Assembly (NCBI GenBank): GCA_964429225.1
Contig: CAYSAW010000002.1
Coordinates: forward strand, 33,293 to 97,292
Origin: an uncultured bacterium
GTDB taxonomy: Bacteria; Armatimonadota; DTGP01; CAYSAW01
Direction of reading: 5' to 3'
Length of the DNA stretch: 64,000 nucleotides
The stretch's first letter is position 1. Each line of letters begins with the position of its first letter. The position numbers and the translations under genes were made by a program. The notes under the pieces were generated by a model. The model did not search any database and was not told the origin of the DNA. It worked only from the letters and a program-made list of their open reading frames with translations. Positions 1 through 64,000 of this stretch are shown here, one piece after another.

Positions 1-2
1 TC

Positions 3-413
3 GTGTTTCATTCAGGTATAGACCGGATGATCGCAGGGGACATTGTTGCCCAGAGTTTAAAGTGGTTCAACGCGATTTCCGCTATCTTGGGGCTTTTCCT
101 CCTTCTTTCAGCCATAGCAGACCACTGGCTTGTCCCCTCCTGGCCTTTCGGAGGGAAAAAGCTGAACCTTTTCCGCATCATCCTCATCCTGGCTTTTCTC
201 TTCCTCCTTCTCTATCTATGGATAGGATTAACCCCCACGATGATGAGCCTCCGAGCTCAAAAGCGGTGGACCGAGTTTGATATTCTCCACCGGAGGTATG
301 TCAGCATTACCAACCTCCAACTGAGTATCGCAGTGGGCACAGCTCTGCTTACCGCAATGATTAACGCCTTGATTGCCCACCGATTGTCGGGGACCCAGGG
401 TCAGGGAAAATAG
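3..413 (+). CDS. Partial (5'-truncated by window edge) hydrophobic membrane protein, function unknown
   Basis: ORF runs from the window edge. It has several hydrophobic helices (LLLSAIADHWLV, ILILAFLFLLLYLWIGL). No recognisable family motif. Confidence 0.4.
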   Translation: MFHSGIDRMIAGDIVAQSLKWFNAISAILGLFLLLSAIADHWLVPSWPFGGKKLNLFRIILILAFLFLLLYLWIGLTPTMMSLRAQKRWTEFDILHRRYVSITNLQLSIAVGTALLTAMINALIAHRLSGTQGQGK

Positions 414-515
414 TTTCGATCAGCCCACTGGCACTTCCTTATAGTCAGAGAGAAGCTCTTAGCCGATCAAAACATCCTGAAGAAATCTAAGACTTTTTAA
501 AACAGGAGCTATCTT

Positions 516-1472
516 ATGGAAACCGTTCGTGTGGGTTTTATCGGTTGTGGAAGCTTTGCCAACACTATGCACTATCCCAACCTAGCAGAAATGCCTGGGG
601 TAGAACTCATAGCAGTGTGTGACCTGGAGGAAGAACGCCTCCGGAAAACGGCCGAGAAGTATCAAGTGCCTCACCGTTACACTCGCTACCAAGAAATGCT
701 GGAAAAAGAGGAGATGGACGCAGTCTACGTGGTGATGCCGCCTATGGGCCTCTTTCCCATTGTTATGGATGTTCTGGAGAGTGGACGGCCGGTCTTTATG
801 GAAAAACCTCCAGGAATGAACACAGAGGAAACCCGGGCTATGGCCGAGAAGGCCCGGCAAAAAGGGGTCTTTGGAATGGTCGGCTTCAACCGCCGATACT
901 CCGAGGTTTTTACCCAAGCCAAAGCCAAAGTCTTATCAGCCGGTCCTCCTAACCTAGCAGTCGCAGAATTTCATAAAAATATGCTCCGAACAGGCCCCTA
1001 TTATGGAATGAGTATCCTGCGGACCGATATTATTCATGTGGTTGATGCCCTACGCGACCTCCTGGGGGATCCGGTAGAAGTTTTCGCCTATGCAGACTAC
1101 TGTTACGCCGACTGGGCAAACAATTACAATGCCTTAATGCGTTTTAAGTCAGGTGCGGTGGGATACCTCACAGGGAATCGCTCTGCTGGCTCCCGCTATG
1201 AACGTTTTGAGTTTCACGGCCCTGGAGTATCCGCTTACATCCGGGCACCGGAAATCGCGGAGATCTACTACGACGGGCGGTCAGAACCTGAAATCTTGAG
1301 GCCCCAGAACCCAGACCCTCGAAAATCCTATGGCTACTGGACAGAGGATTTGCACTTCATTGAGTGCGTTCGGAGGAAACAACCTCCCCTAACTAACCTA
1401 GAGGATGCGGTTCTCACAATGGCTTTAGTGGACGCCATTGAAGGAGGAAAACACGCTGAAATTTCCCTTTAA
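516..1472 (+). CDS. Gfo/Idh/MocA family NAD(P)-dependent oxidoreductase
   Basis: N-terminal Rossmann motif VGFIGCGSFA. EKP motif (MEKPPGMN) typical of Gfo/Idh/MocA dehydrogenases. 318 aa. Confidence 0.85.
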   Translation: METVRVGFIGCGSFANTMHYPNLAEMPGVELIAVCDLEEERLRKTAEKYQVPHRYTRYQEMLEKEEMDAVYVVMPPMGLFPIVMDVLESGRPVFMEKPPGMNTEETRAMAEKARQKGVFGMVGFNRRYSEVFTQAKAKVLSAGPPNLAVAEFHKNMLRTGPYYGMSILRTDIIHVVDALRDLLGDPVEVFAYADYCYADWANNYNALMRFKSGAVGYLTGNRSAGSRYERFEFHGPGVSAYIRAPEIAEIYYDGRSEPEILRPQNPDPRKSYGYWTEDLHFIECVRRKQPPLTNLEDAVLTMALVDAIEGGKHAEISL

Positions 1473-1510
1473 GGAGGGGAGCCTCATCGAATCCTAGTAA
1501 TCGGTGGAAC

Positions 1511-2260
1511 TCAAAGGCTTGAGGTATCCCGATGGAGCTCCTCTAAAAGAGAGGAATAATCTTCGTAGGGAGTCTGGCAAGGAGGCCCCGGAGCAAAGAA
1601 ATATTTCCCTCGGAGGTCGGCTCCTAAGATAAGAAGGGTTGAAGAGACGGTGCCAAAACCTTCTTGATGGACACAGAAGGGAGTTCCTCCTTCCCCTTCC
1701 TGATGATCCCGGCAGAGTTGGACAAGAGCTTGATAGACCTCCCCGGCTGAAGCCCCCCGAAGTGCTTCTAACTCCCTCTTTCCTCTAGCCAAGTTCTTCT
1801 CAGACCAATCATTGGGTTTACCATTCGTCAAGGCTACTACTCCCCTAGGAATCTCCAACATTTCTTCTCCTTCAGGGGTATAACTGTAAACCCAGCACCC
1901 TTTCCAATCGGCGAGAACCAAGTTAAAATAGTTGTACCGTGTGGCCACCTTCTCAACCCATCGGAGGCACTCTTCGGCCTGGGTATACCGAAGGGCCTCC
2001 AAAACAAGACAACCCCGGGACTCTTTTAAGGGGTCCGGCGGGAGGGAAGTTCTCCGATTGGTCACCGCCACAAGAAGCCCTCGGCTATTAAGACCCAACC
2101 AGGTACCTCCCGCCACCAGGTCTTGCCCCCCAATCACCACCGGTTTCCGGGCTAACACTCGGGGTGAAGTAGAAGGACGATTCCACCTCTCATCCCGATT
2201 AGCGGCTACAATCCAAGGGTACCGGGGATGATAATGATGGAGCATTAAAAAAGTACACAT
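1511..2260 (-). CDS. NRDE family protein (DUF833/TANGO2-like)
   Basis: Starts MCTF..., then the hallmark AANRDE motif about 20 aa in. 249 aa, typical for this family. Confidence 0.75.
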   Translation of the reverse strand: MCTFLMLHHYHPRYPWIVAANRDERWNRPSTSPRVLARKPVVIGGQDLVAGGTWLGLNSRGLLVAVTNRRTSLPPDPLKESRGCLVLEALRYTQAEECLRWVEKVATRYNYFNLVLADWKGCWVYSYTPEGEEMLEIPRGVVALTNGKPNDWSEKNLARGKRELEALRGASAGEVYQALVQLCRDHQEGEGGTPFCVHQEGFGTVSSTLLILGADLRGKYFFAPGPPCQTPYEDYSSLLEELHRDTSSL

Positions 2261-2368
2261 TGGTTAAGCCTTAAAGAAACAATAATCCATCCTGTGAGGA
2301 GTTAGAATACCCCAAAGAGTCTTTTTGCAGAACCCACAAGAGCGAAAAGGCCATCTAAGATAGGAGAG

Positions 2369-3331
2369 TTGGAATGGATGATGAACCCTGCCTCCAATAG
2401 TATTCTCTCTGCTATCGGTCAGACTCCTCTTATTGCCCTGGATCGCCTCACTCAGGGGTTTCCGGGCCGAATTCTAGCCAAAGCGGAATATCTTAACCCT
2501 GGAGCCAGCATTAAGGATCGGATTGCCCTTAAAATTATTGAAGAAGCGGAGAAAAGCGGAAAGTTGAAACCCGGAGGTACTGTGGTGGAGCTGACCAGTG
2601 GTAATACAGGAATAGGGCTAGCCATCGTTTGTGCAGTTAAAGGTTATCGTTTGATCACCGTAATGTCTGCAGGAAATACCCCGGAGAGGGCCAAAATGTT
2701 AAGGGCTTTAGGAGCAGAGGTAGTCCTTGTGCCTCAAGCTCCTGGGTCACCTCCCGGACAGGTTTCAGGAGAGGACCTGGCCCGTGTAGAGGAGCGAACT
2801 CAGCAAATCGTTGAAGAAACAAAAGCTTTCCGAGCAGATCAATTTTATAATCCCCACAATCCCGAAGCCCAAGAACTAACCGGGGAGGAGATTTGGCAGC
2901 AGACTTCTGGTCAGTTGGACGCTTTTGTAGCGATAGTAGGAACTGGGGGGACTTTTATCGGCGTTTCTCGGGCTCTTAAACGGCACAAACCGGAGATTCA
3001 ATGCTTTGCGGTGGAGCCAGCTTCCGCACCCGTGTTAGCAGGCAAACCCATTATTAACCCCAACCATAAGATTCAGGGAGCCGGTTACTCGATGATCCCC
3101 CCTCTCTGGGATTCCTCCCTCTGTGATGGCTATCTCTCAGTAACCGATGAAGAAGCGATCACTATGGCCCGCCGTTTAGCCCGACAGGAGGGGATCTTTG
3201 CGGGTTTTAGCTCCGGAGCCAATGTTACAGCAAGCTTCCAACTCCTCCAACAGCACCCAGAGTGGAGGATTGCAACAGTCCTTCCGGATAGCGGGCTAAA
3301 GTATCTCTCCACTGATTTATGGGAAGGTTGA
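2369..3331 (+). CDS. cysK: Cysteine synthase / PLP-dependent beta-substituted alanine synthase (CysK/CysM family)
   Basis: PLP-lysine motif SIKDR. Glycine loop TSGNTGIGLA. 320 aa, typical fold-type II PLP enzyme length. Confidence 0.8.
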   Translation: MEWMMNPASNSILSAIGQTPLIALDRLTQGFPGRILAKAEYLNPGASIKDRIALKIIEEAEKSGKLKPGGTVVELTSGNTGIGLAIVCAVKGYRLITVMSAGNTPERAKMLRALGAEVVLVPQAPGSPPGQVSGEDLARVEERTQQIVEETKAFRADQFYNPHNPEAQELTGEEIWQQTSGQLDAFVAIVGTGGTFIGVSRALKRHKPEIQCFAVEPASAPVLAGKPIINPNHKIQGAGYSMIPPLWDSSLCDGYLSVTDEEAITMARRLARQEGIFAGFSSGANVTASFQLLQQHPEWRIATVLPDSGLKYLSTDLWEG

Positions 3332-3399
3332 GAAAGCTTTCACAAGAGAGGAGGTAAAAAGAAAAGCAAACATTACCTAGCTTTCTAAAGAAAAATTGC

Positions 3400-3675
3400 T
3401 TTGAGAACATTGGGAGATCCCTAGGACAGTACAGAACAGCAGGGTTTTGCTTTGTAGAAACTAGGAGGAGAACCTGTCCCCAAGCAAGGCCGATGAAGAA
3501 GGGGTGGGTCCCCTCTATCAAAGAGCAGTGTGAGAGGATGGGCATTCCTTTTTTCTTCAAGCAATGGGGAGGGACTCAAAAAGGGAGGGCTTTTAGAAAG
3601 GAAAGAGTACAACCCAAAGCCTGCCCTAGGGCCTTCTGCGGGTATACAGGCAAAGGCTTTTATTATAGATTATAG
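3400..3675 (+). pseudogene. 3' remnant of a DUF5131 (phage Gp37/Gp68-family) gene
   Basis: The stretch ARP...W...IKEQCERMGIPFFFKQWGG matches the conserved C-terminal signature of DUF5131 proteins (…QC..AGVPFFFKQWG). The upstream in-frame sequence lacks the rest of the domain. The ATG-initiated ORF 3493..3675 is only 60 aa. Confidence 0.4.
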
Positions 3676-3758
3676 CAAGTAAGGGTAAGTGCAATACACT
3701 GCGTCCCAATATCCCCTATCTTCTTCCTCCTCTGCAAGACTCTTTGTAAAATATAAGT

Positions 3759-4730
3759 GTGACACCAACGATTAAAGAAAAGTCTCCTCATCTCAGCCCT
3801 CCCACAGGAGCTCCACCTAGTCTAGGATGGCAAGGGATTACTGTATTCTTACCCGAGGACTGGGCCTTTTCTGCTTATTCCGGGGATTGGACCTCCGGAT
3901 ACCTACGAGCGGAAGGTCCCGAAGAGGTGGTGCTAGAAGTCAAATGGAATGAACAGAAAGGGGTTACCCATCTTCGCCGCATTCTGAAAGACTATTCCCG
4001 CCGAATGCACAAAATAGCCCGGCGTTCCTCGAAGGAGGTGCAGATCAAAGAAAAACCGAAAGCTCTTCAGGGACTGCGAAAGTCAGGAGTAGTTCCGATT
4101 ACCTTCTCCTGGGCCTCGGAACAAAACGCTTATGGCGCCCTTTGGCATTGTCCTCAATGTGATCGTATCGTCTTGGCTCAGGTTGTCGGGGCCTTGTCTC
4201 CCGAGAAGCTTGGCCCCCTGGCCTACAAAATCCTCCATTCCCTCCAGGACCACCCGGAAGGGGAGCTCGTGTGGTGGAGCGTATATGGATTTGCCTTTCA
4301 GGTACCGAAGAGCTATAAGTTAAATAAAGCCGATTTACGGTCCGGTTATCAATCTCTGGAATTCACCAATGGCTATCGCCAGCTTTGGCTCGACCGTTGG
4401 GGGCTAGCCGAAGTGATCTTGCGGAACACCTCCTTGAAAGAATGGTGGCCCAGGATTCTACAAAAGCGTTTAAAATCCTTCCGATGGGTTTTAGAGGACC
4501 GAGAAGTCAAGAAGGATAAAGGTCTCTTGGTCCTAGGCCAAAAACGCGGCCTGAGGTCTTGGGGGCGTCTGGTGCAACACCTCCTGCGTCGTCCGGGAAA
4601 GGACTATCTTCTTGGCTACGGATGGCATTGCCCATCCGGCAATCGCATCTATTCGGTGGTTTCCTTGGGGATGCAGGAGGAGAGTCGACTCTGTGTCGAA
4701 AGAATTCTCGAGTCGTTACGATGTCATTAG
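3759..4730 (+). CDS. Hypothetical protein with an internal two-fold repeat carrying a WHCP motif
   Basis: 323 aa with no family signature. Two similar segments: ALWHCPQCDRIVLAQVVG and YGWHCPSGNRIYSVVSLG. Its stop codon overlaps the start of the next gene (4721). Confidence 0.55.
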   Translation: MTPTIKEKSPHLSPPTGAPPSLGWQGITVFLPEDWAFSAYSGDWTSGYLRAEGPEEVVLEVKWNEQKGVTHLRRILKDYSRRMHKIARRSSKEVQIKEKPKALQGLRKSGVVPITFSWASEQNAYGALWHCPQCDRIVLAQVVGALSPEKLGPLAYKILHSLQDHPEGELVWWSVYGFAFQVPKSYKLNKADLRSGYQSLEFTNGYRQLWLDRWGLAEVILRNTSLKEWWPRILQKRLKSFRWVLEDREVKKDKGLLVLGQKRGLRSWGRLVQHLLRRPGKDYLLGYGWHCPSGNRIYSVVSLGMQEESRLCVERILESLRCH

Positions 4731-5194
4731 TAGAAGGCTTTCTTCGCTTTATAGGGTTTCCTGGCCTAAAAAAGAAACCGGAGCTCTCTCGAACAATGGT
4801 GCTTCGGGCCAGGCCTCTGCGAAACCCGTCAGTCCGATGGGAGGCAGAAGAGGGAGAAACCATTATTACGATCCCGTTGAAACCTAAAGGAAGAGGGGCA
4901 AAACTTCTGAGCCGTTTCTTCCCCAGCCCCGAGGAAAAGCAGATCGCTTTAGACGAAATTGGTAGTGAAGTTTGGGCTTTATGTGACGGACAAATAACCA
5001 TTGAACAAATTATCAAGAAAATCGCTGAAAAATATAAACTCAATCGGAAAGAAGCGGAGGCCTCCATTCTGGAGTACCTCCGGCAGCTGTCTCGGAAGAG
5101 GTTGATCATCGCTTTAGCCGACCCTCAAGAAGCAGAGGCTTTCTCTGCCTCTCAACCTTTAAAAAGAGGAAGCAAGAGAAAGGGAAAAAAATAA
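4721..5194 (+). CDS. PqqD-family protein (RiPP recognition element-like peptide chaperone)
   Basis: Core PqqD signature: RNPSVRWEAEEGETIITIP...LDEIGSEVWALCDGQITIEQIIKKIAEKYKL...EASILEYLRQL. The track ORF 4559..5194 overlaps the upstream gene. I placed the start at ATG 4721, which overlaps the upstream stop. Confidence 0.7.
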   Translation: MSLVEGFLRFIGFPGLKKKPELSRTMVLRARPLRNPSVRWEAEEGETIITIPLKPKGRGAKLLSRFFPSPEEKQIALDEIGSEVWALCDGQITIEQIIKKIAEKYKLNRKEAEASILEYLRQLSRKRLIIALADPQEAEAFSASQPLKRGSKRKGKK

Positions 5195-5216
5195 CCTTTA
5201 ACCTGAGAGGTAAACG

Positions 5217-5855
5217 ATGGCACGCGGAGAATTTACTGGGCGTGAACGCTTATTACAGCTCCCTTTTAAAACCGCCTTTCAGATTGCGATTAAGAGCATC
5301 GAGGTACGTTTCTGGAGGTCAATGATCACCGCTGCGGGGATATTCCTCGGCGTCACTTTCCTTTCAGCGGTTTTAACCAGTAGCGCGGCAATGGATCGAG
5401 TCATCGCCCTCTCGCCGATTCCTCCCGATAAGACTGCCATCGTATCCGCAAAGACCCGCAGTATGTGGCTGATCGCTATGTCCCTCATCGTTTCCGCAGT
5501 GGGCATCTCCAACTCGATGCTGATGTCGGTAACAGAGCGTTTTAAAGAAATTGGTACAATGAAATGTTTAGGCGCTTTAGATACTTTTGTCTATCGGTTG
5601 TTTATGATTGAAGCAGGGCTGTTAGGAATGATCGCCTCTGCCCTAGGATGGCTGTTAGGCTTTCTTCTGATGTTTTCGGTGTTCTGGATAAAGCATGGTT
5701 GGGAAGTAGTAGGAAGTATTGGTATCAGCGTCATCCTCAAAAACCTAGGAATTTGTCTTGGAGTAGGGATAGGACTTACCCTTTTAGCAACCTATTTCCC
5801 AGCCAAGCAAGCGGCTCGTCTTCCAGCAGCTGCCGCACTACGCACAGAGATTTAA
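5217..5855 (+). CDS. ABC transporter permease, FtsX-like (short form, 4 TM)
   Basis: 212 aa with four hydrophobic helices. FtsX-like motif region LMSVTERFKEIGTMKCLGA. Immediately upstream of an ABC ATPase. Confidence 0.75.
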   Translation: MARGEFTGRERLLQLPFKTAFQIAIKSIEVRFWRSMITAAGIFLGVTFLSAVLTSSAAMDRVIALSPIPPDKTAIVSAKTRSMWLIAMSLIVSAVGISNSMLMSVTERFKEIGTMKCLGALDTFVYRLFMIEAGLLGMIASALGWLLGFLLMFSVFWIKHGWEVVGSIGISVILKNLGICLGVGIGLTLLATYFPAKQAARLPAAAALRTEI

Positions 5856-5888
5856 GTCACTTTAAGGGTTTAAGGAGGCGTTAGGTAT

Positions 5889-6635
5889 ATGGCTGAAGTC
5901 TTCTCGGAATATATTGTACGCACCAAGGACTTAGTTAAAGAGTATGTAATGGGAAACACCGTTCTTCGGGCCTTGGACGGCATCCAGCTCGATGTACGCC
6001 GGGGAGAATATATCTCCCTAATGGGCCCCTCGGGGTCAGGAAAATCTACCCTCTTTAATATGATCGGAGGCCTCGACAAGCCGACCTCCGGATCAGTCTT
6101 TATCAACGAGGTAGACATCGCCCAGCTAGATGCTGCAGAGCTGGCCTACCTCCGTTGCCGGCAGATTGGGTATATCTTCCAAACCTTTAACCTTATCCCC
6201 GTTATGACCGCCTTGGAAAATGTTATGCTTCCGATGATCTTTGCCGGTGTTCCCACCGATGAGGGTACGGAACGAGCCATTAAATTGCTCGAAACAGTAG
6301 GATTAGGGGAACGTCTCCACCATAAGCCTTCGGAGCTCTCCGGTGGACAACAACAACGGGTAGCAGTTGCCAGGGCCTTGGCCAACGATCCCGCTATTAT
6401 CCTAGCAGATGAACCCACAGGTAACTTAGACCTCAAAACCGGCAAGGAGATCATTGAGCTCCTCCGACGAATGAATAAAGAACACGGGGTTACGATTATC
6501 TCAGCAACCCATGACTTGAAAATGATTGACGTCTCTGACAGGATTGTTCATATTCGAGACGGCCGGATTGAAAAGATCGAGAATCGAGCAGATATCGAGG
6601 TGCGCGTAGGAGAGATGGAGGAGCATCGTCGGTAG
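5889..6635 (+). CDS. ABC transporter ATP-binding protein (LolD/MacB/FtsE-like)
   Basis: Walker [13 protein letters not shown] signature [15 protein letters not shown]. Walker [13 protein letters not shown]-loop ATHD. Confidence 0.9.
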
Positions 6636-6842
6636 GTACACCTCCCTCTTCTTGAGAGGGATATCCTCAGAATTGCTGTGAACCGCTTAGGCCCCAGGTA
6701 AGTACTGCTCTATAAGGGGCCCTTTTCTTTAGCAGAAAACCTCCGAAAAGCCGAAACTCAGTTTTACTCCCGCTGAGGGAGGAAAAAGCTGGAAGCGATC
6801 AAGAATATAGAATTAAGCAAAAACTATAATGCGGAGGGAACT

Positions 6843-7547
6843 ATGGCTCGAAGATACCAGAGAGGCTTTACCCTCATTGAGCTCTTGGTAGTGATTGCGA
6901 TCATAGCCATTTTGGCAGCCATTCTCTTCCCCGTCTTCGCCCGGGCCCGAGAAAAGGCTCGGCAGGCTCATTGCTTCAACAATATGAAGCAAATAGGGCT
7001 AGCGATGATGCAATATGTCGAGGATTGGGATGGTTATTTCCCCTCCCACGACGATGGAGACCGCTTCTTTGAGCAATTTCGCCTCCAGGTTTACGCCAAA
7101 AGTGAAACCTTGTGGATTTGCCCTAGTGACAACGCCCCTATCTCCGCCAACCGGTGGATTAAGGAAGGGGGAAGAATGGTTCAGCGAAGCTATATCTGGA
7201 CCTCAGAGGTCATCGGCTATAACCCTGGCACTGCAGGCCCCGACGGGCATATCGGAGAGGTTAATTTAACTGATATCCGGGAACCCTCAGAAACGATTGC
7301 TATGGCGGAGAAGAGAACAGGGGTGGCAGACTTCCATTTGGATTGGCCTCAAGATATCCTCCCTCCGATAACAGGTACGGATTCCCTAGAAAAGCGGAGG
7401 CATAACGGGGGCGCCAACTTCATCTTCGCCGATGGACACGTTAAATGGATGAAATTCTCTCAAACTTTTTTCCCCAAAAACCTATGGGTCCGGGATAAAG
7501 CCTTCTGGGCAACCCGGCTCCCCAAAAACCTCAAAATTATTGACTGA
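6843..7547 (+). CDS. Prepilin-type N-terminal cleavage/methylation domain protein with DUF1559 C-terminus
   Basis: N-terminus [27 protein letters not shown] (class III signal/pseudopilin motif). C-terminal [16 protein letters not shown] typical of DUF1559. Confidence 0.8.
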
Positions 7548-7592
7548 TCTCCCCCAACCCTCCAACTTTAAAACCTACCAAGAAAAAGGATA

Positions 7593-7640
7593 AGGGTACA
7601 GGATTTGTAGTCCTGCACCCTTGTACTGATCCCCTTTGCA
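7593..7640. terminator. Candidate bidirectional intrinsic terminator between convergent genes (DUF1559 gene and rplL)
   Basis: Hairpin gggtacagga-tttgtag-tcctgcaccc: 10-bp stem with one mismatch. On the minus strand it is followed by a T-rich run (tcctttttcttggtaggtttt). Confidence 0.5.
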
Positions 7641-7654
7641 GGAGGGAAAGAGGG

Positions 7655-8053
7655 TTATTTAATTTCGACGGTAGCTCCCTGCTCCTCCAATTTGGCCTTA
7701 ATCTGCTCAGCCTCCTCCTTGGAGACACCCGTTTTAACAGGTTTAGGAGCAGTATCCACTAGCTCCTTTGCTTCTTTTAAGCCAAGATTGGTGATCTCAC
7801 GAACCACCTTGATGACCTGGATCTTCTTCTCTCCGGCGTTGGCCAGAATAACATCGAAGGTACTCTTCTCCTCAGCAGGGGGAGCTTCCGCTACCGCTCC
7901 TCCAGCAGGTGCTCCTGCAGGGGGAGCAGCAACAGCCACAGGAGCGGCTGCGGTTACCCCATACTTCTCCTGAAGCCCCTTCACAAACTCATTGAGTTCC
8001 AGGACTGTCCAAGAATCAATAGCTTCCAAGACTTCTTGGGGTGTAATGGGCAT
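7655..8053 (-). CDS. rplL: 50S ribosomal protein L7/L12
   Basis: [25 protein letters not shown]...Ala/Pro hinge...[24 protein letters not shown]...ATVEIK. AAGGAGG Shine-Dalgarno sequence upstream of the ATG at 8053. The track ORF extends further upstream to 8101, which I consider too long. Confidence 0.92.
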
Positions 8054-8127
8054 TTTTAACCTCCTTAGATTTAAGAATTGAGTGAAAGAAAGATCTCTCA
8101 AAGTTTCTTGCCAAGTCTGAAGAGAGT

Positions 8128-8676
8128 TTAACCCGAACTGGATTGAGCCTTCTTTTCAGCGATCGCTTGTAAGGTATAAACCAGCTGAAGCAGAATACCC
8201 TGAAGAGTTCCAATAAGGTTAACAAGGGGAGCTTGTAACCCTCCGACTAATTGAGCGAGGAGAACTTCCCTAGGCGGTATCCTGGTAAGAGCTTCCACTT
8301 CCTGGGGGCTAATCTCCCTCCCTTCGAGGATCCCTCCTTTAACTACACCTAGATTCACCTCAGAGAAGAAACCCGTCAGGACCTTGGCAGGTGAAATGGG
8401 ATCCTCAAAAGCGAAAACCACTGCTGTAGGGCCTTCAAGGCGGTCTTCCGAGAGAGAGATACCCAGGTTACGAGCGGCTATTCGCAGAAGGGTATTTTTC
8501 GTCACGTGGTATTCCGCTCCAACTTCCCGGAGACGCTGACGCAGATCAGTGACTTGGGTAACCGACAATCCCCGGTAGTCCGTTAGGAAAGCCGCCTTCG
8601 ATCGGCTAAGGTAATTTTCTATAAGCTGTTCCCATTCCACATTCCTAGGATTAGGTCTCGGCACCTTCCGCTTCAC
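8128..8676 (-). CDS. rplJ: 50S ribosomal protein L10
   Basis: L10 family sequence ([22 protein letters not shown]...). Sits between rplA and rplL, the conserved gene order. Confidence 0.9.
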
Positions 8677-8855
8677 CCCCTTTCTTGTCCTCTTCTGAAC
8701 CCAAATAAAAAGCCGGGCCTCAGCCGAGGAGCTTCAGTCCGGCAAAAGGGGTCAACCCAAAGAATTTACCCCATTGAGTCAACCTCCTCCTCGGCAGGCG
8801 ATTCTCCTTTAAGCGACGATCTGCACCTGCTGTCTTCGGGGGAGCCGTACTCCGG
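8677..8855 (-). promoter_or_regulatory. Candidate rplJ (L10) leader / autoregulatory region
   Basis: About 180-nt untranslated spacer between rplA and rplJ. Many bacteria carry an L10(L12)4-binding leader structure here. I could not verify the structure by eye. Confidence 0.3.
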
Positions 8856-9569
8856 TTAACCCGAATATTGTTCCGCCAATTCCTGGGCTTTTTGGGGATC
8901 TACTTTGATCCCTGGGCCCATAGTAGAAGAAACCGTGATACTCTGAATATATCGTCCTCGGGCGGACTGGGGACGCGCCTGAAGAATCGCTTTCATCAGG
9001 GTTGCAAAGTTCTCGAGTAAGTGTTCCTTAGGGAAAGAAACCTTACCGATAGGAGCGTGGACAATCCCCGCTCTCTCCACCCGGAACTCCACTCGTTTGG
9101 CTTGTTTAATATTCCTTACCACATTACCAATATCCATAGTCACCGTGCCTGCTCGGGGGCTAGGCATTCGAGGGCCGAGGATCCGGCCCAGCTGGCCCAC
9201 CATCTTCATCATATCCGGCGTAGCCACTAGGATATCGAAATCCCGCCAACCGTTGCGGATCTGATTAACCAAGTCTTCGGCTCCCACCACATCCGCTCCG
9301 GCCTCTCGAGCCTCTTCAGCCTTCTCTCCCTGGGCAAAAACAGCCACTTTACGCACCTTACCCGTGCCATAAGGAAGAAGAGTAGTACCCCTCACCATCT
9401 GGTCCCCGTGTCGGGGGTCTACTCCCAGTTTAACCGCAACATCTACAGTCTCATCAAACTTGGCACTCGCTGTTCTCTTCACCAAGTCGAGAGCTTCCTC
9501 AGGAGAGTAGAGGCGGGTTTTATCTACCAGTGCCCGAACCTCTTCATAGCGTTTGCTGTGGACCGGCAT
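8856..9569 (-). CDS. rplA: 50S ribosomal protein L1
   Basis: [10 protein letters not shown]...[27 protein letters not shown], the L1 family signature. 237 aa. Confidence 0.92.
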
Positions 9570-9639
9570 TTTACATTAACCTCCAGGTACAGACGGGTTG
9601 ATACCCTCCCTTAAGCAGGGACTAGGGTTCATCGAAAAA

Positions 9640-10065
9640 TTATCCAACGATTTCGATGCCCATCGATCGGGCAGTCCCCTCGATAATGCGTGCCGCTTTC
9701 TCCAAATCTTTTGTATTCAAGTCCGGAAGCTTGATCTTAGCAATCTCCAAGAGTTGTTCTCGGGTAATCCGCCCCACCTTAATCCGTCGGTTCTGACCAC
9801 TCCCCTTCTCCACACCAGCTGCCTTCCGGAGGAGTTCCGACGCAGGAGGGGTTTTGGTGACAAAGGTAAAAGAGCGATCATCATAAATCGTAATTTCTAC
9901 AGGGACAATGGTACCCACCTGGTTGGCAGTCTGGGCATTATACTCCTTGACAAAAGCCATAATATTGATCCCGTACTGCCCCAAGGCAGGGCCCACAGGA
10001 GGGGCAGGAGTCGCTTTCCCCGCTGGAATTTGAAGTTTAACCACCGCTAAAACTTTCTTCGCCAT
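9640..10065 (-). CDS. rplK: 50S ribosomal protein L11
   Basis: [43 protein letters not shown], a canonical L11 N-terminus. 141 aa. Confidence 0.93.
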
Positions 10066-10071
10066 ACTTCC

Positions 10072-10599
10072 TCACTCCATCTTCTCCACTTGGGTAAACT
10101 CTAGCTCTACAGGAGTATCCCGACCAAAGAGCTCTATCATCACTTTAAGGCGTTCTTTCTCCAAATTCACTTCTTCAATCTTGCCCGTAAGCTCCGCAAA
10201 AGGCCCTGTGAGGACCCGTACTGTATCCCCTTTATTCCACTTGACTTTGGGTCGCTGTTTGCTTTCCTGAACGCTTCTCAGGATATGTTGGATCTCTTCA
10301 TCTTTAATGGGCACAGGTCGGTTACCGGAACTCACAAATCCGGTAACCCCTGTGGTGTTGCGAACCAAGTGCCAGGTTTGATCATCCAGAACCATTTCAA
10401 TGAGGATGTAACCAGGGAAGATTTTCCTCCGAACAGAAACCCGTTTCCCCCCCCGAACTCGAAGCTCCTCTTCAGTAGGGATCAGAATCCGAAAAATCTT
10501 GTCCTGAAGCCCCAAGGACTTAGCCCGGCGGAGAATATTAACTCTTACTTTATTCTCGTGTCCCGAAAGGGTATGAACCGCGTACCAATGTTTCTCCAT
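10072..10599 (-). CDS. nusG: Transcription termination/antitermination factor NusG
   Basis: N-terminus WYAVHTLSGHENKV. KOW motif region (GDTVRVLTGPFAELTGKIEEV). Conserved position between secE and rplK. Confidence 0.9.
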   Translation of the reverse strand: MEKHWYAVHTLSGHENKVRVNILRRAKSLGLQDKIFRILIPTEEELRVRGGKRVSVRRKIFPGYILIEMVLDDQTWHLVRNTTGVTGFVSSGNRPVPIKDEEIQHILRSVQESKQRPKVKWNKGDTVRVLTGPFAELTGKIEEVNLEKERLKVMIELFGRDTPVELEFTQVEKME

Positions 10600-10664
10600 A
10601 CTACTCCCCCCTACAGGGGTAAGAGCTCCTTACACTCTTCCCCCGCCGAGGTGACGACTCAGCG

Positions 10665-10973
10665 TTAATGTCCTACAATGCGTCGAATAATACCCGCAAT
10701 AATGACATCAAGCAATCCGATATAAAGGGCGATAACAAACACGGTTCCAATGACTACCGCAGTAGAGCGAACTAATTCCTCCCGGGTGGGCCAAGAGGTT
10801 TTCCATCGGAGTTCCACCCAAGTCTCTTGGAAAAACTTCTTGGCTTTGGCCCACCGGCTCACGAGCTTAGAACGGAGGGGAGAGACCTTCGAGGGAGCTT
10901 TCGTGGCAGTGGTCTCTTTAGCCTCCCGCCTCCCGCTTTCCTTAACAACCTTTTTCGTGGTAGTGTGCGCCAT
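10665..10973 (-). CDS. secE: Preprotein translocase subunit SecE
   Basis: C-terminal single TM helix with KKFFQETWVELRWKTSWPTREEL...VVIGTVFVIALYIGLLD. I chose the start at MAHTTTKK. The track ORF extends to 11015, an alternative start. Confidence 0.75.
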   Translation of the reverse strand: MAHTTTKKVVKESGRREAKETTATKAPSKVSPLRSKLVSRWAKAKKFFQETWVELRWKTSWPTREELVRSTAVVIGTVFVIALYIGLLDVIIAGIIRRIVGH

Positions 10974-11162
10974 TCCACCAACCCCTTTAACCCCATCTGC
11001 CGAGAAAGATGGCAAAATTTAAGCCCAACGCCTCCTACCCGCACCCCGGCGTTGGACATTCACTTTAGCTTAGCATAGCTCCCGACAGGTGTCAAGCTTC
11101 CCCCCCTCTTCCTTTTTCTTCCCCTTTACCCCACCCCTAGAGGGATGAGGAGCTCACCAAGA

Positions 11163-11235
11163 CGCCCTCGGCAGGATTCGAACCTGCGACCCACTGCTTA
11201 GAAGGCAGTTGCTCTGTCCCCTGAGCTACGAGGGC
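11163..11235 (-). tRNA. tRNA-Arg (anticodon TCT)
   Basis: Manual cloverleaf, 73 nt, CCA not encoded. Acceptor GCCCTCG/CGAGGGC. D-arm GCTC-AGGGGACA-GAGC. Anticodon stem ACTGC/GCAGT with loop CTTCTAA. Variable loop GGGTC. T-arm GCAGG-TTCGAAT-CCTGC. Discriminator G. Confidence 0.85.
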
Positions 11236-11367
11236 ACTCTCCAAGGAGGCCACCCCCTCTATATGTAGGGCACACTTCACCTGCCAGAAGCCCTCACTCT
11301 TATTTTACTGAGGGTCAGGTGTTCTTGTCAAAGGACCCCCCTCCCAAAGTATAGACCCTTTGCCGAA

Positions 11368-13323
11368 GTGATGAGTAGTAGGGAGCTAGGAAGAGAGAAC
11401 GAAGGGAATAATGGAGCCCAATTCCTTATATCCACCTTGACTGAAGAGATGATAACCAATACCTGGCTCTCTATGATTAAAGGACGATTAACGCTAACCC
11501 TCTTACTCCTCCTTACCTGCCTAGGAATCTACTCCCGAGCAAAAGCAGAAGAGGAATCCATAAAAATCGGGGTATTCCGAGACCTTCGCTTATGGGCCTC
11601 TTTATACTGCCGAGGAGTACCCATTGACTACCTAGAAGATCTAGAGCTTCTCCCTTCTAAAGGATACCACCTCCTGCTGGTACAGGCCTCAGAGATTGAA
11701 AACCCCAAGGATCTCCTAACCCTCCTAAGGTATAGTCAAGAAGCCTCCCTCTTCCTATTAGGATGGGGGCCTTTGATAGACTCTCTTCCTAAGGAGGAGC
11801 AGAGACTCTGGGAAGAACTCTCCTCCTCCCTAGGGCTTCATCACCTTCGCTGGGTGCCCCAAGGGAGGAGATGGATCCGGCTCCGAGAGGAGGAGTTCTC
11901 TCCATCCCCCGGACTCCCAACCGTTCTCGACCTAGGGGAAGGACCTTCCCTGAGTGCAGAAGTTCAAGAAGGAGGCCGAGTTCTTGCCGAATGGGTCACC
12001 TCTCAGGGAACAGAAGTGGAAAAGGGACGCAGTGCCTGCTTGATACAAAGGGGAAAGCACTTATGGCTCTCTTTCGACTTTAAGATGCGCGGCGGGGATT
12101 TAGATATCCTCTTAAACCTTCTCCTCCAAACCCTCCGATATTCTCTGCCGGAGTTAAAACTCAGAAGCCTTCCCGAGAAACAAAACATCCCCTCGGTAAA
12201 AGGTCCTCCCAAGGAACAGATCTTGGCCCTCCCCTGGGAGGTTTTATCCTCCTTTAAAGAGTATCCTCCTCCTTCCTCTTTTTCTCCCCTCTGGAACGGC
12301 CTTGCTTTAGAGCTGGCCCGGGCGGGACAGGCCCTCTATCCCTCGGACTATCAAGTGATCGCTCCCAAAAGCTGGGGAAACCTAGAGGACTGGATAGTGC
12401 GGCTAAAAGCCGAAGGGCTACGCCTTTATCTCCTTTTCCCTCTTCTATCGGCCGGGGAGAAGAGGCTACAAGGCCCCTTACTCCGGTATAAGCCCGATTG
12501 GGGCCTCTTCCCTCCTTCTTCCACAGAGGAGTTCTGGTTCAATCCCTCCCTACCCGCTTTCAGGGAGTGGAGTCGAGAGGCCTTAGCAGAGATTCTGAAA
12601 GCCCTCCCTTGGGATGGCGTCCTCCTTACCGATTGGATACCCCCTAGGGAAAAGACCCTAGAATATCTCCCCGCATCGCGCTTACTCGTTACTGAACTCT
12701 GCTCGGTTGTCCGACGGATCCGAAGGAGCTTAGTCATCGGCTTAGAGGACGACGGAAGCTTAGGGAGTGGACTTCCCATAGATTTTTATTTCCACCCTCA
12801 GCCTCCTAAAAGGCTTCACCTACTATCTTTAATCTCTTTTCAGATAAGCCCTTATTGGTGGTTAGAACCAGATAGGTGGAAGCTGGAGGAAAGCTCCTTG
12901 GGGTTCCTCCTCTGGTGGAGGCCCGAACTACCTCTTCAGATGATAAGTCTTCCGGGGCCACCCGGGCAGAAAAAGATGGCCAAAGCCTCTCTTCAGGACC
13001 CCATCGCAACCGCTTTGTACTACTGCGCTCAAGTACTGGAATTCACTGCTTCGAGAAAGGTGGAAAAGGCCCTTTTGGAGATCAATCTCGCTCTATCGAC
13101 TGAGGAGCAGGAAAAGCGTATCCATCTGCTAAAGCAGGCTCAATCCCTGTTAGTCCAGGAACTTCGCCAGAGAAAAGAGGCACCCTATCATCCCACACCT
13201 ATGGGGGATTTAAGGAGGAAAATGGGTCTTGCAATAGGACTTATTAGCTTACAGGTCCGAAATGAGGCCCCCACTCCTTTGCCAGACGCTGGCCTTGAGC
13301 CAGAAGTCGTTCCATCTCGGTAG
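11368..13323 (+). CDS. Hypothetical secreted/membrane-anchored protein (about 650 aa), function unknown
   Basis: Long ORF with a hydrophobic N-terminal signal-like segment (LTLTLLLLLTCLGIYS). The true start may be an internal Met (MIKGRL). The 3' end overlaps the convergent aldo/keto reductase gene by 80 bp. Confidence 0.5.
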   Translation: MMSSRELGRENEGNNGAQFLISTLTEEMITNTWLSMIKGRLTLTLLLLLTCLGIYSRAKAEEESIKIGVFRDLRLWASLYCRGVPIDYLEDLELLPSKGYHLLLVQASEIENPKDLLTLLRYSQEASLFLLGWGPLIDSLPKEEQRLWEELSSSLGLHHLRWVPQGRRWIRLREEEFSPSPGLPTVLDLGEGPSLSAEVQEGGRVLAEWVTSQGTEVEKGRSACLIQRGKHLWLSFDFKMRGGDLDILLNLLLQTLRYSLPELKLRSLPEKQNIPSVKGPPKEQILALPWEVLSSFKEYPPPSSFSPLWNGLALELARAGQALYPSDYQVIAPKSWGNLEDWIVRLKAEGLRLYLLFPLLSAGEKRLQGPLLRYKPDWGLFPPSSTEEFWFNPSLPAFREWSREALAEILKALPWDGVLLTDWIPPREKTLEYLPASRLLVTELCSVVRRIRRSLVIGLEDDGSLGSGLPIDFYFHPQPPKRLHLLSLISFQISPYWWLEPDRWKLEESSLGFLLWWRPELPLQMISLPGPPGQKKMAKASLQDPIATALYYCAQVLEFTASRKVEKALLEINLALSTEEQEKRIHLLKQAQSLLVQELRQRKEAPYHPTPMGDLRRKMGLAIGLISLQVRNEAPTPLPDAGLEPEVVPSR

Positions 13324-14215
13324 CGGTTAAAGGGCGGAAACTGCGAGCCACTTTCACTGCTTGCTCCACCTGCACCAGATCACGCATTCCTATCACAGCG
13401 ATAGCTACTCCGGGGAGGCTTAGGGCGTATCGGAGGGCGTCGGAATAAGCTTCACCCGATAACCGTCCTGGAGCGGGAGGATGGTATTGAAACCCAACTG
13501 GTCCTCCGAGGACCTTCATTGCAGCGATCCCTAAATTGCGTTTCCGAGCTTCTGGAAGGACTCTCTCTTCAAAGTTATAAGTAAAGCGATCTACATAATT
13601 AATAGCTACCATCAGGGCATCAATTTGTCCTGTCCGCAGAGCTGGGAGAAACTTACCAGGGCGATTATGACCACTTACCCCGATGAAGCGAAGCCATCCT
13701 CTGGCCTTAGCCTCGAGTAAACCTGCCAATGCTCCATCCTTGCCTAACACCAAGTCCACATCCTCATCCCCAAGACTATGCAAGTGAACTAGGTCTAAAC
13801 GATCGGTCTGAAGGCGTCTTAAGCTCTCTTGAACCTGGCGTAAAGCTCCCTCTTTGTCCTGCTCCTCGACTTTAGTGACCAGGAAGATCTCTTCCCTCCG
13901 CCGTTTCACTACAGGGCCTAATTTTTCCTCCACATTACCGTAATTGGGGGCAGTATCAATATAAGTAACCCCTCGATCAATCGCTCCGTTAACCACCTTT
14001 TCTACTTCCTTCTGGGGAAAATCCTGAAGGGTTGCGGAACCTAGCCCAATAATGGGGACCCTCACCCGGGTTCTACCGAAAAGGCGAGTAGGGAGAGAAC
14101 CCCCTCCCTCCCGGGCTTCGGCTATGGTTCCTCCGGTGATAAGATGATCCGCAAGGGTTAGGCCTCCAGCACTCGAGACGATCCTCTCCAGGAATTCTCG
14201 GCGAGTGATTTTCAT
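13244..14215 (-). CDS. Aldo/keto reductase, probably Tat-exported
   Basis: Twin-arginine-like N-terminus MKITRREFLERIVSSAGGLTLA. AKR motifs IIGLGSATL and GVTYIDTAPNYGN. Confidence 0.85.
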   Translation of the reverse strand: MKITRREFLERIVSSAGGLTLADHLITGGTIAEAREGGGSLPTRLFGRTRVRVPIIGLGSATLQDFPQKEVEKVVNGAIDRGVTYIDTAPNYGNVEEKLGPVVKRRREEIFLVTKVEEQDKEGALRQVQESLRRLQTDRLDLVHLHSLGDEDVDLVLGKDGALAGLLEAKARGWLRFIGVSGHNRPGKFLPALRTGQIDALMVAINYVDRFTYNFEERVLPEARKRNLGIAAMKVLGGPVGFQYHPPAPGRLSGEAYSDALRYALSLPGVAIAVIGMRDLVQVEQAVKVARSFRPLTATEMERLLAQGQRLAKEWGPHFGPVS

Positions 14216-14282
14216 CCCCCGACCCTCCCAACCAAGGCTTTCCGAAAAACTCTTTCCCTAAGCAAAGGGAGTTTTCCTCCCT

Positions 14283-15308
14283 TCAGGGAGATGCAAATAG
14301 CAAGCGATCCAGGAGAACCACCAAGAAGAGGCCGACACTTAGGAAACCGTTGGCGGTAAAAAAGGCAGCGTTCACTCGGGAGAGATCGTTGGGTTTTACT
14401 AAGCGGTGTTGCCAAACTAGGAGGAAGGTAACCAAAGCAAGCCCCACAAAATAGAAAGGACCTAAGTGGGCTACGCGCCATAGAAGAAGGAGAAGAAACG
14501 CCATCCCTAGGTGGAGTAACGTGGAGAGTCTCAGGGCAAAGGGAATCCCGAAGCGGGCTGGCACCGAAAATAACCCAAGCCGACGGTCAAATTCCACATC
14601 TTGGCAAGCATACAGGAGATCAAAACCTGCCGTCCAGAGAGTTACTGCTCCCGCAAGCAAAAGAGCGGGAAGCTCGAGAGTCCCTCGAACGGCAATCCAA
14701 GCCCCAGCAGGAGCAATCCCTAGGCAAAAACCTAGGATTAAATGGGACCAAACTGTAAACCGTTTGGTAAAAGAGTAACCCCAAAGAATCACCAAGGCCA
14801 AAGGAGAGAGGGCAAAGGCAAGGGAATTAATCCGGCTGGCAGAAAAAAGGAAGAGGCCAGCGGAAAGGATCACAAAGACCCAGGCCTCCGAAATTTTCAG
14901 CACTCCAGCAGGCAAAGCCCGATCGCGCGTGCGGGGGTTAAGGGCATCATAATGCCGATCCACAATCCGATTAAAGCCCATAGCGGTGGAACGGGCGGAA
15001 ACCATCGCCACCAACACCCATCCTAGAATAGACCAAGGAATAGACCTCTCGCAAGCTAGCAAAAAAGAGATCATCGCAAAAGGCAGAGCGAAAACCGAGT
15101 GCTGGAATTTAACAAATTCCAAGTAAACTCCTATTTTACTCACTAAAGGAAGATTTTTGACCAAGCCCAAGATCCTCCTCCCCAATGTGACACAAGTATT
15201 TTTTTTGCGTTTATCTTTTGGACAGTGGAAATCAGCCGTTATCATCTTAATTTCCCCTTCTTTCAGCGTCAACTCACCGGAAAGAAGGTGGAACCTTGCC
15301 GTTTTCAA
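14283..15308 (-). CDS. UbiA-family aromatic prenyltransferase (4-hydroxybenzoate polyprenyltransferase / MqnP-like)
   Basis: YLEFVKFQHSVFALPFAMISFLLA followed by multiple TM helices and an NRIVDRHYDALNPRTRDR Asp-rich motif region. Start codon uncertain; internal Met candidates exist. Confidence 0.75.
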   Translation of the reverse strand: MKTARFHLLSGELTLKEGEIKMITADFHCPKDKRKKNTCVTLGRRILGLVKNLPLVSKIGVYLEFVKFQHSVFALPFAMISFLLACERSIPWSILGWVLVAMVSARSTAMGFNRIVDRHYDALNPRTRDRALPAGVLKISEAWVFVILSAGLFLFSASRINSLAFALSPLALVILWGYSFTKRFTVWSHLILGFCLGIAPAGAWIAVRGTLELPALLLAGAVTLWTAGFDLLYACQDVEFDRRLGLFSVPARFGIPFALRLSTLLHLGMAFLLLLLWRVAHLGPFYFVGLALVTFLLVWQHRLVKPNDLSRVNAAFFTANGFLSVGLFLVVLLDRLLFASP

Positions 15309-15618
15309 GAAGTTAGCATAAAGCAGGCTTTAGCCCGCGCAGGGCTAAGGGGGAGAAAGAGTAACTCCCTACCGGTACGGGTAAAACAAGAAGGGGCAGA
15401 AAAGATTAAGTTTTTATCGCGCCTTAGGAGTTTTGAAACTTATTCCTTAAAAGTTACTCAAGGGGCTCCCCACTCTTCCCCTAGGCGAGAGATAGCTCCA
15501 TTAAAGAGGGAGAGCCTTGAGAAGATTACGAGAGTTACCGAAGATAGAAGTGGGTTTTCATCGCACCCTAGGAGTATGGAAACAGGGTATTGAAACGAAA
15601 GAGGAGAGAAGGAGAGGG

Positions 15619-16956
15619 ATGGGACGCATTATTATTCGAGGTGGGCATCGGCTAGAAGGAGATGTTTGGCTGAGTGGAAGCAAGAACTCTTGCTTAGCCC
15701 TCATGGCAGCAAGCCTTCTAGCAGAAGGGGTTACCGTTCTGGACAACGTCCCCCGAATTGGGGACGTGGAAACGATGAGCGAAATGCTCTCCCGGTTGGG
15801 AGTTCGAGTGAAATGGATAGGAGAGCATCGCTTGGAGATTGACACTCGCTCTCTAGCAACCACAGAGGCCCCCTATGACCTCGTGCGCCGGATGCGGGCC
15901 TCCTTTAATATTCTCGGCCCCCTTTTGGCCCGAACAGGTCATGCCCGGGTGGCTCAGCCAGGAGGGTGTGATATTGGGACCCGGGGCATTGATTACCACA
16001 TTAAAGGGCTTCGAATGATGGGAGCCCACATTGAAGCGGAACATGGTTTTATCGAAGCCCGAACCCCACGCCTAAAAGGTGCCCATATCTTTCTGGACTA
16101 TCCCTCTGTAGGAGCAACTTGCCATCTTCTCACCTCCGCAGTCCTCGCGGAAGGGGAAACGATCATCGAAAACTCTGCTATTGAGCCTGAAATTGTAGAC
16201 CTGGCTCGGATGCTCCGGTTGATGGGAGCCCAAATCCATGGAGCCGGAACTCGCACCCTTAGGGTTCAAGGAGTCAGAAAATTAACCCCTGTTTGCTACC
16301 GTGCTATCCCCGACCGAATTGAAGCCGGAACCTGGCTGATCGCCGCAGGAATTACCCAAGGAGACATCCTTATCCGTAATGCGGTAGTAGATCATATCAC
16401 CCCTATCCTGTTAAAACTTCGAGAAATGGGCCTGGAAATTGAGGTGCAAAAACCCTCTCTTAGGGTTTTTGATGAAGATTTTACAGACCCCGAGCCTGTG
16501 GCAATGATTCGCGCTAAAGGGCCCCATAGACCGAAAGCAACCGATTTCGTAGTGACACCTCACCCCGGCTTCCCTACCGATATGCAACCTCCTATAGTCG
16601 CCCTTCTCAGCATCTCTCAAGGAACCGCTGTGGTGAAAGAAACGGTTTTCGACCGCAGGTTTCGGTATGTAGAGGAATTGAATCGTATGGGAGCAAACAT
16701 TACTGTGTCAGAACAAACAGCGGTGGTAAAAGGCGTTGAGAATTTGACCGGCACCCACGTCAACGCTCCTGATCTCCGAGGAGGTGTGGCTCTTGTGCTC
16801 GCAGCCCTGCGCGCTCAAGGAGAAACCGAGGTAGGAGAAGTTCATCACATTGACCGGGGCTATGAGGATCTTGTCCCCAAACTCCTAAAATTAGGGGCGG
16901 ATGCTCTTTATGAAAAGGGTAAAGGCCTTTCATCCGTATCCCTATGCTTGGCCTAG
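15619..16956 (+). CDS. murA: UDP-N-acetylglucosamine 1-carboxyvinyltransferase
   Basis: MGRIIIRGGHRLEGDVWLSGSKNSCLALMAAS, a canonical MurA N-terminus. GGAGAG Shine-Dalgarno sequence before the ATG at 15619. The track ORF starts at 15517, which I consider too long. Confidence 0.9.
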   Translation: MGRIIIRGGHRLEGDVWLSGSKNSCLALMAASLLAEGVTVLDNVPRIGDVETMSEMLSRLGVRVKWIGEHRLEIDTRSLATTEAPYDLVRRMRASFNILGPLLARTGHARVAQPGGCDIGTRGIDYHIKGLRMMGAHIEAEHGFIEARTPRLKGAHIFLDYPSVGATCHLLTSAVLAEGETIIENSAIEPEIVDLARMLRLMGAQIHGAGTRTLRVQGVRKLTPVCYRAIPDRIEAGTWLIAAGITQGDILIRNAVVDHITPILLKLREMGLEIEVQKPSLRVFDEDFTDPEPVAMIRAKGPHRPKATDFVVTPHPGFPTDMQPPIVALLSISQGTAVVKETVFDRRFRYVEELNRMGANITVSEQTAVVKGVENLTGTHVNAPDLRGGVALVLAALRAQGETEVGEVHHIDRGYEDLVPKLLKLGADALYEKGKGLSSVSLCLA

Positions 16957-16974
16957 GGTCTTCATCACACCGCA

Positions 16975-18021
16975 GTGGTTCGAAATATGTTTAGCCTAAT
17001 TCCAGCTATCGGCATTGACCTAGGAACGACAAGCATCTTAGTCTATGTTAAGGGAAAAGGTATCGTTATTAATGAACCTTCGGTACTAGCGGTTACCCGG
17101 GGGACCAAAGAGATCCAAGCGGTGGGAGAAGAAGCCCGCAAGATGCTAGGCCGCACTCCAGGGAATATTGTTGCTGTACGCCCTTTGTGTGATGGAGTCA
17201 TTGCGGAATACACCAGCACTCAAAAACTTTTAGAAATCCTCATCCGCCGAGCTTGCGGCCGGCGGATGACCCTCTTTAAACCACGAGTCCTCATCTCTGT
17301 CCCCTCCGATGCCACGAGTGTCGAACGGCGAGCGGTCCTGCAAGCAGCCCGAGAAGCAGGAGCGGGAGTTGCCCACTATATCGAGGAGCCCATCGCCGCT
17401 GCCATCGGAGCTGGCCTCCCTATCCAAGACCCCCGCGGGAATATGGTGGTGGATATTGGCGGAGGAACAACGGATATCGCGGTGATCTCTATGGGAGGTA
17501 TTGTTGCGAGCAAGGCCATCCGAATCGGGGGGAACAAGATGGACGAAATGATCGCCCGCTACATCAAAAGCGAGTACAACGTCCAAGTCGGAGAGCGCAC
17601 CGCCGAGGAGATCAAAATTAATATCGGCTCTGCATACCCCCTCCAACAAGATCTCTCAATGGAAGTTCGCGGGCGAGACCTCGTTACCGGCCTGCCTAAA
17701 ACCATTCGGGTAACCTCCGAAGAGATCCGAGAAGCTATTGCGGAACCAGTTAATGCTATTGTGGAAAAAGTCAAAGCAGTCCTCCTCGAAACTCCTCCTG
17801 AATTAGCTGCTGACATCATTGAAACAGGAATTTACCTCACGGGTGGAGGCGCCCTCCTCCGAGGCCTCGATACCCTGATCACTAAAGAAACAGGCATCCA
17901 AACAAAAATTGCTGAAGACCCCCTAACCTGCGTCGCCATCGGCACCGGAAGGGCTTTGGACCACTTCAAGGCCATCGAAAAGGGTAAACGCTTCGAGGAG
18001 CAACCTTCCTTCTCTTTCTAA
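16975..18021 (+). CDS. mreB: Rod shape-determining protein MreB
   Basis: IGIDLGTTSILVYVKGKGIVINEPSVLAV...DIGGGTTDIAVIS, actin-like ATPase motifs. The start could be the internal ATG at 16987 (MFSLIPAIGIDLG). Confidence 0.9.
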   Translation: MVRNMFSLIPAIGIDLGTTSILVYVKGKGIVINEPSVLAVTRGTKEIQAVGEEARKMLGRTPGNIVAVRPLCDGVIAEYTSTQKLLEILIRRACGRRMTLFKPRVLISVPSDATSVERRAVLQAAREAGAGVAHYIEEPIAAAIGAGLPIQDPRGNMVVDIGGGTTDIAVISMGGIVASKAIRIGGNKMDEMIARYIKSEYNVQVGERTAEEIKINIGSAYPLQQDLSMEVRGRDLVTGLPKTIRVTSEEIREAIAEPVNAIVEKVKAVLLETPPELAADIIETGIYLTGGGALLRGLDTLITKETGIQTKIAEDPLTCVAIGTGRALDHFKAIEKGKRFEEQPSFSF

Positions 18022-18059
18022 CCCTCCTAAGAATAACTCCCTAACCCGCCCAAGAGAAG

Positions 18060-18104
18060 ACCGGGAGAAGAGGATTGAAGGCCCTTCTCCCGGTTCTCTT
18101 TTAA
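18060..18104 (+). terminator. Intrinsic terminator downstream of mreB
   Basis: Perfect 11-bp stem accgggagaag / cttctcccggt around a 13-nt loop, followed by tctcttttaa. Confidence 0.6.
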
Positions 18105-18219
18105 CCTTTAACCCCCTTAAGAGGTAAAATCTAAACATCAAAACTACCTAGCTCCACTTGCTCACGCCGGGTGTTTAAAAGAGCATATTTCTTCAGATGT
18201 AACGGGCCGGGGTTAATAA

Positions 18220-18456
18220 CTAACGCCGAGCCAATATATTTTCATAAGCTGGAGTATCCCCCATTCCGCAGATCAGAAACTGAGGATCAAAGGTTTTAAT
18301 CAGAGTGCGCACGATCTCGCTCCCTATATGGGTACCCTCATGGAGGTCAACGTGTTGCCCCTTCGGTGGATGATGAAATACGAAGATAGGCACCTGATCC
18401 AGATAATCGAGGACGTCTAAAGTCCATTCCAGCTCCCAACGAGGGTACTTCAGCAA
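18220..18456 (-). CDS. Small ORF (78 aa) resembling the C-terminal part of a metallophosphoesterase; possibly a gene fragment
   Basis: ...VPIFVFHHPPKG...LHEGTHIGSE... resembles the C-terminal GHxH-like region of calcineurin-type phosphoesterases. No N-terminal domain is present. Weak call. Confidence 0.25.
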   Translation of the reverse strand: MLKYPRWELEWTLDVLDYLDQVPIFVFHHPPKGQHVDLHEGTHIGSEIVRTLIKTFDPQFLICGMGDTPAYENILARR

Positions 18457-18519
18457 GAGAGAAGAGAAAGCAATCGCTAACCCAAAGCTACCCTCTCCGC
18501 CCTCTTCCCAAAGAAGAGT

Positions 18520-19488
18520 CTAGGGAAGAGAATGAACAGTTTCCCACCAAATAAGCCCAGCAGAGGTTAAGGCCCAGAGTACAACGGTGATAAGGAGGGG
18601 ATAATCCTTTAAAAGGAGGTCTGTGGGAGATCCTCCCTCCCCCTTCTGGAGAAGGAGATAGAGGTAGCGGAAGAGACCATAGAAGACATAAGGCAAAGTG
18701 ATCCACATATAAGGATGACGATAGGTATGAGGGGCGGACCCTGGCGCAAAAGTAAACAGAACGTAGCTCATTAAGGCTCCGGTGGTCACCAGAAGGATTA
18801 ACGTGTCCAAAAAGGAGACAGAATACTCCTCCAGCAAAGAGCGATGGGCAACCGGAGTTTTCAGAGATATTATCTCTTGCCTCCGTTTTCCTAAGCTGAG
18901 GAGCAAGGATAAGAAGACGGTACACATCATCAACCAAGAGGAGACCTCCACCCGGATGACCACTGCCCCTGCAACCGCTCTGAGTACAAAACCGGAAGAA
19001 ATAATCAAAATATCAAGGATCACCACTTCCCGTAAGCCGAAAGAATAGCCCAGATTAAGCAGAAGGTACAAGACCGCTATCGAGAAAAAGAGAGGATCAA
19101 GAAGCCAAGCAATAATAAGAGATAAGGTTAAGATTCCTAGAGAAGCAGGTACCGCCCAAGAAAGAGGGAGCTCTCCAGAGGCTATCGGTCGTTTCCTCTT
19201 CTTAGGGTGATACTGATCTCTCTCTCGATCCCGGCAATCATTAATGATATAAAGACCTCCTGAAAGGAGGCAATAATCCAAAGCAGTGGTTATAGTACGC
19301 AAGAGATCAGACCAATAAACAAACCGGGCAGTGAAGATCAAGCCAGCGAAGACAACCAAATTTTTGGTCCATTGAGTGGGACGGAGGGAGAGAAAGAGGA
19401 GATACAAAAGTCGGAGAGGGTTTCTACCCATTTTTTCGGGACCAATCGTAACCAATTTCCGGGTCGTTCCAGGGGCGGCGTAGTTCAT
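18520..19488 (-). CDS. UbiA-family decaprenyl-phosphate phosphoribosyltransferase-like enzyme (DPPR synthase-like)
   Basis: LRPTQWTKNLVVFAGLIF...YIINDCRDRERDQYHPKKRKRPIASGEL. The NDxxDxxxD plus HPxKxxRPIASG pattern is characteristic of the DPPR synthase subgroup of UbiA. A possible internal start at 19431 would reduce the overlap with the upstream gene. Confidence 0.7.
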   Translation of the reverse strand: MNYAAPGTTRKLVTIGPEKMGRNPLRLLYLLFLSLRPTQWTKNLVVFAGLIFTARFVYWSDLLRTITTALDYCLLSGGLYIINDCRDRERDQYHPKKRKRPIASGELPLSWAVPASLGILTLSLIIAWLLDPLFFSIAVLYLLLNLGYSFGLREVVILDILIISSGFVLRAVAGAVVIRVEVSSWLMMCTVFLSLLLSLGKRRQEIISLKTPVAHRSLLEEYSVSFLDTLILLVTTGALMSYVLFTFAPGSAPHTYRHPYMWITLPYVFYGLFRYLYLLLQKGEGGSPTDLLLKDYPLLITVVLWALTSAGLIWWETVHSLP

Positions 19489-19909
19489 CAGGTTGCTGAT
19501 AATTATAAGGTTCTGTCACCACATTAATGACAATCGCTTCTTCAGGACTAATACCTTTCCAACCGTGCCAGACGCCGGCTGGGATATGGACCAGGCAGGG
19601 GTTATGCTCCCCGATAAAAAACTCATTCAGCTGACCATAAGTAGAGCTCTCTTCGCGCCCATCCCAAAGAACCAGTTTGATCATCCCTTTGACACAACAG
19701 ACATTATCACTTTGGAGGCGATGGCAATGCCAGGCTTTCACCACGTCAAAATAATTCGTCGTCATATATACCTGGCCAAATTTCTCGAACTCAGGGTCAT
19801 CGCAACGGAGGATCTCCATCAATCGGCCCCGCTCATCGGGAATCACCTTTAGCCTCTTGACCCTCACTCCCTCAATGAGGGAGAAAGACATCTTCTCCTC
19901 CCTTGCCAT
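19424..19909 (-). CDS. dTDP-4-dehydrorhamnose 3,5-epimerase-like cupin (RmlC family)
   Basis: VIPDERGRLMEIL motif (RmlC DERG signature), cupin fold. 161 aa. Confidence 0.75.
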   Translation of the reverse strand: MAREEKMSFSLIEGVRVKRLKVIPDERGRLMEILRCDDPEFEKFGQVYMTTNYFDVVKAWHCHRLQSDNVCCVKGMIKLVLWDGREESSTYGQLNEFFIGEHNPCLVHIPAGVWHGWKGISPEEAIVINVVTEPYNYQQPDELRRPWNDPEIGYDWSRKNG

Positions 19910-19920
19910 AAAAACCTCTC

Positions 19921-20985
19921 CTAGGCTAGCTCCACCTTACTATCATCCCCCAGGGTAAAGCGGTAGGCTTTAGGTTTATCCTTTCCCCGAAGGATCCTCA
20001 CATTTTTCCCCATTAGAGAATCCTCAATCCGAACTTCTACGGATATGGAACTCCCTTCCAAGATAATACTATGCTCAATCTCCGCCTTTTCGATCATCAC
20101 ATTGTCACTAATACTGGTATAAGGACCAATATAAGCATCAATAAGCCGGCAATTTTTGCCAATGTAACAAGGGCCTCGGAGGGTAGAGCGAATGAGTTGG
20201 GTTCCTTCCTCTACTACCACCCGACCGGTAAGGGTGGAAAACTCGTCTTTCACTCCCCGGAAGGAGGGTTGTAGAGTATCTAAAACAGTGTAATTGGCCT
20301 GAAGAATATCATCCTTCTTGCCTGTATCCAGCCACCAACCCTCTAAAATATGGGCTTGTACCCGATAACCGTGGTCAATAAGCCACTGAATGGCATCCGT
20401 AATTTCTAGCTCACCCCGCCAAGAAGGGCGGATCTCCCGGACCGCTTGATGAATACAAGGGCTAAAAAGGTAAACTCCTACCAAAGCATAGCGTGACCGA
20501 GGCTTGGGGGGCTTCTCCTCCAGCCGGACCACTCGACCGTCCGGTCCCAGCTCAGCCACTCCAAAAGCTGAAGGGTTAGCCACCTCTTTCAACAAGATCA
20601 GGGCGTCAGGCTTCAGGCGTTCAAATTCCTCTACAAATTGTTTAACCCCTTCTTGGATCAAATTATCCCCTAAGAACATCACAAAGGGTTCCTCCCCAAG
20701 GAAATCTCGAGCAATCAACACCGCATGAGCTAATCCTTTCGGCTCAGGCTGATGAATATACTCGATCTCAACCCCCCAACGCGAGCCATCCCCTACCGCC
20801 GACATCACCTCCTGACGAGTATCCCCAACAATCATCCCTATCTTTTGAATACCCGCCTCCTTAAGAGCCTCAATAGCATAGAAAAGAATCGGTTTCCCTG
20901 CCACCGGAAGCAGCTGCTTTGCAGAGGTATAAGTCAGAGGGCGTATCCGGGTTCCCTTACCACCTGCCAAGATGAAACCTTTCAT
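19921..20985 (-). CDS. Sugar-1-phosphate nucleotidyltransferase, long form with C-terminal left-handed beta-helix (glucose-1-phosphate thymidylyltransferase-like)
   Basis: MKGFILAGGKGTRIRPLTYTSAKQLLPVAGKPIL, a nucleotidyltransferase G-loop. The C-terminal 120 aa has hexapeptide-repeat character. 354 aa. Confidence 0.85.
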   Translation of the reverse strand: MKGFILAGGKGTRIRPLTYTSAKQLLPVAGKPILFYAIEALKEAGIQKIGMIVGDTRQEVMSAVGDGSRWGVEIEYIHQPEPKGLAHAVLIARDFLGEEPFVMFLGDNLIQEGVKQFVEEFERLKPDALILLKEVANPSAFGVAELGPDGRVVRLEEKPPKPRSRYALVGVYLFSPCIHQAVREIRPSWRGELEITDAIQWLIDHGYRVQAHILEGWWLDTGKKDDILQANYTVLDTLQPSFRGVKDEFSTLTGRVVVEEGTQLIRSTLRGPCYIGKNCRLIDAYIGPYTSISDNVMIEKAEIEHSIILEGSSISVEVRIEDSLMGKNVRILRGKDKPKAYRFTLGDDSKVELA

Positions 20986-21538
20986 CGGTTTTCTCGCTCT
21001 ATAAAAGGGGGAAAGAAAAATAGGGTCAAATGTTTCTTAACCAAGCCAATTCTTTATTCTCCTTAAAGGGCTGACCCCCTTCCGGCGGTTGAACCCGGGG
21101 TTAGCCTTAAAGTAGAATATCTCCTAGAAGGGACGATGCGCTCAAAATTCTTACTCTATTTTTTAGTGAGTTGGTTAGGCCTCCTTTCAGTATTGGGGCC
21201 TATTCATATGCATTCGTCCTCTCTTTTTGCCCCTTCTCAATCCGCCTGGAAGAAGGATCATCCCAAGAAACCCAACACTAATCCAGCAGTCTGCCTTCTT
21301 TGTATCCTCTTTGAACGGAGTCCCCTAATCCCATCGTTCTATACACCCCTCCTTCAGTCTCCTCTACAAGCTCTTCTTCTCCCTTTAGGGGGGATCTTTT
21401 TCCTTCCCTCGATCCTGCTTCCTTTGGTTCCTCAACGAGGGCCTCCGTAAAAGGCTTCTTTCTCGCTGGGGAGATGAAATAGATCTCTACTGACTCGTCG
21501 CTTTTAGAAAAGTAAGCCATCTTTTACGGAGGTTACCG

Positions 21539-22168
21539 ATGAAAACACGCAAAGGTTTTACCCTGATCGAGCTCCTTGTTGTTATCGCTATCATCGCTAT
21601 TCTTGCTGCCATTCTCTTTCCGGTTTTCGCTTCGGCCCGTGAGAAAGCCCGGGCAACCAGCTGTATGAATAACCTGAAACAGATGGGGGTGGCGATCCTC
21701 CAATACGCCCAAGACTGGGACGAAAATTTCCCTAGTGGTCACTTCATCCAGCAGTCCGGGGAGGCTGGCCAAAAGGAAACCAATTGGCAAGAAGCTCTGC
21801 TATCTTATCACCGAAGCTGGGATATTTACCGCTGCCCTTCTGACCCCTCCGACTTCCGGAGTAGCTACCTCCTCAACGGATGGTACTCCGACGAAATTGA
21901 GGGAACAAAACGCTCTTTAGGTGACATTCGCCGCCCCTCGGAGAGTATCATTATTGTGGAGCGAGACCACAATGCGGCAATCCAGTTGGGGGATCCTGAG
22001 AAGGACGACTACGAACCCTGGCTTCCTTTAAACCAGTGGAGGCCTCTTATCGCAGACCAACGCCATAGCAAAATGGCGAACTACCTGTTTGTAGATGGCC
22101 ACGTCAAGGCCCTTAAGTTCGAGCAAACCTACGATCCCCCACGAGTGGATATGCACAATCCCGGATAA
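21539..22168 (+). CDS. Prepilin-type N-terminal cleavage/methylation domain protein with DUF1559 C-terminus (paralog of 6843..7547)
   Basis: [35 protein letters not shown]-terminal [14 protein letters not shown]. Confidence 0.8.
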
Positions 22169-22199
22169 CCGTTAAACTCTCCTCCGGTCCTGTGCACCT

Positions 22200-24536
22200 A
22201 TGAGGCAGAGTTGTCGAAAAAAGGGGGTGACTCTTAAGTCACCCCTTTACATCCTTCTCTTACTCTCTCTTTCTCTCCCCTCCCTCTTTTTCTCTAGTTG
22301 TAACCTCAAGCCCCGGGTACAACCCTATCCTCCAGCTCGTAATCAGAGCAAGGAGGAGTGGGTGCTTTCTACTTTCAGCCCTTATCGCCATTATGGAGCC
22401 TATTTAGGAAATGGGTATATGGGTCTAATTGTTGGACCTGATGGTACAGGTATCCCCACAGAGAAGGCAGGTCAATCCCAAATCAGCGGCTTCTACAGCC
22501 AGGAGCATATGGTGGAAACCCCCCGCTGGGGAGGGGTCTATGCCTTCTTAGGAAAACACCCGATTATCCCCTTTGAAACACCTTCAGAGAAAGCTCCTAT
22601 AGAACAGAAAAAAGAACCCCTTAAAGAATATCCCGTTGATCATTACTCTCAACATCTAGACCTCCTCAAGGGAGTTCTGAAGACCTCTTATCTTCACCTC
22701 CCTACCCAAATTCAAGTGAATACTCAATTCTTGATTCACCGAGTATACCCAGGTCTTGCTCTAATAAAAGTGTCCTTCTTCAAGCAAGGATCAGTCAAAC
22801 CTTTAACCCTTCGTGTCCCCTTGCAAAGAGGAAATCCTGAAGGGATGGTTAGTTCCCCTCTTCTGGGAAGGGATCTGAAGACAGGTGATTTCTGGATTGT
22901 AGAGACCACCACGGACGGCAAAAAGTTAGCTACCGTTTGCAGGCTTAGCTCTGAAGACAAACAGTTAACTAGCATCAGGTTGATCCGCCAACCCCGAGGT
23001 TGGATAGCCGAAGTCACCCTCCCTTGGCAGAAAAAGCCAGCTTCACCCCGAAACCACCCCCCGGAAGATAGGGATATTTTTTCTCGTATCAGTCTTCCTT
23101 TTCGGAGAAGAAAACCAGAGCGATTTATAACAGATATCACTAAATGGATTAGTGTAGCAACCTCTTTAGAGGGGCCTGATCCCCTTAAACTAGCCCGTGC
23201 TCAGCTCGAGAAAGCCTGGAGACAGCGTTGGTCCTCTCTGTACGAAGAGCACACAGAAGCTTGGCAGAGGCTCTGGCAAAAGGCCGATATCCACATTATA
23301 GGCCAAGGGGAAAGAACACGAGAAGAGCAACAAATCCTCCGAGCAGGACTGTTTTATCTCCTCAGCAGTGTTCGACCGGGACAAGATCATTCCATCCCCC
23401 CTATGGGCTTATCTAGTCGGGCTTGGGGAGGACATATTTTTTGGGATGCAGATATGTGGATGTTTCCTGTGTTAAGCCTGCTTCACCCCAATCTCGCGCA
23501 TTCTATCGTTGAGTATCGGTGGAAGACCCTGCCTGGAGCGAGGGAGAACGCCCGCAAAGGGGCCGAGGCGGTGAGTACTCGAAGAAAGCCTCCGATCCCT
23601 CCTCCCCCCTACGCTGGGGCTAGCTTTGCCACCGAAAGCGCAGAAACCGGTCGGGAAATAGCCCCAGCTGAATTTCCCCGAGAACGCCACAACGTCTCCG
23701 ACGCTGCGTTGGCCCAGTGGAACTATTACCTCCTTACCGGAGATAAAAAATGGCTGGCTCAAAAAGGCTATCCCGTAATCCAAGCGGCAGCTCAGTACTG
23801 GGCCAGCCGAGTTTGGTATAATCCCAACCGAGACCGCTATGAAATCTTAGGAGTAGTATCCCCCGATGAGACAGCCGGAATCGTGAATAACGACGTTTAT
23901 ACTAACGCAGGAGCCAAGAGAACTCTGGAGGTTGCTATCCGAGCAAGCCAGCTCCTGGGCAAACCCTATCCTCCTCTTTGGAAAAGGATTGCGGAGAAGA
24001 TGTACCTCCCTTACCACCCCCGAGAACACCGGTACATAGAGCATGATGGCTTCCGAGAAGGGCGCCGAATTAAGCAAGCAGATGCTGAATTGATCATCTT
24101 TCCCCTGGGATTACCCATGCGGGAGGAGGTAAAACGGAATACCCTCGAATATCACCAGCGGCGCGTTAGCCCCCGGGGACCAGCGATGACCGATGCCATC
24201 CATTCGATCATTTATGCGGAGCTAGGAGAATGCTCAAAGGCTTACCAATCCTTCCGCAAATCTTTTGAGGAATTCCTCCGCCCCGCCTTTTACCTCTTCT
24301 CAGAAAAGCGCTCCACCGATAACTGCTGTTTCCTGACCGGTTACGCAGGCACTCTAATGGCAGTTCTTTACGGTTTTGGAGGCCTTCGCTTTGACGAACA
24401 AGGGTTGAAAATAAAGCCCTGCCTCCCTCCCCATTGGAAAAAGTTGGAAGTCAAAGGGATTCATTTCCGAGGGAAGGTTTACCGCCTTACCATCGAGCAA
24501 GGTAAACCCTATTGTCTTGAGGAGAAGCCTGCCTAA
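22200..24536 (+). CDS. Glycoside hydrolase family 65-like protein (six-hairpin (alpha/alpha)6 glycosidase/phosphorylase), probable lipoprotein
   Basis: AWGGHIFWDADMWMFP resembles the GH65 central-domain FWDTE(I/T)(F/Y)MxP motif. N-terminal signal with lipobox-like LFFSSC. 778 aa. Confidence 0.65.
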   Translation: MRQSCRKKGVTLKSPLYILLLLSLSLPSLFFSSCNLKPRVQPYPPARNQSKEEWVLSTFSPYRHYGAYLGNGYMGLIVGPDGTGIPTEKAGQSQISGFYSQEHMVETPRWGGVYAFLGKHPIIPFETPSEKAPIEQKKEPLKEYPVDHYSQHLDLLKGVLKTSYLHLPTQIQVNTQFLIHRVYPGLALIKVSFFKQGSVKPLTLRVPLQRGNPEGMVSSPLLGRDLKTGDFWIVETTTDGKKLATVCRLSSEDKQLTSIRLIRQPRGWIAEVTLPWQKKPASPRNHPPEDRDIFSRISLPFRRRKPERFITDITKWISVATSLEGPDPLKLARAQLEKAWRQRWSSLYEEHTEAWQRLWQKADIHIIGQGERTREEQQILRAGLFYLLSSVRPGQDHSIPPMGLSSRAWGGHIFWDADMWMFPVLSLLHPNLAHSIVEYRWKTLPGARENARKGAEAVSTRRKPPIPPPPYAGASFATESAETGREIAPAEFPRERHNVSDAALAQWNYYLLTGDKKWLAQKGYPVIQAAAQYWASRVWYNPNRDRYEILGVVSPDETAGIVNNDVYTNAGAKRTLEVAIRASQLLGKPYPPLWKRIAEKMYLPYHPREHRYIEHDGFREGRRIKQADAELIIFPLGLPMREEVKRNTLEYHQRRVSPRGPAMTDAIHSIIYAELGECSKAYQSFRKSFEEFLRPAFYLFSEKRSTDNCCFLTGYAGTLMAVLYGFGGLRFDEQGLKIKPCLPPHWKKLEVKGIHFRGKVYRLTIEQGKPYCLEEKPA

Positions 24537-24541
24537 CCCTC

Positions 24542-26893
24542 TTACCTTGAAGGTTTAACCCCCGAAGTTAAAGAAACGTTCTCCCCCTTAAGGGATAAAC
24601 CCAAGAAAGAGGGGAGGTAAACCAAAGCGGTAGCCCCAGCCAGAACGCCGGCATCATTCAAAAGGGTAGCAGTACCAACCACCGCCAAAAGCCCGCAGAA
24701 GCTTGCCCTCCAAGAGAGATTCTGCCATGCCCGAGGAAAAGCCAACCTCCTTCGCCATAAGCACAGAAGACTTGCTAGAAAGGCCCAAAGAAGAAGCCGG
24801 CTCCAAGGGCTAAAGAGAAAGAGACGGAGATTCATCGAAGCTTTCCTCACAACTATCCGCCAAAACTCAATAAACCCTTCTTGACGCACTCCTTGGAAAG
24901 CGAGGGCTATATGACTGCTTGCCCCTCCCCGATGAAGGTCAACAATGACTACCAGGGCAACAGCGGAGAGAAGGATCAACAACAAAAGAATAAGGTGCTT
25001 TAGCCGGAAGGAGATCCGCATTAAGAGAAGTAGCAAAACCCCCAGACCAAAGGAGGCGGAAAGCACCCCTCCAAACTTGGCACCCCAAGAAGGCCCTCCA
25101 AGAACCACTAAAGAGAGGAGAAGAATACTGAAAGTAAAGAGCTTTATGCCTAAAGTCTCCCGGATCGAGAGAGGAAGAGTAGCTACTAATATTGAGGAAG
25201 CGAGGAAGGCTCCCATCCACTCATTGCCCATCCCGTAATAGCGTGCTCCTTCAATCAAGGAGTAGCTTAAAAGGGTAAAAGGAAGGCGTGGAAACCCTTG
25301 AAAGCCATCTACGAAGGCCGAAAGGATTAGGATACCGGCCGGGAGGAGAAGACTGAGTTCTGGTTTCCCCATTCTCCGAGCGATGAAAAGGCTGAGGAGA
25401 ATAGAAAGTATCCAAAGAAAGACGAGAAAAAAGCTATAAGCTTGGACAGAGAAGAGAGGAAACCAAGCAACGAGATAGAAGGACGAAAAGAGGGAAGGGA
25501 CAACGAACCAGAGAAGAAGAGGAATACGAAACCCCTTTAATAGAAAGAGGCTTAGGAAGAGCATAAAAATCTGTAGGAAAGTAACAACCGGTCGAAGTAA
25601 ACGCCGACGCAGAATCTCTGCTGAAAGTAAGGAGGAGCGGTAAGTACTCAACTCTGAAACCGCATCCGAGGAGAAAAAAGCCCTCAGAGGACGGCCCACC
25701 ATTACATTAGGAACAGGGATATGAAACCATTCTAGGATGGTCGGTGCAATATCAGTATTTGCCACTACTCCCCTTTGGCGAGTAGTGGCACTCGTGAGTA
25801 TCCCCCTCCGTTGACCATCTATAAGAATCACCGGGGTGAGGGAGTCAAAGCTAAGCCTAGCCCTCCGAGAAGGGTAGGGTACAAGAAATATTAGGAGATC
25901 TCGGTTAGGGCGATAAAGCTTTTCTAATTCCTGAAGGAAAACATCCAAACGTTGCAAGGCTCTTTCTCGCTCTTGGACAAGGCGTTGTTCCTCCCACTTC
26001 TCTGAAGCCTTGTCCAACCGGGCAGTATCCCCCCACTCTATGAGCAAAAGATGACAACGTTTCAACCCTTCCTGAGTCGCTTGAAAATAAGCCTTTGGAT
26101 CACAAGCAACTCCATCAGGGCTTGAAGGGTCTTGGCTCAAAAGCTCCTCTTCTCCTTTATAAAAGAAAACTGTCCCTCTTTGGTCCATAACCGAAAGAGC
26201 TGGTTCCCGGCCTTCTTCCTCCGGGTTTCCTCCCCCCCCTACTAAACCTGCTTTCACCCCTTGCCCTTGGAGAAGAGTCCCCAGGATACCCAAATCCGTC
26301 CGATAGCTCAACCGGTTGTTAATCTCTTTGAGGAGATCAATGCTAGGAAGTAACAAACCCTGGTCTTCCCTCCCCTCTTTGGAGGTAAAGGGAGGGGGAC
26401 GGAGGCTATCTCTCAGGTATTTTTCTCTTCCCGTAGCGGTATCCACTTTTTCAGAAGGGAGGTAGAATCGAGCAAGGTTCTGGGGTGCAAAACAACGGGT
26501 TCCTGCTCCTAAAGTAAGATAAGCGCTTGCTCTAAAGTTATCATAATTCTTATCAGAAGGAGAAGGAATCCGTACGCTAGCTACTCGGGTATTCATCATC
26601 CCCAAGGCACCTCGACGGATCCATTCCTGTAACCCAGGAAGAGGCTTTCGGAAGAGATCGGAAAAGCTGACCGCCGGAACAGAGAGGAGGATACATCGCT
26701 TAGGAGGTTGAGAGCTCCCCGAGGGATCACTGAGCGGAGTTGGAGAAGAAGGATTTCCCATACCCCAGCAAGCTGAAACCAAACTTAAGAAGATCCCTAA
26801 GAAAGGCCCGAAAAGGCTTTTAGGAAAAAGAGCAAGAAGAAAGCCTTGATCCGTAGGCATCTCCTCTAAAAAATTAGCGCAGGACTTCCTCAT
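24542..26893 (-). CDS. Fusion protein: N-terminal alkaline-phosphatase-superfamily (sulfatase/phosphotransferase-like) domain plus C-terminal polytopic membrane domain
   Basis: VANTDIAPTILEWFHIPVP motif (the DIAPTIL metal-site motif of the AlkP/sulfatase/PglZ superfamily) at around aa 380. About 12 predicted TM helices follow. Overlaps the upstream GT4 gene by 20 bp, suggesting one operon. Confidence 0.65.
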   Translation of the reverse strand: MRKSCANFLEEMPTDQGFLLALFPKSLFGPFLGIFLSLVSACWGMGNPSSPTPLSDPSGSSQPPKRCILLSVPAVSFSDLFRKPLPGLQEWIRRGALGMMNTRVASVRIPSPSDKNYDNFRASAYLTLGAGTRCFAPQNLARFYLPSEKVDTATGREKYLRDSLRPPPFTSKEGREDQGLLLPSIDLLKEINNRLSYRTDLGILGTLLQGQGVKAGLVGGGGNPEEEGREPALSVMDQRGTVFFYKGEEELLSQDPSSPDGVACDPKAYFQATQEGLKRCHLLLIEWGDTARLDKASEKWEEQRLVQERERALQRLDVFLQELEKLYRPNRDLLIFLVPYPSRRARLSFDSLTPVILIDGQRRGILTSATTRQRGVVANTDIAPTILEWFHIPVPNVMVGRPLRAFFSSDAVSELSTYRSSLLSAEILRRRLLRPVVTFLQIFMLFLSLFLLKGFRIPLLLWFVVPSLFSSFYLVAWFPLFSVQAYSFFLVFLWILSILLSLFIARRMGKPELSLLLPAGILILSAFVDGFQGFPRLPFTLLSYSLIEGARYYGMGNEWMGAFLASSILVATLPLSIRETLGIKLFTFSILLLSLVVLGGPSWGAKFGGVLSASFGLGVLLLLLMRISFRLKHLILLLLILLSAVALVVIVDLHRGGASSHIALAFQGVRQEGFIEFWRIVVRKASMNLRLFLFSPWSRLLLWAFLASLLCLWRRRLAFPRAWQNLSWRASFCGLLAVVGTATLLNDAGVLAGATALVYLPSFLGLSLKGENVSLTSGVKPSR

Positions 26894-28028
26894 ATACCCG
26901 TACCGTCTCCTGGATCATCCGGTTTGCGGAACGCTCTTGAGATACGAAGGTAAAGGCCTGCTTTACAAGGGTCTGCCGGAGATCCTCGTTCCGCCAGAGA
27001 CGGAGAATAGCTGCCGCTAAAGCACTGGGATCTTCTGGAGGGACCAACAAGCCGGTACGCTCGTCCTGAACATTCTCGGTCAACCCTCCCACCTCTGAAG
27101 CGATTACAGGAACTCCTAAAGCCATTGCTTCTAGAGCAACTAGAGATTGCCCTTCTCTTCGGGAGGGGATAAGACAGAGATGACAGCTCTTCAAGAGAGC
27201 TAAAGCATCCTTTCTCCAGCCAAGGAAATAAACTTTCGTCGCTATCCCCAACCGTCCCGCCATTCTCTCCAAATCTTCTCGGTCCGGTCCCTCTCCAATA
27301 ATGAGCAGGCGTGCGGAGGGTAAGATAGGAGCGATAACGCTCCAGGCCTGAAGAGCGATATCCACCCCCTTATCCGGCATTAACCGAGCAACTAACCCCA
27401 CCACCGGCTTATGGACCTCCGGATCGAGCCATTCGGTTAAAGGGGAGGGTTTCAAACTTTGGAGAGAAATCCAATCAATGCCGTTAGGGATTACCCTAAT
27501 CTTTCTTGCAGGAACCCCCGCTTGAAGGAGCGACTGAGCTACTGCATTGCTATTAGCAATAATCCGATGGGCTTTCTTTAACAACCAAATAAGGGTCCAC
27601 CGAGTCAAGAAAGAAACGCTTTTCGGGAATAAGTTATGAGCGGAAGCCACCCATTTCCAAGCCTTGGGAAGCCGAGCCAAGCCTACAATTACCGCAGCGC
27701 GATACCCATGGGAATGAAGGATTCCCCCCTCTTGGGAGGCAGATAGGATTTGAGCATAAAGTTGCCGAGAAGCCCTTCGATCGCGCAAGAAGGAGGAACG
27801 GTCCTCGATAGAAACAGAATGAAAAGGAAGGTCTGGGAGCTTCTGATACCCCCAAAACGCCTTCTTAACGAGGTCAGGGCCTGCCAGCTCAACCTGCCAT
27901 CGGCTCTCCCTGCGGATTCCCTGAATGAGAATCCGCAGGTGCTGGAGAATCCCTCCTTGAGCAGGACGGAGAAGATGGACCACTCGGATGGGAGAGGAAA
28001 AGGGAAGAGAGGAGTTCTTTTCTGGCAT
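26874..28028 (-). CDS. Glycosyltransferase family 4 (GT-B fold)
   Basis: C-terminal GT4 signature region: LIPSRREGQSLVALEAMALGVPVIASEVGGLTENV...TGLLVPPEDPSALA (E-X7-E motif). Confidence 0.85.
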   Translation of the reverse strand: MPEKNSSLPFSSPIRVVHLLRPAQGGILQHLRILIQGIRRESRWQVELAGPDLVKKAFWGYQKLPDLPFHSVSIEDRSSFLRDRRASRQLYAQILSASQEGGILHSHGYRAAVIVGLARLPKAWKWVASAHNLFPKSVSFLTRWTLIWLLKKAHRIIANSNAVAQSLLQAGVPARKIRVIPNGIDWISLQSLKPSPLTEWLDPEVHKPVVGLVARLMPDKGVDIALQAWSVIAPILPSARLLIIGEGPDREDLERMAGRLGIATKVYFLGWRKDALALLKSCHLCLIPSRREGQSLVALEAMALGVPVIASEVGGLTENVQDERTGLLVPPEDPSALAAAILRLWRNEDLRQTLVKQAFTFVSQERSANRMIQETVRVYEEVLR

Positions 28029-28131
28029 CGGTGTGTACCTATGGCCTGGAACCTTAAAAAGACTAAGAGCGATTTTGTCAAAAGATAAAGAGGGTCAATC
28101 TCTCCGGGTTTTCCCGGTTTAAGGATCTGTA

Positions 28132-29664
28132 TTGTCAACCCTAAGGTGCTGTCTTTCCATCATTGGTATTCTGTTAATGACCCTCCTTCTCCCTTCAGGC
28201 TCAAAGGGGAGGGATGGTGCTGGAGGTATAAGGAGGGTACTTTTCCCTCCCCGGCTTCCACCAGCACAAAATTCCTCTCCTGGCCCCCTTGTGGAAGATA
28301 CTCCAAAGCCTTTACTCACTTCGGAGGAGGAAGCAGAAACCCTATTCTATTGGATAGGGCGCGTCAACCTTACTCACCTTGCTCTCCTCTCTGGTATGGG
28401 AGAACCTGCTCAATTCAGTACTGAAACTCTTCGAAGGCTAACTACCCTCTTAAAGACAGAAATTCCCTCAGGTTACTCTCTACTCCAGAATGTTTATCCC
28501 TCCTCCTATCCGTTATTGGCCTCTCAACCGGTAGCAACTAAGAGAGAAAGTTGGCGATGGACACCTGCTCAATTTGAAAAGAGTTACAATCCCGAAGCCA
28601 TCGCCCTAACCATCGTGAAGTTGGCCCAACCTCAGTTCCACCTCCAATACCACGATACTCCTGAGGATCAGAAAGAAGCCATCTTGGGATTAGCCAGTGC
28701 TATGGAGATGGCAAGCTTCCTCTACAACCGCTTGCGCGATGAGAAAGGACAATTTATCGCTCTTCCGCCTCATCCGAAAGCCCCTCCTGTCCGCTACCAA
28801 TCCGTTTGCCTTTGGGCTTTTTGTGCCCTGCTCTACCTCACCCAGGAAAAACAAGACAACTACTTTCATCGGTCTGCAAAGGAGATTCTCGACGCAAAAG
28901 CCCTTAAAAAGTGGGCAGAAAGGGCTTTCCAAACCCTGAGTCAAAGGGATTTCTCTTCAGTGGAGGATTTATCTTTAGCAATAGAATCGGTCGCTTGGTT
29001 TTCAGCGGTCTCCGAGGAAGCCTCCCGAAAGAAGGCTTTAGCTTTACTCAGCACTTTCGGTGAGAAAGTTCTGAGCTTGCCAGCAAGAACTCTGCAAGCC
29101 TTAGGGTTTAAAATCTACGCCCTCTACGAAGTCTACCGAGCTACCCGACGAGAATCCTTCCAGAAAGGGGCGGATTTCCTAATCACTAAAGAGTTAGAAC
29201 AATTTTGGAGGGAGGAAGCGGGTGCTTATCTGGAAAAATCAGGGGAAACCCTTTATACCCTTTGGCAAGCTGCTAGTCTCATGATGGCCCTCAATGCTGG
29301 CCGGCAATTCGGAAGCCCAGAGGCCCGGCAATTAGCTCGCTCCCGCTTTATCACCCTAGGGGAGACGCTCTTTTTGCGCTCCGGTCTCCAACGAGCCTCC
29401 GGGGTAGAGTTAATCCCAGAGGTTTACCGCCGCGAAGTTGCTCTTTTAGAGAAAGTAGACCGTATTTTACCTCGATCGAGTGACCTTAAGGAGGCTCCGG
29501 TATTCCGGGCTGGGGTTCGCTATATCGAAGGCCGATGGCAGATTCAATCGGGGCGCTTTATTACCGCACCGGCTATGTTGCTAGCCATTGCTTTGGCACC
29601 CAAAACAGGTCTCTCCCCCGATGGTTTTTCCCCTGCTCACCGCCTGAGACCCCCCTCCCCTTAA
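28132..29664 (+). CDS. Hypothetical secreted protein (510 aa)
   Basis: N-terminal hydrophobic signal (IIGILLMTLLLPSGS). No recognisable motif. Transcribed divergently from the GT4/AlkP-membrane operon. Confidence 0.5.
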   Translation: MSTLRCCLSIIGILLMTLLLPSGSKGRDGAGGIRRVLFPPRLPPAQNSSPGPLVEDTPKPLLTSEEEAETLFYWIGRVNLTHLALLSGMGEPAQFSTETLRRLTTLLKTEIPSGYSLLQNVYPSSYPLLASQPVATKRESWRWTPAQFEKSYNPEAIALTIVKLAQPQFHLQYHDTPEDQKEAILGLASAMEMASFLYNRLRDEKGQFIALPPHPKAPPVRYQSVCLWAFCALLYLTQEKQDNYFHRSAKEILDAKALKKWAERAFQTLSQRDFSSVEDLSLAIESVAWFSAVSEEASRKKALALLSTFGEKVLSLPARTLQALGFKIYALYEVYRATRRESFQKGADFLITKELEQFWREEAGAYLEKSGETLYTLWQAASLMMALNAGRQFGSPEARQLARSRFITLGETLFLRSGLQRASGVELIPEVYRREVALLEKVDRILPRSSDLKEAPVFRAGVRYIEGRWQIQSGRFITAPAMLLAIALAPKTGLSPDGFSPAHRLRPPSP

Positions 29665-31088
29665 AATCCCTCCAAGTTTCCGAGCGGGAGAAGGCGAAGA
29701 AGCAAAATTTGCTGGGTAGCATCCTGAACCTTTACTTCTTCGGAAAGAGCAAGGCCAGGGACCCAAAGGATTTTCTCCTCATCCACAAAAATGGGGATTT
29801 TATGCCGTTCAGGACGGGGAACCTTGCAATCTACAAAGAGGTCCTGAAGCTTCTTCGTGCCGCTAAGCCCCAGAGGCCGGAGACGATCCCCCGGTCGCCA
29901 GGATCGAACCCAAAGTTGCCCCTTTACCCGGCTGTAGTCCAACCTCGCAGACCCTTCTTCCAAAAGGGGATAAGTGCTCCCCTCTTCTTTAGAGAGGAGA
30001 ATAGCTTCGATTTGGAGACGAAGCTCAGGAAGATCTGTCACCCCTGGGACCTCCAGAGGAACTTCAAAGGAAGGAGGAGTTTCCTTGCCTGTCTTTCGTA
30101 GATATAAAGCTTCGGGGCGAACCGAGACCCTTAAGGCACCTGGTAAGGTAAAAGAGGGAGAGCTGGAGGACTGAAGGGCTTCAACCAAGCGTTGAACCGA
30201 ATCCCAGGTAGGCTCAACCTCTAAGGATCGGAGGGTTTCGTAAAGAACTCGTCTTAAAAGGGCTAAATCTTTGGGCAAACCCTCCCGCTTCAGCCGAAAG
30301 GAGGAGGCATCTCCAGGCTCCAGAAGGGTGGTGAGAAAGGAGATCGCCTGAGTTTTTAGATAACGGTCCTCCTCCCGAAGAATATCTCCTAGCCGGCACA
30401 AAGCTCTTTTAATCTTTGAGTTGTACTCCGCTGAAAGTAGAGGAATCAGGTGGTGGCGAACCCGATTTCGGAGGTAAAGGGTTTGTCGGTTACTGCTGTC
30501 CTCTCGGAAACTCAGGCCGTTAGCCCGGCAATAATCCAAAACCTCAGAACGCCAAACCTCGAGAAAGGGACGAACAATCTTTACGATTGTATCACCAACT
30601 CTTCGTTCTGAAAGAGGAGGAATTCCTGCTAAGCCTCCCGGCCCGGCCCCTCTTAACAAAGCCATCAACACGGTTTCCGCTTGATCATCAGCGGTATGAG
30701 CGGTGGCAATAGTAGTAGCCCGGAATTCGATGGCGGTTCTCAGAAGGAATTCATAACGAGCATAGCGGGCAGCCTCCTGCATTGTCCAACGCTTGGCGAA
30801 ACGCAAAGCGGGAACATCTACCCGGCCAATTTGACACGGGATTCCCCAATTCCGACACAAAGTGGAGACGAACTTCGCATCCTCGTCCGCTTCTCCACCT
30901 CGAATCCCGTGATGAAGGTGGCCAACGACTAAGGAAATCCTCCATTCTTCTTGATGGGTCCATAAAAAGTGGAGAAGAGCAGTGGAGTCCGGTCCTCCTG
31001 AAACCGCGACCAAAAGCCGGTCCCCTGGAGAGATCATCTGGAATCGAGAAAGAGTTTTACAAGCTCTTTCGACGAGGGGAGGGGTCAT
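29661..31088 (-). CDS. tilS: tRNA(Ile)-lysidine synthetase
   Basis: PP-loop motif LLVAVSGGPDSTALLHFL. 475 aa with a C-terminal substrate-binding domain. Confidence 0.85.
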   Translation of the reverse strand: MTPPLVERACKTLSRFQMISPGDRLLVAVSGGPDSTALLHFLWTHQEEWRISLVVGHLHHGIRGGEADEDAKFVSTLCRNWGIPCQIGRVDVPALRFAKRWTMQEAARYARYEFLLRTAIEFRATTIATAHTADDQAETVLMALLRGAGPGGLAGIPPLSERRVGDTIVKIVRPFLEVWRSEVLDYCRANGLSFREDSSNRQTLYLRNRVRHHLIPLLSAEYNSKIKRALCRLGDILREEDRYLKTQAISFLTTLLEPGDASSFRLKREGLPKDLALLRRVLYETLRSLEVEPTWDSVQRLVEALQSSSSPSFTLPGALRVSVRPEALYLRKTGKETPPSFEVPLEVPGVTDLPELRLQIEAILLSKEEGSTYPLLEEGSARLDYSRVKGQLWVRSWRPGDRLRPLGLSGTKKLQDLFVDCKVPRPERHKIPIFVDEEKILWVPGLALSEEVKVQDATQQILLLRLLPLGNLEGF

Positions 31089-31103
31089 AGATAATAAAGG
31101 AGG

Positions 31104-31451
31104 CTATTCTTTTTTGGCTTCCGCAGGTTGAGCTTCTGCCCTACGCTCCCCCCTCTCCCTCCGGGGTCGAGCCGCCTTCTCCGGTCGTTCGACCTGAGGA
31201 AGCCCTGCGTGAATAGCTTGATCCACTTCGTCAGCGGTAAAAAGGCCTCTGCGGATGCCTTCAAAAACGTATTTCCAATCCCAATCCTGCTCCCTGCGGA
31301 ATTTAAACCCCGCAACAGGCTCCATTTTAGGTCCAAAACGATGGATAAAATCTAAAACATTCATCTGATGCTGAAAATTGTAAATCTGTTCTCTTAACTC
31401 CTGTAGGGACTTCGCCCCATTGGGACAGTTTTTAATATCCCAAGCCCCCAT
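31104..31451 (-). CDS. Hypothetical small protein (115 aa) with a highly charged C-terminal tail
   Basis: ORF directly downstream of tilS. C-terminus RPEKAARPRRERGERRAEAQPAEAKKE. No family assignment. Confidence 0.4.
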   Translation of the reverse strand: MGAWDIKNCPNGAKSLQELREQIYNFQHQMNVLDFIHRFGPKMEPVAGFKFRREQDWDWKYVFEGIRRGLFTADEVDQAIHAGLPQVERPEKAARPRRERGERRAEAQPAEAKKE

Positions 31452-31641
31452 CCTTTTCTCCTTCTTTTTTAAGAGTTACACTGGAGACTACGAACCTTTG
31501 CCATCCTAATGATAGCACGAAACAACCTTTATTGAGGAGAGAAACTGCAAAGCTGTCCGAAGACGACTGCTTTCCGGAAAGCCCAAAAAGGACCTTAATC
31601 ATATCCAAGTAAACGGATATTCCTAAGAGGAAATCAAACCC

Positions 31642-32352
31642 TTAAAGTCCTTTGTGAACAACGTAAAGAGCTGCTTGCGTCCGGTCACTAACGCCAATTT
31701 TTCGGTAGATTTTATACAAATGCATTTTAACGGTTCCGATGGTAATCCCTAATCGTTTTGCGATCTCCTTGTTGGACCTGCCCTCTGCAATCAGGCGGAG
31801 AATTTCGACTTCGCGCTCGGTAAGGCCGTCGGGAAAGGGTTGTCTCTCCTGCTGTCTCTGCTGAAGTTGTACATACTGATGCACCACTGCCCGCAAGAGA
31901 ACCGGATCAATAAGACAACCATTTCGAGCGACTTGACGAATGGCCTCCACCATTTGGTCCCGGCGGACATCTTTAAGGATGTACCCATCTGCTCCGGCCA
32001 TAATAGCCCGTTGAAGGTACTCCTCATCCCCAAAGAGAGTAACCATCAACACTTTAATCTCGGGCATTTCTGCTTTGAGCAGCTGGGTTGCGGTAATCCC
32101 GTCCATCTCGGGCATTTTTAAGTCCATTAAAACCACATCAGGGTGGAGTTTGGGGGCCAGTTCTAAAGCCTCTTTCCCTGTAGCGGCGACACCCACCACT
32201 TCCAAATCCTCTTCCATCTTCAAAGCCTCGGCCAAGGCCTCCCGGAATAGGGTTTGGTCATCCACAACCAAAACCCGGATCCGGGAAGACAAGGCCGAAT
32301 TATTTGGAGTTCCCAAAGCCTTAGGTTGAGAGACCGCCATCTTTCTTTTCAC
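31642..32352 (-). CDS. Two-component response regulator, NarL/LuxR family
   Basis: Receiver domain VLVVDDQTLFREALAEAL...DVVLMDLKMPEMDG. C-terminal LuxR HTH LTEREVEILRLIAEGRSNKEIAKRLGITIGTVKMH. Confidence 0.88.
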   Translation of the reverse strand: MKRKMAVSQPKALGTPNNSALSSRIRVLVVDDQTLFREALAEALKMEEDLEVVGVAATGKEALELAPKLHPDVVLMDLKMPEMDGITATQLLKAEMPEIKVLMVTLFGDEEYLQRAIMAGADGYILKDVRRDQMVEAIRQVARNGCLIDPVLLRAVVHQYVQLQQRQQERQPFPDGLTEREVEILRLIAEGRSNKEIAKRLGITIGTVKMHLYKIYRKIGVSDRTQAALYVVHKGL

Positions 32353-33572
32353 CCCCTTGCGGGGGATTCAAAGGAGGAAACCTCTCTCCACTGATTCACC
32401 TGGAGGGGAGCGGAGAGGGTAATTTTTGTCCCCTTACCCGGGGCACTATCAATAATGAGGGATCCTCCGAGCATCTCAGCACGTTCTCGCATTCCCAGAA
32501 GCCCAAATTGTAAGGGGCGTCCGCTGTTCTGAAGCCCTTTAGGGTCAAAACCTTTGCCATCATCCGCAACAACGATCTTCACTAAATCCTCTTTAAACTT
32601 CATCTTCACCCGAACCTGGGTTGCTTGGGCGTGTTTCCGCACATTATTTAAGCACTCTTGAACAATCCGGAAGAGCATCGTAGCAGTACGCCAGTCCGGC
32701 TCCACAACTTTTCCCTTGACTTCAAACCGCCCTTGGAGTCCAGTAGACTCCAGAAACTCCCGGAAATATTGCTTCAGGGCGGAAACCAAACCAATATCGT
32801 CTAAGCCCGGAGGGCGTAAATCATTAATTAATCGGCGAAGTTCGGCGATATTAGCCCTTAGAGCTTCCTCCACCTCCTCCAGCTTTCGGGCGGCGGTCTG
32901 AGGGTCTTTCTCAAAAAGAAGCCGGCAAGTTTGCAAAGTCAGCAGAACCGCCGACATACTCTGGGTAGGCCCATCATGGATTTCGATAGAGATCCGCCGC
33001 CGTTCATCCTCCTGGGCGGTAATAATCTGAGCCAGCAATTGATTTTGACGCTGGTTCATCTCCGCCAGAAGCCGATTCCGCTCGATAATCTCCCTCTCCC
33101 GAGCTTCAAAGTAGGCTGAAGCGATAATCGCAAAATCGTTGTGGAGGAGAGCATCTAAACTCATCAGTATCTCTAAGGCTTCCTCGGGACTCTCAATCTC
33201 CTTAGTGATATAGGGTAGGTAAGCGTCCTCGAGGAGATGAACCCAAGCGGTGAGGCTTTCATAAGAAACTTGGCGAGCGACAAACTCCCGGGCCGCCTGA
33301 GCAATCTGACGGTAATATTGATCTAAGGGAAGCTCACTCAAAGACCCTATCAACAAATCATATTCCCTTCGAGAACACTGAAGGACCTGCACCTCCTCAG
33401 GAGCAAGGTGTTTTCGGGCAAAGGCCCGGTATTCCCGCTCCCATTGATCAATTGCCGCCGGAGCGTAGCGATTAAGACGGCATGCAATCTCCCGAATTTG
33501 CTTTTCTACTTCCGGCTCTAAATCCAGGACTCCTGTTTCAATCATAGCAACCAGCGTATCCTGCACCTTCAA
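32349..33572 (-). CDS. Sensor histidine kinase (HisKA_3 / NarX-LiaS type), apparently cytoplasmic
   Basis: H-box ITAQEDERRRISIEIHDGPTQ. HATPase_c motifs (VADDGKGFDP, GLLGMRERAEMLGG). No TM segment in the ~190-aa N-terminal region. 4-bp overlap with the response-regulator gene. Confidence 0.85.
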   Translation of the reverse strand: MKVQDTLVAMIETGVLDLEPEVEKQIREIACRLNRYAPAAIDQWEREYRAFARKHLAPEEVQVLQCSRREYDLLIGSLSELPLDQYYRQIAQAAREFVARQVSYESLTAWVHLLEDAYLPYITKEIESPEEALEILMSLDALLHNDFAIIASAYFEAREREIIERNRLLAEMNQRQNQLLAQIITAQEDERRRISIEIHDGPTQSMSAVLLTLQTCRLLFEKDPQTAARKLEEVEEALRANIAELRRLINDLRPPGLDDIGLVSALKQYFREFLESTGLQGRFEVKGKVVEPDWRTATMLFRIVQECLNNVRKHAQATQVRVKMKFKEDLVKIVVADDGKGFDPKGLQNSGRPLQFGLLGMRERAEMLGGSLIIDSAPGKGTKITLSAPLQVNQWREVSSFESPARG

Positions 33573-33642
33573 GAAGCTCCTAAAGGAGGAGTCTTGGCAA
33601 ACTTCCTCCTTTCATATCTGTTATATCACAAAAACCCCCTGT

Positions 33643-34191
33643 TTAGGGAGATCCCTCCTGGGAAGCCCAAAATCGCTCGAACTCCTTGAGGAAAGTAAGG
33701 GTAGAAAGATCCTTCATTCGATCCAGAAAAACAATCCCATCTAGGTGGTCAATTTCATGTTGAAGCACTCGGGCGAAGAAGTGATGGGCTTCGATTTCGA
33801 CCTCTTTCCCCTCCCGGTCCAAACCCCGGACCACTACCGAAACAGCTCGGGGGACCACTCCTCTTAAATCAGGAATGCTTAAACATCCCTCCCAGCCCAT
33901 CTCCTGCTCCTCCGAGGCAAAAACGATCTCAGGGTTCACTAGGACCGTAAGGGGCACATATCCCTGCTGAGGATAACGAGGATTATCCGGTCGTACCTCG
34001 ACGACAATGACCCTGAAAGGAATATGAACCTGGGGGGCGGCAAGGCCAACCCCCTCCGCATCCTGCATCGTCTCTACCATACTCTCAATCAAATTTTGGA
34101 TTTCCGAAGACTTCAGGAGATTTTCAGCAAGGGGTTGAGCCTTCTGACGAAGAACAGGGTGACCCAATCGAGCGATCTTCAGCAAAGCCAT
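33643..34191 (-). CDS. def: Peptide deformylase
   Basis: Motifs GVGLAAPQV, EGCLSIPD and HEIDHLDG, the three conserved Def motifs. Confidence 0.92.
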   Translation of the reverse strand: MALLKIARLGHPVLRQKAQPLAENLLKSSEIQNLIESMVETMQDAEGVGLAAPQVHIPFRVIVVEVRPDNPRYPQQGYVPLTVLVNPEIVFASEEQEMGWEGCLSIPDLRGVVPRAVSVVVRGLDREGKEVEIEAHHFFARVLQHEIDHLDGIVFLDRMKDLSTLTFLKEFERFWASQEGSP

Positions 34192-34203
34192 AGAGATACC
34201 TCT

Positions 34204-35646
34204 TTAAAAAGATGGGGAAATAGCCTCAGCGGTGCTAGAAGGGGTACGCCGGGCAACTCCCTCCTTTTGCGCTGAAGCAACTACAGCCCCCGCGACTGCG
34301 AGAGCCACCTCCCGGTTAAAGACACTGGGAACAATATATTCTGGGTCCAATTCATCAGGCCGAACAATATCGGCAATCGCCTGAGCAGCAGCGATCTTCA
34401 TCCCTTCGGTAACTTTAGAGGCCCGCGCTTCGAGCAAACCACGGAAGAAACCCGGGAAACAGAGGACATTATTAATCTGGTTCGGGTAATCCGAACGACC
34501 TGTAGCCACCACTCGGGCATAGGGCGCTGCTTCCTCCGGAAGAACCTCGGGCACGGGATTCGCCAGAGCGAATACGATAGCATCCGGAGCCATCACCTTC
34601 AGATCCTCGCCTTTTAAAAGCCGCGGTCCAGACACTCCGAGGAAGAGATCCGCTCCGATGAGAGCTTCTTTAAGCGTTCCCTGGCGATTCTCCGGGTTGG
34701 TATTTTCTGCCAACCACTGTTTGATGCCTGAAAGATGGGGCCTTCCCCGATAGAGGATTCCTTGGCGATCGCAAACGTAAATCTGTTGGATTCCTAAGTT
34801 AAGAAACATCCTAACACAAGCAACCCCTGCGGCTCCGGCACCACTAACCGCAATCCTTAAGTCCTCCATCTTCTTCCCTACAATCTTTAAGGCGTTCATC
34901 AAAGCAGCCATCACCACCACTGCGGTTCCGTGTTGATCATCATGAAAAACGGGGATATCCAACTCTTTTGTTAGACGATCCTCAATTTCAAAACACCGGG
35001 GGGCAGAAATATCCTCCAGGTTGATCCCTCCAAAAACCGGGGCCAAACGCTTCACCGTTTCAACAATCTCCTCCACATTCTTCGTGTTCAGGCAAAGGGG
35101 AAAAGCATTCACCCCTCCAAACTCTTTAAACAACAAAGCCTTGCCCTCCATCACCGGTAGCGCCGCTTCCGGCCCGATATCCCCTAATCCTAACACAGCG
35201 GTGCCATCCGTAACCACAGCAACCGTGTTACGCTTAATGGTAAGGTTGAAAACTTTGGTCGGATCCTGATAAATCGCTTGACAAACCCGGGCCACACCAG
35301 GAGTATAAGCCATCGAGAGATCATCTCGAGTCTTTAGGGGCACCTTAGAGACAACCTCAATCTTGCCTCCTAAATGGATTAAAAAAACGCGGTCTGAAAC
35401 GTGAAGAACTTCTACCCCTTCCACCTGGCGCACCGCTTCGATAATCTGCTGTTCATGCTCTTGGTCTCGAGCGTTAATGGTAAAATCCCGGATAATAAAA
35501 CCTTTGGAGATGTCTACAATGTCAATAGCATTAATGTCTCCGCCCGCTTCTCCAATAGCAGTGGTAACTCGGCCCAACATCCCAGGCATATTTTTATATT
35601 TGGCCCGGAGAGTGATGCGATAACCTGCACTGGGTAAAGGTAACAT
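34204..35646 (-). CDS. NAD(P)-dependent malic enzyme with N-terminal ACT regulatory domain
   Basis: N-terminal ACT-like segment (MPGMLGRVTTAIGEAGGDINAIDIV). Then malic-enzyme core (LSMAYTPGVARVCQAI...VVTDGTAVLGLGDIGPEAALPVMEGKALLFKEFGGV) and NAD-binding GAGAAG. Confidence 0.85.
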   Translation of the reverse strand: MLPLPSAGYRITLRAKYKNMPGMLGRVTTAIGEAGGDINAIDIVDISKGFIIRDFTINARDQEHEQQIIEAVRQVEGVEVLHVSDRVFLIHLGGKIEVVSKVPLKTRDDLSMAYTPGVARVCQAIYQDPTKVFNLTIKRNTVAVVTDGTAVLGLGDIGPEAALPVMEGKALLFKEFGGVNAFPLCLNTKNVEEIVETVKRLAPVFGGINLEDISAPRCFEIEDRLTKELDIPVFHDDQHGTAVVVMAALMNALKIVGKKMEDLRIAVSGAGAAGVACVRMFLNLGIQQIYVCDRQGILYRGRPHLSGIKQWLAENTNPENRQGTLKEALIGADLFLGVSGPRLLKGEDLKVMAPDAIVFALANPVPEVLPEEAAPYARVVATGRSDYPNQINNVLCFPGFFRGLLEARASKVTEGMKIAAAQAIADIVRPDELDPEYIVPSVFNREVALAVAGAVVASAQKEGVARRTPSSTAEAISPSF

Positions 35647-35673
35647 AAAATCCTCCTTCTTCCCACCCTAACC

Positions 35674-36060
35674 CTACTCAATCGGTTTACGGCCAGCATA
35701 ACCCGACTGCAAATCATGCCAAAAAGCCACCTGCTCTTCGCCCAGTTCCCAACAGAGAAAGACCTCACGCCCCTTATAAAGGGCCGGAAAGTCCACTAAA
35801 CCGCGCTGGAGGTCTTTGCAAAAAGCTCCCATCTTATGGATCTGACTCACCAAGGAGTAGATCTGGGAACTCTTATCAAAGAATCCTCTGATCTTCTCGC
35901 CTCCACCGTTGCCCCAAATAGCCTTCTGAATCTGCTCCAGATTCTCCCGGGAGAGATCCATACTTCCCAGGATCTGATGGATCTCTTTGAAAATCTCACG
36001 AAGTCGGGGGAGGAGGCGGTTCGCCTCCTCCACAGTAAAGTGCTTCCTAAAGATCGGCAT
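35674..36060 (-). CDS. DUF2203-like small protein
   Basis: N-terminus MPIFRKHFTVEEANRLLPRLREIF and C-terminal CWELGEEQVAFWH resemble the DUF2203 family. From memory only. Confidence 0.45.
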   Translation of the reverse strand: MPIFRKHFTVEEANRLLPRLREIFKEIHQILGSMDLSRENLEQIQKAIWGNGGGEKIRGFFDKSSQIYSLVSQIHKMGAFCKDLQRGLVDFPALYKGREVFLCWELGEEQVAFWHDLQSGYAGRKPIE

Positions 36061-36103
36061 CGCTAACCCCTGTTCTACTCTCCTAGATTCCTTTGACCCT
36101 CCC

Positions 36104-37171
36104 TCAAGGTTTTAGAGGCACGGGTGTTTTTTCGCCTTCCATTAACCACAAAGGTTGGCTCCAAGCAAAAGCTCCCTTAGACCCTTCCGCCTCCACCCGG
36201 ATATAACCCTCATCCCCTCTAACAGCGTACTCAGCACCATTCCCCTCCTCCACCTTCAGCTCGCGCCCCCAACGACCGATAAACCGAATACGTTGCCCAT
36301 TAGAAGTGACCACTCTTAAAGTCGAGTCTCGATATTCGAGCAGTGTAAAGTAAACCCCTGTTGAAGAGTAAAAACTTCCTTGTTGAATGGCCAAAAGGAT
36401 CTGCGAGGGATGAGGAGGGCCACTGAAGTTAGGCTCCAAGCCTACCATAATCCAACCCTGCCCTATATCCTCCCAGCGATGGGCGTCATCGGTAGCAAAT
36501 CCCCAAACCAGCCGACCCTCCGAAAGTAACTGATCCCATCGGTCCAAGGCATAAGGAGTCCCCTCTAACCGCCGAATAACCCCATTAAAAATTTCTATAC
36601 CCCAATATCCCTCCAAAGAGAACATATCGGGAAGGGGAAAATGGTTAAAATGAGTCTGCCATTTCGGATGATTAAGGATGGCAATACCTCCCTGCCTCTG
36701 AACTTGGTTGATGACCTCCTGACGATCTTTCGTTTTCTCTAAAGGTGAAGAAAGCCCCACACAGAGGATATGAGCTCCTCCTCCTGCTTCCAAGGCAGGA
36801 ATCAGAATCACGGGAGTACGATGGAGGACCTCCTGGGGATCCGTAAGGTGATCATGGTCGGAAAGAGCCAGAAAATCGTACCCTCGCTCCGCATAAAGAC
36901 GAACAAGATCCTCCGGAGCGTAAGCCCCATCGCTGTTAGTAGTATGGCTGTGAAGGTTACCCCGGTACCAACGCCTTCGGAGATGAGTCCAAGGTCCGAA
37001 AGAAACCTCCATTGAAGGAATCCACTCCTCAGAGAAATATTCAAATAGGGGTTCTGTTATCCCCGATAATCTTTTCCCTGAGAGCCTAGCGTATCCTTTA
37101 GAAAACACTGATGAAACTTCTTGTTCTTTGCTGTCGTCTAACATACGGAAAGTGAAATTCCTCCCTTGCAT
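36104..37171 (-). CDS. PHP-domain metallohydrolase (CehA/McbA-like)
   Basis: GNLHSHTTNSDGAYAPEDLV...GYDFLALSDHDH, PHP-domain His/Asp metal ligands. 355 aa. Confidence 0.75.
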   Translation of the reverse strand: MQGRNFTFRMLDDSKEQEVSSVFSKGYARLSGKRLSGITEPLFEYFSEEWIPSMEVSFGPWTHLRRRWYRGNLHSHTTNSDGAYAPEDLVRLYAERGYDFLALSDHDHLTDPQEVLHRTPVILIPALEAGGGAHILCVGLSSPLEKTKDRQEVINQVQRQGGIAILNHPKWQTHFNHFPLPDMFSLEGYWGIEIFNGVIRRLEGTPYALDRWDQLLSEGRLVWGFATDDAHRWEDIGQGWIMVGLEPNFSGPPHPSQILLAIQQGSFYSSTGVYFTLLEYRDSTLRVVTSNGQRIRFIGRWGRELKVEEGNGAEYAVRGDEGYIRVEAEGSKGAFAWSQPLWLMEGEKTPVPLKP

Positions 37172-37259
37172 TCTCGAAAACCTTCAAGGGGAGGCTTTTT
37201 GCATTAGAACCTTCTACCTCCGAGGGGCCATTCATCTCGCTCCACTACCGGGTTACTCG

Positions 37260-38525
37260 ATGATGAAGAACCACTCTCTTTTGCACAAGCGAACCAAAGG
37301 CTCTGCCCTCATCATCGCGATTTTTGTACTCGTCGTGCTTGTTGGATTGGTTGTTTCTCTAGGAGCGGGAAGCCGGGTTGAATTGAAGTCCGCTTCCAAT
37401 TTCGCTAATCGAACTCAAAGCCGAGCCTTGGCAGAAGCCGGCCTTAACCTGGCTATGGCTGTCCTCCAAAACGACTCCACTCCTGGTCAGGATGACTTAA
37501 CAGAAGATTGGGCTTTACTAGGGTCCTCGGGCACTGAAGTCTTCGATTTAGGGAATGGACACTTCCAAGTACAGATTATTGACGCGAGTTCGCGTTTAAA
37601 CGTGAACACCGCTACCCGGGAGCAACTCTTGACTCTGCCCGGGATGACCGAAGAGATCGCCGACTCTATCCTCGATTGGAGGGACAGTGACGACAACCCT
37701 CGCACCAATGGGGCTGAAGGTGAGTACTACCAAACCCTTCAGCATCCTTATAATCCCAAGAACGGGCCTTTTGACACCTTAGAAGAACTCCTTTTGGTTA
37801 AAGGGATGACCCCCTCTCTCCTCTACGGTGATCCAACGGAAGAGGTAACGGATACCTTTGGTCAGATTCAAAAACCTCTGGTAGAACTATTAACAGTCCG
37901 CTCCTACGAACGCAACGAAGATTCTTCCGGGCAAAGAAGACAAAACTTAAATAGCCTGGGGTTACAAGAACTGATGAGTCTACCCGACGCCAATCTTACC
38001 CAAGAACAAGCCCAGGCGATTATCCAACGACGAACACAAATCGGGCAATTCAACTCGGTAGCAGATCTATTAGACGTCAATGGATTAACTCCTGAAATTG
38101 TTGGCCGACTTTATGACCATCTTACCACAACCCAAGCAGAACGCCTAGAAGGGAGAATCAACATCAATACTGCGGATACGACTATTCTCTTAACCCTTCC
38201 TGGAATGACCGAAGAGATCGCCCAACAGATCGTTGATCGGAGGCCTTATGCCAATGTTGGCGAATTATTAACTGAGGGAGTGTTAAATGGCGAACAATTT
38301 CGACAAATAGCCCCTTGGCTTTGCACTAAATCTTCGATCTTTATTATTCGGAGCATCGGGTATCTTTCTACCACTTCAACCCCTTCGGGTAGGCCGGAGG
38401 GGTATGTTGCGCTAGAAGCCCTGGTGGAACGAACCGATAACGGGGTCCGGCTCCTCCGCAAAAAGGAGGTCCGCTGGTGGCCTGGTTGGAAATCTTGGGG
38501 CTGGGGTTTAGAGGGATCAACGTGA
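37260..38525 (+). CDS. GspK-like minor pseudopilin (type II secretion / type IV pilus system protein K)
   Basis: N-terminus KGSALIIAIFVLVVLVGLVVSL (GspK-type prepilin-like segment). Two helix-hairpin-helix-like repeats (LNVNTATREQLLTLPGMTEEIADSI... and ININTADTTILLTLPGMTEEIAQQI...). The track ORF starts at 37128, but the family N-terminus begins at MMKNHS. Confidence 0.7.
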   Translation: MMKNHSLLHKRTKGSALIIAIFVLVVLVGLVVSLGAGSRVELKSASNFANRTQSRALAEAGLNLAMAVLQNDSTPGQDDLTEDWALLGSSGTEVFDLGNGHFQVQIIDASSRLNVNTATREQLLTLPGMTEEIADSILDWRDSDDNPRTNGAEGEYYQTLQHPYNPKNGPFDTLEELLLVKGMTPSLLYGDPTEEVTDTFGQIQKPLVELLTVRSYERNEDSSGQRRQNLNSLGLQELMSLPDANLTQEQAQAIIQRRTQIGQFNSVADLLDVNGLTPEIVGRLYDHLTTTQAERLEGRININTADTTILLTLPGMTEEIAQQIVDRRPYANVGELLTEGVLNGEQFRQIAPWLCTKSSIFIIRSIGYLSTTSTPSGRPEGYVALEALVERTDNGVRLLRKKEVRWWPGWKSWGWGLEGST

Positions 38526-40309
38526 GCAAGCACAAGATTTTTTGGGGATTAGACCTAGGAAGTAGCGCGATTAAGCTCGTCCGCCTGGAAGAAACGGGCG
38601 ATGTTCTCAGTTTACAGACTTTCGGGCCTGTGCCCTTGGAATCCCCCTCCCTCCCTCTTCCGCAAGAACTTCTCATCTCTGGCTTAAAAAATCTGTTGGG
38701 GAGTCTTAACCGCCCCCCGAAAAGCGTGGTCGCCGCTCTCCCTCGGCATTTAGCAGTAGTCAAATTCCCAGCCCTCCCCAAAGCGGAGGAACCCCAGTTT
38801 GCCCAAATGGTGAAGCTAGAGGCTCAGCGATATGTCCCTTTTGCCCTCGAAGAGGTAGTCCTAGACTTCCACCCTTTAGGCTCTTTCCCCGATCCAGTTA
38901 TCTCAAAAGTACCTCGAGCAGAAAAAGAACGCATCCCCGAAACCGCCTCCTCAGGCTCTCCTCTAGCCGAAGTCTCCGGAGAAGTCCCCCAAGGCATATC
39001 CTCCCCTCCCTTGCCCTCAATGCCGGTAACTCCGGGGGTCTCGGAGTCCCTAGTGGAAGTCCTCCTCATCGCGGTTCAGCGAAACGTGGTCACCAACTAT
39101 TGGCGTGCTCTGAAAAGTGCCAATCTTCACTGTGAGCGATTAATGGTTAGCTCTCTTGGGTTAGCCTCCCTCTATCTTTATTCAGAAGCGGAGAATGCTC
39201 CTCCAGGAGTAGACCTGCTCTTGGATTTGGGGGGGCGGTCCACCGTTGTTACCGCCTTCAAAAAGGGGAAGATGATCTTCAACCGGGCGGCGACAGTAGG
39301 ATGCGATAGCCTTACCACCGCCTTGCAGTCAGATTTAAACATCAGCCTCTCTGAAGCCGAAGTCTGGAAGAGGGAACGAGGGCTAACTCTGCTCCAAAGC
39401 ACAACAGATTTACCCCATACTCAAAATTGGGTTCAAAACTTTCTCTCAGAAGTCCGCCGGTCGGTAGCTGCACTAACCTCAGAGCGAAGGGATGCAGTGC
39501 CCCAGCGAGTACTGATCGCCGGAGGAGGAGCCAAACTCCCCGCTTTAAGAGACTTGCTGGAGGAAGAGCTGGGTCTGCCCGTACTGCTTTTGCCTACCCA
39601 CTCTCTCCCGGCAGATCCTCAATTTATGGAAGCCACTGGACTGGCCCTTTTGGCCCTGTTGTCTCATAAGGACTCTTCAACCGCTTGCCCTTCTATCAAC
39701 CTTGTTCCTCCAGAGGTCGTTATTGAGGCTCAACGAAGCCGTCGGCTCCGGGTGATGCAAGGGGTGGGAACAGGGTTTGGAGTCCTTCTCCTTGCAGCAG
39801 GATATATTGGCTGGCAAAGCCTTCAGGAGAGAGCGGAAGAAGTGGCCCGGGTCCGGGCCGCCCAGCAAACTGTTCAACAGGTACAAAGGCAAGCCGATAC
39901 CATTAGCAAAAAAGTGAAAACTCTAGAAGAACAGATCGAGCTTCTAGAACCCACCCTTAATCCCAGTGCCACTTATCTCGATATTCTCAACGATATGGTC
40001 CAGCGAATGCCCGAGGGATTATGGTTAACCGGGATTACCTTAGAAAAGGGAAAACCTCTGGTTCTCCGAGGAACCGCTACCGGAAACGGCCCGATCGCCC
40101 AGTTTACCTCCGATCTGGGGAAATCCCCCTATCTCCAAGCCGTTACCCTCACCTACGCTAATGAGGCGACTATTGGAAACACCAAGGTCGTCCAGTTTGG
40201 GATTACCGCCCAAATTCGAGGCAATAAACCCAAACCCCAGAGAGTCCGTCGAGCTCGAACGCGTCCGGTAAGAGGTGCCAGCAGTGAGTCTGAGTCAACT
40301 CTCCGTTAG
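38522..40309 (+). CDS. PilM-PilN fusion protein (type IV pilus inner-membrane platform; GspL-like architecture)
   Basis: N-terminal actin-like PilM (IFWGLDLGSSAIKLVRLEE...). A later segment, INLVPPEVVIEAQRSRRLRVMQGVGTGFGVLLLAAGYIGW, matches the PilN N-terminal INLLP motif plus TM helix, followed by a coiled coil. A GTG at 38522 overlaps the gspK-like stop (GTGA); the alternative ATG is at 38477. Confidence 0.8.
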   Translation: MSKHKIFWGLDLGSSAIKLVRLEETGDVLSLQTFGPVPLESPSLPLPQELLISGLKNLLGSLNRPPKSVVAALPRHLAVVKFPALPKAEEPQFAQMVKLEAQRYVPFALEEVVLDFHPLGSFPDPVISKVPRAEKERIPETASSGSPLAEVSGEVPQGISSPPLPSMPVTPGVSESLVEVLLIAVQRNVVTNYWRALKSANLHCERLMVSSLGLASLYLYSEAENAPPGVDLLLDLGGRSTVVTAFKKGKMIFNRAATVGCDSLTTALQSDLNISLSEAEVWKRERGLTLLQSTTDLPHTQNWVQNFLSEVRRSVAALTSERRDAVPQRVLIAGGGAKLPALRDLLEEELGLPVLLLPTHSLPADPQFMEATGLALLALLSHKDSSTACPSINLVPPEVVIEAQRSRRLRVMQGVGTGFGVLLLAAGYIGWQSLQERAEEVARVRAAQQTVQQVQRQADTISKKVKTLEEQIELLEPTLNPSATYLDILNDMVQRMPEGLWLTGITLEKGKPLVLRGTATGNGPIAQFTSDLGKSPYLQAVTLTYANEATIGNTKVVQFGITAQIRGNKPKPQRVRRARTRPVRGASSESESTLR

Positions 40310-40841
40310 AGAAAAAATCCTCATCGCTTTAGCTCTCTTGGTCGCCCTTGTTTTCGGCATTCCCGCCTTACAAGGAATGTGGGATACCTTTGCTGGAACC
40401 GGAGGCCTAACAGTGGAAAAAGTACACCTCCAGCGCCAGCAACTCCAGCAAAAAATAACCCAACTCCAAGAAAGCGAAGAGCAGTTAAAAGGTAAAGTAG
40501 CCCAATTAGGTTATGAACAACCTGCAGAAACCATTATCCCTTTTCTTGTTCGCAAGATTGAGGCTCAGGCCCGAGCCGATCAGGTTCATCTTAATAGCCT
40601 TCGCCCTCTACGCCCCCGAAACCTAGAGGTGGTCACCGAAATCACCCTGGAAGTCCAACTCAAAGCCGATTTCCCCAACTTCGTTCGCTTCCTCTACGCC
40701 CTCTACGATCCGGAACTTAAACTCTCCATTGACCGAGTAAGAATCTCTTCCGGGAATGAAGAAACAGGGGAAGTAGATGTAGACCTCGCTCTCTCTGCCT
40801 ATTCTCTGAAGGCTTCCCCTACTTCCTCCAACCGCTCTTAA
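40275..40841 (+). CDS. PilO-like type IV pilus assembly protein
   Basis: Single N-terminal TM (ILIALALLVALVFGI), a coiled coil (LQRQQLQQKITQLQESEEQLKGKVAQL), then an alpha/beta domain. Sits immediately after PilMN. GTG start overlaps the upstream gene. Confidence 0.65.
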   Translation: MPAVSLSQLSVREKILIALALLVALVFGIPALQGMWDTFAGTGGLTVEKVHLQRQQLQQKITQLQESEEQLKGKVAQLGYEQPAETIIPFLVRKIEAQARADQVHLNSLRPLRPRNLEVVTEITLEVQLKADFPNFVRFLYALYDPELKLSIDRVRISSGNEETGEVDVDLALSAYSLKASPTSSNRS

Positions 40842-41069
40842 TAAGGTAAAATGAGCTAGAGCTAATAAAGGTCGAAAGGGGACCAAAAGATACCCTCCCT
40901 TGTAAGCAACTCTATCGAGAACTTCGGCATCTAACTTTTGGGATCACTAAGCAAGGAAGAACGTTAGAAGGGGAATTATTCCTCCTGGTAGCGTGACGTC
41001 TAGGGTAAAAATAACCTAATCCCCTGGAGATTGGCAGATGTAGAATAGCAAAGTTCTAGCGGCTGAGGG

Positions 41070-41903
41070 GTGGAAACAATGAAAATCATCAAGGGATGGA
41101 ACATTGTAGGGCTGATCATCCTTCTGTTGATCTCCTGCCTCAGCTGGATTTTCGCCCGCTCAAGTTCTCATCAACCTTTGCGGATTCCTTCTCCCCCAAA
41201 TTACTCCAAGGGAGGGAAACAGAATCCGAAGAAAGAGATCCACTTCAACGGCCATTCCCAAAGACAGATAGCCCGTTATTTACCGCTTCTCAAGAATAAT
41301 CCTTTTCTTCCTCCTTGGAAGAAAAGTCGAACGGTTTCTCCTCTCTCCTCGAATCCCCTAGGACCTCTTCCTCCCCTGGACCCCGCTCACTTGGAGCTCC
41401 GTAAAAATATTGTCTCCTCTTATAAAAACTGGGTTTACGCAGGTTATGCAGAAACAGAAGAAGGGCCTATAGCCCTACTAGAGCACCAGAAAACGAAGCA
41501 AGGGAGGTTTCTCTCTTTGGGAGGGCAATTGGAGGAAGCGAAGGTTTTCCTCCTTTCCCCCACAACCCTCTGGCTAACGGATCACGCTGGCAAGAAGTAC
41601 ATCCTTCCCTTAAACCAGCCCAACCTCTCCCCTCCCACTTCCAAAGAAGGCGCGAAAGGGGAAAAAGGGAAAAGTCCCGCAAGCAGTCCACCTAGTGGAG
41701 GAGGGTCTTCATCGGTTCCTGGGAACATCAATGCTCCTTATCTACCCCCACCGATAAAACCCTTTCCTCCCCAATCAGTAGGGCTGGATCAAGCTGGAAT
41801 CAAAAAACCCGTAGGGCTAGATCAAGAGGGTGCTAAAAAACTGGAAATCAATGGGGAACAAGGCTTCCAGCAACCGTTGCCTATGAAGATCGAAAAACAG
41901 TAA
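41070..41903 (+). CDS. Hypothetical membrane-anchored, proline-rich protein; possible PilP analogue
   Basis: N-terminal TM (IVGLIILLLISCLSWIF). Pro-rich low-complexity C-terminus with a tandem 11-aa repeat, VGLDQAGIKKP / VGLDQEGAKKL. Sits in the PilP position between pilO and the secretin. Confidence 0.4.
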   Translation: METMKIIKGWNIVGLIILLLISCLSWIFARSSSHQPLRIPSPPNYSKGGKQNPKKEIHFNGHSQRQIARYLPLLKNNPFLPPWKKSRTVSPLSSNPLGPLPPLDPAHLELRKNIVSSYKNWVYAGYAETEEGPIALLEHQKTKQGRFLSLGGQLEEAKVFLLSPTTLWLTDHAGKKYILPLNQPNLSPPTSKEGAKGEKGKSPASSPPSGGGSSSVPGNINAPYLPPPIKPFPPQSVGLDQAGIKKPVGLDQEGAKKLEINGEQGFQQPLPMKIEKQ

Positions 41904-41925
41904 GGGCTAAAACAACCTTCTTCTC

Positions 41926-44604
41926 TTGAAAGAAAAGCGAGGGAGGCAAAGTATGGATAGGAAGGTGGTGCTAATGCGTGGGACCCCTTTACTCTTAGCT
42001 ATTTATCTTTCAATCTGTTGGAGTTTTGCCCAACAAAAACCTGAGGGAAACATCCCTTCGGGAACTTCCCCCTCTCCTCAAAGCTCAACGACACAACCCG
42101 GTTTCTCAGGGGTTCCTAGCTCCGGAGCTAGGTCCCCCCAGTCCTCTTCTTCTTCAAGCAAGCAACATCCTCCCTCTCCTAACCTAGCCCAAATTTTAGG
42201 CCCCCTCCCCCGGAAGATGGTCTCAATGGATTTTCGGGGAGCGGATATAGACAATGTGCTCCTCTTTTTCAGTATGCAATCCGGAATTACCATTCTCAAG
42301 GACCCCTCTCTCACTGGCCCGGTAACGTTAATTAACGCTCGAAAGATCCCTCTACTCGAAGCTTTCCGGATTCTTGAAGCCGTACTTAACCAGAAGAACT
42401 TCACTCTTCGGCGAGAAGGCCCTCTTTTAAGAGTGGTGCCGAAAGGCCCCCCTCCTCAGCCAAGCCCCCCCTCTCAGGGCCCCCAACCTCTGACTCCTTC
42501 GCCAGAGCCGAAGAAAGAGAAGGAGACGAAGGTCTATCCTCTCAAGTACGCCAGCGCTCGGGCGGTAGCCAATATTATTAACGAGCTCTTCCGAGAAGGC
42601 CCTGCTCCCGGTGAACCGGGTGGCCCACCCAAAGGCCCTCCTCCCGGCGGTCCGCCCGGAGGCCCACCCGGACAACAGCAGCAAAAACCTTCTGCCAAAG
42701 CCTCAGCTGACGACTTCACCAATTCCGTTTTGGTAGTGGCCGATCGGGAATTGATACCCGATATCGATAAAGTCGTCCAGCAAGTGGATCAACCAACGGA
42801 GACCCCTCTGGAAACCCGGGTTTTCACCCTCCAATATGCGGATGCCACTGAGATGGCTTTGCAAATTGGCCCTATCCTCCAAACTCTACAGTCTGCCGGC
42901 CGAGGAGCGGTAACCCCCACAGGAACGGACGTTCCTTTTGAGCGCCGGATCTTCTTCGGTTCCTCTGCCCCTATCAGCATCGCAGGAGGCCGGGTGATCG
43001 CCGATGTACGCACCAACTCCCTCATCATCACCGCCTCTAAAGAAGTGCTTGATAAAATTGAAGACATCATTAAAAAGCTGGATGTTCCTGTAGAATATCA
43101 GACTACTACGGAGGTCATCCCTCTGAAAAATGCGGACGCCTCGGAGGTCACCTTCTTACTAGGGCAACTCTTCCAGGAACAACGTCGGCCCCAAAGCTTC
43201 TTCGAATTCCTCTTCTTTGGAGGCCCACAGCAGCAGAGAGGTCAAACGCGCCAACGCTTCCGACTAGGGGACCCCCGATCTAGCCGGCCACGAACCCAAA
43301 GGGGTTCCTCCTTCTTCCTCCCTGGCGCTTCCCAAGAACGGCTGAACAATGAGGAAGGCTTTCTTATGGCAAGCCTCTTCCCTCCTGGCGAACTTCCGAA
43401 TGAAGAGCGTGGGGCTTTTGCTCGGCCTTTCTCCCTTTCTCAAGGGAAAGGCCCCACCCGAGAAGCAGAACGACTGCTTCAACGGTTAAAATCTCTTGCT
43501 ATACGGTCGGGGAGGGGTTATCCCTTTTCCCAAACCTCTTCCAACCCCCCAGAGGAAGAGGACCAAGAAGTAGACCCCTCGTCGTTTGAGTTTGAACCTG
43601 CCCAGTTTTTTGGCTTTGAACTTCCCCGCCGCGGTTCTGAAACCCAAGTGGGCCGAGATCCCCAAGGGCGTATCCGCCCTCTCGTCAATCTTCCCGGCAA
43701 TGTGACCATTGTTCCCGATCTCAATACCAATAGCCTCATCATCAATACTAGCCCCTCCAATATGGAGGCCCTGAAACAGTTGATCAGCCAGATTGACATT
43801 GTCCCTGCCCAAGTTCTCATTGAGGCCATTATCGTTGAAGCAGTCCTCGATAAATCCAGCAAGTTAAGCCTGCGTTTGAATCTAACCGAGACGAATCCTT
43901 TTGGGCAACAAGGAGCAGGAGCCACCACAACAATAGACCTCCCCATAGGTGGAGGGGTACAGGGAGGGTTAAGATATAGCATCGTTGGGGCGTCCTTTGA
44001 CGCTCTCCTCCAAGCCTTACGCAGTGACCGAAGGTTTAATGTCCTGCAAACTCCCCGGATCCTAACCCAAAACAACCGCCAAGCAGCGATCAACATCAGC
44101 CAGGCCTTTCCTATTCTACGGTCCACAGCAACCTTTGGAGCAGCTGCTACCAACATTGATTTCATTGATATTGGGGTTATCCTTGATGTAACCCCTCATA
44201 TTACCCCGGGTGATTATGTGAACATTGAGGTAAGCCAAGAGGCCAATGAAATCCAAGGTTTTACCACCCTGAACAACAACCAAGTGCCCATCATCGCCCA
44301 GCGTAATACTGAAACCACAGTAACAGTGAAAGATGGTCAAACTATTATTATCAGTGGTTTGATCAAAGATACCGTCACTCGAAACGAAAACCGGATACCT
44401 ATCTTAGGTGACATCCCCTTGATCGGTCGCCTTTTCCGGTCTATAGACAAACAAAGAAGCAAAACAGAGTTAATGATTTTCCTAACCCCTCATATTGTCA
44501 AAAACCCAGCGGAAGTCCAAGATTTGACTTTTAAGCAGAGGGAGCAACTCCACGTAAAGCCCCGGTTCCCCGAAGAAGGCCCCCCGGAGAAGAAAAAACC
44601 TTAA
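41926..44604 (+). CDS. Secretin (PilQ/GspD family) with long low-complexity insertions
   Basis: C-terminal secretin domain: NVLQTPRILTQNNRQAAINISQAFPIL...TIIISGLIKDTVTRNENRIPILGDIPLIGRLFRS...KTELMIFLTPHIV. N-terminal N-domains are present. A Gly/Pro insert PGEPGGPPKGPPPGGPPGGPPGQQQQ lies at about 42600-42700. Confidence 0.85.
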   Translation: MKEKRGRQSMDRKVVLMRGTPLLLAIYLSICWSFAQQKPEGNIPSGTSPSPQSSTTQPGFSGVPSSGARSPQSSSSSSKQHPPSPNLAQILGPLPRKMVSMDFRGADIDNVLLFFSMQSGITILKDPSLTGPVTLINARKIPLLEAFRILEAVLNQKNFTLRREGPLLRVVPKGPPPQPSPPSQGPQPLTPSPEPKKEKETKVYPLKYASARAVANIINELFREGPAPGEPGGPPKGPPPGGPPGGPPGQQQQKPSAKASADDFTNSVLVVADRELIPDIDKVVQQVDQPTETPLETRVFTLQYADATEMALQIGPILQTLQSAGRGAVTPTGTDVPFERRIFFGSSAPISIAGGRVIADVRTNSLIITASKEVLDKIEDIIKKLDVPVEYQTTTEVIPLKNADASEVTFLLGQLFQEQRRPQSFFEFLFFGGPQQQRGQTRQRFRLGDPRSSRPRTQRGSSFFLPGASQERLNNEEGFLMASLFPPGELPNEERGAFARPFSLSQGKGPTREAERLLQRLKSLAIRSGRGYPFSQTSSNPPEEEDQEVDPSSFEFEPAQFFGFELPRRGSETQVGRDPQGRIRPLVNLPGNVTIVPDLNTNSLIINTSPSNMEALKQLISQIDIVPAQVLIEAIIVEAVLDKSSKLSLRLNLTETNPFGQQGAGATTTIDLPIGGGVQGGLRYSIVGASFDALLQALRSDRRFNVLQTPRILTQNNRQAAINISQAFPILRSTATFGAAATNIDFIDIGVILDVTPHITPGDYVNIEVSQEANEIQGFTTLNNNQVPIIAQRNTETTVTVKDGQTIIISGLIKDTVTRNENRIPILGDIPLIGRLFRSIDKQRSKTELMIFLTPHIVKNPAEVQDLTFKQREQLHVKPRFPEEGPPEKKKP

Positions 44605-44673
44605 CCCCTCGGATGGGTTTGGTAGCTGACCCTTTAGGGGTAGGTTAGTAGCCCCTATAATCCCCTGTCAACG

Positions 44674-44713
44674 GGGATGGTAGCTGCAGGCTAAAGCTTG
44701 CAGCTACCATCCC
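44674..44713. terminator. Strong 15-bp hairpin between convergent secretin and GH38 genes (candidate bidirectional terminator or attenuator)
   Basis: gggatggtagctgca-ggctaaagct-tgcagctaccatccc, a perfect 15-bp stem. Flanking sequence is not markedly T-rich, so function is uncertain. Confidence 0.4.
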
Positions 44714-44805
44714 ACCATCCAGGGGGTAGGTAAGGAGGTTTTGCAAGGCTTTCTAGTCTTTAGCCTAAAAAGAGAACCGCTTCAATCTTTTCTCATTGAA
44801 GCCCT

Positions 44806-47706
44806 TTATCCAATAAGAACCGTTACCAAACCGAAAGCGGGAATATCTACGCTCAGAACTCCCCCTTCTAACTTCGCTGTGTTTTGGGACAAAGGTCGCT
44901 CTAAAAGATCTGTTTCCACTGCTAAGGCATTTGGTAGGGCCAAAATTTCATCCAACTGAACCTGCGCTCGAGTCGGTTTTCCCTCCACCTCGTAAAGGCG
45001 GAGGACCAAAGCCTCCGAGTCCTCCGCCTTTTTCATCCCGCTTAACATAACATTCGGGGTAAGAAGATGGAGAAAACCTTTACGGGGAGGCAAAGTACCC
45101 TTCTGTGTTGTCGTAGCCACTACATTAAAGGGGAGGTTGAAATCGAAGCCCGCTCGAGTGGAATGAGCAGGCGTCCACTCGCCGATATGCGGTCGAAGGG
45201 CAAAACGGATACAATGATGCCCTAGCTCCGGCAGAGGATCGGGGTCATAGCTACTCCGTAAAAGGGAAAGGCGGAGGGTACTCCCCTGCACACTGTGGCC
45301 ATACTTGGAGTCATTCAAAAGAGTAACCCCTACAGGCTCTGGAGTATCAGGATGTTTTCCGGTTAAATCTACCCATTTTTGGGCAGGAACATCCGGTGGC
45401 CCCTCAGGGATAGCAATGCCTTGGGGAGGTGACCACTTCCAGGTATAAGTGGTTAACTGACGCGGGTCAGTAGACCGTTCCACATAACCATTAGGGCACT
45501 CAAAGGTAGCCTTGCCCTCTTGAAGCGCTAAGGGAAAAACAACCCTAAGTAGGGGAACCCCGCTTTCCGGATCCCCACGCTCTAACCAATCTATCTCCAA
45601 AGTAAAATCCACCCGAGGCACTCCCGAGGCCAAAGAAATGCTCAGAACAAAACGACTTTGGTTGAACCGATGGGAAGCCCGAATTGTCGCAAGATAAGGG
45701 CCTCTTTGAGGAAATTCCAAAATGGCTCCTTCTAAAAAAGGAATCGTCTTAATAATCTGGCCGATAACCCAGGCAGTCATCCCATGAGGCGCTTCCAAGG
45801 AATACTCCAAGAAACCTATTCGTTCTCCTGGGGGAACGAAGTCAATCCCTGTCTTCTTATCTATCAGGTGTCGAATCGCTCCCGAACTTTGATCCACTTC
45901 CACCAAGAAAAACTCGTTTTCAATCCGGCCTCGGCCATCCCCTCTGCATCCTTCCACCTTCCGAGGAAGAGGAGACCGTCCGATACTATAATTGCGGTAG
46001 CCTAATCCACCTACCTGGTGGGCAGGGAAAGCGACCTCGATAAAAGAATGCCCCCAATAATGCCCCCGCTGGATAAATTGGGCAGGGAAAAGGTTCCCCT
46101 GATCATCCTTAACAAGGATCTGATCGCTTGGGTAAGAACGATCCCAGATCCGTGCGGTTACAACCTCAGACCTTTCCCAAGGGCTGGGGTTAAAAACGAC
46201 AAAAGGGTCACAGCCCACTTCCCCTGCCGACCACCGGGTCACCGCTCCGTCCGCGGGAAGGTCTCCTGGGCCAGCTCCTATACCTGGGCCGACTCGTGGA
46301 GGGGAAACCCTTTCAGAAACCCCTTCACAAAGGCAGGAAGCAGAAGTGTCCACTCGGGTAGCGATAGAACGAAGGGCTCGAGTCTTGATCATCGAGGTGT
46401 GGGTAAGGATTTCCTGGAAGAGTCCTTGGGCGTAATCCCGAGTAGCCGGGACACCGGAACCAGGAAGAATATCATGGAACTGATTGAACATTGCATACTT
46501 CCAGGCAGTATGGAGAGCGGAGGAGGGATAAGGTAACCCCACGATCCCTCGAGCCAAGAGGGCGTATATCTCAGCCTCCACTAAAGCATTCTCACTCTTT
46601 CGATTGGCGTATTTGATTCGGCTCTGAGAGGTATAGCAGCCCTCAAAGACGAAGTTCAGCTCCGAGTTAACAACAGGCAAGTTCTTCGCCTTCGCCTCCG
46701 CAATTTGGAAAAATTCCTGCACCGTACTCAGCTTAACCCGGGGATAAAGGGGCCAAGAGTTCATCTTAAGAGCGTTTTCCAGGTCCCTGCGCGTAGGACC
46801 TCCACCGTGGTCTCCTACACCGAAAACAAAGAGGTAGTCCTTTAAACCTGTCTCCTTCTCAAATTCAAAGATCAGTCGGGTAAGATCGTGGGTAATAGCT
46901 CCATTGTACCAGAGAATGCTATCATCAAAAGCGAGAACTCGGGAACCATCTTTCCCTTGCCACCAAAAGAGCTTCTGGCCCTGACCTGCCCGGCAAAAGT
47001 AATAGTACTTCACTCCTGCCTTGGTCAATAGGGTAGGCAGAGTGTGGGAATGTCCAAAGGTATCCGGTTCCCAGTCCACCTTAACCGCGTCATAGGGAAT
47101 ACCCAGCTCCTCTTTAAAGAAACGTTTGGTATAAAGGAGGTGCCGGCACAGGATTTCACCCGAGGCTAAATTTTTATCTCCTTCCACCCAGTGATTGGCA
47201 GTAACTTCCCATCGCCCCTCCGCTATCCTCTGCTTTATCCTCTCCCATAGCTCAGGCAAATAATCTTTAACCAGCTGATAAACCGAGGCCTGACTCTGGG
47301 AAAAACGGAAGTCCGGAAACTCCTCCATCAAGCGATCTACGGTTAAAAAGGTATCATACGTGGTTGCCACTGTTTCGGGCCACCCCCACATCCAGTTCAT
47401 ATCAATATGGGCGTGGCCCACACAGTGCACTGTGTATTCTTTGGCTACCTGGCTGAGAGGAGCCATCAAATTCTCCGCTTGGGTGACTACCTCCTCAAGA
47501 GGAGTCCCTTTTGATAGCTCCTCCTCAACATAGTCGAGAGCTCGAGCGATAAGCTCCTCCCATTCAGGTTGCTGATCCGGATGAGCTTGAGCGAGCCGGC
47601 AAGCAAAATCCACCTCGAGCTGAAAACGTTCGAGCCACTCCTTTGAATGTTCGCCCCACTGACCAATCAACCGTAACTTCTGATCCACCGTTTCAAGGAA
47701 AGACAT
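44806..47706 (-). CDS. Glycoside hydrolase family 38 (alpha-mannosidase)
   Basis: HCVGHAHIDMNWMWGWPETV, the GH38 N-terminal catalytic signature. 966 aa, typical of bacterial GH38. Confidence 0.88.
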   Translation of the reverse strand: MSFLETVDQKLRLIGQWGEHSKEWLERFQLEVDFACRLAQAHPDQQPEWEELIARALDYVEEELSKGTPLEEVVTQAENLMAPLSQVAKEYTVHCVGHAHIDMNWMWGWPETVATTYDTFLTVDRLMEEFPDFRFSQSQASVYQLVKDYLPELWERIKQRIAEGRWEVTANHWVEGDKNLASGEILCRHLLYTKRFFKEELGIPYDAVKVDWEPDTFGHSHTLPTLLTKAGVKYYYFCRAGQGQKLFWWQGKDGSRVLAFDDSILWYNGAITHDLTRLIFEFEKETGLKDYLFVFGVGDHGGGPTRRDLENALKMNSWPLYPRVKLSTVQEFFQIAEAKAKNLPVVNSELNFVFEGCYTSQSRIKYANRKSENALVEAEIYALLARGIVGLPYPSSALHTAWKYAMFNQFHDILPGSGVPATRDYAQGLFQEILTHTSMIKTRALRSIATRVDTSASCLCEGVSERVSPPRVGPGIGAGPGDLPADGAVTRWSAGEVGCDPFVVFNPSPWERSEVVTARIWDRSYPSDQILVKDDQGNLFPAQFIQRGHYWGHSFIEVAFPAHQVGGLGYRNYSIGRSPLPRKVEGCRGDGRGRIENEFFLVEVDQSSGAIRHLIDKKTGIDFVPPGERIGFLEYSLEAPHGMTAWVIGQIIKTIPFLEGAILEFPQRGPYLATIRASHRFNQSRFVLSISLASGVPRVDFTLEIDWLERGDPESGVPLLRVVFPLALQEGKATFECPNGYVERSTDPRQLTTYTWKWSPPQGIAIPEGPPDVPAQKWVDLTGKHPDTPEPVGVTLLNDSKYGHSVQGSTLRLSLLRSSYDPDPLPELGHHCIRFALRPHIGEWTPAHSTRAGFDFNLPFNVVATTTQKGTLPPRKGFLHLLTPNVMLSGMKKAEDSEALVLRLYEVEGKPTRAQVQLDEILALPNALAVETDLLERPLSQNTAKLEGGVLSVDIPAFGLVTVLIG

Positions 47707-48417
47707 CTCTCACTCCTTTGGGAATCTCCTTTTGAAGGTGTTGAGAATAGAAAGTCAGCACTTTTGAAGCCAAGATCTCTTCTCTCTTCCTTTCTTCCAA
47801 GCCCCTTTTCTATATTTATGTTATTTTCCCTAGCCGTCTTTCTTCGAGTCTCCGGCCCTGTCCAATTTTACCACTGGGAGGGGAGGTTAAAGATAGGAGG
47901 AAAGGTTCGATAGCCGCGCCTTTTAAGGTGCGTATTGCTTTAGCCTGCGTTGAGCCTTGGTAACAGGGCAGGGTATTCGCTAACTCTACTTTGGCAGGAA
48001 GCCGTGGAGAGAGGAAAGGGCAGAAAACCCTTTTTAGCGGCGCAATAAAAGCGAAGAGGAAAGAATATATCCCCCTTCTGAAGATCTTTGGCCAATTCAA
48101 GAACCCCTTCAACCTTCCTAAGGGGAAAAGCTGCAGAGAGGGCAAAAAGAAGAAACAGAGCGATTTAGGAGCCCCGAAAGAAAAAGTGAAACGCGGAAGT
48201 CTCGGGGCCCCTTTCACCAAACCTGTCCCTAGCTAGGAAGCCATAGGAACCCCGCCACACTGGAACTGGGACGAGGGTCCCGTGGTACACTTTCCACAAG
48301 CCAGGGCTGTGGTCTCGAACATCTTCTCCGATTCGATCCGCGGTTTTTCGTAAGGCCGCTTCGGCCTCTTATTGGATTTTTGCTCCACTTTACACCTCCG
48401 CTAGGATCGGTAGCTCC

Positions 48418-48446
48418 AGGATAACAGGTATCCTGTCACTTGTCAA
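48418..48446 (-). promoter_or_regulatory. Candidate sigma70-type promoter overlapping an inverted repeat (operator-like)
   Basis: Minus strand reads TTGACA, a 17-nt spacer, then TATCCT. The -10 box lies inside the inverted repeat GGATA-cctgt-TATCC. Located about 740 nt upstream of the GH38 start codon. Confidence 0.3.
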
Positions 48447-48517
48447 GGGAAGAGAACTGGTGCTCACCCATTTTCTTATTCAAGGCCTGGTATATTCTTC
48501 CCTTTTTCGCCTCCACC

Positions 48518-49807
48518 TTATTCCCCCAGCATCACATCCCCAAATTGGGAGGCGTCCAAGGTAGACCCTCCTAACCCTCCACCCCACTCAAGCCAACCCC
48601 GAATCCGACCTTTATCCTCATCCTGAAGGCGGATAGCAAGGCGGAGAGGTTGACCCGGAGAAGGGCGAAAAGGCTCGAGCACAGACCACGGAAGGCGTGC
48701 TGAATAAAAAGTTTGGTCCTCCTTCCGGACTACTAAAAGAGTACTCCCCATCAACTCCCTGCCCTCTCCCCTTCGAATTCGCGACGTCTTGCCTATATTT
48801 CGGGCGGACAAAATCAACCGAACCGGCTTAGCCTCCCGGGGCGAGAGTGAAGGCAAGCAAAGGCCTATTTCTATTTGATCCCCAGGACTCCAGTCATTAT
48901 CTTTCGCCACAGCGAAAAGATAGAGGTATTGCTCATCCCACTGAAGACGAAGGCTTCCTGCGATATCTCCGGGCCCCCCAAAACCTTGAACCCCTGGAGC
49001 AGAAACTGGCTTGCTAATCAGCAGAGAAGGAATCTCCTCCCATCCCTTAAAGGAAACTTCCCCCGAAGGAGGCACCGAGGCTCGAGGAATAGCGAAAAAA
49101 GTTAGGTTCCTGGAGAAGGTTTTCCGAAAACCTTCCCAGGTTTCTAAACGAGCTGTAAAGCGATAAGCAACCCCAGGTGCCATTCCTCCCGCCAGAGGGA
49201 TGGATACCTTTGTGGATTGGCCCGGATCGAGGTCAAGGAGGGAGGAAACGATATCCTGAAGCAAACGATTAGGATTACTTAAAACCACCCTCCCTTTTAG
49301 CCTCCGAAGGGGATGAGGATTACCCACCCATACTTGAACCGCACCCTTGAGGGGATCAGGAATGAGCTCCAGGAGAGGGATCACTATCCTTATTCCATAA
49401 GCCGATTCCCCTAACCGCCTCCCTCCGGAGAGAACTTCCACCTTAACAGAGTAGGTTCCTGGAGAAAGGCCTTCAGCAGAGAAGAATTTGGGGAAAAATT
49501 TCGCTCCCCAAACTGGCAACCGACCAGCCCAACCCTCGGGGGAAACCCTCAGACCTGGCGGACAAAGGATCCGAGCCGAAGCTTGGGGTATCGTTCGTCC
49601 CGAGAGATTCACTAAAGTAACGGTTGCGGGATAAGCTTCTCCTGGTGCTAAAGTCAGCATCTCAGGAGAAAAATGCACCGACACCCTTAGGGAACCCAAG
49701 ACCCTTGTTTCTTGAGGAGGGCGTAACCTCTGAACCGCCTCCCCTGCCCCAACGGGGTGGAAAGGAAGGCCTAAAACCAGAGCTAAAAGGCAAAGAACTT
49801 TTTTCAT
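48518..49807 (-). CDS. Hypothetical secreted protein (about 430 aa)
   Basis: Signal peptide MKKVLCLLALVLGLPFHPVGAGEA at an internal Met. The track ORF starts at 49909. Beta-rich composition, no motif recognised. Confidence 0.5.
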   Translation of the reverse strand: MKKVLCLLALVLGLPFHPVGAGEAVQRLRPPQETRVLGSLRVSVHFSPEMLTLAPGEAYPATVTLVNLSGRTIPQASARILCPPGLRVSPEGWAGRLPVWGAKFFPKFFSAEGLSPGTYSVKVEVLSGGRRLGESAYGIRIVIPLLELIPDPLKGAVQVWVGNPHPLRRLKGRVVLSNPNRLLQDIVSSLLDLDPGQSTKVSIPLAGGMAPGVAYRFTARLETWEGFRKTFSRNLTFFAIPRASVPPSGEVSFKGWEEIPSLLISKPVSAPGVQGFGGPGDIAGSLRLQWDEQYLYLFAVAKDNDWSPGDQIEIGLCLPSLSPREAKPVRLILSARNIGKTSRIRRGEGRELMGSTLLVVRKEDQTFYSARLPWSVLEPFRPSPGQPLRLAIRLQDEDKGRIRGWLEWGGGLGGSTLDASQFGDVMLGE

Positions 49808-49951
49808 CCTTAGTAGATTCTCTCTCCTAGAACTCTTTCGGCACGAAAGAAGGTTTATCCTATAAGGGACTATCCTCCTTATGTCGAAGCTCTCTCCTGG
49901 AGAAAACAAGTCTTGGAGGCTTACTCTTTTTCTTTCTAAGGAGCGGACACG

Positions 49952-52900
49952 GTGGATATAAAAGAAGCTTTTCAGAAACTGGGTGAGCAGATGGAAAGAG
50001 GTGAGGTGGACCCTTTCCTCCTCCCCTCAGTTTTTTGGTCTTGGAATGAAGACCTCCAACTGAAGGAGTTAAGCCGGCAAATTCGGGAAATGAAAAGGGC
50101 TGGGCTAGGGGGATATTTTATGCACAGCCGAATAGGGCTTATCCCCTCCCTCTTGAGTGAGGAGTGGATACGTTGTATTCAAGCAGCGATTCAATCGGGA
50201 AAAGAAGAGGGGTTAAAAGCCTGGCTCTATGATGAAGACTGCTGGTCCATTGATTCAGCAAGAGACCGCATGCTCCAAAGGGGTCCGGAATACCTCCAAA
50301 AGTGGTTAGAGGTAAAGATATGGTCTCCCCACGAGTATCAACTCCAGGAACGCACCTTGGCAACCTTTATCGGTGTCCCTAAAGGCCGATCCTGGGAGAA
50401 TTTGCGGCGCGTCCCTGTTGAACAAGCAAGTCAATTCGTCCGATCCCCAGAAGAAAAAATCCTGGAGTTCTCTTGGAAAGCCAGCCAATATGTGGACTTG
50501 CTGAATCCCAAAACGGTAAGGGTCTTTCTAGAAGAGAGCTACAAAGCTCATATCCCGGTATGCGGAGAAGAATTCGGTCAAGCAGTTCTCGGTGTCTTTA
50601 TGGATGAACCTCAATGGCAAGCGATCCCATGGTCTTCAGCTTTAGCCGAAGCTTTCGCCCGCAGCACAGGACAAGATCTTCTGGACCTGCTTCCCGCTCT
50701 CTTCTATGATCTAGAAAAAGCTCCTAAAGTGCGTTTTGACTTCTGGAAAACCGCCACCCAGCAATTTGTTGAATCTTTCTCCCGCCAAATCGGTGAATGG
50801 TGCGAGCAACATCACCTGATCCTCACCGGTCAAATGATGTCAGAAAATAGTCTCTCTGCCCAGATAGAGGCAGTGGGAGCGGTAATGCCCCATTACGAAT
50901 ATTTCCAGATGCCGGGGATTGGCCACCTTGGTCGGCGTCTCTCAGCCCCAGTAGTCCCTAAACAAGTGGCCAGTGTGGGCCGGCAGTTAGGGAAAAGAGT
51001 CCTCTCAAAGACTTTTGGGGGCTCGGGATGGAATGTGACCCTCGAGAACCTCAAGCTCATCGCTGAGTGGCAGTTAGCTTTAGGCATTAACTTTTTCTGC
51101 CCCCACCTCTCCCTCTACTCCCTCCGGGGTTGTCGGAAACGAGATTATCCCCCTTCCCTCCACTACCAGATGCCTTGGTGGCCTGAATATACCGCTCTTA
51201 ACCGTCGGATAGCCCGGGAAATCTTTCTTCTCACTCAAGGAAAACCAGTAACCGATATCCTCCTTCTTCATCCGATTACCTCCGCTTGGGTTCTCTATAA
51301 TCCTTGGGACTCCTCGGAAGTCCAATCTCTCCATCAGGATTTTGTCGAGCTCAGCTCCCTCCTGCTCTCCCTCCATAGGGATTACGACTATGGCGACGAG
51401 CTTCTTATAGCCAAATATGCTAAGGTTGAGAAAAACAAAATCCTCCTGGGCCAGCAAACTTACTCCCTCCTTCTACTCCCTCCTATAGTTAATCTATGCT
51501 CCTCCACGGTGAACTTGATAGAAGAATTCCTAAAGCAAGGGGGAAAGGTTGTTGCAGTCTTTCAAGAGGGAAAGCCGATCGTTCGCTTTGTCAGCGGTGA
51601 AGAAAACGCTCAAGCTAAAGCCATCTCGGCTTTACTCGCTGAAAAAGCTACTTTGGTTCCGCTAGAAGAAAACCGCCTGGATCACGCTCTCTTTACCACG
51701 ATGCTTCCCAGGGTTCAGATCAAAGATGAAGAGGGAGCTCACGCCAGTTCCATCCTTTACCAAGAGAGAGAATTAGAAGGGGGTAAACGCCTCTTTTTCT
51801 TTGTCAACACCGACCAAGAACGAGAGATCCCAACGACAGTAGCCTTGATGGCGACGGGAACCGTCGAGGAATGGGATCCGGATACAGGGCAGATCACCGA
51901 GATTCCTTCTCGGGAAATCCGAGGGATCTCTACCTTCAACCTCTCCTTCTCCCCAGCGGGGAGTAAAGTGATTATCGTGGATTCGCAACGCCCTCACACC
52001 CCCAAACCAAACCTCAGAAAGACCAATGTAGGCTTATTTTACTTAGAGGATCAGTGGCACCTCCGCCGACTAGGGCCTAATGCTCTTACCCTAGACTACG
52101 CGCGCTTCTCCGTAAACGGAGGCCCTTGGTCAGAACCTCGATATCTCCCTCACCTTCAAAAAGAGCTCTCCACCTTAGACCGATCTGCAGACGTCTCCTT
52201 AGAGTTCTCGATTAAGAGCAGAATCCCCCATCCCCCTCAGGATCTCTACCTGGTTCTTGAGGAGCCTTGGGCCTATAAGATTGAGTGGAACAACACAGAG
52301 ATCCCCTACCGGGATGAAGGTTGGTGGGTAGATATTTCCTTCAGAAAAATCCCTTTAGCAGGCCTCCTTAAGCCTGGGGAAAACCTTCTGCGCCTTACTC
52401 GGAGGTTTCCAGGGCGAGCAGAGAGAGATAAGATCACCAAGGACTCTTCTCTCCCCCAAAAGGAACGCCATCGCTTGTGTTACGGAGTGGAACTGGAGGC
52501 GGTCTACTTGATCGGTGACTTCGACGTTCGCTCCGAAAAACCCTTTACCCTTCTAAAAACCGGTTGTTTCGGAACAGATGGCCCCTTTGTTTTAACACCT
52601 CCTGCTGAAGAAGCCTACACCGGTGACCTCTCTCAACAAGGACTACCCTTCTTTGCGGGTTCAGTAGCGCTGGAGCAAAACGTGGAAATCCCCGAAAGAC
52701 CTTTCGGTGAAGTTCGAGTCTTCCTAGAGTTTGAAAAGATCTTCGCCTCCGTCTGTCGAGTCTCGGTCAATGGTCAAGAAGTGGGGAAGCTTTATTGGCG
52801 CCCTTGGCGAATAGAAATTACTCCCTTCATCCGAGATGGAGAAACCCACCGGATTCAAATTGAGCTGACCAGTGGTTTGCGAAACTTGTTAGGTCCTCAC

Positions 52901-53119
52901 CATCACCTTGCCGGGGAGCCGACGTTGGTAGGACCTGACTCTTTTCTCAGGCGTAAATCTTGGACTGACCCCCAAGACGCTCCGGAGAATACCTTTACGG
53001 ATCGTTATGCCTTTGTCGCCTTCGGATTAGAGGGTACCCCAGCAATCCTCTACGAAATCCACGAAATCCCTCAGGAGAGAAAATTGAGGGATGAGGAGCT
53101 TCGGCGATGGAAATTTTAG
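49952..53119 (+). CDS. Very large (1055 aa) putative glycoside hydrolase-like protein
   Basis: N-terminus FWSWNEDL...LSRQIREMKRAGLGGYFMHSRIGL resembles the N-terminal TIM-barrel signature of a glycoside-hydrolase family I know only vaguely. Sits among GH38 and other carbohydrate genes. The family could not be confirmed. Confidence 0.45.
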   Translation: MDIKEAFQKLGEQMERGEVDPFLLPSVFWSWNEDLQLKELSRQIREMKRAGLGGYFMHSRIGLIPSLLSEEWIRCIQAAIQSGKEEGLKAWLYDEDCWSIDSARDRMLQRGPEYLQKWLEVKIWSPHEYQLQERTLATFIGVPKGRSWENLRRVPVEQASQFVRSPEEKILEFSWKASQYVDLLNPKTVRVFLEESYKAHIPVCGEEFGQAVLGVFMDEPQWQAIPWSSALAEAFARSTGQDLLDLLPALFYDLEKAPKVRFDFWKTATQQFVESFSRQIGEWCEQHHLILTGQMMSENSLSAQIEAVGAVMPHYEYFQMPGIGHLGRRLSAPVVPKQVASVGRQLGKRVLSKTFGGSGWNVTLENLKLIAEWQLALGINFFCPHLSLYSLRGCRKRDYPPSLHYQMPWWPEYTALNRRIAREIFLLTQGKPVTDILLLHPITSAWVLYNPWDSSEVQSLHQDFVELSSLLLSLHRDYDYGDELLIAKYAKVEKNKILLGQQTYSLLLLPPIVNLCSSTVNLIEEFLKQGGKVVAVFQEGKPIVRFVSGEENAQAKAISALLAEKATLVPLEENRLDHALFTTMLPRVQIKDEEGAHASSILYQERELEGGKRLFFFVNTDQEREIPTTVALMATGTVEEWDPDTGQITEIPSREIRGISTFNLSFSPAGSKVIIVDSQRPHTPKPNLRKTNVGLFYLEDQWHLRRLGPNALTLDYARFSVNGGPWSEPRYLPHLQKELSTLDRSADVSLEFSIKSRIPHPPQDLYLVLEEPWAYKIEWNNTEIPYRDEGWWVDISFRKIPLAGLLKPGENLLRLTRRFPGRAERDKITKDSSLPQKERHRLCYGVELEAVYLIGDFDVRSEKPFTLLKTGCFGTDGPFVLTPPAEEAYTGDLSQQGLPFFAGSVALEQNVEIPERPFGEVRVFLEFEKIFASVCRVSVNGQEVGKLYWRPWRIEITPFIRDGETHRIQIELTSGLRNLLGPHHHLAGEPTLVGPDSFLRRKSWTDPQDAPENTFTDRYAFVAFGLEGTPAILYEIHEIPQERKLRDEELRRWKF

Positions 53120-54177
53120 TTCTTTTTACTCAACCTTGACTTCATCCTCTTTGCCAAAGCTCTCCCTTTCCGTTCAGAATACCTTAGGTTGGAGGTCTGA
53201 CGCGCCCTCTTCTGGGCTAACTCTCTCAAACGATAGTACCTCTGGACTGCTCTTTCAACCTTCGGGTCGGGAGGAATAGCCTCAGTAATCGGGATAAGCT
53301 CCGCCTCAAAATGAGAAAGGCAGTAAAGACCTGGCTCCTCTCTTTGAAAATAGAGATCAAGTTTCCCCAACCAGAGGCCATATTCTCCTGCTTGCACGAT
53401 GGGAATTCCTAAGCCACAAGCGGAGGGAGAACCTCCTCTCTTCGGCAGGATTAAAGGAGGATTTAACCGGGTATGGGAGTCTCCTCCCACTATAACATCC
53501 AGCTCAGGAAAGCTGCGGGCAAGCTCCTCATCCATCCACACCGTAAGATGGGTGAGAGCAATCAGGATATCTACTCTGGGTCGCAAAAAGCGGACCATCC
53601 GCCGGCAGGCCAAGAAAGGATCTTCTACCATAATCTGTCCCTGGACTTGGGGGTAAAACATTATCCTTGGAGCAGTAAGACCAAAAAGCCCCACCCTAAC
53701 CCCACAAAGGTTGTAAACCACATAAGGTTTGGCGATATACTCCCCCCCTTTATCCCTTACGTTAGCCGAAAGGATGGGAAATCGGGCTTCCGCTATCCGC
53801 TTTTTGAGCTCAGGAAGAGAATTGTAGAACTCCCCGTTACCCAGGCACATCGCCTCATATCCCGCTAGGTTCATCGCCTCGACCTCAGCCCTCCCCCGGA
53901 ACAGCGGGAACAGATCACTTCGGGAATAAACATCACCCGCATCTAAAACCAGTACCTCCGGACGCTTACCTCCCAACTTTTTGATCAAAGTAGCCCTTTG
54001 GGCGATACCACCTGCCTTTTTATGGGTTCCTTGACGGAAGGGAAGGAGATGGCCATGGGTGTCATTCGTATAGAGGATTCGGAGGTGAAAGGAAGAAGAG
54101 GCGGTTTCTGCCCAAAGAGGGCCTTCCCCTCCAAAAACTTCCAGGATGAAAAAGAGGATAAGAAAGAAAACCATCAA
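53116..54177 (-). CDS. Metallophosphatase / 5'-nucleotidase family protein (UshA N-terminal domain-like), secreted
   Basis: Signal peptide, then ILYTNDTHGHL (metallophosphoesterase motif I). GNGEF.., LDAGD and GGDSH motifs. Confidence 0.8.
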   Translation of the reverse strand: MMVFFLILFFILEVFGGEGPLWAETASSSFHLRILYTNDTHGHLLPFRQGTHKKAGGIAQRATLIKKLGGKRPEVLVLDAGDVYSRSDLFPLFRGRAEVEAMNLAGYEAMCLGNGEFYNSLPELKKRIAEARFPILSANVRDKGGEYIAKPYVVYNLCGVRVGLFGLTAPRIMFYPQVQGQIMVEDPFLACRRMVRFLRPRVDILIALTHLTVWMDEELARSFPELDVIVGGDSHTRLNPPLILPKRGGSPSACGLGIPIVQAGEYGLWLGKLDLYFQREEPGLYCLSHFEAELIPITEAIPPDPKVERAVQRYYRLRELAQKRARQTSNLRYSERKGRALAKRMKSRLSKKN

Positions 54178-54821
54178 GAAGATCGGTTAAGCTTAGCGGA
54201 TACCCAGAGAACATCTATCAAAGCGATGATATAAATGAGGAAGAACAGAAAACCGAAAAGGGTGCCGGAACCGATGAAAGAGGAGGTAACCCTCGGAGAA
54301 GGGATAAAATCCCCTTCAGAGGTCCCCAACCCTCCTTGCAAAGTTGTGACTAAGGGAGTGATAAAAGCCAAAAAAGCTCGGGTAAACAGAACAAGGCCTA
54401 GACCTGCAAAGATGAAACCTTTGATCCACTGGCCAAGGTAGAACTGCCCCAATCCCGGCCAACCCAAGCTAAGAATAACCGCCTTGATTCCGCTTTTTTT
54501 CTGAGCTGAGGAGGGTCGAGATACCGGGGAGGAAGAAGCCCCTGGAGTGGGGGTTGTTTTGATAATCAACCGAGCCAGCTTGGTCTCCACCGAGGCTCTC
54601 CCCGGAAAATCTTGGAGGAGAGAACGGTAAATCTCCTTGGCTTGATCATATTGTCCCTGAGCCTCTAAAAGGTCTCCCAATAACTCTCGGGCATAGGCAT
54701 CGTGAGGGTTCAGGAGCAAAGCTTGCCGACATTTCGCCTCCGCTTCGGCCCATTGCCCCCGAACTCGATGGACATTGGCTTCGGTCAGCAAACGATCAAC
54801 CTCAGGATGCCCCTGATTCAT
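54174..54821 (-). CDS. TPR-repeat protein with C-terminal transmembrane helices
   Basis: N-terminal TPR-like helices (RGQWAEAEAKCRQALLLNPHDAYARELLGDLLEAQGQYDQAKEIY). Three or four hydrophobic helices at the C-terminus. Confidence 0.55.
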   Translation of the reverse strand: MNQGHPEVDRLLTEANVHRVRGQWAEAEAKCRQALLLNPHDAYARELLGDLLEAQGQYDQAKEIYRSLLQDFPGRASVETKLARLIIKTTPTPGASSSPVSRPSSAQKKSGIKAVILSLGWPGLGQFYLGQWIKGFIFAGLGLVLFTRAFLAFITPLVTTLQGGLGTSEGDFIPSPRVTSSFIGSGTLFGFLFFLIYIIALIDVLWVSAKLNRSS

Positions 54822-54962
54822 CGCTCAAGGCCTCCTTGGCTAAAGTAGAAAGAAGACAAACAGAACCCCAACCGGATGATCCACTCTATTGATACCATAA
54901 TTTAAGGGTATCCCCCAAATGTAGTGGTCAAGGGTTTGGGAAAGGGTACAGATACTCAAAAA

Positions 54963-55793
54963 TTAAAAGTGGATCAAAGAGAGGATTAAAACAAATAAAG
55001 TTCCCGCTAAAAGGAGACTATCAAAGCGGTCGAGAACCCCTCCATGCCCTGGTATAAGAGAACTTATGTCTTTAATCCCCGCCTCTCGCTTCAAACCTGA
55101 TTGAAATAAATCCCCTATCTGGCCTAAAATCCCTCCCACAGCTCCTGCCAATAGACCCAAGGAGAAGGAGCGGAAGAACAAAAAGCCTAAAAGCAAACCT
55201 ACGAGAATACCTGCGATACCCCCACCTATAGAGCCCTCAAGGGTCTTCCCCGGGGAAAGTTGGGGAACCAGTTTCCTCCTCCCCCACCACCTGCCAGTAA
55301 ACAGGGCGAAACTGTCTGTAGCCCAAACGGAGAAAGTAATGAGCAAAACTAAGGCAGAACCTGTTTCTAAAATGGGTGAAGAAACGCCAATCCCCCGATC
55401 AGGCCAACTCCGAAGGACTGTTAACCCGCCAAACAAGGAAATATAAAACCCGCAGAGAAGCCCATATGCACTATCACGCCCTGTATGAATCTCTAGGGAA
55501 CGTCCTGCTTTGACCACCTCCCAAAGGAAAGCTCCAAAGCATAAGCCCAACACCATAGAGAGAAGATTCTTTTCTCCTATCACCTCCCAAAGAGGATATA
55601 GAGGGCCTAACAAGCCGGAGAGTGAGAGAAAAGGGTTAGGGCAAATCCCTTGGGAACGGTAAACTTTATGCATCTCTATTAAACCAACCATGGCTAAAAC
55701 CAAAATTCCCAAGGTAAAGGGTACCACCCCCCATAAACAAATCCCTAAGAAAAGGGGAATACCAAGGAGAGCGCTAAACCAACGCAACGCCAT
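54963..55793 (-). CDS. cdsA: Phosphatidate cytidylyltransferase
   Basis: C-terminal CdsA signature SPGKTLEGSIGG...GIKDISSLIPGHGGVLDRFDSLLL. Confidence 0.88.
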   Translation of the reverse strand: MALRWFSALLGIPLFLGICLWGVVPFTLGILVLAMVGLIEMHKVYRSQGICPNPFLSLSGLLGPLYPLWEVIGEKNLLSMVLGLCFGAFLWEVVKAGRSLEIHTGRDSAYGLLCGFYISLFGGLTVLRSWPDRGIGVSSPILETGSALVLLITFSVWATDSFALFTGRWWGRRKLVPQLSPGKTLEGSIGGGIAGILVGLLLGFLFFRSFSLGLLAGAVGGILGQIGDLFQSGLKREAGIKDISSLIPGHGGVLDRFDSLLLAGTLFVLILSLIHF

Positions 55794-55796
55794 TAG

Positions 55797-57095
55797 CTAC
55801 TCTACTCCACGAACCTTGCGCAGAAAAAGGGCACTCAACAGAAGAAAGAAGGCCGACAGGGAGAAGATTACCGTATATCCTTCCAGGGAGTAACGAATGA
55901 TCTCTCCCTTGGGAGTAGGAGAGGTTCTGCCAAAATAATGAAGCAAACTCCCCGCTAACGGAGGAGCAATAGTTTGGGGAAGGACCATCGCGATATGCCA
56001 GACCCCCATATCCTTAGCAACTTGATTCTTATGGGGCAGAACATCACAAGCCATCGCCCAATCCACACTGGCATAAGCTCCATATCCCAAACCATAAAAA
56101 GCTCCTAAGAAATAGACAACAGGGAGTGAACCGCAAAAAAGGAATCCCAAAGCGACGATCGCCATCAGTAAATTGGCCGAATAAACGATCTTCTTACGGC
56201 CCAAGCGGTCTGAGAGCTTTCCTCCCCACAGGCTGGTTAGCAAAGCACCGGTCAAGGCAATCCCTAAAAGATGAGCAATCGCCCGTTCTGGCTCTTCCAC
56301 ACCGATAATGTCACGCAGATAATATACCAGATACTCCTGAACCATCCACATCCCCATAGTGAAGAGGGCACGGGTGATCCACACCCAAGCAAAATCAGGA
56401 TGCCGTCGAGGGTCAATCCAAAGGCTTCTTAAGAAGGCTATCCAGCTGAAAGGAGGGGGCTTTTCGCGTAAAGGTTCTTCCTCCACGCTAAGGACAGTGA
56501 TACCTAGGAAAAATACCAGCAGAAATCCGATGAGGAGATAGCAAACGGTCATATGGCCTGCATCCACTAAATAACCGCTGAAGAAAGCTCCAAGAATAGT
56601 CCCTAGCAGAGCCATCATTGCCATATATCCGCTACTTTCTCCCCGCTGATCTTCAGGAACCATATCAGGGATGACACCTGTGTAAGAAGCAGTGGAATTA
56701 TTCCCTAACTGCACAACCCAGAATCCTAGAAGGTAGATCCAGAAATTCTGGAGTTCCCCTCCTCTCCACAGAAGCCCTAATCCGAGGAGGTTTACCGGAA
56801 CCCCTACCATCATAAAAGGTCGCCGCCGCCCCCAGGAGGAGGTACACCGGTCACTCCAAGCACCAATGATTAAAGGCCAAAGTATGGCGATGACTGCGCC
56901 AGACCCAATAATTAACCCCAAAGCCTGAGCCTTACGATCAGGAGCAATCTGGGCTACCTGATGGGGAAGGATCACCATCAGCAAGGCAGTCCAATGAAAG
57001 TTAGTAGCAAACCAAAAAGCACTGATCCCCAGCAGTTTTGCTGTCCCTAATCTCCTTCTAGGAACGATAACTCCTGCCTCTATCTCCTCCCCCAT
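55797..57095 (-). CDS. MFS transporter
   Basis: 432 aa, about 12 TM helices, with a 6+6 arrangement and a charged central loop. MFS-like motif GRLSDRLGRKK. Confidence 0.8.
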   Translation of the reverse strand: MGEEIEAGVIVPRRRLGTAKLLGISAFWFATNFHWTALLMVILPHQVAQIAPDRKAQALGLIIGSGAVIAILWPLIIGAWSDRCTSSWGRRRPFMMVGVPVNLLGLGLLWRGGELQNFWIYLLGFWVVQLGNNSTASYTGVIPDMVPEDQRGESSGYMAMMALLGTILGAFFSGYLVDAGHMTVCYLLIGFLLVFFLGITVLSVEEEPLREKPPPFSWIAFLRSLWIDPRRHPDFAWVWITRALFTMGMWMVQEYLVYYLRDIIGVEEPERAIAHLLGIALTGALLTSLWGGKLSDRLGRKKIVYSANLLMAIVALGFLFCGSLPVVYFLGAFYGLGYGAYASVDWAMACDVLPHKNQVAKDMGVWHIAMVLPQTIAPPLAGSLLHYFGRTSPTPKGEIIRYSLEGYTVIFSLSAFFLLLSALFLRKVRGVE

Positions 57096-57112
57096 TGAAC
57101 CAGCTCCTCACC

Positions 57113-58111
57113 CTAAGCCTGCGTCCAATCAAAAACTACACCAAGAATGGACAAGTCCTGTTCGAGGAAGCGAGGGTACATCTTCGGAGCCTCTGTAAAG
57201 GGCAAAAGATGGGTGATCAATTCCCGATAGTGAAGCTTGTTATAACGCATTAACTCTAAGGAAGTCGCAATATCCGGCGAATCCATTCCACAAGTAACCG
57301 CGATAATAGGTTTTTTGCTGTGGGTTTTATGAAAGTCAAAAGTAATAGGATCAGGATACCATCCTTGAAGCAAAAACTGCCCCTCCCATCGTAAAAGATC
57401 AACGCAAGAGGCAAATTGGTCGGCCCTCCCGGTAGTATCAATGACGACATCGGCCCCCTTCGGCCTTAAAAACCTTACCACCTCAGCCAGGTTCTGCTCT
57501 TTCGGATGAACCACCAGGTCCGCACTGTACTGCCTGCTGAGCTCTAAACGGGTATCGCTTAAATCCGTGGTTAAGACAATCCCTCCCCTTAATCGAGCAA
57601 ATTGCGCACTCCCCTGGCCTATCATTCCCTGCCCTTGAACGACCACCAAATCTCCAATCCGGATATCCAACATTTTAATTCCTCGGAAGCTCACGGCAGC
57701 TAAAGCGGATAAGGCTGCCTCGATCGGATCGGCATCTTCCGGTAAAGGGACTGGAGGATTAACGGAAGCGGTTTGTACAATAGCATAACTCGTATGACAA
57801 CCCATCCACGTGGGAGGAAAAGAGGAAGGAAGACGGCTGGAAGTGAAAATAACCTTTTGCCCCTCCTGATAGCCCTTCACCTCCGGCCCTAACTCTTCAA
57901 TGACTCCCACCGATTGATAACCGGGGACTATGGGAAAAGTTAACTCGGGCCGTTTCCCCATCAAAGCCCAAACTTCCGTCCCTTGACTTACCCCACTATA
58001 CTCCGTTCGGACCAAAACCTCCCCTGGAAGAAGATCAGGAAGGTCATACGACTGAATCTCCACCTGATTGGGAGCGGGGAATACAATTCCTTGAGCTTTT
58101 TTCCTTCTCAT
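57113..58111 (-). CDS. Zinc-dependent medium-chain dehydrogenase/reductase (MDR) family
   Basis: VLVRTEYSGVSQGTEVWAL (GroES-like catalytic domain). Rossmann VVQGQGMIGQG. Confidence 0.8.
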   Translation of the reverse strand: MRRKKAQGIVFPAPNQVEIQSYDLPDLLPGEVLVRTEYSGVSQGTEVWALMGKRPELTFPIVPGYQSVGVIEELGPEVKGYQEGQKVIFTSSRLPSSFPPTWMGCHTSYAIVQTASVNPPVPLPEDADPIEAALSALAAVSFRGIKMLDIRIGDLVVVQGQGMIGQGSAQFARLRGGIVLTTDLSDTRLELSRQYSADLVVHPKEQNLAEVVRFLRPKGADVVIDTTGRADQFASCVDLLRWEGQFLLQGWYPDPITFDFHKTHSKKPIIAVTCGMDSPDIATSLELMRYNKLHYRELITHLLPFTEAPKMYPRFLEQDLSILGVVFDWTQA

Positions 58112-58184
58112 CCTGCTCTCCTAAATCTTTACGCTTTTCCCTTTGAGCCTCGATTCAGGTATTATCCACTAACCCCTCCGGGTC

Positions 58185-59219
58185 CTAGTACTGTAACGCC
58201 ACCTCCCGATATTCTCCTCCATGATCGGCCTCCTGGAGGAGACGATAAACCTCTTCTATCCGTTCATAAGGAAGAAAATGAGTGATTAACCCTTCATATT
58301 GAATCTGCCCCGAAGTCAAGAGGTGAAGAGCCTTCTCTATGAACTCTTGACGCTCAGGAATCTCATAAAAGCTTTGAGGGTACCTTCCATTAAAGAAGCC
58401 GGGGATAAGAAGAGAAGGATGACAAAACCACTCTTTACTCAAACCCTTTCCTGCACTGGTTTCCCAATAGAAAGCTTCCAACACTACTCTCCCCCCAGGC
58501 CGCACGGAGCGCGTGGCTTCCTTAAGATAGGCTTCGTCCCATCGGGTACTCATCACCACATCAGCCCCCTTTAACTGGGTAAGGTCCCGAATAATTTTTG
58601 CTAGGTCCCTAACCATCTCCCAATTAATGAGCTCATCCGCACCCAATTTTCTGGCTAAAGCTAGCTCAGAGTTCCTCGAGGAGACAACAATGACTTTGCT
58701 CGCTCCAGCTATCTTAGCAATTTGGAGGGTGAGAAGGCCCAGGGTACCCAACCCCATCAAAACGATTGTGTCTCCTACAGTTATCGAGGCCTTTCGCACA
58801 TCGTACAAAGCGGCAAGGGTTTCATCTAAAAGGAGAGCAGGTAAGGTAGGGAGAGTCTTCAAGGGGATAATCCGATCGGCAGATACAATATGGCTCGGCC
58901 GATGAGGGAGGGGGGCACCTACTCTCTCCCCTTCAGTTATACCTGATACGCCTTCCCCCACTTTCTCCACCTGTCCCACAACCCAGATCCCGAGGGGTAG
59001 CGAGGATGAAGAAGTAGTTCTACCTACGAACAAGCAGTATTTCTCATCAAATACTTCCCGAAAAAGGGAGGATTGGCCTGTGTAAAGAGGCAGATCAATA
59101 TCAGTCTTTACTCTGCTATACTGGACCCGAATTCTCACTTCCTCTGGACCAGGTTCTTTCTCCTCATATACCCGGTATTGGATCACCCCAGGTTCAGTAA
59201 GGATAATTTCCGTTGGCAT
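58185..59219 (-). CDS. Zinc-dependent MDR-family dehydrogenase (second paralog)
   Basis: MDR fold with Rossmann VLMGLGTLGLLTLQIA. Catalytic-domain residues less canonical. Confidence 0.72.
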   Translation of the reverse strand: MPTEIILTEPGVIQYRVYEEKEPGPEEVRIRVQYSRVKTDIDLPLYTGQSSLFREVFDEKYCLFVGRTTSSSSLPLGIWVVGQVEKVGEGVSGITEGERVGAPLPHRPSHIVSADRIIPLKTLPTLPALLLDETLAALYDVRKASITVGDTIVLMGLGTLGLLTLQIAKIAGASKVIVVSSRNSELALARKLGADELINWEMVRDLAKIIRDLTQLKGADVVMSTRWDEAYLKEATRSVRPGGRVVLEAFYWETSAGKGLSKEWFCHPSLLIPGFFNGRYPQSFYEIPERQEFIEKALHLLTSGQIQYEGLITHFLPYERIEEVYRLLQEADHGGEYREVALQY

Positions 59220-59228
59220 TCTCCTACC

Positions 59229-60269
59229 TCAGCTAGCCTTGAGCACCCGATGAAAAATCTCTACTGCCCGGTTGATATCCTCAAAATCCACATCATGATG
59301 AGTTACTAAACGGATCCGCCGAGGAGCTATCGCTAAACAGAGGATACGGTAATGCTTCAAGCGGTTTACCACATCATAAGCATTGGGCAAACCTTCTTTA
59401 AGGGTCAAATAAACCATGTTCGTTTGAACGGAGGCCAGGTCTATCTCCACTCCGGGGATCTCTGATAAACACCGAGCAAGGCATTGAGCCTTTTTGTGAT
59501 CTTCCGCAAGACGATCAATCATCTTTTCTAAGGCCACGATACCTGCGGCTGCTAGAATTCCTACTTGGCGCATCCCCCCTCCAAGGAGTTTGCGCACTCG
59601 ATGGGCCTCCCGGATAAAATCTTTGGTTCCACATAGCAAAGAGCCGATCGGTGCACACAAACCTTTAGAAAGGGAGAACATCACCGAGTCGGCCAATTCC
59701 GCCCACTGCCAGGCGGGAATCCCTGTGGCTACCTGAGCGTTAAAAATTCGAGCACCATCTAAGTGGATAGGTACTCCAAAACCCCGGCAAAGGTTATAAT
59801 ACTCCTTCATCACCTCTAAGGGGAGCACTGTTCCCCCAGCATAGTTGTGGGTATTTTCCAGGCATAGTAAGGCGGTTCGAGGACGGTGTTCCGAACCTTT
59901 AAAGAGATTCTGGGCTACCAATTCAGGAGGAATCACTCCTCCAGGACCAGGGAGCCCCCGAGTGATCACCCCTGAGAGGGCTGCTGGTCCTCCTGCCTCG
60001 GCTGTCAAGATGTGAGACTGCTCCTCTGCCAGGATCTCCTGCCCTGGGCGAGTCCAAACTTTAATAGCTGCCTCATTAGCCATTGTCCCTGAAGGGAAAA
60101 AGAGGGCAGATTCCTTATGCATTCGCTCCGCAGCCATCTCCTGAAGGCGGTTAACGGTAGGATCGTCTCCAAAGACATCATCTCCCACCTCAGCGTTAGC
60201 CATTGCTTGGCGCATCTCAGGGGTGGGCCGGGTTACAGTATCACTCCGAAGGTCAACAACTTCGTGCAT
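59229..60269 (-). CDS. ltaE: Low-specificity L-threonine aldolase
   Basis: N-terminus [40 protein letters not shown] plus [13 protein letters not shown] (PLP-lysine region), typical of the threonine aldolase family. Confidence 0.85.
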
Positions 60270-60476
60270 TGTCCCCTAGTTCCTAAAAGAAGATTTTTCA
60301 GAAACGCTACACACCTTCTGTTTTCATCCGGTTGTTATCCCACGCTTGCACAAATTACCTCCACTTCCAAGTGGCCAAAACTGAATAACGTTCCCCATAA
60401 CCTATCCCTACAATTTTTCCACTCCTCCTTAACCCCCTCTTTCTCTCCCCGGTACACCAAACATTTTTGCTACCCG

Positions 60477-63400
60477 TCAGCTTCCAGAGCTAGGAGAACC
60501 ATACGCCTCGATCTCCTCCATCCAAAACTCGTCATCGCCAGTAACAGTGGTGGTATAGCGAATCCTCCGGGTGGTCACCGGAGTAAAGGTGTGAATATGG
60601 TAGGGCAGGGTATTGTCGCGCACTTGAGCGAGCAACACCCATCCGCCCTCTACTTCTGCCTCCAGCTTAAATTCAATGGCCGAGTGTTTCAGGTTAGCTG
60701 GTGCTCTCTTCCCCAACCAACGCCGTAAAATAGGGTTGGGCTGGAAAGTGATTCCATGGATGGTATAAGGTTTCTCTTTTTTCCCATCGTGAATAGCGAC
60801 AGCGGAAAGCCTCACTGGCTGTGGAAACTCTAGCTCCACCGTAGCAGGTTGGCACAATCCCCCAAAACCGATCCCGGCTAGAACCTGCCACTTGTCTCGA
60901 GGGTAAATAGAGTAATGTCGCTCCTCAACCTTACCGTCCACCAGGAAGGACCCATCAGTAACCCAAGGCTTATCTCCATGAGCTAGGCTAATCGTTACTT
61001 TTGCCTGCCGCGCGAGATTCTCACCGACCTTTGACGGAAGCTTGTCTGTGACTGGGGTACCGGTGGGACGCGAGATCTGTACTTCCGGTGCTTGCAAGGG
61101 AGGCATCTCTATCATCTCCCCTTGAAGGCGCCTACTCCAAAGGATCTGCCCCCGGTCGTTCAGCTTCAGGATTCGGCCATCTTCCGTGCCAGCGTATATT
61201 GCACCGTCAGCTATTGCTAGAGCGTTCACCTCATCCACCGGCGCCTGCCACTCGATTTTGCCCGAGGGACCAAGAGCAAACAAAAACCCCTCCGCATCCC
61301 TCACAATGAACCTTTGACCAAGTTCCTTTACCTCACTAATCGTCAGCAGAGAATTCCCCGGCAGCTCACCCTTCCATAAGACCTGACCGGCACCGTTCAA
61401 GAGGCTATACTGCTTATGATCAATAGCCAAGAGAGCATTATTCGGTCGTTGCGAGCTTTGGCGTAGAAATACTAAACCCTGAGCATTAATCACTGGTGTC
61501 CGAAAGCTGACTTCTCCCTTCTCGTTGACATAAGTGACACGACCATCTGCAAAATAGGCTACCTCCCCCCCGGCGAAGCCGACAGGTTGTAAATTGGTGT
61601 ATGGCACCTCCGCTACCCTCTCTACCGGAATATCAAAGAGGAGGGCTTTCTTTCTGGTATCATAAAGTACTAAACGCTTGGCTTCGCCGCTAGCCGACTT
61701 CATCAGATACGCCACTCGAGTGCCATCTGGCGACAATACCATTTGCGCGGGGTATTGGCGATCATCAAACCGTTGGAACCACTCATCACCGGAGAAAACT
61801 TCCTTTCCCTCAGGTGAAATCTGGCTGACCATCTGCCATCCCCCGTAAAACACTCCGCCATCAGGCAAAAGCACTGAATCCTTCCAATTCGGTGCTCGGT
61901 ACCTCGGTTTACCGTCTTGCCCCAGGCAAACCAACTCTTCTTCCGGTTCCAGATAGACCAGAGGAGCTTTTGCAAAGTCGTACGAGATACCTTCCTCGGT
62001 GAACCATTCCCGGTGGCGGCGCATCGAGGAGCCGAGTAAAATACGATCCTTACCAATTTGCACCCGCTCCGGCGAGTAGCAAGCAGCGTGGGTTTTCCAA
62101 AGCAGAGTACCCTTCTTTCCTTCCAAAGCAAAGAGGTTCTCTCCATAAGATACTTGCCCTGCTACTACCAGAGAACCATCCGCCGATACAGCTAAGGTGG
62201 AAACAGGCAAGCCCCAGGAATCCAGCATACTCACCCGGTTTGGCTTGCGGAAGCTAATACCGGTTGCCACTATCTTCTGAATCGCTGAGGTAGAAACACC
62301 TCGGACTGTCCGCGCGGGGGCTACCGGATTTCCCAACGCCTTAACCGCTTTATCAATACCCACCGGATCACCAGCTACTATCAGTACCGGACTTCCGCCC
62401 TCAAAAGCTCCGTAGATCACACCTACCCAAGCGTTGCCGGGACCAGGATAGTTTTCACTCAGGCGCCGCGGCAGTAAGTTTTCTTTAGCCAAATATTGGA
62501 GTAGAAAATTCTCGCTGGGAAGCCCCAAAACAATCACCGCACCTTTAATATGCGGATAGTCATTAATAATAGCCACATACTTACTGCCATCGGTAACCAC
62601 CATCTCTTCAGCAACGTCCTCAGCCTTCGCCCCTTTAACAATAAAGGTAGTGATTCCTTTCGCCGCTAACACTCCTTTCAGCCGGTTAGCCTGCGCTTCC
62701 AGAGGATCCTGGGAGGGTGTTTGCAGGATTATTTTCGCTTCTCGGAGAGATCGCAAGAAGTCCACCACTCCCGGTTCAAGGTAAACCTCTGGTTCCAGAG
62801 TACAAACCTGGCCTATAGGTGGGGCTACCTTTATCTTTACGACACCGGTTAACCCAGTAGTGAGCTCATGCAAGGTCACTGTCCAAAGACCTTTCCGCTC
62901 ATTGACGCCCAACGGGAGATGATAGGTATAGGTCCCGTTGGTGAAAGCCCGATACATATGGAGGCGCTCCTTGCCAATTGCATCTGTCACCCTCACTTCA
63001 AGGGGCAAATCTGCCTTTACTCTGATGCCTTTTGCCAACAAACGCGCGTTGATAATTAATTTTCCTCGAGTACACTGGGCAGTGACCTGCAAGCTGTCTG
63101 GGTCAGCCGGTAAGAGTGCATAGAGTTTTCCTTCAATCTTCGTCAGATCAGCAGTGAAAACTGCGGAGTCTTTTTGACGCGTCAGCTTTATCCGTTTTCC
63201 CTCGAACAGATCGTAAACGACTTTTGTATTAGCCGGCACCTTGATTTGACAAGTGGTCGGCACAGCACGGACGTTACTAAGGCCTGAGGAGGGGAGGAGG
63301 TAATCTATCACAAAGAAATAACGGGCCGAGCTGGTACTGCGTTGAGGGATCAACAGAATACCAAAGCGATCGGTAGAGGCTAACACCGGTGAACAATGGT

Positions 63401-64000
63401 CCAAGATGGCCTTCAGCTCTTGAATCTCCTTCTGCGTTTTATCCGCTAGCAGAACCCGGTCGGTCATCGAACCGTTAGTACCGTCAAAGGGGGAATTCGG
63501 CATCGCATAGGATAGTCTTTTGGCAGACGGGATCTTCAGCGTGGTTAGTGCATCAGCAATGACCGTGCCTCCAGCCTTGGCAAACTCGGCGATTTTCTGC
63601 TCCAAGGCCTTACCATATTCGCGCTTGGCATACTGGCCAATATGGCAAAGTAGAAGCACCTTGAAGCGTTTTAGATCCCCACGTAAGATGTTCTCTTCAG
63701 TGATGATCCGGGGCGTATGCCCAGCAAAGAGTACATACTGATAAGCAGTATAGGTGGAATCGATCTGCGACGCTTGATGGTCGTAGGTGGACCACCAGCC
63801 AGCTCCAACGCTTCTTTTCCCAAAGACCGTCTCAGGGTAGGAGGCAAGGATGGCTACTTCATCGGCTGGTTCAAGCCGAGTGAAGAGATCTCCCTGCTGA
63901 TGCAACAACCTGAAGAACCGCTTGATGTACTTTCCAAACAGGTAGTGCCGATCAGCAAAAAAGCGTTTCGGTGTCCAGTCACTTACACCAACGCCATCGG
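60477..64000 (-). CDS. Partial (5' end beyond window) very large glycoside-hydrolase-associated protein with GATase1-like domain, PQQ-like beta-propeller repeats and C-terminal F5/8-type-C-like domain
   Basis: The reading frame stays open upstream of the track start (TTG at 63908) to the window edge. Segment VLLLCHIGQYAKREYGKALEQKIAEFAKAGGTVIADAL resembles beta-galactosidase trimerisation/ThuA-like GATase1 domains. Repeated WK..G.LLW propeller-like blades follow. Confidence 0.45.
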   Translation of the reverse strand, partial: DGVGVSDWTPKRFFADRHYLFGKYIKRFFRLLHQQGDLFTRLEPADEVAILASYPETVFGKRSVGAGWWSTYDHQASQIDSTYTAYQYVLFAGHTPRIITEENILRGDLKRFKVLLLCHIGQYAKREYGKALEQKIAEFAKAGGTVIADALTTLKIPSAKRLSYAMPNSPFDGTNGSMTDRVLLADKTQKEIQELKAILDHCSPVLASTDRFGILLIPQRSTSSARYFFVIDYLLPSSGLSNVRAVPTTCQIKVPANTKVVYDLFEGKRIKLTRQKDSAVFTADLTKIEGKLYALLPADPDSLQVTAQCTRGKLIINARLLAKGIRVKADLPLEVRVTDAIGKERLHMYRAFTNGTYTYHLPLGVNERKGLWTVTLHELTTGLTGVVKIKVAPPIGQVCTLEPEVYLEPGVVDFLRSLREAKIILQTPSQDPLEAQANRLKGVLAAKGITTFIVKGAKAEDVAEEMVVTDGSKYVAIINDYPHIKGAVIVLGLPSENFLLQYLAKENLLPRRLSENYPGPGNAWVGVIYGAFEGGSPVLIVAGDPVGIDKAVKALGNPVAPARTVRGVSTSAIQKIVATGISFRKPNRVSMLDSWGLPVSTLAVSADGSLVVAGQVSYGENLFALEGKKGTLLWKTHAACYSPERVQIGKDRILLGSSMRRHREWFTEEGISYDFAKAPLVYLEPEEELVCLGQDGKPRYRAPNWKDSVLLPDGGVFYGGWQMVSQISPEGKEVFSGDEWFQRFDDRQYPAQMVLSPDGTRVAYLMKSASGEAKRLVLYDTRKKALLFDIPVERVAEVPYTNLQPVGFAGGEVAYFADGRVTYVNEKGEVSFRTPVINAQGLVFLRQSSQRPNNALLAIDHKQYSLLNGAGQVLWKGELPGNSLLTISEVKELGQRFIVRDAEGFLFALGPSGKIEWQAPVDEVNALAIADGAIYAGTEDGRILKLNDRGQILWSRRLQGEMIEMPPLQAPEVQISRPTGTPVTDKLPSKVGENLARQAKVTISLAHGDKPWVTDGSFLVDGKVEERHYSIYPRDKWQVLAGIGFGGLCQPATVELEFPQPVRLSAVAIHDGKKEKPYTIHGITFQPNPILRRWLGKRAPANLKHSAIEFKLEAEVEGGWVLLAQVRDNTLPYHIHTFTPVTTRRIRYTTTVTGDDEFWMEEIEAYGSPSSGS

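Follow-up and report, generated by a model that had tools for sequence, protein, structure and literature searches.

Within the window (the whole 64-kb stretch of DNA that was analysed), positions 3759-6635 of the + strand carry four intact, closely packed ORFs, which encode a protein without a recognised family (hereafter X), a PqqD-family RRE protein, an FtsX-type permease and an ABC ATPase. Together with their flanking signals, the features are:

3685..3758, + strand: conserved upstream segment that borders the module on the left, with a promoter-like TTGTAAAATATAAGT directly 5' of the GTG of X
3759..4730, + strand: X, 323 aa, GTG start, no known family
4721..5194, + strand: PqqD-family RRE protein, 157 aa (PF05402)
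5217..5855, + strand: small FtsX-type (MacB/LolC-like) permease, 212 aa (PF02687, hydropathy)
5889..6635, + strand: ABC ATPase of the LolD/MacB/FtsE type (PF00005, LolD model)
6707..6730, + strand: weak terminator-like hairpin and T-run, 3' of the ABC gene (consensus scan only)

The upstream segment is the sole part of the 430-nt spacer between the PALP gene and X that aligns with the sister species (locus L063); farther upstream, the two sequences differ. The GTG start of X is not preceded by a Shine-Dalgarno sequence, so the mRNA may be leaderless. No Shine-Dalgarno sequence was found before the PqqD ATG at 4721 either; this start codon overlaps the stop codon of X (TAG, 4728-4730) by 10 nt, as the original prediction had noted, which implies translational coupling of the two genes. 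Ribosome-binding sites precede the permease gene (GAGAGG) and the ABC gene (AGGAGG). The hairpin at 6707..6730 may mark the operon end, although the terminator scan that gave it returned fewer sites than expected by chance and the hairpin is therefore weak evidence. An Rfam search of positions 3000-7700 for regulatory RNAs gave one chance-level match only, and a PADLOC search for defence systems returned generic ABC and FtsX similarity only.

The 157-aa protein is a clear member of the PqqD family, as first described: it scores 51.9 bits against PF05402 (curated cut-off 23.4, E=9.5e-14). It has the canonical RRE fold, a three-stranded sheet leading into a winged-helix core of three helices, and can be superimposed on solved RREs; its closest structural neighbours are lasso B1 proteins. 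Its score nevertheless reaches the cut-off of none of the specific NCBIfam PqqD subfamily models (lasso B1, PQQ PqqD, GeoRSP, ScmD and WgkC; scores over cut-offs 40.3/80, 36.2/46, 28.8/100, 20.1/100 and 26.1/110), and a second lasso model gave 12.6 against 70. RREs clamp a peptide strand at strand 3/helix 3. Across 66 system-linked homologues, conservation peaks in helices 1 and 3 and where strand 3 ends, and the most conserved residues (L77, D78, G81, W85, D89, G90, E111 and E113) surround the strand 3/helix 3 groove, which indirectly supports this site as the putative peptide-binding groove of the window RRE. The RRE protein also has, ahead of its first strand, an RPxRNP motif specific to its subfamily, and its C-terminal tail is basic. 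Hydropathy revealed neither a signal peptide nor a transmembrane (TM) segment in this protein, which is predicted to be cytoplasmic.

X has no match in Pfam, NCBIfam (E<=1) or PADLOC, in keeping with its initial description as a protein of no known family, and profile and sequence searches of the PDB returned nothing relevant. Its family is nonetheless large, comprising 1790 representatives of 50%-identity clusters (E<=1e-3), which are unclassified and without a Pfam entry; none of the 149 representatives checked is fused to PqqD or to another domain. The duplication reported earlier is borne out by a comparison of the N-half and C-half profiles (hhalign probability 97.8%, E=1.2e-12, 138 aligned columns) and by the AlphaFold model (pLDDT 85.4, pTM 0.80), which consists of two tandem alpha/beta domains. 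By fold-level similarity, at a sequence identity of only 7-14%, these domains are of the PsbP/Mog1/DcrB/DUF1795 binding type. Each repeat carries a related motif, W-H-C...D-H (C131, H165) in one and W-H-C...C-H (C291, C322, H323) in the other, and among 70 diverse members at least 90% retain C131, C291, C322 and H323. X is a pseudo-dimer in which two copies of the PsbP/Mog1/DUF1795 binding fold are fused, each repeat having its own conserved Cys/His pair, and its predicted fold suits a binding or adaptor protein and is not that of a recognisable enzyme. The near-invariance of the Cys and His residues leaves some room for catalysis, since they could be catalytic rather than structural. X lacks hydrophobic, signal-peptide or TM segments by hydropathy and is likewise predicted to be cytoplasmic. 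It differs from the PsbP/Mog1/DcrB/DUF1795 superfamily, which includes the Eag chaperones of type VI secretion systems (T6SS), in being a tandem fusion in the cytoplasm with conserved Cys/His motifs, and in its genomic linkage, either to an RRE and an ABC transporter or, in a paralogous clade, to RodA and a TPR protein. In this second clade the operons have the order RodA-X-TPR and contain no PqqD gene. The X gene thus lies directly 3' of a gene for a polytopic membrane protein in both conserved contexts, an OPT-like gene (see below) or RodA.

The FtsX permease and ABC ATPase named in the original prediction do follow. The permease matches PF02687 (E=2.2e-17), the MacB and LolCE models covering only its C-terminal TM2-4 part. 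Hydropathy shows four TM segments with approximately 25 residues between TM1 and TM2, a gap too short for an extracytoplasmic domain. The ATPase matches PF00005 (E=2.4e-35), the LolD model (E=4.7e-72) and the MacB N-terminal model (E=2e-66), and its translation contains intact Walker A, signature, Walker B and H-loop motifs. The two genes thus encode an intact LolD/MacB-type pair. Type VII (MacB/FtsX) ABC transporters combine an FtsX TM2-4 module with a separate or fused LolD/MacB/FtsE-type ATPase, and both are present here. The large extracytoplasmic domain that such transporters have between TM1 and TM2 is missing from the window permease; in related genomes a MacB_PCD domain is found in a giant partner protein.

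This partner is part of a conserved operon. X, the RRE, the small FtsX permease (where present) and the ABC ATPase form the 3' half of one operon in 48 of 48 Armatimonadota and Poribacteria genomes, a synteny sample that was drawn with a single peptide pattern as query and is biased to these two phyla. In all 48 loci, as far as the contig permits, the order is giant protein, OPT-like transporter (one or two genes), X, PqqD, [small FtsX], ABC, and the same gene order recurs in independent metagenome and ENA loci. Within the clade to which X belongs, PqqD follows X in every locus that extends far enough, 48/48 genome loci and further metagenome loci. Two loci have the order small FtsX-ABC-X-PqqD, which argues that the four genes form a unit. 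Small ORFs recur in subsets of the operons, namely one for a 2-TM protein of 55 aa and a TatA-like gene, the latter within the operon in 8 Armatimonadota loci.

The giant protein (1300-2500 aa), encoded in the 5' half of the operon, is secreted and membrane-anchored. An M28/PA-like head is followed by three TM segments and a MacB-type periplasmic core domain, then by FtsX TM2-4 and, in the cytoplasm, a conserved tail domain of 170 aa; the protein matches LolF, LolC, YtrF and MacB. Its extracytoplasmic region spans ~800-1600 residues, including the pseudo-M28/PA domain. Among the giant-protein sequences listed, the motif could be located in 28 distinct ones, and all 28 have Y instead of H97, and H and F/Y/N instead of E151/E152; the head therefore lacks the canonical Zn ligands and the catalytic Glu and is predicted to be catalytically degenerate. 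The M28 domain also has a weak match to Nicalin (E=0.0089). The C-terminal cytoplasmic domain was considered as a relative of X or PqqD and rejected (hhalign probability ~1% or less).

The OPT-like transporter is a polytopic protein of ~670 aa. Its assignment is based on precomputed PF03169 matches of several close homologues and on the NCBI name 'peptide transporter'; our own Pfam scan gave no match at E<=1 for three of four sequences, and none at E<=0.1 for P0172 despite its listed PF03169. PDB searches with this protein returned nothing useful. It is thus best described as a distant, divergent member of the OPT family, and we know of no OPT protein that is part of an ABC or RRE system. Its N-terminal cytoplasmic tail was examined as a conserved RRE ligand and discarded: the tail is acidic but variable and has no conserved motif.

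Neither the giant permease nor the OPT-like gene is present in the 64-kb window (tblastn, custom HMMs), and the 651-aa ORF at 11368-13323, a candidate for the missing ~670-aa gene, is unrelated by BLASTP. The window holds only half of the larger conserved system, which is invisible from the window alone. The sample that contains the window's X protein does have an OPT-like gene, at a different locus; it is intact and 73% identical to one from a complete operon. The sister species has the same split arrangement. The operon thus appears to be dispersed in the window's lineage, with the OPT-like gene elsewhere in the genome. No gene for the giant permease was located in that genome, and the module of the window may thus function without one.

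The split could alternatively mean that the four genes are a decaying, functionless piece of the six-gene operon, broken off by a mobile-element rearrangement. Debris of mobile elements occupies the very point of the break (in the window, a DUF5131 fragment at 3493-3675; in the sister species, fragments of integrase and AAA_15), neither of the two 5' genes of the canonical operon occurs anywhere in the window, and L009 and L010 carry a version that really is degraded, in which transposases accompany a 58-aa OPT remnant. The window genes themselves do not look like remnants, however. All four ORFs are intact with complete motifs, the promoter-like segment upstream of X is conserved and the sample contains the intact OPT-like gene. 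Ratios of dN/dS against the sister species are 0.09 for X, 0.16 for the RRE, 0.03 for FtsX and 0.008 for ABC at a dS of about 0.5-0.65, values comparable to those of neighbouring housekeeping genes, which points to strong purifying selection on all four. Decay is thus a very improbable explanation.

A PqqD-like gene adjoining a transporter is usually read as the marker of a RiPP cluster (PMC7470986). Read in this way, the RRE would bind the leader of a precursor encoded elsewhere, X would be a new RRE-dependent enzyme, such as a Cys/His leader peptidase or a metal-dependent modifier, and the FtsX/ABC pair would export the product or give immunity. The structural proximity of the RRE to lasso B1 proteins, the translational coupling of X and RRE, as is often seen in B1/B2 pairs, the nearly invariant Cys and His of X and the ABC system immediately downstream are all compatible with such a pathway. 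Yet the fold of X is PsbP/Mog1/DcrB-like and not that of a transglutaminase, a YcaO or radical SAM protein or any other maturase, and the papain/transglutaminase fold with a Cys-His-Asp triad typical of lasso B2 is not found in X, whose conserved Cys/His residues sit on a PsbP-like scaffold. No radical SAM, YcaO, lasso cyclase/protease or lanthipeptide enzyme was detected by Pfam among 35 window products (all called ORFs to ~21 kb and the ten longest ORFs beyond), in agreement with the original prediction, and no maturase was detected in ~60 related operons by precomputed Pfam matches or six custom profiles. Likewise, there is no plausible small ORF for a precursor peptide in 3300-6900, as had been stated, and no small soluble ORF is conserved across operons. 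X paralogues also occur beside RodA without any RRE, and we know of no case in which a MacB/FtsX-type ABC transporter moves cytoplasmic peptides across the membrane, which further counts against this explanation. A cryptic or novel RiPP or other leader-dependent pathway is thus improbable. It is marginally less probable than a module for export targeting, in which X, likened to the DUF1795 Eag chaperones of T6SS effectors, would shield a segment of a secreted or membrane protein that is hydrophobic or unfolded while the RRE grips an adjacent signal segment, the two passing their client to the OPT-like protein/giant FtsX/ABC for insertion or release. The TatA-like gene within the 8 Armatimonadota operons and the position of X after a gene for a polytopic membrane protein in both contexts would fit such a chaperone; nevertheless, no conserved client gene was identified and the fold similarity, at 7-14% identity, is generic for the PsbP/Mog1 superfamily, which makes this an unlikely alternative as well.

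The original prediction had left two readings of the RRE open. That of X as a new RRE-dependent enzyme is not supported: homologues of X that do without PqqD-like genes had been named as evidence against it, and the RodA-X-TPR operons contain exactly such homologues. The other, RRE use outside RiPP biosynthesis, is favoured, X being followed by PqqD in 48/48 genome loci and the two genes always lying in a transporter operon without a maturase. To our knowledge, RREs have so far come from RiPP or PQQ pathways only. The window contains no pqqA, B, C or E, X takes the place of the radical SAM protein PqqE as the coupled neighbour, and the RRE remains below the cut-off of the PQQ model (TIGR03859, 36.2 against 46). 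Close known systems are lasso clusters with a discrete RRE (B1, for example TbiB1 and TfuB1), a leader protease (B2) and an ABC exporter (D). Their B2 partner is transglutaminase-like whereas X is PsbP-like, their exporter is a fused McjD-type protein whereas that of the window is a split MacB/FtsX-type system, and the window lacks both an Asn-synthetase-like cyclase and a precursor gene.

We consider it probable (roughly 0.6) that the four genes are the cytoplasm-facing, energy-coupling half of a conserved envelope system built around a type VII (MacB/FtsX-like, mechanotransmitting) ABC transporter, rather than a RiPP cluster, and the best reading of X and the RRE is as cytoplasmic accessory subunits of this machine. 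The LolD/MacB/FtsE-like ATPase and the 4-TM FtsX module are shared with the type VII mechanotransmitters MacB, LolCDE, FtsEX, YtrF and BceAB, and the coupling of an extracytoplasmic effector domain, here on the giant partner of related genomes, to cytoplasmic ATP hydrolysis resembles the logic of FtsEX. The system departs from these transporters in that the window permease has no extracytoplasmic domain at all while the giant partner combines an outer region of ~800-1600 residues with a conserved cytoplasmic tail domain. We know of no characterised type VII member with dedicated cytoplasmic subunits such as X and the RRE or with an OPT-like transporter, and no description of this gene combination was found in the literature searched.

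In such a machine, the ATPase dimer would drive the FtsX-type transmembrane bundle. The small permease, lacking an outer domain, would partner the giant protein through the latter's FtsX module, or homodimerise where the giant is absent, with ATP hydrolysis then setting the giant extracytoplasmic head in motion. X and the RRE, presumably produced in equal amounts, would act as a cytoplasmic adaptor docking on the membrane components, with the RRE holding an extended peptide segment, either a ligand or cargo peptide or the tail of a partner subunit, and the peptide so held would gate or target the machine. This mechanism has no precedent, a need for peptide-binding subunits in the cytoplasm not being known for any MacB-type transporter. 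The two most promising leads to the physiological substrate are peptide trafficking and cell-envelope remodelling.

A broader proposal, which we advance tentatively and at less than even odds, is that the six components (giant pseudo-M28 FtsX permease, OPT-like transporter, tandem PsbP-like protein, RRE, small FtsX permease and ABC ATPase) constitute a hitherto unrecognised envelope machine that employs an RRE domain for something other than natural-product biosynthesis. The RRE and X, a new metal- or thiol-bearing tandem PsbP-like adaptor, would read a cytoplasmic peptide, either an imported ligand or the tail of a partner, and gate a mechanotransmitting ABC transporter. The X family would then serve polytopic envelope proteins quite generally as an adaptor on the cytoplasmic side, because X paralogues pair with the SEDS glycosyltransferase RodA.

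RRE/PqqD domains serve as a class-independent beacon in the mining of RiPP clusters, and a large conserved set of RREs in a maturase-free transporter operon would be a systematic source of false positives for such searches. This set is also the first good candidate for a non-biosynthetic role of the RRE domain. The full operon is found in the genome of a cultured member of the Armatimonadota, Chthonomonas calidirosea, and an OPT-like homologue is on record from a Fimbriimonas genome, which makes the system open to experiment. For the biology of ABC transporters, the system would add a machine of the MacB/FtsX type that has cytoplasmic subunits of its own, an OPT-like partner and a giant pseudo-peptidase head, and the RodA context of the X family hints at a broader role in envelope biogenesis.

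Four ORFs, all in the same direction, make up the cluster at 3759-6635 of the window:

3759-4730, + strand, protein X, 323 aa, GTG start
4721-5194, + strand, RRE protein, 157 aa, PqqD (PF05402, E=9.5e-14, well over the curated threshold)
5217-5855, + strand, small FtsX-type permease, 212 aa, good ribosome-binding site
5889-6635, + strand, LolD/MacB/FtsE-like ATPase, every motif intact, good ribosome-binding site

The ATG of the RRE gene and the TAG of X overlap by 10 nt and no ribosome-binding site precedes the RRE gene, an arrangement of predicted translational coupling. Searches of Pfam, NCBIfam and PADLOC gave no match for X. The RRE is genuine; it falls below the cut-off of all specific NCBIfam PqqD subfamily models (lasso, PQQ, GeoRSP, ScmD and WgkC) and, as judged by these profiles, is a true PF05402 member outside all curated subfamilies. 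A Pfam scan of 35 window products, covering every called ORF to about 21 kb and the ten longest beyond, found no RiPP maturase, and a short-ORF check gave no credible precursor near the cluster. The original prediction, which described a PqqD protein overlapping the end of a protein of unknown family, a downstream FtsX permease and ABC ATPase, and no tailoring enzyme or precursor, is thus confirmed in full.

The genome-neighbourhood comparison proposed there was run by homologue look-ups followed by a scan of species-representative genomes, which yielded 48 loci, annotated with six custom profiles. They come from Candidatus Poribacteria and from Armatimonadota, Chthonomonadales and Chthonomonas calidirosea among the latter. 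The PqqD gene directly follows X in all 48. Where the contig reaches, these genes lie in a transporter operon with the order giant FtsX permease, roughly 670-aa membrane protein, X, PqqD, small FtsX and ABC ATPase. The roughly 670-aa gene is present in one copy in Armatimonadota and in one or two in Poribacteria, and the small FtsX gene belongs to the operon in Armatimonadota only. Thirteen further metagenome loci agree with the genome loci, two of them, on short high-G+C contigs, having the alternative order small FtsX-ABC-X-PqqD (L095, 2-2818; L097, 1-2560). No maturase was detected in the related operons, nor is any small soluble ORF common to them; the only recurrent extra genes, each with one example locus, are:

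L001 3427-3594, 55-aa protein with two transmembrane (TM) segments, between the giant and OPT-like genes (30 Poribacteria loci)
L035 8760-8978, TatA-like gene, between the OPT-like gene and X (8 Armatimonadota loci)
L011 3929-4765, 270-300-aa membrane protein, inside the operon (9 Chthonomonadales loci)

One Poribacteria genome carries an N6_N4 methyltransferase/HNH gene between the giant gene and the 55-aa ORF (L008, 3669-5273). Another Poribacteria locus, L009/L010, has a 58-aa OPT-like remnant (9738-9911) 5' of X, PqqD and ABC, is ringed by transposase genes (DDE_5, IS66 and DDE_Tnp_1), and looks like a truly degraded copy.

The giant protein (1300-2500 aa; for example, L014 1795-6894 and L037 133-7566) carries a signal peptide and a head that is M28-like and in some cases PA-like, followed by three TM segments, a MacB-type module (TM1, periplasmic core domain, FtsX TM2-4) and a highly conserved cytoplasmic C-terminal domain of about 170 aa. 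This last domain, with the consensus WLAPYDLGVSQ...RESGEI..WKRVNRRFLN..RKQ.LIWRT, resembles nothing tested. The M28 head lacks the canonical ligands: Tyr occupies the position of His97 of Aeromonas aminopeptidase, and His and Phe/Tyr/Asn occupy those of Glu151/Glu152, in all 28 distinct listed giant sequences where this motif could be located. The top PDB match of the head is the E151H mutant, and there is a weak match (E=0.0089) to the pseudo-peptidase Nicalin. The head is probably a pseudo-peptidase rather than a peptidase. The roughly 670-aa protein is, by homology, a distant OPT-family transporter: PF03169 is precomputed on several close homologues, some named 'peptide transporter' by NCBI. 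In our own Pfam scan, four OPT-like sequences remained without a match, three of them at a threshold of E<=1 and one at E<=0.1.

An AlphaFold model of X, built from an 11-sequence alignment (pLDDT 85.4, pTM 0.80), shows two similar alpha/beta domains. X had been called duplicated, and profile-profile comparison of its N- and C-terminal halves (97.8% probability, E=1.2e-12, 138 columns) bears this out, indicating that they are homologous; BLAST alone gives only E=3e-4. In the alignment of the halves C131 pairs with C291 and H165 with H323; C134 and D164 adjoin the pair in repeat 1 and C322 does so in repeat 2. Across 70 diverse members, C131, C291, C322 and H323 are each kept in 90% or more. 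Each repeat may hold one putative metal or thiol site. X has no hydrophobic segment and is thus predicted to be cytoplasmic. It is in the PsbP/Mog1 fold class and in no described sequence family; its family is large but unclassified, and clustering at 50% identity leaves 1790 representatives at E<=1e-3 and 282 at E<=1e-30.

When another X subclade served as the seed, a metagenome scan retrieved high-G+C loci with tight flanks, in which a SEDS protein (RodA/FtsW, PF01098, E~1e-97) is encoded 5' of X (13 loci) and a 550-600-aa TPR protein 3' (16 loci). These RodA-X-TPR loci contain no PqqD, FtsX or ABC gene. The paralogous clade comprises L068-L091, L103 and L108 (for example, L083 8740-12742); in L089 a CreD-like protein takes the place of RodA and an SLT lytic transglycosylase gene then follows. 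A distant homologue (25% identity) stands alone at L005 8001-8984, with no PqqD, ABC or RodA gene nearby, on a contig that looks archaeal and has archaeal-type neighbours (L3-L4-L23-L2 ribosomal genes and a Trm1-like methyltransferase). Because of the RodA-X-TPR loci and the lone homologue, X is not intrinsically RRE-dependent. In both conserved contexts the X gene lies directly 3' of a gene for a polytopic membrane protein.

The window has the system in dispersed form, with both the giant and the OPT-like gene missing from its 64 kb. Mobile-element debris sits at the very point where the canonical operon breaks:

3493-3675, + strand, DUF5131 (phage Gp37/Gp68-like) C-terminal fragment, 60-aa ORF (PF07505, E=5.3e-9, profile 191-233 of 243)

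The sister species (L063; RRE 83% and X 91% identical over aligned positions) has the same order, PALP-debris-X-PqqD-FtsX-ABC-prepilin-ribosomal genes, with integrase and AAA_15 fragments as the debris in the same place. Upstream of X the two align only in the last roughly 75 nt (3685-3762, + strand), where a promoter-like TTGTAAAATATAAGT immediately precedes the X GTG and there is no Shine-Dalgarno sequence; the X transcript may be leaderless. The sequencing sample that contains the window's X also has an intact OPT-like gene, 73% identical to a complete-operon copy, at the same G+C (0.50) and on a different NCBI contig (128,613 bp vs 538,093 bp). The sister species has the OPT-like gene by itself, flanked by genes for a beta-propeller protein and a PilT-like ATPase.

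The neighbours of the cluster are housekeeping genes: GFO/IDH/MocA, TANGO2 and cysteine-synthase-like genes on the 5' side, and a DUF1559 prepilin gene, the L7/L12-L10-L1-L11-NusG-SecE cluster, UbiA, EPSP synthase and MreB genes on the 3' side, with glycoside hydrolases and type IV pilus genes farther along. The DUF1559 (H-X9-DG) prepilin-type protein (6843-7547, + strand) is encoded directly 3' of the ABC gene, likewise in the sister species. A PilT-like ATPase gene comes after the operon in L002 and after the stand-alone OPT-like gene in L066 and L109; these neighbours may be coincidental or may point to a loose connection with type IV pilus or T2SS genes. Three long ORFs of the window have no Pfam match (11368-13323, +, 651 aa; 24542-26893, -, 783 aa; 28132-29664, +, 510 aa), the first overlapping by 80 nt at its 3' end a convergent aldo-keto reductase gene (13244-14215).

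The findings support a model in which X and the RRE form a cytoplasmic pair that serves a MacB/FtsX-type ABC machine. Of the steps behind this reading, those shown are which domains the proteins have, their folds and cellular location, the coupling of the genes, their strict co-occurrence and fixed order, the degeneracy of the M28 head and the selection acting on the genes. X and the RRE would bind each other and the membrane parts, and the small permease, which has no extracytoplasmic domain, would pair with the FtsX module of the giant protein. The FtsX/ABC pair of the window belongs to the type VII ABC family, although its permease lacks the extracytoplasmic domain that defines it. The RRE may clamp a peptide. 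Among 66 system-linked homologues its best-conserved positions surround the canonical peptide groove, grouped where strand 3 ends and within helices 1 and 3, and a subfamily-specific RPxRNP motif precedes strand 1. Either of two recurring themes may apply: a peptide theme, seen in the RRE, the M28/PA-like head and the OPT-like transporter, or an envelope theme, seen in the FtsEX-like logic, the paralogues linked to RodA and a weak LysM match in one giant protein from Poribacteria.

A decaying remnant is very improbable. Relative to the sister species, dN/dS is 0.09 for X, 0.16 for the RRE, 0.03 for FtsX and 0.008 for ABC (dS 0.5-0.65), similar to that of the flanking housekeeping genes, and points to strong purifying selection on all four; the module is therefore apparently functional rather than a relic. 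An Eag-like export chaperone module is an unlikely description of the system. The original prediction had left two alternatives, of which an RRE used outside RiPP biosynthesis is favoured by the operons in which no maturase was detected, while X as a new RRE-dependent enzyme is not supported, given the RodA-X-TPR loci without PqqD. The evidence argues against a RiPP cluster, and we regard it as quite unlikely that X is the enzyme of a cryptic RiPP or leader-dependent pathway. Full-text literature searches turned up no account of these genes in combination. According to the RRE-Finder paper (PMC7470986), the presence of enzymes, regulators and transporters close to a PqqD-like gene strongly points to a RiPP cluster; the X-RRE transporter system appears to be a systematic exception to that rule.

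What the first reader, a model, noticed from the sequence alone, without database searches (positions are those of the whole stretch)
36104..44713. Type IV pilus / T2SS-like envelope cluster: GspK-like, PilM-PilN fusion, PilO, Pro-rich PilP-like protein, secretin
Gene order gspK-like, pilMN, pilO, orf, secretin with overlapping start/stop codons indicates one operon. No major pilin, PilB/PilT ATPase or PilC platform gene lies within the window. A GspK-type minor pseudopilin directly upstream of pilM is an unusual arrangement. The two DUF1559 prepilin-like genes elsewhere in the window may supply pseudopilin substrates.
Basis: partly seen in the sequence, partly recalled or inferred. Interest (0 to 1): 0.5.

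Follow-up and report, generated by a model that had tools for sequence, protein, structure and literature searches.

The report
Split-off half of a type II secretion operon
Five same-strand genes encode the envelope-spanning half (tip pseudopilin, inner-membrane assembly platform, outer-membrane pore) of a type II secretion system of a kind common in Armatimonadota and Planctomycetota; it is real and under selection, but ordinary.

Summary
The five genes exist, but at 37263-44604 (+). The stretch 36104-37171 is an unrelated minus-strand PHP/CehA-type hydrolase gene. Profiles identify GspK (above NCBIfam's equivalog cutoff), a PilM-PilN fusion, a PilO/GspM-like protein and a GspD-class secretin (above the GspD cutoff, below PilQ's). 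The unannotated Pro-rich ORF is a GspC/PilP homology-region protein, shown by family profile hits and a confident AlphaFold domain whose top 12 PDB matches are all PilP or GspC.

The "unusual" GspK-before-PilM order is not unusual. PilM+PilN is the accepted equivalent of GspL, so the order is K-L-M-C-D. Three relatives carry one operon, gspE-F-G-H-I-J-K-PilMN-PilO-C-secretin. In this Armatimonadota lineage the operon is broken after J, so the ATPase, platform and pseudopilins must lie outside the window, which holds none.

dN/dS against an 88-92% identical relative is 0.07-0.12 for four genes, the same as housekeeping controls, so this is not a decayed copy. Only the first two junctions overlap; a 237-nt gap precedes the GspC-like gene. 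T2SS in Armatimonadetes was already reported computationally (Denise et al. 2019). Verdict: a new member of a known kind, of low to moderate interest. Secretion itself is untested.

The parts
37263..38525 (+). gspK-like minor (tip) pseudopilin, 420 aa. It has a class-III leader (KG|SALIIAIF, no Glu at +5) and an alpha-domain with three HhH units starting at residues 112, 227 and 299.
   Evidence: NCBIfam T2SS_GspK NF037980 scores 161.8 bits (cutoff 130). Pfam gives T2SSK_1st, T2SSK and HHH_3. PDB sequence match to P. aeruginosa XcpX 5vtm. Gene call; HhH units. 765 or more homologs with the same architecture.
38522..40309 (+). pilM-pilN fusion, the functional equivalent of GspL: a cytoplasmic actin-like PilM domain, an INLVPPE junction motif, a TM segment and a periplasmic PilN domain. 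The start is GTG 38522 (4-nt GTGA overlap with gspK) or GTG 38477 (the gene-caller's choice, 610 aa).
   Evidence: Pfam PilM_2 94.4 bits and PilN 49.5 bits, both above cutoff. TIGR01175 pilM scores 129.6 against a cutoff of 133. No T2SSL or GspL_C hit. Alignment A1; junction motif; start sites.
40284..40841 (+). pilO/gspM-like bitopic inner-membrane protein, 185 aa, overlapping pilMN by 26 nt.
   Evidence: Pfam T2SSM_b 30.0 bits (cutoff 21.7) and PilO 29.7 bits (cutoff 22). NCBIfam GspM_XpsM E 2.9e-10 but below cutoff. TM segment at residues 5-34.
40842..41078 (.). 237-nt intergenic gap inside the cluster. No terminator-like site on the + strand and no Rfam match. About 65-70% identical to the 269-nt gap of relative L014.
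41079..41903 (+). gspC/pilP-like protein, 274 aa: N-terminal TM anchor, NPF motif, a beta-sandwich homology-region (HR) domain at about residues 115-180, and a disordered Pro-rich tail (18% Pro). No PDZ domain.
   Evidence: No Pfam hit. 10 of 11 family members hit NCBIfam GspC_delta, best E 5.3e-10. AlphaFold pLDDT 93-95 for the HR domain. The top 12 Foldseek PDB hits are all PilP or GspC/PulC/LspC, TM-score 0.71-0.78 and rmsd 2.2-2.7 A for the domain-sized chains. The family profile picks out the positional equivalents in L003, L011 and L010.
41953..44604 (+). GspD-class secretin, 883 aa: signal peptide, Ser/Pro-rich linker, N0, Pro-rich linkers, three Secretin_N domains, an insert of about 170 aa, and the secretin core.
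   Evidence: TIGR02517 type_II_gspD scores 393.1 bits (cutoff 351). TIGR02515 PilQ scores 256.4, below its cutoff of 284. Pfam gives type_II_gspD_N0, 3x Secretin_N and Secretin. 43% identical to the L003 secretin.
36104..37171 (-).
   Evidence: NCBIfam NF038032 scores 94 bits (cutoff 80); Pfam PHP. Minus-strand ORF.

Best explanation
The cluster is the distal sub-operon, gspK-gspL(PilM-PilN fusion)-gspM(PilO-like)-gspC(PilP-like)-gspD, of a type II secretion system of the non-proteobacterial kind found in Armatimonadota, Planctomycetota and allied lineages.

Inferred mechanism, from established T2SS and T4P knowledge:
- The secretin forms the outer-membrane pore.
- The GspC-like protein, anchored in the inner membrane, contacts the secretin's N0 domain through its HR domain.
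- The PilMN fusion and the PilO-like protein form the inner-membrane assembly platform. Its cytoplasmic actin-like domain docks the GspE ATPase.
- GspK, with GspI and GspJ, caps and primes a short GspG pseudopilus that pushes folded periplasmic proteins out through the pore. This genome is rich in glycoside hydrolases, which are plausible cargo.

The ATPase, platform protein GspF, pseudopilins G/H/I/J and the prepilin peptidase must be encoded elsewhere. In this lineage the ancestral single operon E-F-G-H-I-J-K-L-M-C-D has been broken between J and K.

Shown here: gene identities, conserved order, the split, and purifying selection. Inferred: the physical interactions and the secretion function.
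For: - GspK and GspD pass NCBIfam equivalog cutoffs (161.8 against 130; 393.1 against 351). PilQ does not pass its own.
- The PilMN fusion has PilM_2 and PilN domains in one chain, which is the GspL architecture. The PilM+PilN = GspL equivalence is stated in PMC4471445 and PMC10191384.
- orf5 is a GspC/PilP HR-domain protein.
- Loci L010, L011 and L012 carry T2SSE-T2SSF-T2SSG-GspH-pseudopilin-T2SSJ-GspK-PilMN-PilO-orf-secretin as one co-directional array, with no PilT. L010's K, MN, O and D are homologous to the window's proteins (E 1e-8 to 1e-67), and the orf between O and D matches the orf5 profile.
- L009 ends at F-G-H-I-J-K, L013 has K-MN-O alone, and L003-5 and L014 have K-MN-O-C-D alone. 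The operon is therefore fragmented in different ways among the relatives examined: the window's own lineage and the Armatimonadota MAG L013, plus L009 (bacterium HR17) and the metagenomic L003-5, whose phyla I did not establish.
- dN/dS against L014 is 0.067 (K), 0.079 (MN), 0.123 (O), 0.373 (C) and 0.074 (D). Housekeeping and neighbour controls give 0.066-0.111.
- The taxon is Armatimonadota, a phylum in which T2SS were reported computationally by Denise et al. 2019.
Against: - The window contains no GspE, F, G, H, I, J or O, so completeness of the system in this genome is not shown.
- The L-equivalent matches PilM/PilN profiles, not T2SSL/GspL_C.
- The M-equivalent scores about equally on PilO and T2SSM_b and is below the NCBIfam GspM cutoff. 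The C-equivalent is far below the GspC_delta cutoff and lacks a PDZ domain. Three of the five proteins therefore sit between T4aP and T2SS families by sequence.
- I found no report of a T2SS of this lineage being tested experimentally, and no substrate is known.
- Co-transcription across the 237-nt gap is not shown.
Confidence: 0.8

Rival explanations
1. It is the PilMNOPQ-type alignment and secretin module of a type IVa pilus or competence pilus, with a GspK-like minor pilin. It would build a surface or DNA-uptake filament rather than secrete proteins.
For: - The Pfam best hits for three proteins are PilM_2, PilN and PilO.
- The top fold hits for orf5 are PilP structures, ahead of GspC.
- JGI names relatives 'type IV pilus assembly protein PilM' and 'DNA uptake protein ComE-like'.
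- GspK's middle HhH unit passes the ComEA HhH-repeat cutoff: TIGR00426 54.6 bits against 53.1.
Against: - The secretin passes the GspD cutoff but not the PilQ cutoff. It has N0 plus three Secretin_N domains, and no AMIN family appears among its Pfam hits.
- GspK passes the T2SS equivalog cutoff.
- PilM and PilN are fused as in GspL.
- The orf5 lipobox-like Cys is not conserved even in the 67% identical homolog, so it is TM-anchored like GspC rather than a lipoprotein like PilP.
- Related complete operons carry T2SSG, GspH and T2SSJ pseudopilins and a single ATPase, with no PilT.
Confidence: 0.13
2. It is an orphaned, decaying remnant of a T2SS whose ATPase and pseudopilin half has been lost, and it has no function.
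For: No partner genes lie within 64 kb. The operon is fragmented in this lineage.
Against: - All five ORFs are intact.
- dN/dS is 0.07-0.12 for K, MN, O and D, equal to housekeeping controls.
- The same five-gene module is retained at 38-50% protein identity in a distant relative with different flanks.
- L009 shows the complementary half, F-G-H-I-J-K, surviving on its own elsewhere.
Confidence: 0.04

Closest known systems
Canonical proteobacterial T2SS (Klebsiella Pul, Vibrio Eps, Pseudomonas Xcp: gspC-D-E-F-G-H-I-J-K-L-M)
   Same: GspK with an alpha-domain and no Glu5. A GspD secretin with N0-N3. A GspC-type HR domain on a TM-anchored protein. A bitopic L-type protein with a cytoplasmic actin-like domain and a periplasmic ferredoxin-like domain, followed by an M-type partner. 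The K-L-M gene order.
   Different: The L-equivalent is recognisably PilM+PilN by sequence and keeps a PilN-like N-terminal motif (INLVPPE) at the junction. gspC and gspD lie at the end of the operon rather than the start. GspC has a Pro-rich tail instead of a PDZ or coiled-coil domain. GspK has a third, ComEA-like HhH unit. No GspN or pilotin is seen. The operon is split, with E-J elsewhere.
Single-operon T2SS of uncultured relatives (L010 GCA_026416715.1, L011 Planctomycetota GCA_042569785.1, L012 metagenome)
   Same: The same gene families in the same order, K-PilMN-PilO-C-like-secretin. K, MN, O and D are homologous by BLASTP, and C by profile.
   Different: Those loci have gspE-F-G-H-I-J immediately upstream of K. 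In the window, K is preceded by a divergent PHP hydrolase gene.
T4aP alignment subcomplex PilMNOPQ (Pseudomonas, Neisseria, Myxococcus)
   Same: Homologous domains throughout: PilM_2, PilN, PilO, the PilP fold and the secretin. The order M-N-O-P-Q is collinear with L-M-C-D.
   Different: PilM and PilN are one polypeptide. The PilP-like protein lacks a conserved lipobox. The secretin is GspD-class and no AMIN family was among its hits. The module is preceded by a GspK-type pseudopilin. No PilT is present in the related full operons.
Akkermansia Amuc_1098-1102 pilus-like cluster (Amuc_1101 family PilM-like protein)
   Same: A long PilM-plus-PilN-like fused protein: NCBIfam Amuc_1101_fam E 4.3e-40 over residues 193-535.
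   Different: The score of 138 bits is far below the family cutoff of 650. The secretin matches Amuc_1098_fam only over its last 90 residues. Not a member.

Membership tests
T2SS (system level) | GspD-class secretin (N0-N1-N2-N3 plus secretin core) | tested here: met
   TIGR02517 scores 393.1 bits (cutoff 351.35). Pfam gives type_II_gspD_N0, 3x Secretin_N and Secretin.
T2SS (system level) | GspK minor pseudopilin with an inserted alpha-domain and no Glu5 | tested here: met
   NF037980 scores 161.8 bits (cutoff 130). T2SSK_1st and T2SSK hits. Leader KG|SALII with Ile at +5.
T2SS (system level) | GspL: one bitopic chain with a cytoplasmic actin-like domain and a periplasmic ferredoxin-like domain | tested here: inconclusive
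   The architecture is present: PilM_2 and PilN in one 595-aa chain with a TM segment between them. There is no hit to T2SSL or GspL_C profiles. No structure prediction was run for this protein.
T2SS (system level) | GspM | tested here: inconclusive
   Pfam T2SSM_b 30.0 bits (cutoff 21.7) and PilO 29.7 bits (cutoff 22) are both passed. NCBIfam GspM_XpsM scores 40.1, below its cutoff of 60.
T2SS (system level) | GspC: a TM-anchored protein with an HR domain that binds secretin N0 | tested here: met
   HR fold at pLDDT 93-95. Matches GspC/PulC chains 3oss_C and 6hcg_e (TMt 0.72-0.78) and PilP. 10 of 11 family members hit GspC_delta. The sequence score is below the curated cutoff, there is no PDZ domain, and binding was not tested.
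T2SS (system level) | GspE ATPase, GspF platform, GspG major pseudopilin, GspH/I/J and GspO peptidase in the same genome | not testable with these tools
   None is in the 64-kb window. The rest of the genome (a 538-kb contig exists) could not be read. These genes are present next to the module in relatives L010, L011 and L012.
T2SS (system level) | Secretes folded periplasmic proteins across the outer membrane | not testable with these tools
   Needs genetics and secretome analysis.
T4aP (PilMNOPQ) | PilQ-class secretin (AMIN domains, N0-N1) | tested here: not met
   TIGR02515 scores 256.4, below its cutoff of 284.35. No AMIN family is among the Pfam hits for this protein at E <= 0.1. Three Secretin_N domains.
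T4aP (PilMNOPQ) | Separate PilM and PilN polypeptides | tested here: not met
   A single ORF with no stop, conserved as a fusion in P0002-P0004 and in L010, L012 and L013.
T4aP (PilMNOPQ) | PilP lipoprotein | tested here: inconclusive
   The fold matches PilP. The LLIS-C lipobox-like Cys21 is replaced by Gly in the closest homolog and is absent from the other members aligned.
T4aP (PilMNOPQ) | Retraction ATPase PilT and major pilin PilA associated with the system | not testable with these tools
   None is in the window or in the related operons viewed. T4aP genes are normally scattered, so the whole genome is needed.
ComEA-type DNA-binding HhH proteins | ComEA HhH repeat region | tested here: met
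   TIGR00426 scores 54.6 bits (cutoff 53.1) at residues 229-289 of GspK. Full-length comEA TIGR01259 scores 62.3, well below its cutoff of 152. DNA binding was not tested. By my recollection, the GspK alpha-domain itself belongs to the HhH superfamily.

The most novel reading that the evidence does not exclude
The extra, ComEA-grade helix-hairpin-helix unit in the tip pseudopilin GspK (residues ~227-290) binds extracellular or periplasmic DNA. HHH_3 is recorded for nearly all of the 120 homologs listed, of 765 found. In that case this widespread Armatimonadota/Planctomycetota 'T2SS' would be, or would double as, a DNA-capture or DNA-uptake pseudopilus. A milder version: the PilM-PilN fusion, which keeps a PilN-type N-terminal motif, is a surviving intermediate showing how GspL arose from PilM and PilN.
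Probability: 0.07. Interest if true: 0.7.

Novelty: new member of a known kind. Interest (0 to 1): 0.25.

Why it matters
It corrects an apparent oddity into a rule. In Armatimonadota, Planctomycetota and allied lineages the T2SS operon runs E-F-G-H-I-J-K-L-M-C-D, with a PilM-PilN fusion in the GspL position and a PDZ-less GspC just before the secretin. In some lineages this operon is cut into sub-operons.

That is useful for annotation. The Pro-rich ORF, which carries no name or Pfam record in the sources seen here, can be named GspC/PilP-like. 'PilM' and 'ComE-like' labels in these loci are misleading.

It also gives evolutionary accounts of the T4aP-to-T2SS transition a natural example of the PilMN fusion. 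It does not reveal a new kind of machine.

Tried and rejected
- Exact look-up of the secretin (883 aa) found nothing on record. The module was reached through the PilMN protein instead.
- The word-indexed homology search for orf5 gave only one homolog. A full HMMER scan was needed.
- A single-sequence AlphaFold model of orf5 was too poor to use (pLDDT 52). The 10-sequence alignment fixed the HR domain.
- A profile search of the orf5 family against PDB sequences gave only chance hits to propionyl-CoA carboxylase. The relationship is visible only by fold and through NCBIfam GspC_delta.
- The genome-contig scan returned just three short Armatimonadota MAG contigs. It settled the taxon but added no new context.
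- The promoter/terminator scan and the Rfam scan of the cluster gave nothing that bears on operon structure. The 237-nt gap is only moderately conserved.
- The decayed-copy reading was rejected on dN/dS.
- The lipoprotein reading of orf5 was rejected on non-conservation of the Cys.
- The Amuc_1101 and Amuc_1098 family assignments were rejected because the scores are far below the cutoffs.
- I could not read the rest of the source genome, so the partner genes were not located.
Full report
**What is there**

ORF listing and the gene calls on identical Logan contigs place five co-directional genes on the + strand:
- gspK-like, 37263-38525
- a pilM-pilN fusion, 38477 or 38522-40309
- pilO/gspM-like, 40284-40841
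- a 274-aa Pro-rich ORF, 41079-41903
- a secretin, 41953-44604

The finding's start coordinate, 36104, is actually the 3' end of a minus-strand 355-aa gene (36104-37171). That gene encodes a PHP/CehA-McbA family metallohydrolase (NF038032, 94 bits against a cutoff of 80). It is transcribed divergently from gspK across a 91-nt spacer, and it is not part of the system.

Junctions:
- K/MN overlap by 4 nt (GTGA) or 49 nt, depending on which GTG is used.
- MN/O overlap by 26 nt.
- O and orf5 are separated by 237 nt.
- orf5 and the secretin are separated by 49 nt.

So 'overlapping start/stop codons' is true only for the first two junctions. No + strand terminator-like site and no Rfam family lies in the gap. 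Co-transcription remains plausible but unshown.

**Identities**

- GspK: NCBIfam T2SS_GspK scores 161.8 bits (cutoff 130), with Pfam T2SSK_1st, T2SSK and HHH_3. The leader is KG|SALIIAIF, without Glu at +5. It matches P. aeruginosa XcpX in the PDB. It has three 'N-x-N-T/S ... LPG' HhH units, starting at residues 112, 227 and 299. The middle one just passes the ComEA HhH-repeat cutoff (TIGR00426, 54.6 against 53.1).
- The 595/610-aa protein carries PilM_2 (94 bits) and PilN (49.5 bits) in one chain. The junction reads ...CPS-INLVPPE-VV..., followed by a Gly-rich hydrophobic segment. By my recollection it resembles the conserved N-terminal INLLP peptide of PilN that binds PilM; this was not tested here. 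The fusion is conserved in all four close relatives.
- The 185-aa protein passes both Pfam T2SSM_b and PilO, and is below the NCBIfam GspM cutoff.
- The secretin passes the GspD equivalog cutoff (393.1 against 351) but not the PilQ cutoff (256.4 against 284). It has a GspD-type N0 and three Secretin_N domains.

**The unannotated ORF**

orf5 has no Pfam hit, and only one homolog turned up by word search. A full HMMER scan of 1.84 billion representatives found nine more distant relatives. The alignment shows a TM anchor, an RN(L/P)F-x-P motif and a conserved block, W-x-Y-x-G-x-A...A...G.

- Ten of eleven members hit NCBIfam GspC_delta (best E 5.3e-10), and two hit Pfam T2SSC. All are below the curated cutoffs.
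- AlphaFold with the 10-sequence alignment gives pLDDT 93-95 for blocks spanning about residues 121-170, within a domain of roughly residues 115-180. The tail is disordered.
- Foldseek against the PDB returns PilP (P. aeruginosa, N. meningitidis, M. xanthus) and GspC/PulC/LspC HR domains as the top 12 hits. For the domain-sized chains, TM-scores are 0.71-0.78 and rmsd 2.2-2.7 A.
- The lipobox-like LLIS-C is not conserved, being Gly in the 67% identical homolog. The protein is therefore TM-anchored like GspC rather than lipidated like PilP.
- There is no PDZ domain.

**Why the gene order is not unusual**

Reviews state that PilM+PilN corresponds to GspL, PilO to GspM, and PilP to the GspC HR domain (PMC4471445 and PMC10191384). 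Read that way, the window's order is K-L-M-C-D.

The GspK protein has at least 765 homologs at E<1e-10. HHH_3 is recorded for all 120 listed and T2SSK_1st+HHH_3+T2SSK for nearly all of them. They are named from Armatimonadota, Planctomycetota, Phycisphaerales and Fervidibacter. Their neighbourhoods settle the question:
- L010 (GCA_026416715.1), L011 (Planctomycetota GCA_042569785.1) and L012 (a metagenome) each carry one array: T2SSE-T2SSF-T2SSG-GspH-pseudopilin-T2SSJ-GspK-PilMN-PilO-orf-secretin.
- L010's K, MN, O and D are BLASTP homologs of the window's proteins.
- A profile of the orf5 family picks out exactly the gene lying between the O-like gene and the secretin in L003, L011 and L010.
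- No PilT is present in those arrays.

**The split**

The array is broken in different places in the loci examined:
- L003-5 (38-50% identity) and L014 (88-92% identity) have K-MN-O-C-D alone, with different flanks.
- L013, an Armatimonadota MAG, has K-MN-O alone.
- L009 (bacterium HR17) has F-G-H-I-J-K and stops there.

Genome-collection hits to the PilMN fusion are all Armatimonadota MAGs. The 64-kb window itself has no GspE-type Walker A. Its only class-III leaders are GspK and the two DUF1559 proteins. The partner genes must therefore be elsewhere, and I could not read the rest of the genome.

**Is it functional?**

Values below are against the syntenic relative L014.

| Gene | dN/dS |
|---|---|
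| gspK | 0.067 |
| pilMN | 0.079 |
| pilO/gspM-like | 0.123 |
| secretin | 0.074 |
| gspC-like | 0.373 |
| malic enzyme (control) | 0.066 |
| deformylase (control) | 0.111 |
| GH38 (control) | 0.078 |

The module is under ordinary purifying selection. The GspC-like protein evolves fastest, as its weak sequence similarity already suggested.

**Mechanism (inferred from the families)**

- The secretin forms the outer-membrane pore.
- The GspC-like HR domain couples the secretin to the inner-membrane platform.
- The PilMN fusion and the PilO-like protein form that platform and recruit the ATPase through the actin-like domain.
- GspK caps and primes the pseudopilus that expels folded periplasmic proteins.

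Several glycoside hydrolases lie nearby (GH38, GH106-like, GH65). They are plausible but unproven cargo.

**Rivals**

- A T4aP or Com-type filament machine is the main rival (0.13). It rests on the PilM/N/O/P-leaning sequence affinities and the ComEA-like HhH unit. The evidence against it is the secretin class, the GspK class, the fused L-type protein, and the composition of the related full operons.
- A decaying remnant is unlikely (0.04), given the dN/dS values and the deep conservation of the module.

**Comparison and novelty**

T2SS in Armatimonadetes were already detected computationally by Denise et al. 2019 (PMC6668835). JGI already labels many relatives PulK/GspK. This locus is therefore a new member of a known kind.

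The modestly interesting points are:
- a sequence-recognisable PilM-PilN fusion in the GspL slot;
- a terminal C-D arrangement with a PDZ-less GspC;
- a third HhH unit in GspK;
- lineage-specific fragmentation of the operon.

The related operons carry their own T2SSG-type major pseudopilin.

Noticed in passing
window 21539-22168 and 22200-24536; window 5217-7547: Each DUF1559 prepilin-like gene sits next to other functions. The one at 21539-22168 is followed 32 nt later by a GH65-family glycoside hydrolase gene. The one at 6843-7547 follows a candidate ABC-transporter pair: 5889-6635 holds the window's only ORF-borne Walker A, and 5217-5855 looks like a permease by eye but was not profiled. 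L009 also has a DUF1559 gene about 2.5 kb from gspK. Whether DUF1559 proteins are pseudopilins, cargo or substrate-binding modules is unknown.
   Followed up: partly
window 38522-40309, residues ~120-175 of the PilMN fusion: A Pro/Ser-rich insertion of about 55 aa (PDPVISKVPRAEKERIPETASSGSPLAEVSGEVPQGISSPPLPSMPVTPGVSE) sits inside the actin-like PilM domain. It is present in the window and in the 88% relative, and largely absent from P0003 and P0004.
   Followed up: no
window 41953-44604, secretin residues ~410-590, also ~25-75 and ~165-245: The secretin carries long low-complexity stretches: a Ser/Pro-rich N-terminus, Pro/Gly-rich linkers between N0 and the next domain, and an Arg/Phe/Gly-rich insert of about 170 aa before the secretin core. 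This insert is only patchily conserved in L003.
   Followed up: no
window 44806-47706 (-) versus L014 16675-19575 (+): The GH38 alpha-mannosidase gene downstream of the secretin is inverted relative to the cluster in the 88-92% identical relative. This points to a recent local rearrangement right at the end of the module.
   Followed up: no
window 40842-41078: A 237-nt non-coding gap lies inside an otherwise tight cluster. In the distant relative L003 the same junction is a 4-nt overlap. The gap is about 65-70% identical to L014's 269-nt gap, with a few conserved blocks (GCATCTAACTT, CAGGGTAAAA). It could hold an internal promoter or a regulatory site.
   Followed up: partly
window 36104-37171 (-) and 35674-36060 (-): A CehA/McbA-type PHP metallohydrolase and a DUF2203 protein lie divergent to gspK. 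The pair is kept next to the module in L014, where the PHP gene is called 56 aa shorter at 299 aa. It is absent from L003, so there is no evidence of a functional link.
   Followed up: partly
window 48518-49909, 24542-26893, 28132-29664, 11368-13323, 3759-4730: Five sizeable ORFs (323-783 aa) have no Pfam hit at E<=0.001. Several have signal-peptide-like N-termini.
   Followed up: no

What the first reader, a model, noticed from the sequence alone, without database searches (positions are those of the whole stretch)
38522..40309. PilM and PilN fused in one polypeptide, with a roughly 55-aa Pro/Ser-rich insertion inside the PilM actin-like domain
The PilN hallmark INL(V/L)P plus TM helix occurs at about aa 400 of the same ORF that begins with the PilM actin-like fold. 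That gives a GspL-like architecture built from Pil-type modules. In addition, a low-complexity segment (PDPVISKVPRAEKERIPETASSGSPLAEVSGEVPQGISSPPLPSMPVTPGVSES) interrupts PilM between conserved blocks.
Basis: seen in the sequence. Interest (0 to 1): 0.45.

Follow-up and report, generated by a model that had tools for sequence, protein, structure and literature searches.

The report
Fused PilM-PilN pilus platform protein
This gene really does join two normally separate parts (PilM and PilN) of the membrane platform that builds type IV pili and type II secretion filaments, but the fusion is common in this bacterial group and described elsewhere, and the extra Pro/Ser-rich stretch looks like a species-specific floppy loop, so the finding is real but ordinary.

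Summary
One uninterrupted ORF (38477 or 38522 to 40309, + strand; 610 or 595 aa) encodes these parts in order:
- a complete PilM actin-like domain
- a 14-residue linker
- the PilN INLVP motif
- one transmembrane helix
- a coiled coil
- the PilN periplasmic domain

It is not a frameshift artefact. The gene is base-for-base identical in two other assemblies. It is intact in an 88%-identical sister species. Of the 150 best representative clusters plus the query, 132 of 151 sequences are fused in the same way.

Every close relative that carries an organism name is from an Armatimonadota MAG, and GenBank calls these proteins simply "pilus assembly protein PilM". A natural PilM-PilN fusion is already published for Clostridioides difficile, and GspL/PulL is textbook "PilM+PilN".

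The 55-aa Pro/Ser-rich segment (aa 122-176) is a true insertion. Fused relatives have a median of 14 residues at this site, against 65 here. It sits between two strands of a beta-hairpin and is predicted disordered (pLDDT below 50). It evolves about ten times less constrained than its flanks (dN/dS 0.39 against 0.04-0.05). Only this species and its sister have it.

The gene lies in a conserved cassette: gspK-like, pilMN, pilO/gspM-like, an unknown gene, then a secretin.

Verdict: a new member of a known kind, of low interest.

The parts
37263..38525 (+). gspK-like minor pseudopilin with HhH repeats; first gene of the cassette. The longest ORF starts at 37128; gene callers start it at 37263.
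   Evidence: NCBIfam T2SS_GspK scores 161.1 bits against a cutoff of 130. Pfam T2SSK_1st, T2SSK and HHH_3 also match.
38477..40309 (+). pilMN, the fused PilM-PilN gene. 610 aa from the GTG at 38477, or 595 aa from the GTG at 38522.
   Evidence: Uninterrupted ORF. Pfam PilM_2 and PilN both match. The DNA is identical in two other assemblies. The start is ambiguous: AGGAGG lies 7 nt upstream of 38477.
38522..38884 (+). PilM actin-like domain, N-terminal part (aa 1-121), including the phosphate-1 motif GLDLGSSAIK.
   Evidence: Aligns to M. xanthus PilM 36-162 and T. thermophilus PilM 16-131. pLDDT is 84-96. D11, G13 and K18 are conserved in the family.
38885..39049 (+). Lineage-specific Pro/Ser-rich insertion (aa 122-176), a predicted disordered loop between two beta-strands.
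   Evidence: pLDDT is below 50 for aa 124-173, between strands E112-121 and E177-186. The site holds 65 residues here against a median of 14 in relatives. dN/dS is 0.39 with one in-frame codon indel against the sister species. No repeats were found.
39050..39661 (+). PilM actin-like domain, C-terminal part (aa 177-380), with the phosphate-2 motif (LLDLGGRST) and adenosine motif (IAGGGAKLP).
   Evidence: Aligns to PilM 173-363. pLDDT is mostly above 90. D235, G237, G334 and G335 are conserved.
39662..39709 (+). Junction: an 11-aa linker (SHKDSSTACPS) followed by the PilN N-terminal motif INLVP (aa 392-396).
   Evidence: In the fused family the motif columns are conserved: L394 in 128 of 135 sequences and P396 in 119 of 135. 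The linker is 5-6 residues longer here than is usual in the family. The family profile aligns through the junction of the engineered PilM:PilN1-12 chimera 5EOU.
39710..39814 (+). Basic juxtamembrane stretch (RSRRLR) and a single transmembrane helix (hydrophobic core aa 411-429).
   Evidence: Hydropathy maximum at aa 411-429. AF2 predicts a helix at 397-431.
39815..40219 (+). PilN periplasmic coiled coil (aa 432-484) and alpha/beta domain (aa 485-566).
   Evidence: Pfam PilN matches aa 488-565. The family profile matches M. xanthus PilN at 4e-19 and T. thermophilus PilN 4BHQ. pLDDT is 89-96 for aa 491-570; helix 439-479.
40220..40306 (+). Basic C-terminal tail (aa 567-595), predicted disordered.
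   Evidence: pLDDT is below 50 for aa 579-595. Similar basic tails occur in P0003 and P0004.
40284..40841 (+). pilO/gspM-like partner gene; it overlaps the end of pilMN.
   Evidence: Pfam T2SSM_b 5e-07 and PilO 8e-07. NCBIfam GspM_XpsM 2.9e-10, which is below its cutoff.
41079..41903 (+). Conserved unknown gene with a TM helix and Pro-rich segments. By position it is a candidate PilP/GspC equivalent.
   Evidence: It occupies the same position in L007, L009 and L010. It has no Pfam or PDB hit. There is a weak NCBIfam GspC_delta hit, E 0.0085.
41926..44604 (+). Outer-membrane secretin, GspD-type.
   Evidence: TIGR02517 type_II_gspD scores 393.1 bits against a cutoff of 351. Pfam Secretin, Secretin_N (3 copies) and the GspD N0 domain match.

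Best explanation
The gene encodes the inner-membrane assembly-platform protein of a type IV filament machine, in the T2SS / type IVa pilus group, of an uncultured bacterium that is most likely from the Armatimonadota. It is a natural in-frame fusion of PilM and PilN.

Proposed working of the protein:
- The cytoplasmic PilM part is a complete FtsA-like actin fold that keeps its nucleotide-binding motifs.
- Its C-terminus runs through a 14-residue linker into the PilN N-terminal motif (INLVP), the peptide that in split systems docks onto PilM.
- A basic stretch and a single TM helix follow.
- On the periplasmic side, a coiled coil and an alpha/beta domain pair with the PilO/GspM-like product of the next gene.
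- Through the following unknown gene, this subcomplex would connect to the GspD-type secretin.

Functionally this is what GspL does in type II secretion. By sequence and fold the modules are PilM and PilN.

The 55-aa Pro/Ser-rich segment is a recent, lineage-specific expansion of a variable hairpin loop. It is disordered and weakly constrained. Most likely it is a tolerated surface loop rather than a new functional module.

Shown here: the domain content, the colinearity, the conservation of the fusion, the conservation of the cassette, the predicted disorder and the relaxed selection on the insert. Inferred from knowledge of the families: the partner interactions, ATP binding, docking of INLVP onto PilM, and what the machine produces (secretion or a pilus).
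For: Domains and fold:
- Pfam PilM_2, FtsA and PilN all match the one ORF.
- PDB sequence hits are PilM proteins, with a gap at the insert.
- The AF2 model has mean pLDDT 82.8, and both domains are above 90.
- The top Foldseek hit is the PilM:PilN1-12 chimera 5EOU. TM-scores are higher to the PilN-bound forms (0.77-0.79; 5EOU chains B and A, 2YCH) than to PilN-free PilM (0.63-0.66).
- The family profile matches PilM at 1e-89 and PilN at 4e-19. It runs colinearly through the junction of 5EOU, profile positions 3-357 to chain residues 11-369.

The fusion is real and common:
- The DNA is identical in SRR11582145 and SRR11582147, and a third variant differs by 3 aa.
- The sister species (88% identity) carries it on 5 contigs.
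- 132 of 151 sequences (the top 150 representative clusters plus the query) are fused.
- Of 57 relatives scanned, 57 carry PilM_2 and 56 carry PilN.
- The named relatives are Armatimonadota proteins annotated as PilM.

Motifs: INL[LV]P and the nucleotide-binding motifs are conserved in the fused family.

Cassette: gspK-like, pilMN, pilO/gspM-like, unknown gene and secretin are kept in the same order in relatives at 37-38% identity and at 88%.

Insert:
- pLDDT is below 50 for aa 124-173.
- The site holds 65 residues against a median of 14.
- dN/dS is 0.39 against 0.04-0.05 in the flanks, amino-acid identity is 65% against 93%, and there is one in-frame indel.

Literature:
[quoted passage not shown] - T2SS were assigned to Armatimonadetes by phylogeny (PMC6668835).
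Against: - The rest of the machine (ATPase, platform protein, major pilin, prepilin peptidase, and any PilT) is not in the window. Whether it secretes proteins or makes a pilus is therefore open.
- The phylum assignment rests on the names of relatives at 28-40% identity. A housekeeping gene gave no clear taxon.
- NCBIfam pilM (TIGR01175) scores 129.7 bits, just under its cutoff of 133.
- I could not read the model's coordinates, so docking of INLVP on the PilM domain, in cis or in trans, is not shown.
- The N-terminal third of the insert (PVISKxPRAEKERIP) is well conserved between the two species and is partly echoed in P0026. A short functional motif there is not excluded.
Confidence: 0.85

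Rival explanations
1. The fusion is an assembly or sequencing artefact: a lost stop codon or a frameshift between adjacent pilM and pilN genes.
For: In split systems the two genes can lie one codon apart in the same frame. In L003 the junction reads ...GLALRKV*EMIEINLLP, so a single base error could mimic a fusion.
Against: - The gene is identical over 1833 nt in two independently assembled runs. A third variant has 3 substitutions and no disruption.
- The sister species at 88% identity has it intact on 5 contigs.
- 132 of 151 sequences (top 150 representatives plus the query) are fused.
- dN/dS across the junction segment is 0.16, which indicates a translated, constrained sequence.
Confidence: 0.01
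2. The protein is the true GspL of a type II secretion system. That is, it is an orthologue of proteobacterial GspL/PulL/EpsL, not a PilM-PilN fusion that arose separately.
For: - It sits between a gspK-like gene (above the NCBIfam GspK cutoff) and a gspM-like gene, and a GspD-type secretin (above the TIGR02517 cutoff) lies downstream.
- Of 57 fused relatives, 14 give weak Pfam T2SSL hits, the best at 1.3e-07.
- T2SS were assigned to Armatimonadetes by phylogeny (PMC6668835).
Against: - The query itself has no T2SSL, GspL_C or TIGR gspL hit at E <= 0.1.
- The nucleotide-binding motifs and the PilN INLLP motif are retained. From general knowledge, the GspL cytoplasmic domain lacks them.
- This rival is about ancestry only. 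The functional equivalence to GspL is part of the best explanation.
Confidence: 0.1
3. The Pro/Ser-rich insertion is a functional module. It could be a regulatory disordered region on the cytoplasmic PilM ring, for example a phosphorylation target or a docking site for the ATPase or a regulator.
For: - dN/dS of 0.39 is below 1, so some purifying selection remains. The length is nearly preserved between the two species (55 against 54 aa).
- The first 16-18 residues are almost identical in the two species, and a related P-DP...PRA pattern appears in P0026.
- The segment is rich in Ser and Thr.
Against: - It is absent from all 124 other fused relatives, including those at 40-43% identity, which have only 23-30 residues at the site.
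- It is the least constrained segment of the protein.
- No structure is predicted for it, and no family matched the region.
- Other proteins of the same cassette also carry Pro-rich low-complexity stretches. That points to a general tendency of this organism.
Confidence: 0.2
4. The inserted segment is a standard PilM subdomain, or a mobile insertion such as an intein or a repeat element.
For: None beyond its position inside a conserved domain.
Against: - Solved PilM structures and split PilM proteins have 6-12 residues at this site.
- No direct or inverted repeats flank it.
- It has no intein-like size or motifs, as read directly from the sequence.
- The reading frame is maintained across an indel between the two species.
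Confidence: 0.01

Closest known systems
Clostridioides difficile PilMN (natural PilM-PilN fusion of a type IVa pilus; Melville & Craig 2013, as cited in PMC6916266 and PMC7057214)
   Same: It has PilM and PilN in one polypeptide, encoded next to pilO.
   Different: It comes from a monoderm host with no secretin or gspK-like neighbour. PMC6916266 proposes a different PilM-PilN contact motif in monoderms, whereas the protein here keeps the diderm-type INLLP motif. I did not compare the sequences directly.
Armatimonadota fused 'pilus assembly protein PilM' proteins in GenBank (e.g. MBW3625476.1, MCC6442567.1, NIM05492.1, HOM80699.1)
   Same: They have the same PilM_2 + PilN architecture at 28-40% identity. 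Unnamed relatives at 37-38% identity (P0003, P0004) lie in the same gspK / pilMN / pilO / unknown gene / secretin cassette.
   Different: They lack the 50-aa loop expansion, having 12-30 residues at the site against 65 here. Their PilM-to-INLLP linker is 5-6 residues shorter.
GspL / PulL / EpsL of type II secretion systems
   Same: The architecture is the same: cytoplasmic actin-like domain, one TM helix, and a periplasmic domain that pairs with GspM. The gene position between gspK and gspM is also the same. The literature describes PulL as corresponding to a PilM-PilN fusion (PMC10191384).
   Different: There is no detectable sequence match to the GspL families. The fold is much closer to PilM and FtsA. 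The nucleotide-binding motifs and the PilN N-terminal motif are retained.
Engineered P. aeruginosa PilM:PilN(1-12) chimera (PDB 5EOU) and the T. thermophilus PilM-PilN peptide complex (PDB 2YCH)
   Same: These are the best structural matches. In 5EOU the PilN N-terminus follows the PilM C-terminus in the same order, and the family profile aligns straight through that junction.
   Different: 5EOU is artificial and stops after 12 PilN residues. The natural protein continues into the TM helix and the periplasmic domain, and it carries the loop insertion.
Amuc_1101 family PilM-like pilus complex protein (NCBIfam NF045709; Akkermansia)
   Same: This is the best NCBIfam hit. The profile is of similar length (608 positions), and the match runs from the second half of PilM into the membrane and coiled-coil region, profile positions 129-487.
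   Different: The score is 138.5 bits against a cutoff of 650, so this protein is not a member.

Membership tests
PilM (Pfam PF11104 PilM_2 / NCBIfam TIGR01175) | Sequence match above the family's curated cutoff | tested here: met
   Pfam PilM_2 scores 94.5 bits against a cutoff of 27. NCBIfam TIGR01175 scores 129.7 against 133, just under, with the match split in two by the insert.
PilM (Pfam PF11104 PilM_2 / NCBIfam TIGR01175) | FtsA-like actin fold | tested here: met
PilM (Pfam PF11104 PilM_2 / NCBIfam TIGR01175) | Nucleotide-binding motifs (phosphate-1 DxGxxxxK, phosphate-2 DxG, adenosine GGG) | tested here: met
   D11, G13, K18, D235, G237 and G334-G336 are present and conserved in the family. 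Binding itself was not tested.
PilM (Pfam PF11104 PilM_2 / NCBIfam TIGR01175) | Binds the N-terminal peptide of PilN | not testable with these tools
   The motif is present 14 residues after the PilM domain. The model is closer to PilN-bound than to PilN-free PilM structures. I could not inspect the model's coordinates.
PilN (Pfam PF05137) | Sequence match above the cutoff for the periplasmic domain | tested here: met
   49.6 bits against a cutoff of 22.8, at aa 488-565. The family profile matches M. xanthus PilN at 4e-19.
PilN (Pfam PF05137) | Conserved N-terminal INLLP motif, then a basic stretch, a single TM helix and a coiled coil | tested here: met
   INLVP at aa 392-396, RSRRLR, hydrophobic core at 411-429 and a helix at 439-479.
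GspL (Pfam PF05134 T2SSL, PF12693 GspL_C; NCBIfam gspL) | Sequence match to the GspL cytoplasmic or periplasmic domain models | tested here: not met
   No hit at E <= 0.1 in Pfam or NCBIfam. No GspL chain appears among the 60 PDB sequences listed (E up to 0.15) with the family profile. Only 14 of 57 relatives give weak T2SSL hits.
GspL (Pfam PF05134 T2SSL, PF12693 GspL_C; NCBIfam gspL) | Bitopic architecture: cytoplasmic actin-like domain, one TM helix, periplasmic domain | tested here: met
GspL (Pfam PF05134 T2SSL, PF12693 GspL_C; NCBIfam gspL) | Gene lies between gspK and gspM in a T2SS operon that includes gspD | tested here: met
   The GspK and GspD models score above their cutoffs. The GspM model matches at 2.9e-10, below its cutoff. 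The gene order is conserved in relatives. gspE, gspF and gspG are not in the window.
Amuc_1101 family (NCBIfam NF045709) | Score above the equivalog cutoff | tested here: not met
   138.5 bits against a cutoff of 650.

The most novel reading that the evidence does not exclude
The Armatimonadota cassette (gspK-like, pilMN, pilO/gspM-like, unknown gene, gspD-type secretin) may preserve an intermediate on the path from split PilM + PilN to GspL. In this fused protein, ATP binding and the PilN-peptide/PilM-groove contact would still operate, possibly in trans between neighbouring subunits to build the cytoplasmic ring. The species-specific disordered loop on the PilM domain would then be a newly acquired regulatory or docking region. 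If so, this clade would let the question of why GspL lost nucleotide binding and the docking motif be tested directly.
Probability: 0.1. Interest if true: 0.45.

Novelty: new member of a known kind. Interest (0 to 1): 0.12.

Why it matters
It matters little as a discovery. The fusion confirms in one more lineage what is already accepted: PilM and PilN act as one unit, and GspL is their fused equivalent.

Two modest points of value remain:
- The fused family keeps the PilN docking motif even though the covalent link already ties the two parts together. This suggests the peptide-groove contact does more than tether. It may set the conformation of PilM or link neighbouring subunits.
- The cassette mixes T2SS-type neighbours (GspK, GspD) with Pil-type platform modules. 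This shows that the T2SS / type IVa pilus naming boundary is blurred outside the Proteobacteria.

The insertion marks a permissive surface site on PilM. Such a site could be useful for placing tags.

Tried and rejected
- **Genome scan for relatives.** It returned only 4 loci, and the window's own genome was not among them. Three of the four looked fused by tblastn (query residues 9-566). On inspection they carry separate pilM and pilN ORFs. In L003 and L004 a stop codon separates them in the same frame, and in L005 they overlap by 4 nt. They are not evidence for fusion.
- **Profile search with the fused alignment in the word-indexed database.** It found no additional fused relatives. The exhaustive representative search was the one that revealed them.
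- **Taxonomy from a housekeeping protein (malic enzyme).** It was uninformative. Hits at 64-68% identity came from Acidobacteriota and Planctomycetes alike. The assignment to Armatimonadota rests on the names of PilMN relatives.
- **Rfam scan of the window.** It found only one tRNA and no rRNA.
- **Assigning the unknown gene 41079-41903 to PilP or GspC.** There was no Pfam hit for four homologues at E <= 10 and no meaningful PDB hit with their profile.
- **Papers.** The McCallum 2016 and Karuppiah & Derrick 2011 papers could not be read. Statements about the PilN-binding groove and about the effect of PilN binding on PilM conformation rest on my own knowledge and on the PDB entry titles.
- **Fold library.** The afdb50 library was unavailable.
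- **Promoter and terminator scan of the cassette.** It gave nothing above background that bears on the finding.
- **Repeats.** No repeats were found in or around the insert, so I rejected an origin by duplication or by a mobile element.
Full report
**1. The observation**

The + strand carries one uninterrupted ORF from 38477 (GTG) to 40309, 610 aa. I number residues from 38522.

The true start is ambiguous. AGGAGG lies 7 nt upstream of 38477, and gene callers chose that start. The start at 38522 overlaps the upstream stop codon by 4 nt and has a weaker GAGGGA in front of it. The 15 extra residues are identical in the sister species. Only three base differences fall there, so that says little.

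Pfam finds PilM_2 in two stretches (E 8e-27), FtsA, and PilN at aa 488-565 (E 4e-13), all above their gathering cutoffs. INLVP is at aa 392-396, followed by RSRRLR and a hydrophobic core at aa 411-429.

Pro plus Ser make up 38% of the insert, against 14% in the rest of the PilM part.

**2. Is the fusion real?**

Yes.
- The 1833-nt gene is identical in contigs assembled independently from SRR11582145 and SRR11582147. A third variant differs by three substitutions, none of them disruptive.
- A sister species has the same fused gene at 88% protein identity on five contigs.
- Codon comparison with that sister gives dN/dS of 0.03-0.05 for the PilM and PilN domains and 0.16 for the segment that holds the linker, INLVP and the TM helix. 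The junction is therefore translated and constrained.
- An exhaustive HMMER search of 1.84 billion representatives gave 8946 hits at E <= 0.001. Of the 150 best plus the query, 132 of 151 carry both the PilM C-terminal half and the PilN domain in one chain, and 126 are full length.
- Pfam scans of 57 of these proteins found PilM_2 in 57 and PilN in 56.

**3. Who has it?**

Every relative for which a source gives an organism name is from an Armatimonadota MAG. They are annotated plainly as "pilus assembly protein PilM", for example MBW3625476.1 (40% identity), MCC6442567.1, NIM05492.1 and HOM80699.1.

The window also encodes two prepilin-type DUF1559 proteins next to glycoside hydrolases. From my own knowledge, this is typical of Armatimonadota and the PVC phyla. 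A malic-enzyme search did not resolve the phylum. "Armatimonadota" is therefore a well-supported inference, not a demonstration.

A more distant fused protein comes from candidate division BRC1 (P0009).

Three loci from the genome scan looked fused by tblastn but are not. In L003 the junction reads ...GLALRKV*EMIEINLLP, with pilM and pilN in the same frame one codon apart. In L005 the two genes overlap by 4 nt. The L003 case is instructive: loss of a single stop codon there would give a fusion with about the 8-residue linker that is typical of the fused family.

**4. What kind of modules?**

The modules are Pil-type, not GspL-type.
- The query has no Pfam T2SSL or GspL_C hit and no NCBIfam gspL hit at E <= 0.1.
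- The best Foldseek hit is 5EOU, the engineered P. aeruginosa PilM:PilN(1-12) chimera.
- A profile of 57 fused proteins matches PilM at 1e-89 and M. xanthus PilN at 4e-19. It aligns in one piece through the artificial junction of 5EOU, profile positions 3-357 to chain residues 11-369. The natural protein is thus colinear with the crystallographers' construct.
- The actin-fold nucleotide motifs are present and conserved: D11-x-G13...K18, D235-x-G237 and G334-G336. So is the PilN motif, with L394 in 128 of 135 sequences and P396 in 119 of 135.
- The model's TM-score is higher to the PilN-bound PilM structures (0.77-0.79) than to PilN-free PilM (0.63-0.66). This fits a docked peptide, but I could not inspect the coordinates.

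**5. The insertion**

In solved PilM structures the two blocks that flank the insert are joined by about 6-10 residues. In 124 fused relatives the segment equivalent to query 116-180 has a median of 14 residues, range 12-30. The query has 65 and the sister 64.

The nearest relatives, at 40-43% identity, have 23-30 residues. P0026 shows a P-DP...PRA pattern that resembles the first part of the insert. The loop was therefore already somewhat extended before the Ser/Pro-rich second half was added in this lineage.

AF2 places the insert between strands 112-121 and 177-186, with pLDDT below 50 for aa 124-173 and no secondary structure. From my knowledge of the FtsA/PilM fold, I place this hairpin in subdomain 1C. 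I did not test that placement here.

Between the two species the insert is 65% identical, against 93% for its flanks. Its dN/dS is 0.39, against 0.04-0.05, and it differs by one in-frame codon. There are no flanking repeats.

The simplest reading is a tolerated, weakly constrained expansion of a variable surface loop. The other proteins of the cassette also carry long Pro-rich low-complexity stretches, so this seems to be a habit of the organism. A short conserved motif in the first 16-18 residues cannot be excluded.

**6. Context and mechanism**

The gene is second in a five-gene cassette:
- a gspK-like minor pseudopilin, above the NCBIfam GspK cutoff
- pilMN
- a pilO/gspM-like gene that overlaps its end
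- a conserved unknown TM/Pro-rich gene
- a GspD-type secretin, above the TIGR02517 cutoff and below the PilQ cutoff

The same order is kept in relatives at 37-38% identity and at 88% identity.

What follows is inferred from established knowledge of PilMNOPQ and GspLMCD. The cytoplasmic PilM part would form the ring that contacts the assembly ATPase. The TM helix and the periplasmic part would heterodimerise with the PilO/GspM-like protein. The unknown gene is the positional candidate for the PilP/GspC linker to the secretin, but it gave no Pfam or PDB match.

Denise et al. assigned T2SS to Armatimonadetes by phylogeny (PMC6668835). The ATPase, the platform protein, the major (pseudo)pilin and any PilT lie outside the window. 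Whether the machine secretes proteins or makes a pilus is therefore undecided.

**7. Comparison with what is known, and verdict**

- A natural PilM-PilN fusion is reported for C. difficile (PMC6916266; PMC7057214).
- NCBIfam holds a 608-position "Amuc_1101 family PilM-like" model that is the best NCBIfam hit here, far below its cutoff.
- Fused Armatimonadota proteins are already in GenBank under the name PilM.

This protein is thus a member of the PilM and PilN families in a known fused arrangement. It works like GspL without belonging to the GspL family. The only feature peculiar to it is the 50-residue disordered loop, which it shares with one sister species.

I rate it a new member of a known kind, with low interest (0.12). 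The most novel reading left open is that this clade is an informative intermediate between PilM+PilN and GspL and that the loop has a regulatory role. I put that at about 10%.

Noticed in passing
window 37263-38525 (+): The GspK-like minor pseudopilin carries four HHH_3 stretches (Pfam 2e-33). It just passes the NCBIfam ComEA helix-hairpin-helix repeat cutoff (TIGR00426, 53.9 against 53.1), in addition to matching the GspK models. Relatives in L007, L009 and L010 show the same pattern. A tip pseudopilin with ComEA-like DNA-binding-type repeats might hint at DNA binding, or the hits may only reflect similarity within the HhH clan.
   Followed up: no
window 41079-41903 (+): A conserved gene of unknown family lies between the pilO/gspM-like gene and the secretin. 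It has an N-terminal TM helix, Pro-rich segments and a conserved core (W118, Y120, G122, G142, G148). It occupies the same position in L007, L009 and L010. It has no Pfam or PDB sequence match, only a weak NCBIfam GspC_delta hit (E 0.0085). By position it is probably the PilP/GspC equivalent.
   Followed up: partly
window 41926-44604 (+): The GspD-type secretin (892 aa) contains long Pro/Gly/Ser-rich low-complexity segments, for example GPPKGPPPGGPPGGPPGQQQQ between its N-terminal domains, and a long poorly conserved stretch before the secretin core. The cytoplasmic PilM loop and the unknown gene show the same kind of composition.
   Followed up: no
window 6843-7547 (+) and 21539-22168 (+): Two proteins combine a prepilin-type N-terminal methylation motif ([25 protein letters not shown]) with DUF1559. 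The second lies directly upstream of a GH65 glycoside hydrolase (22200-24536). Other glycoside hydrolases (GH38, GH106-like) are nearby.
   Followed up: partly
window 38477-38525: The start of pilMN is ambiguous. The GTG at 38477 has a perfect AGGAGG 7 nt upstream and overlaps gspK by 49 nt. The GTG at 38522 overlaps the gspK stop codon by 4 nt. The three substitutions against the sister species in this stretch do not settle it.
   Followed up: partly
L003 10931-11095 (and L004): In these Thermodesulfobacteriota MAGs, pilM and pilN are in the same reading frame with one stop codon and one further codon between them (...GLALRKV*EMIEINLLP). tblastn reads through and makes them look fused. A single substitution would create a fusion with the linker length that is typical of the fused family.
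   Followed up: yes
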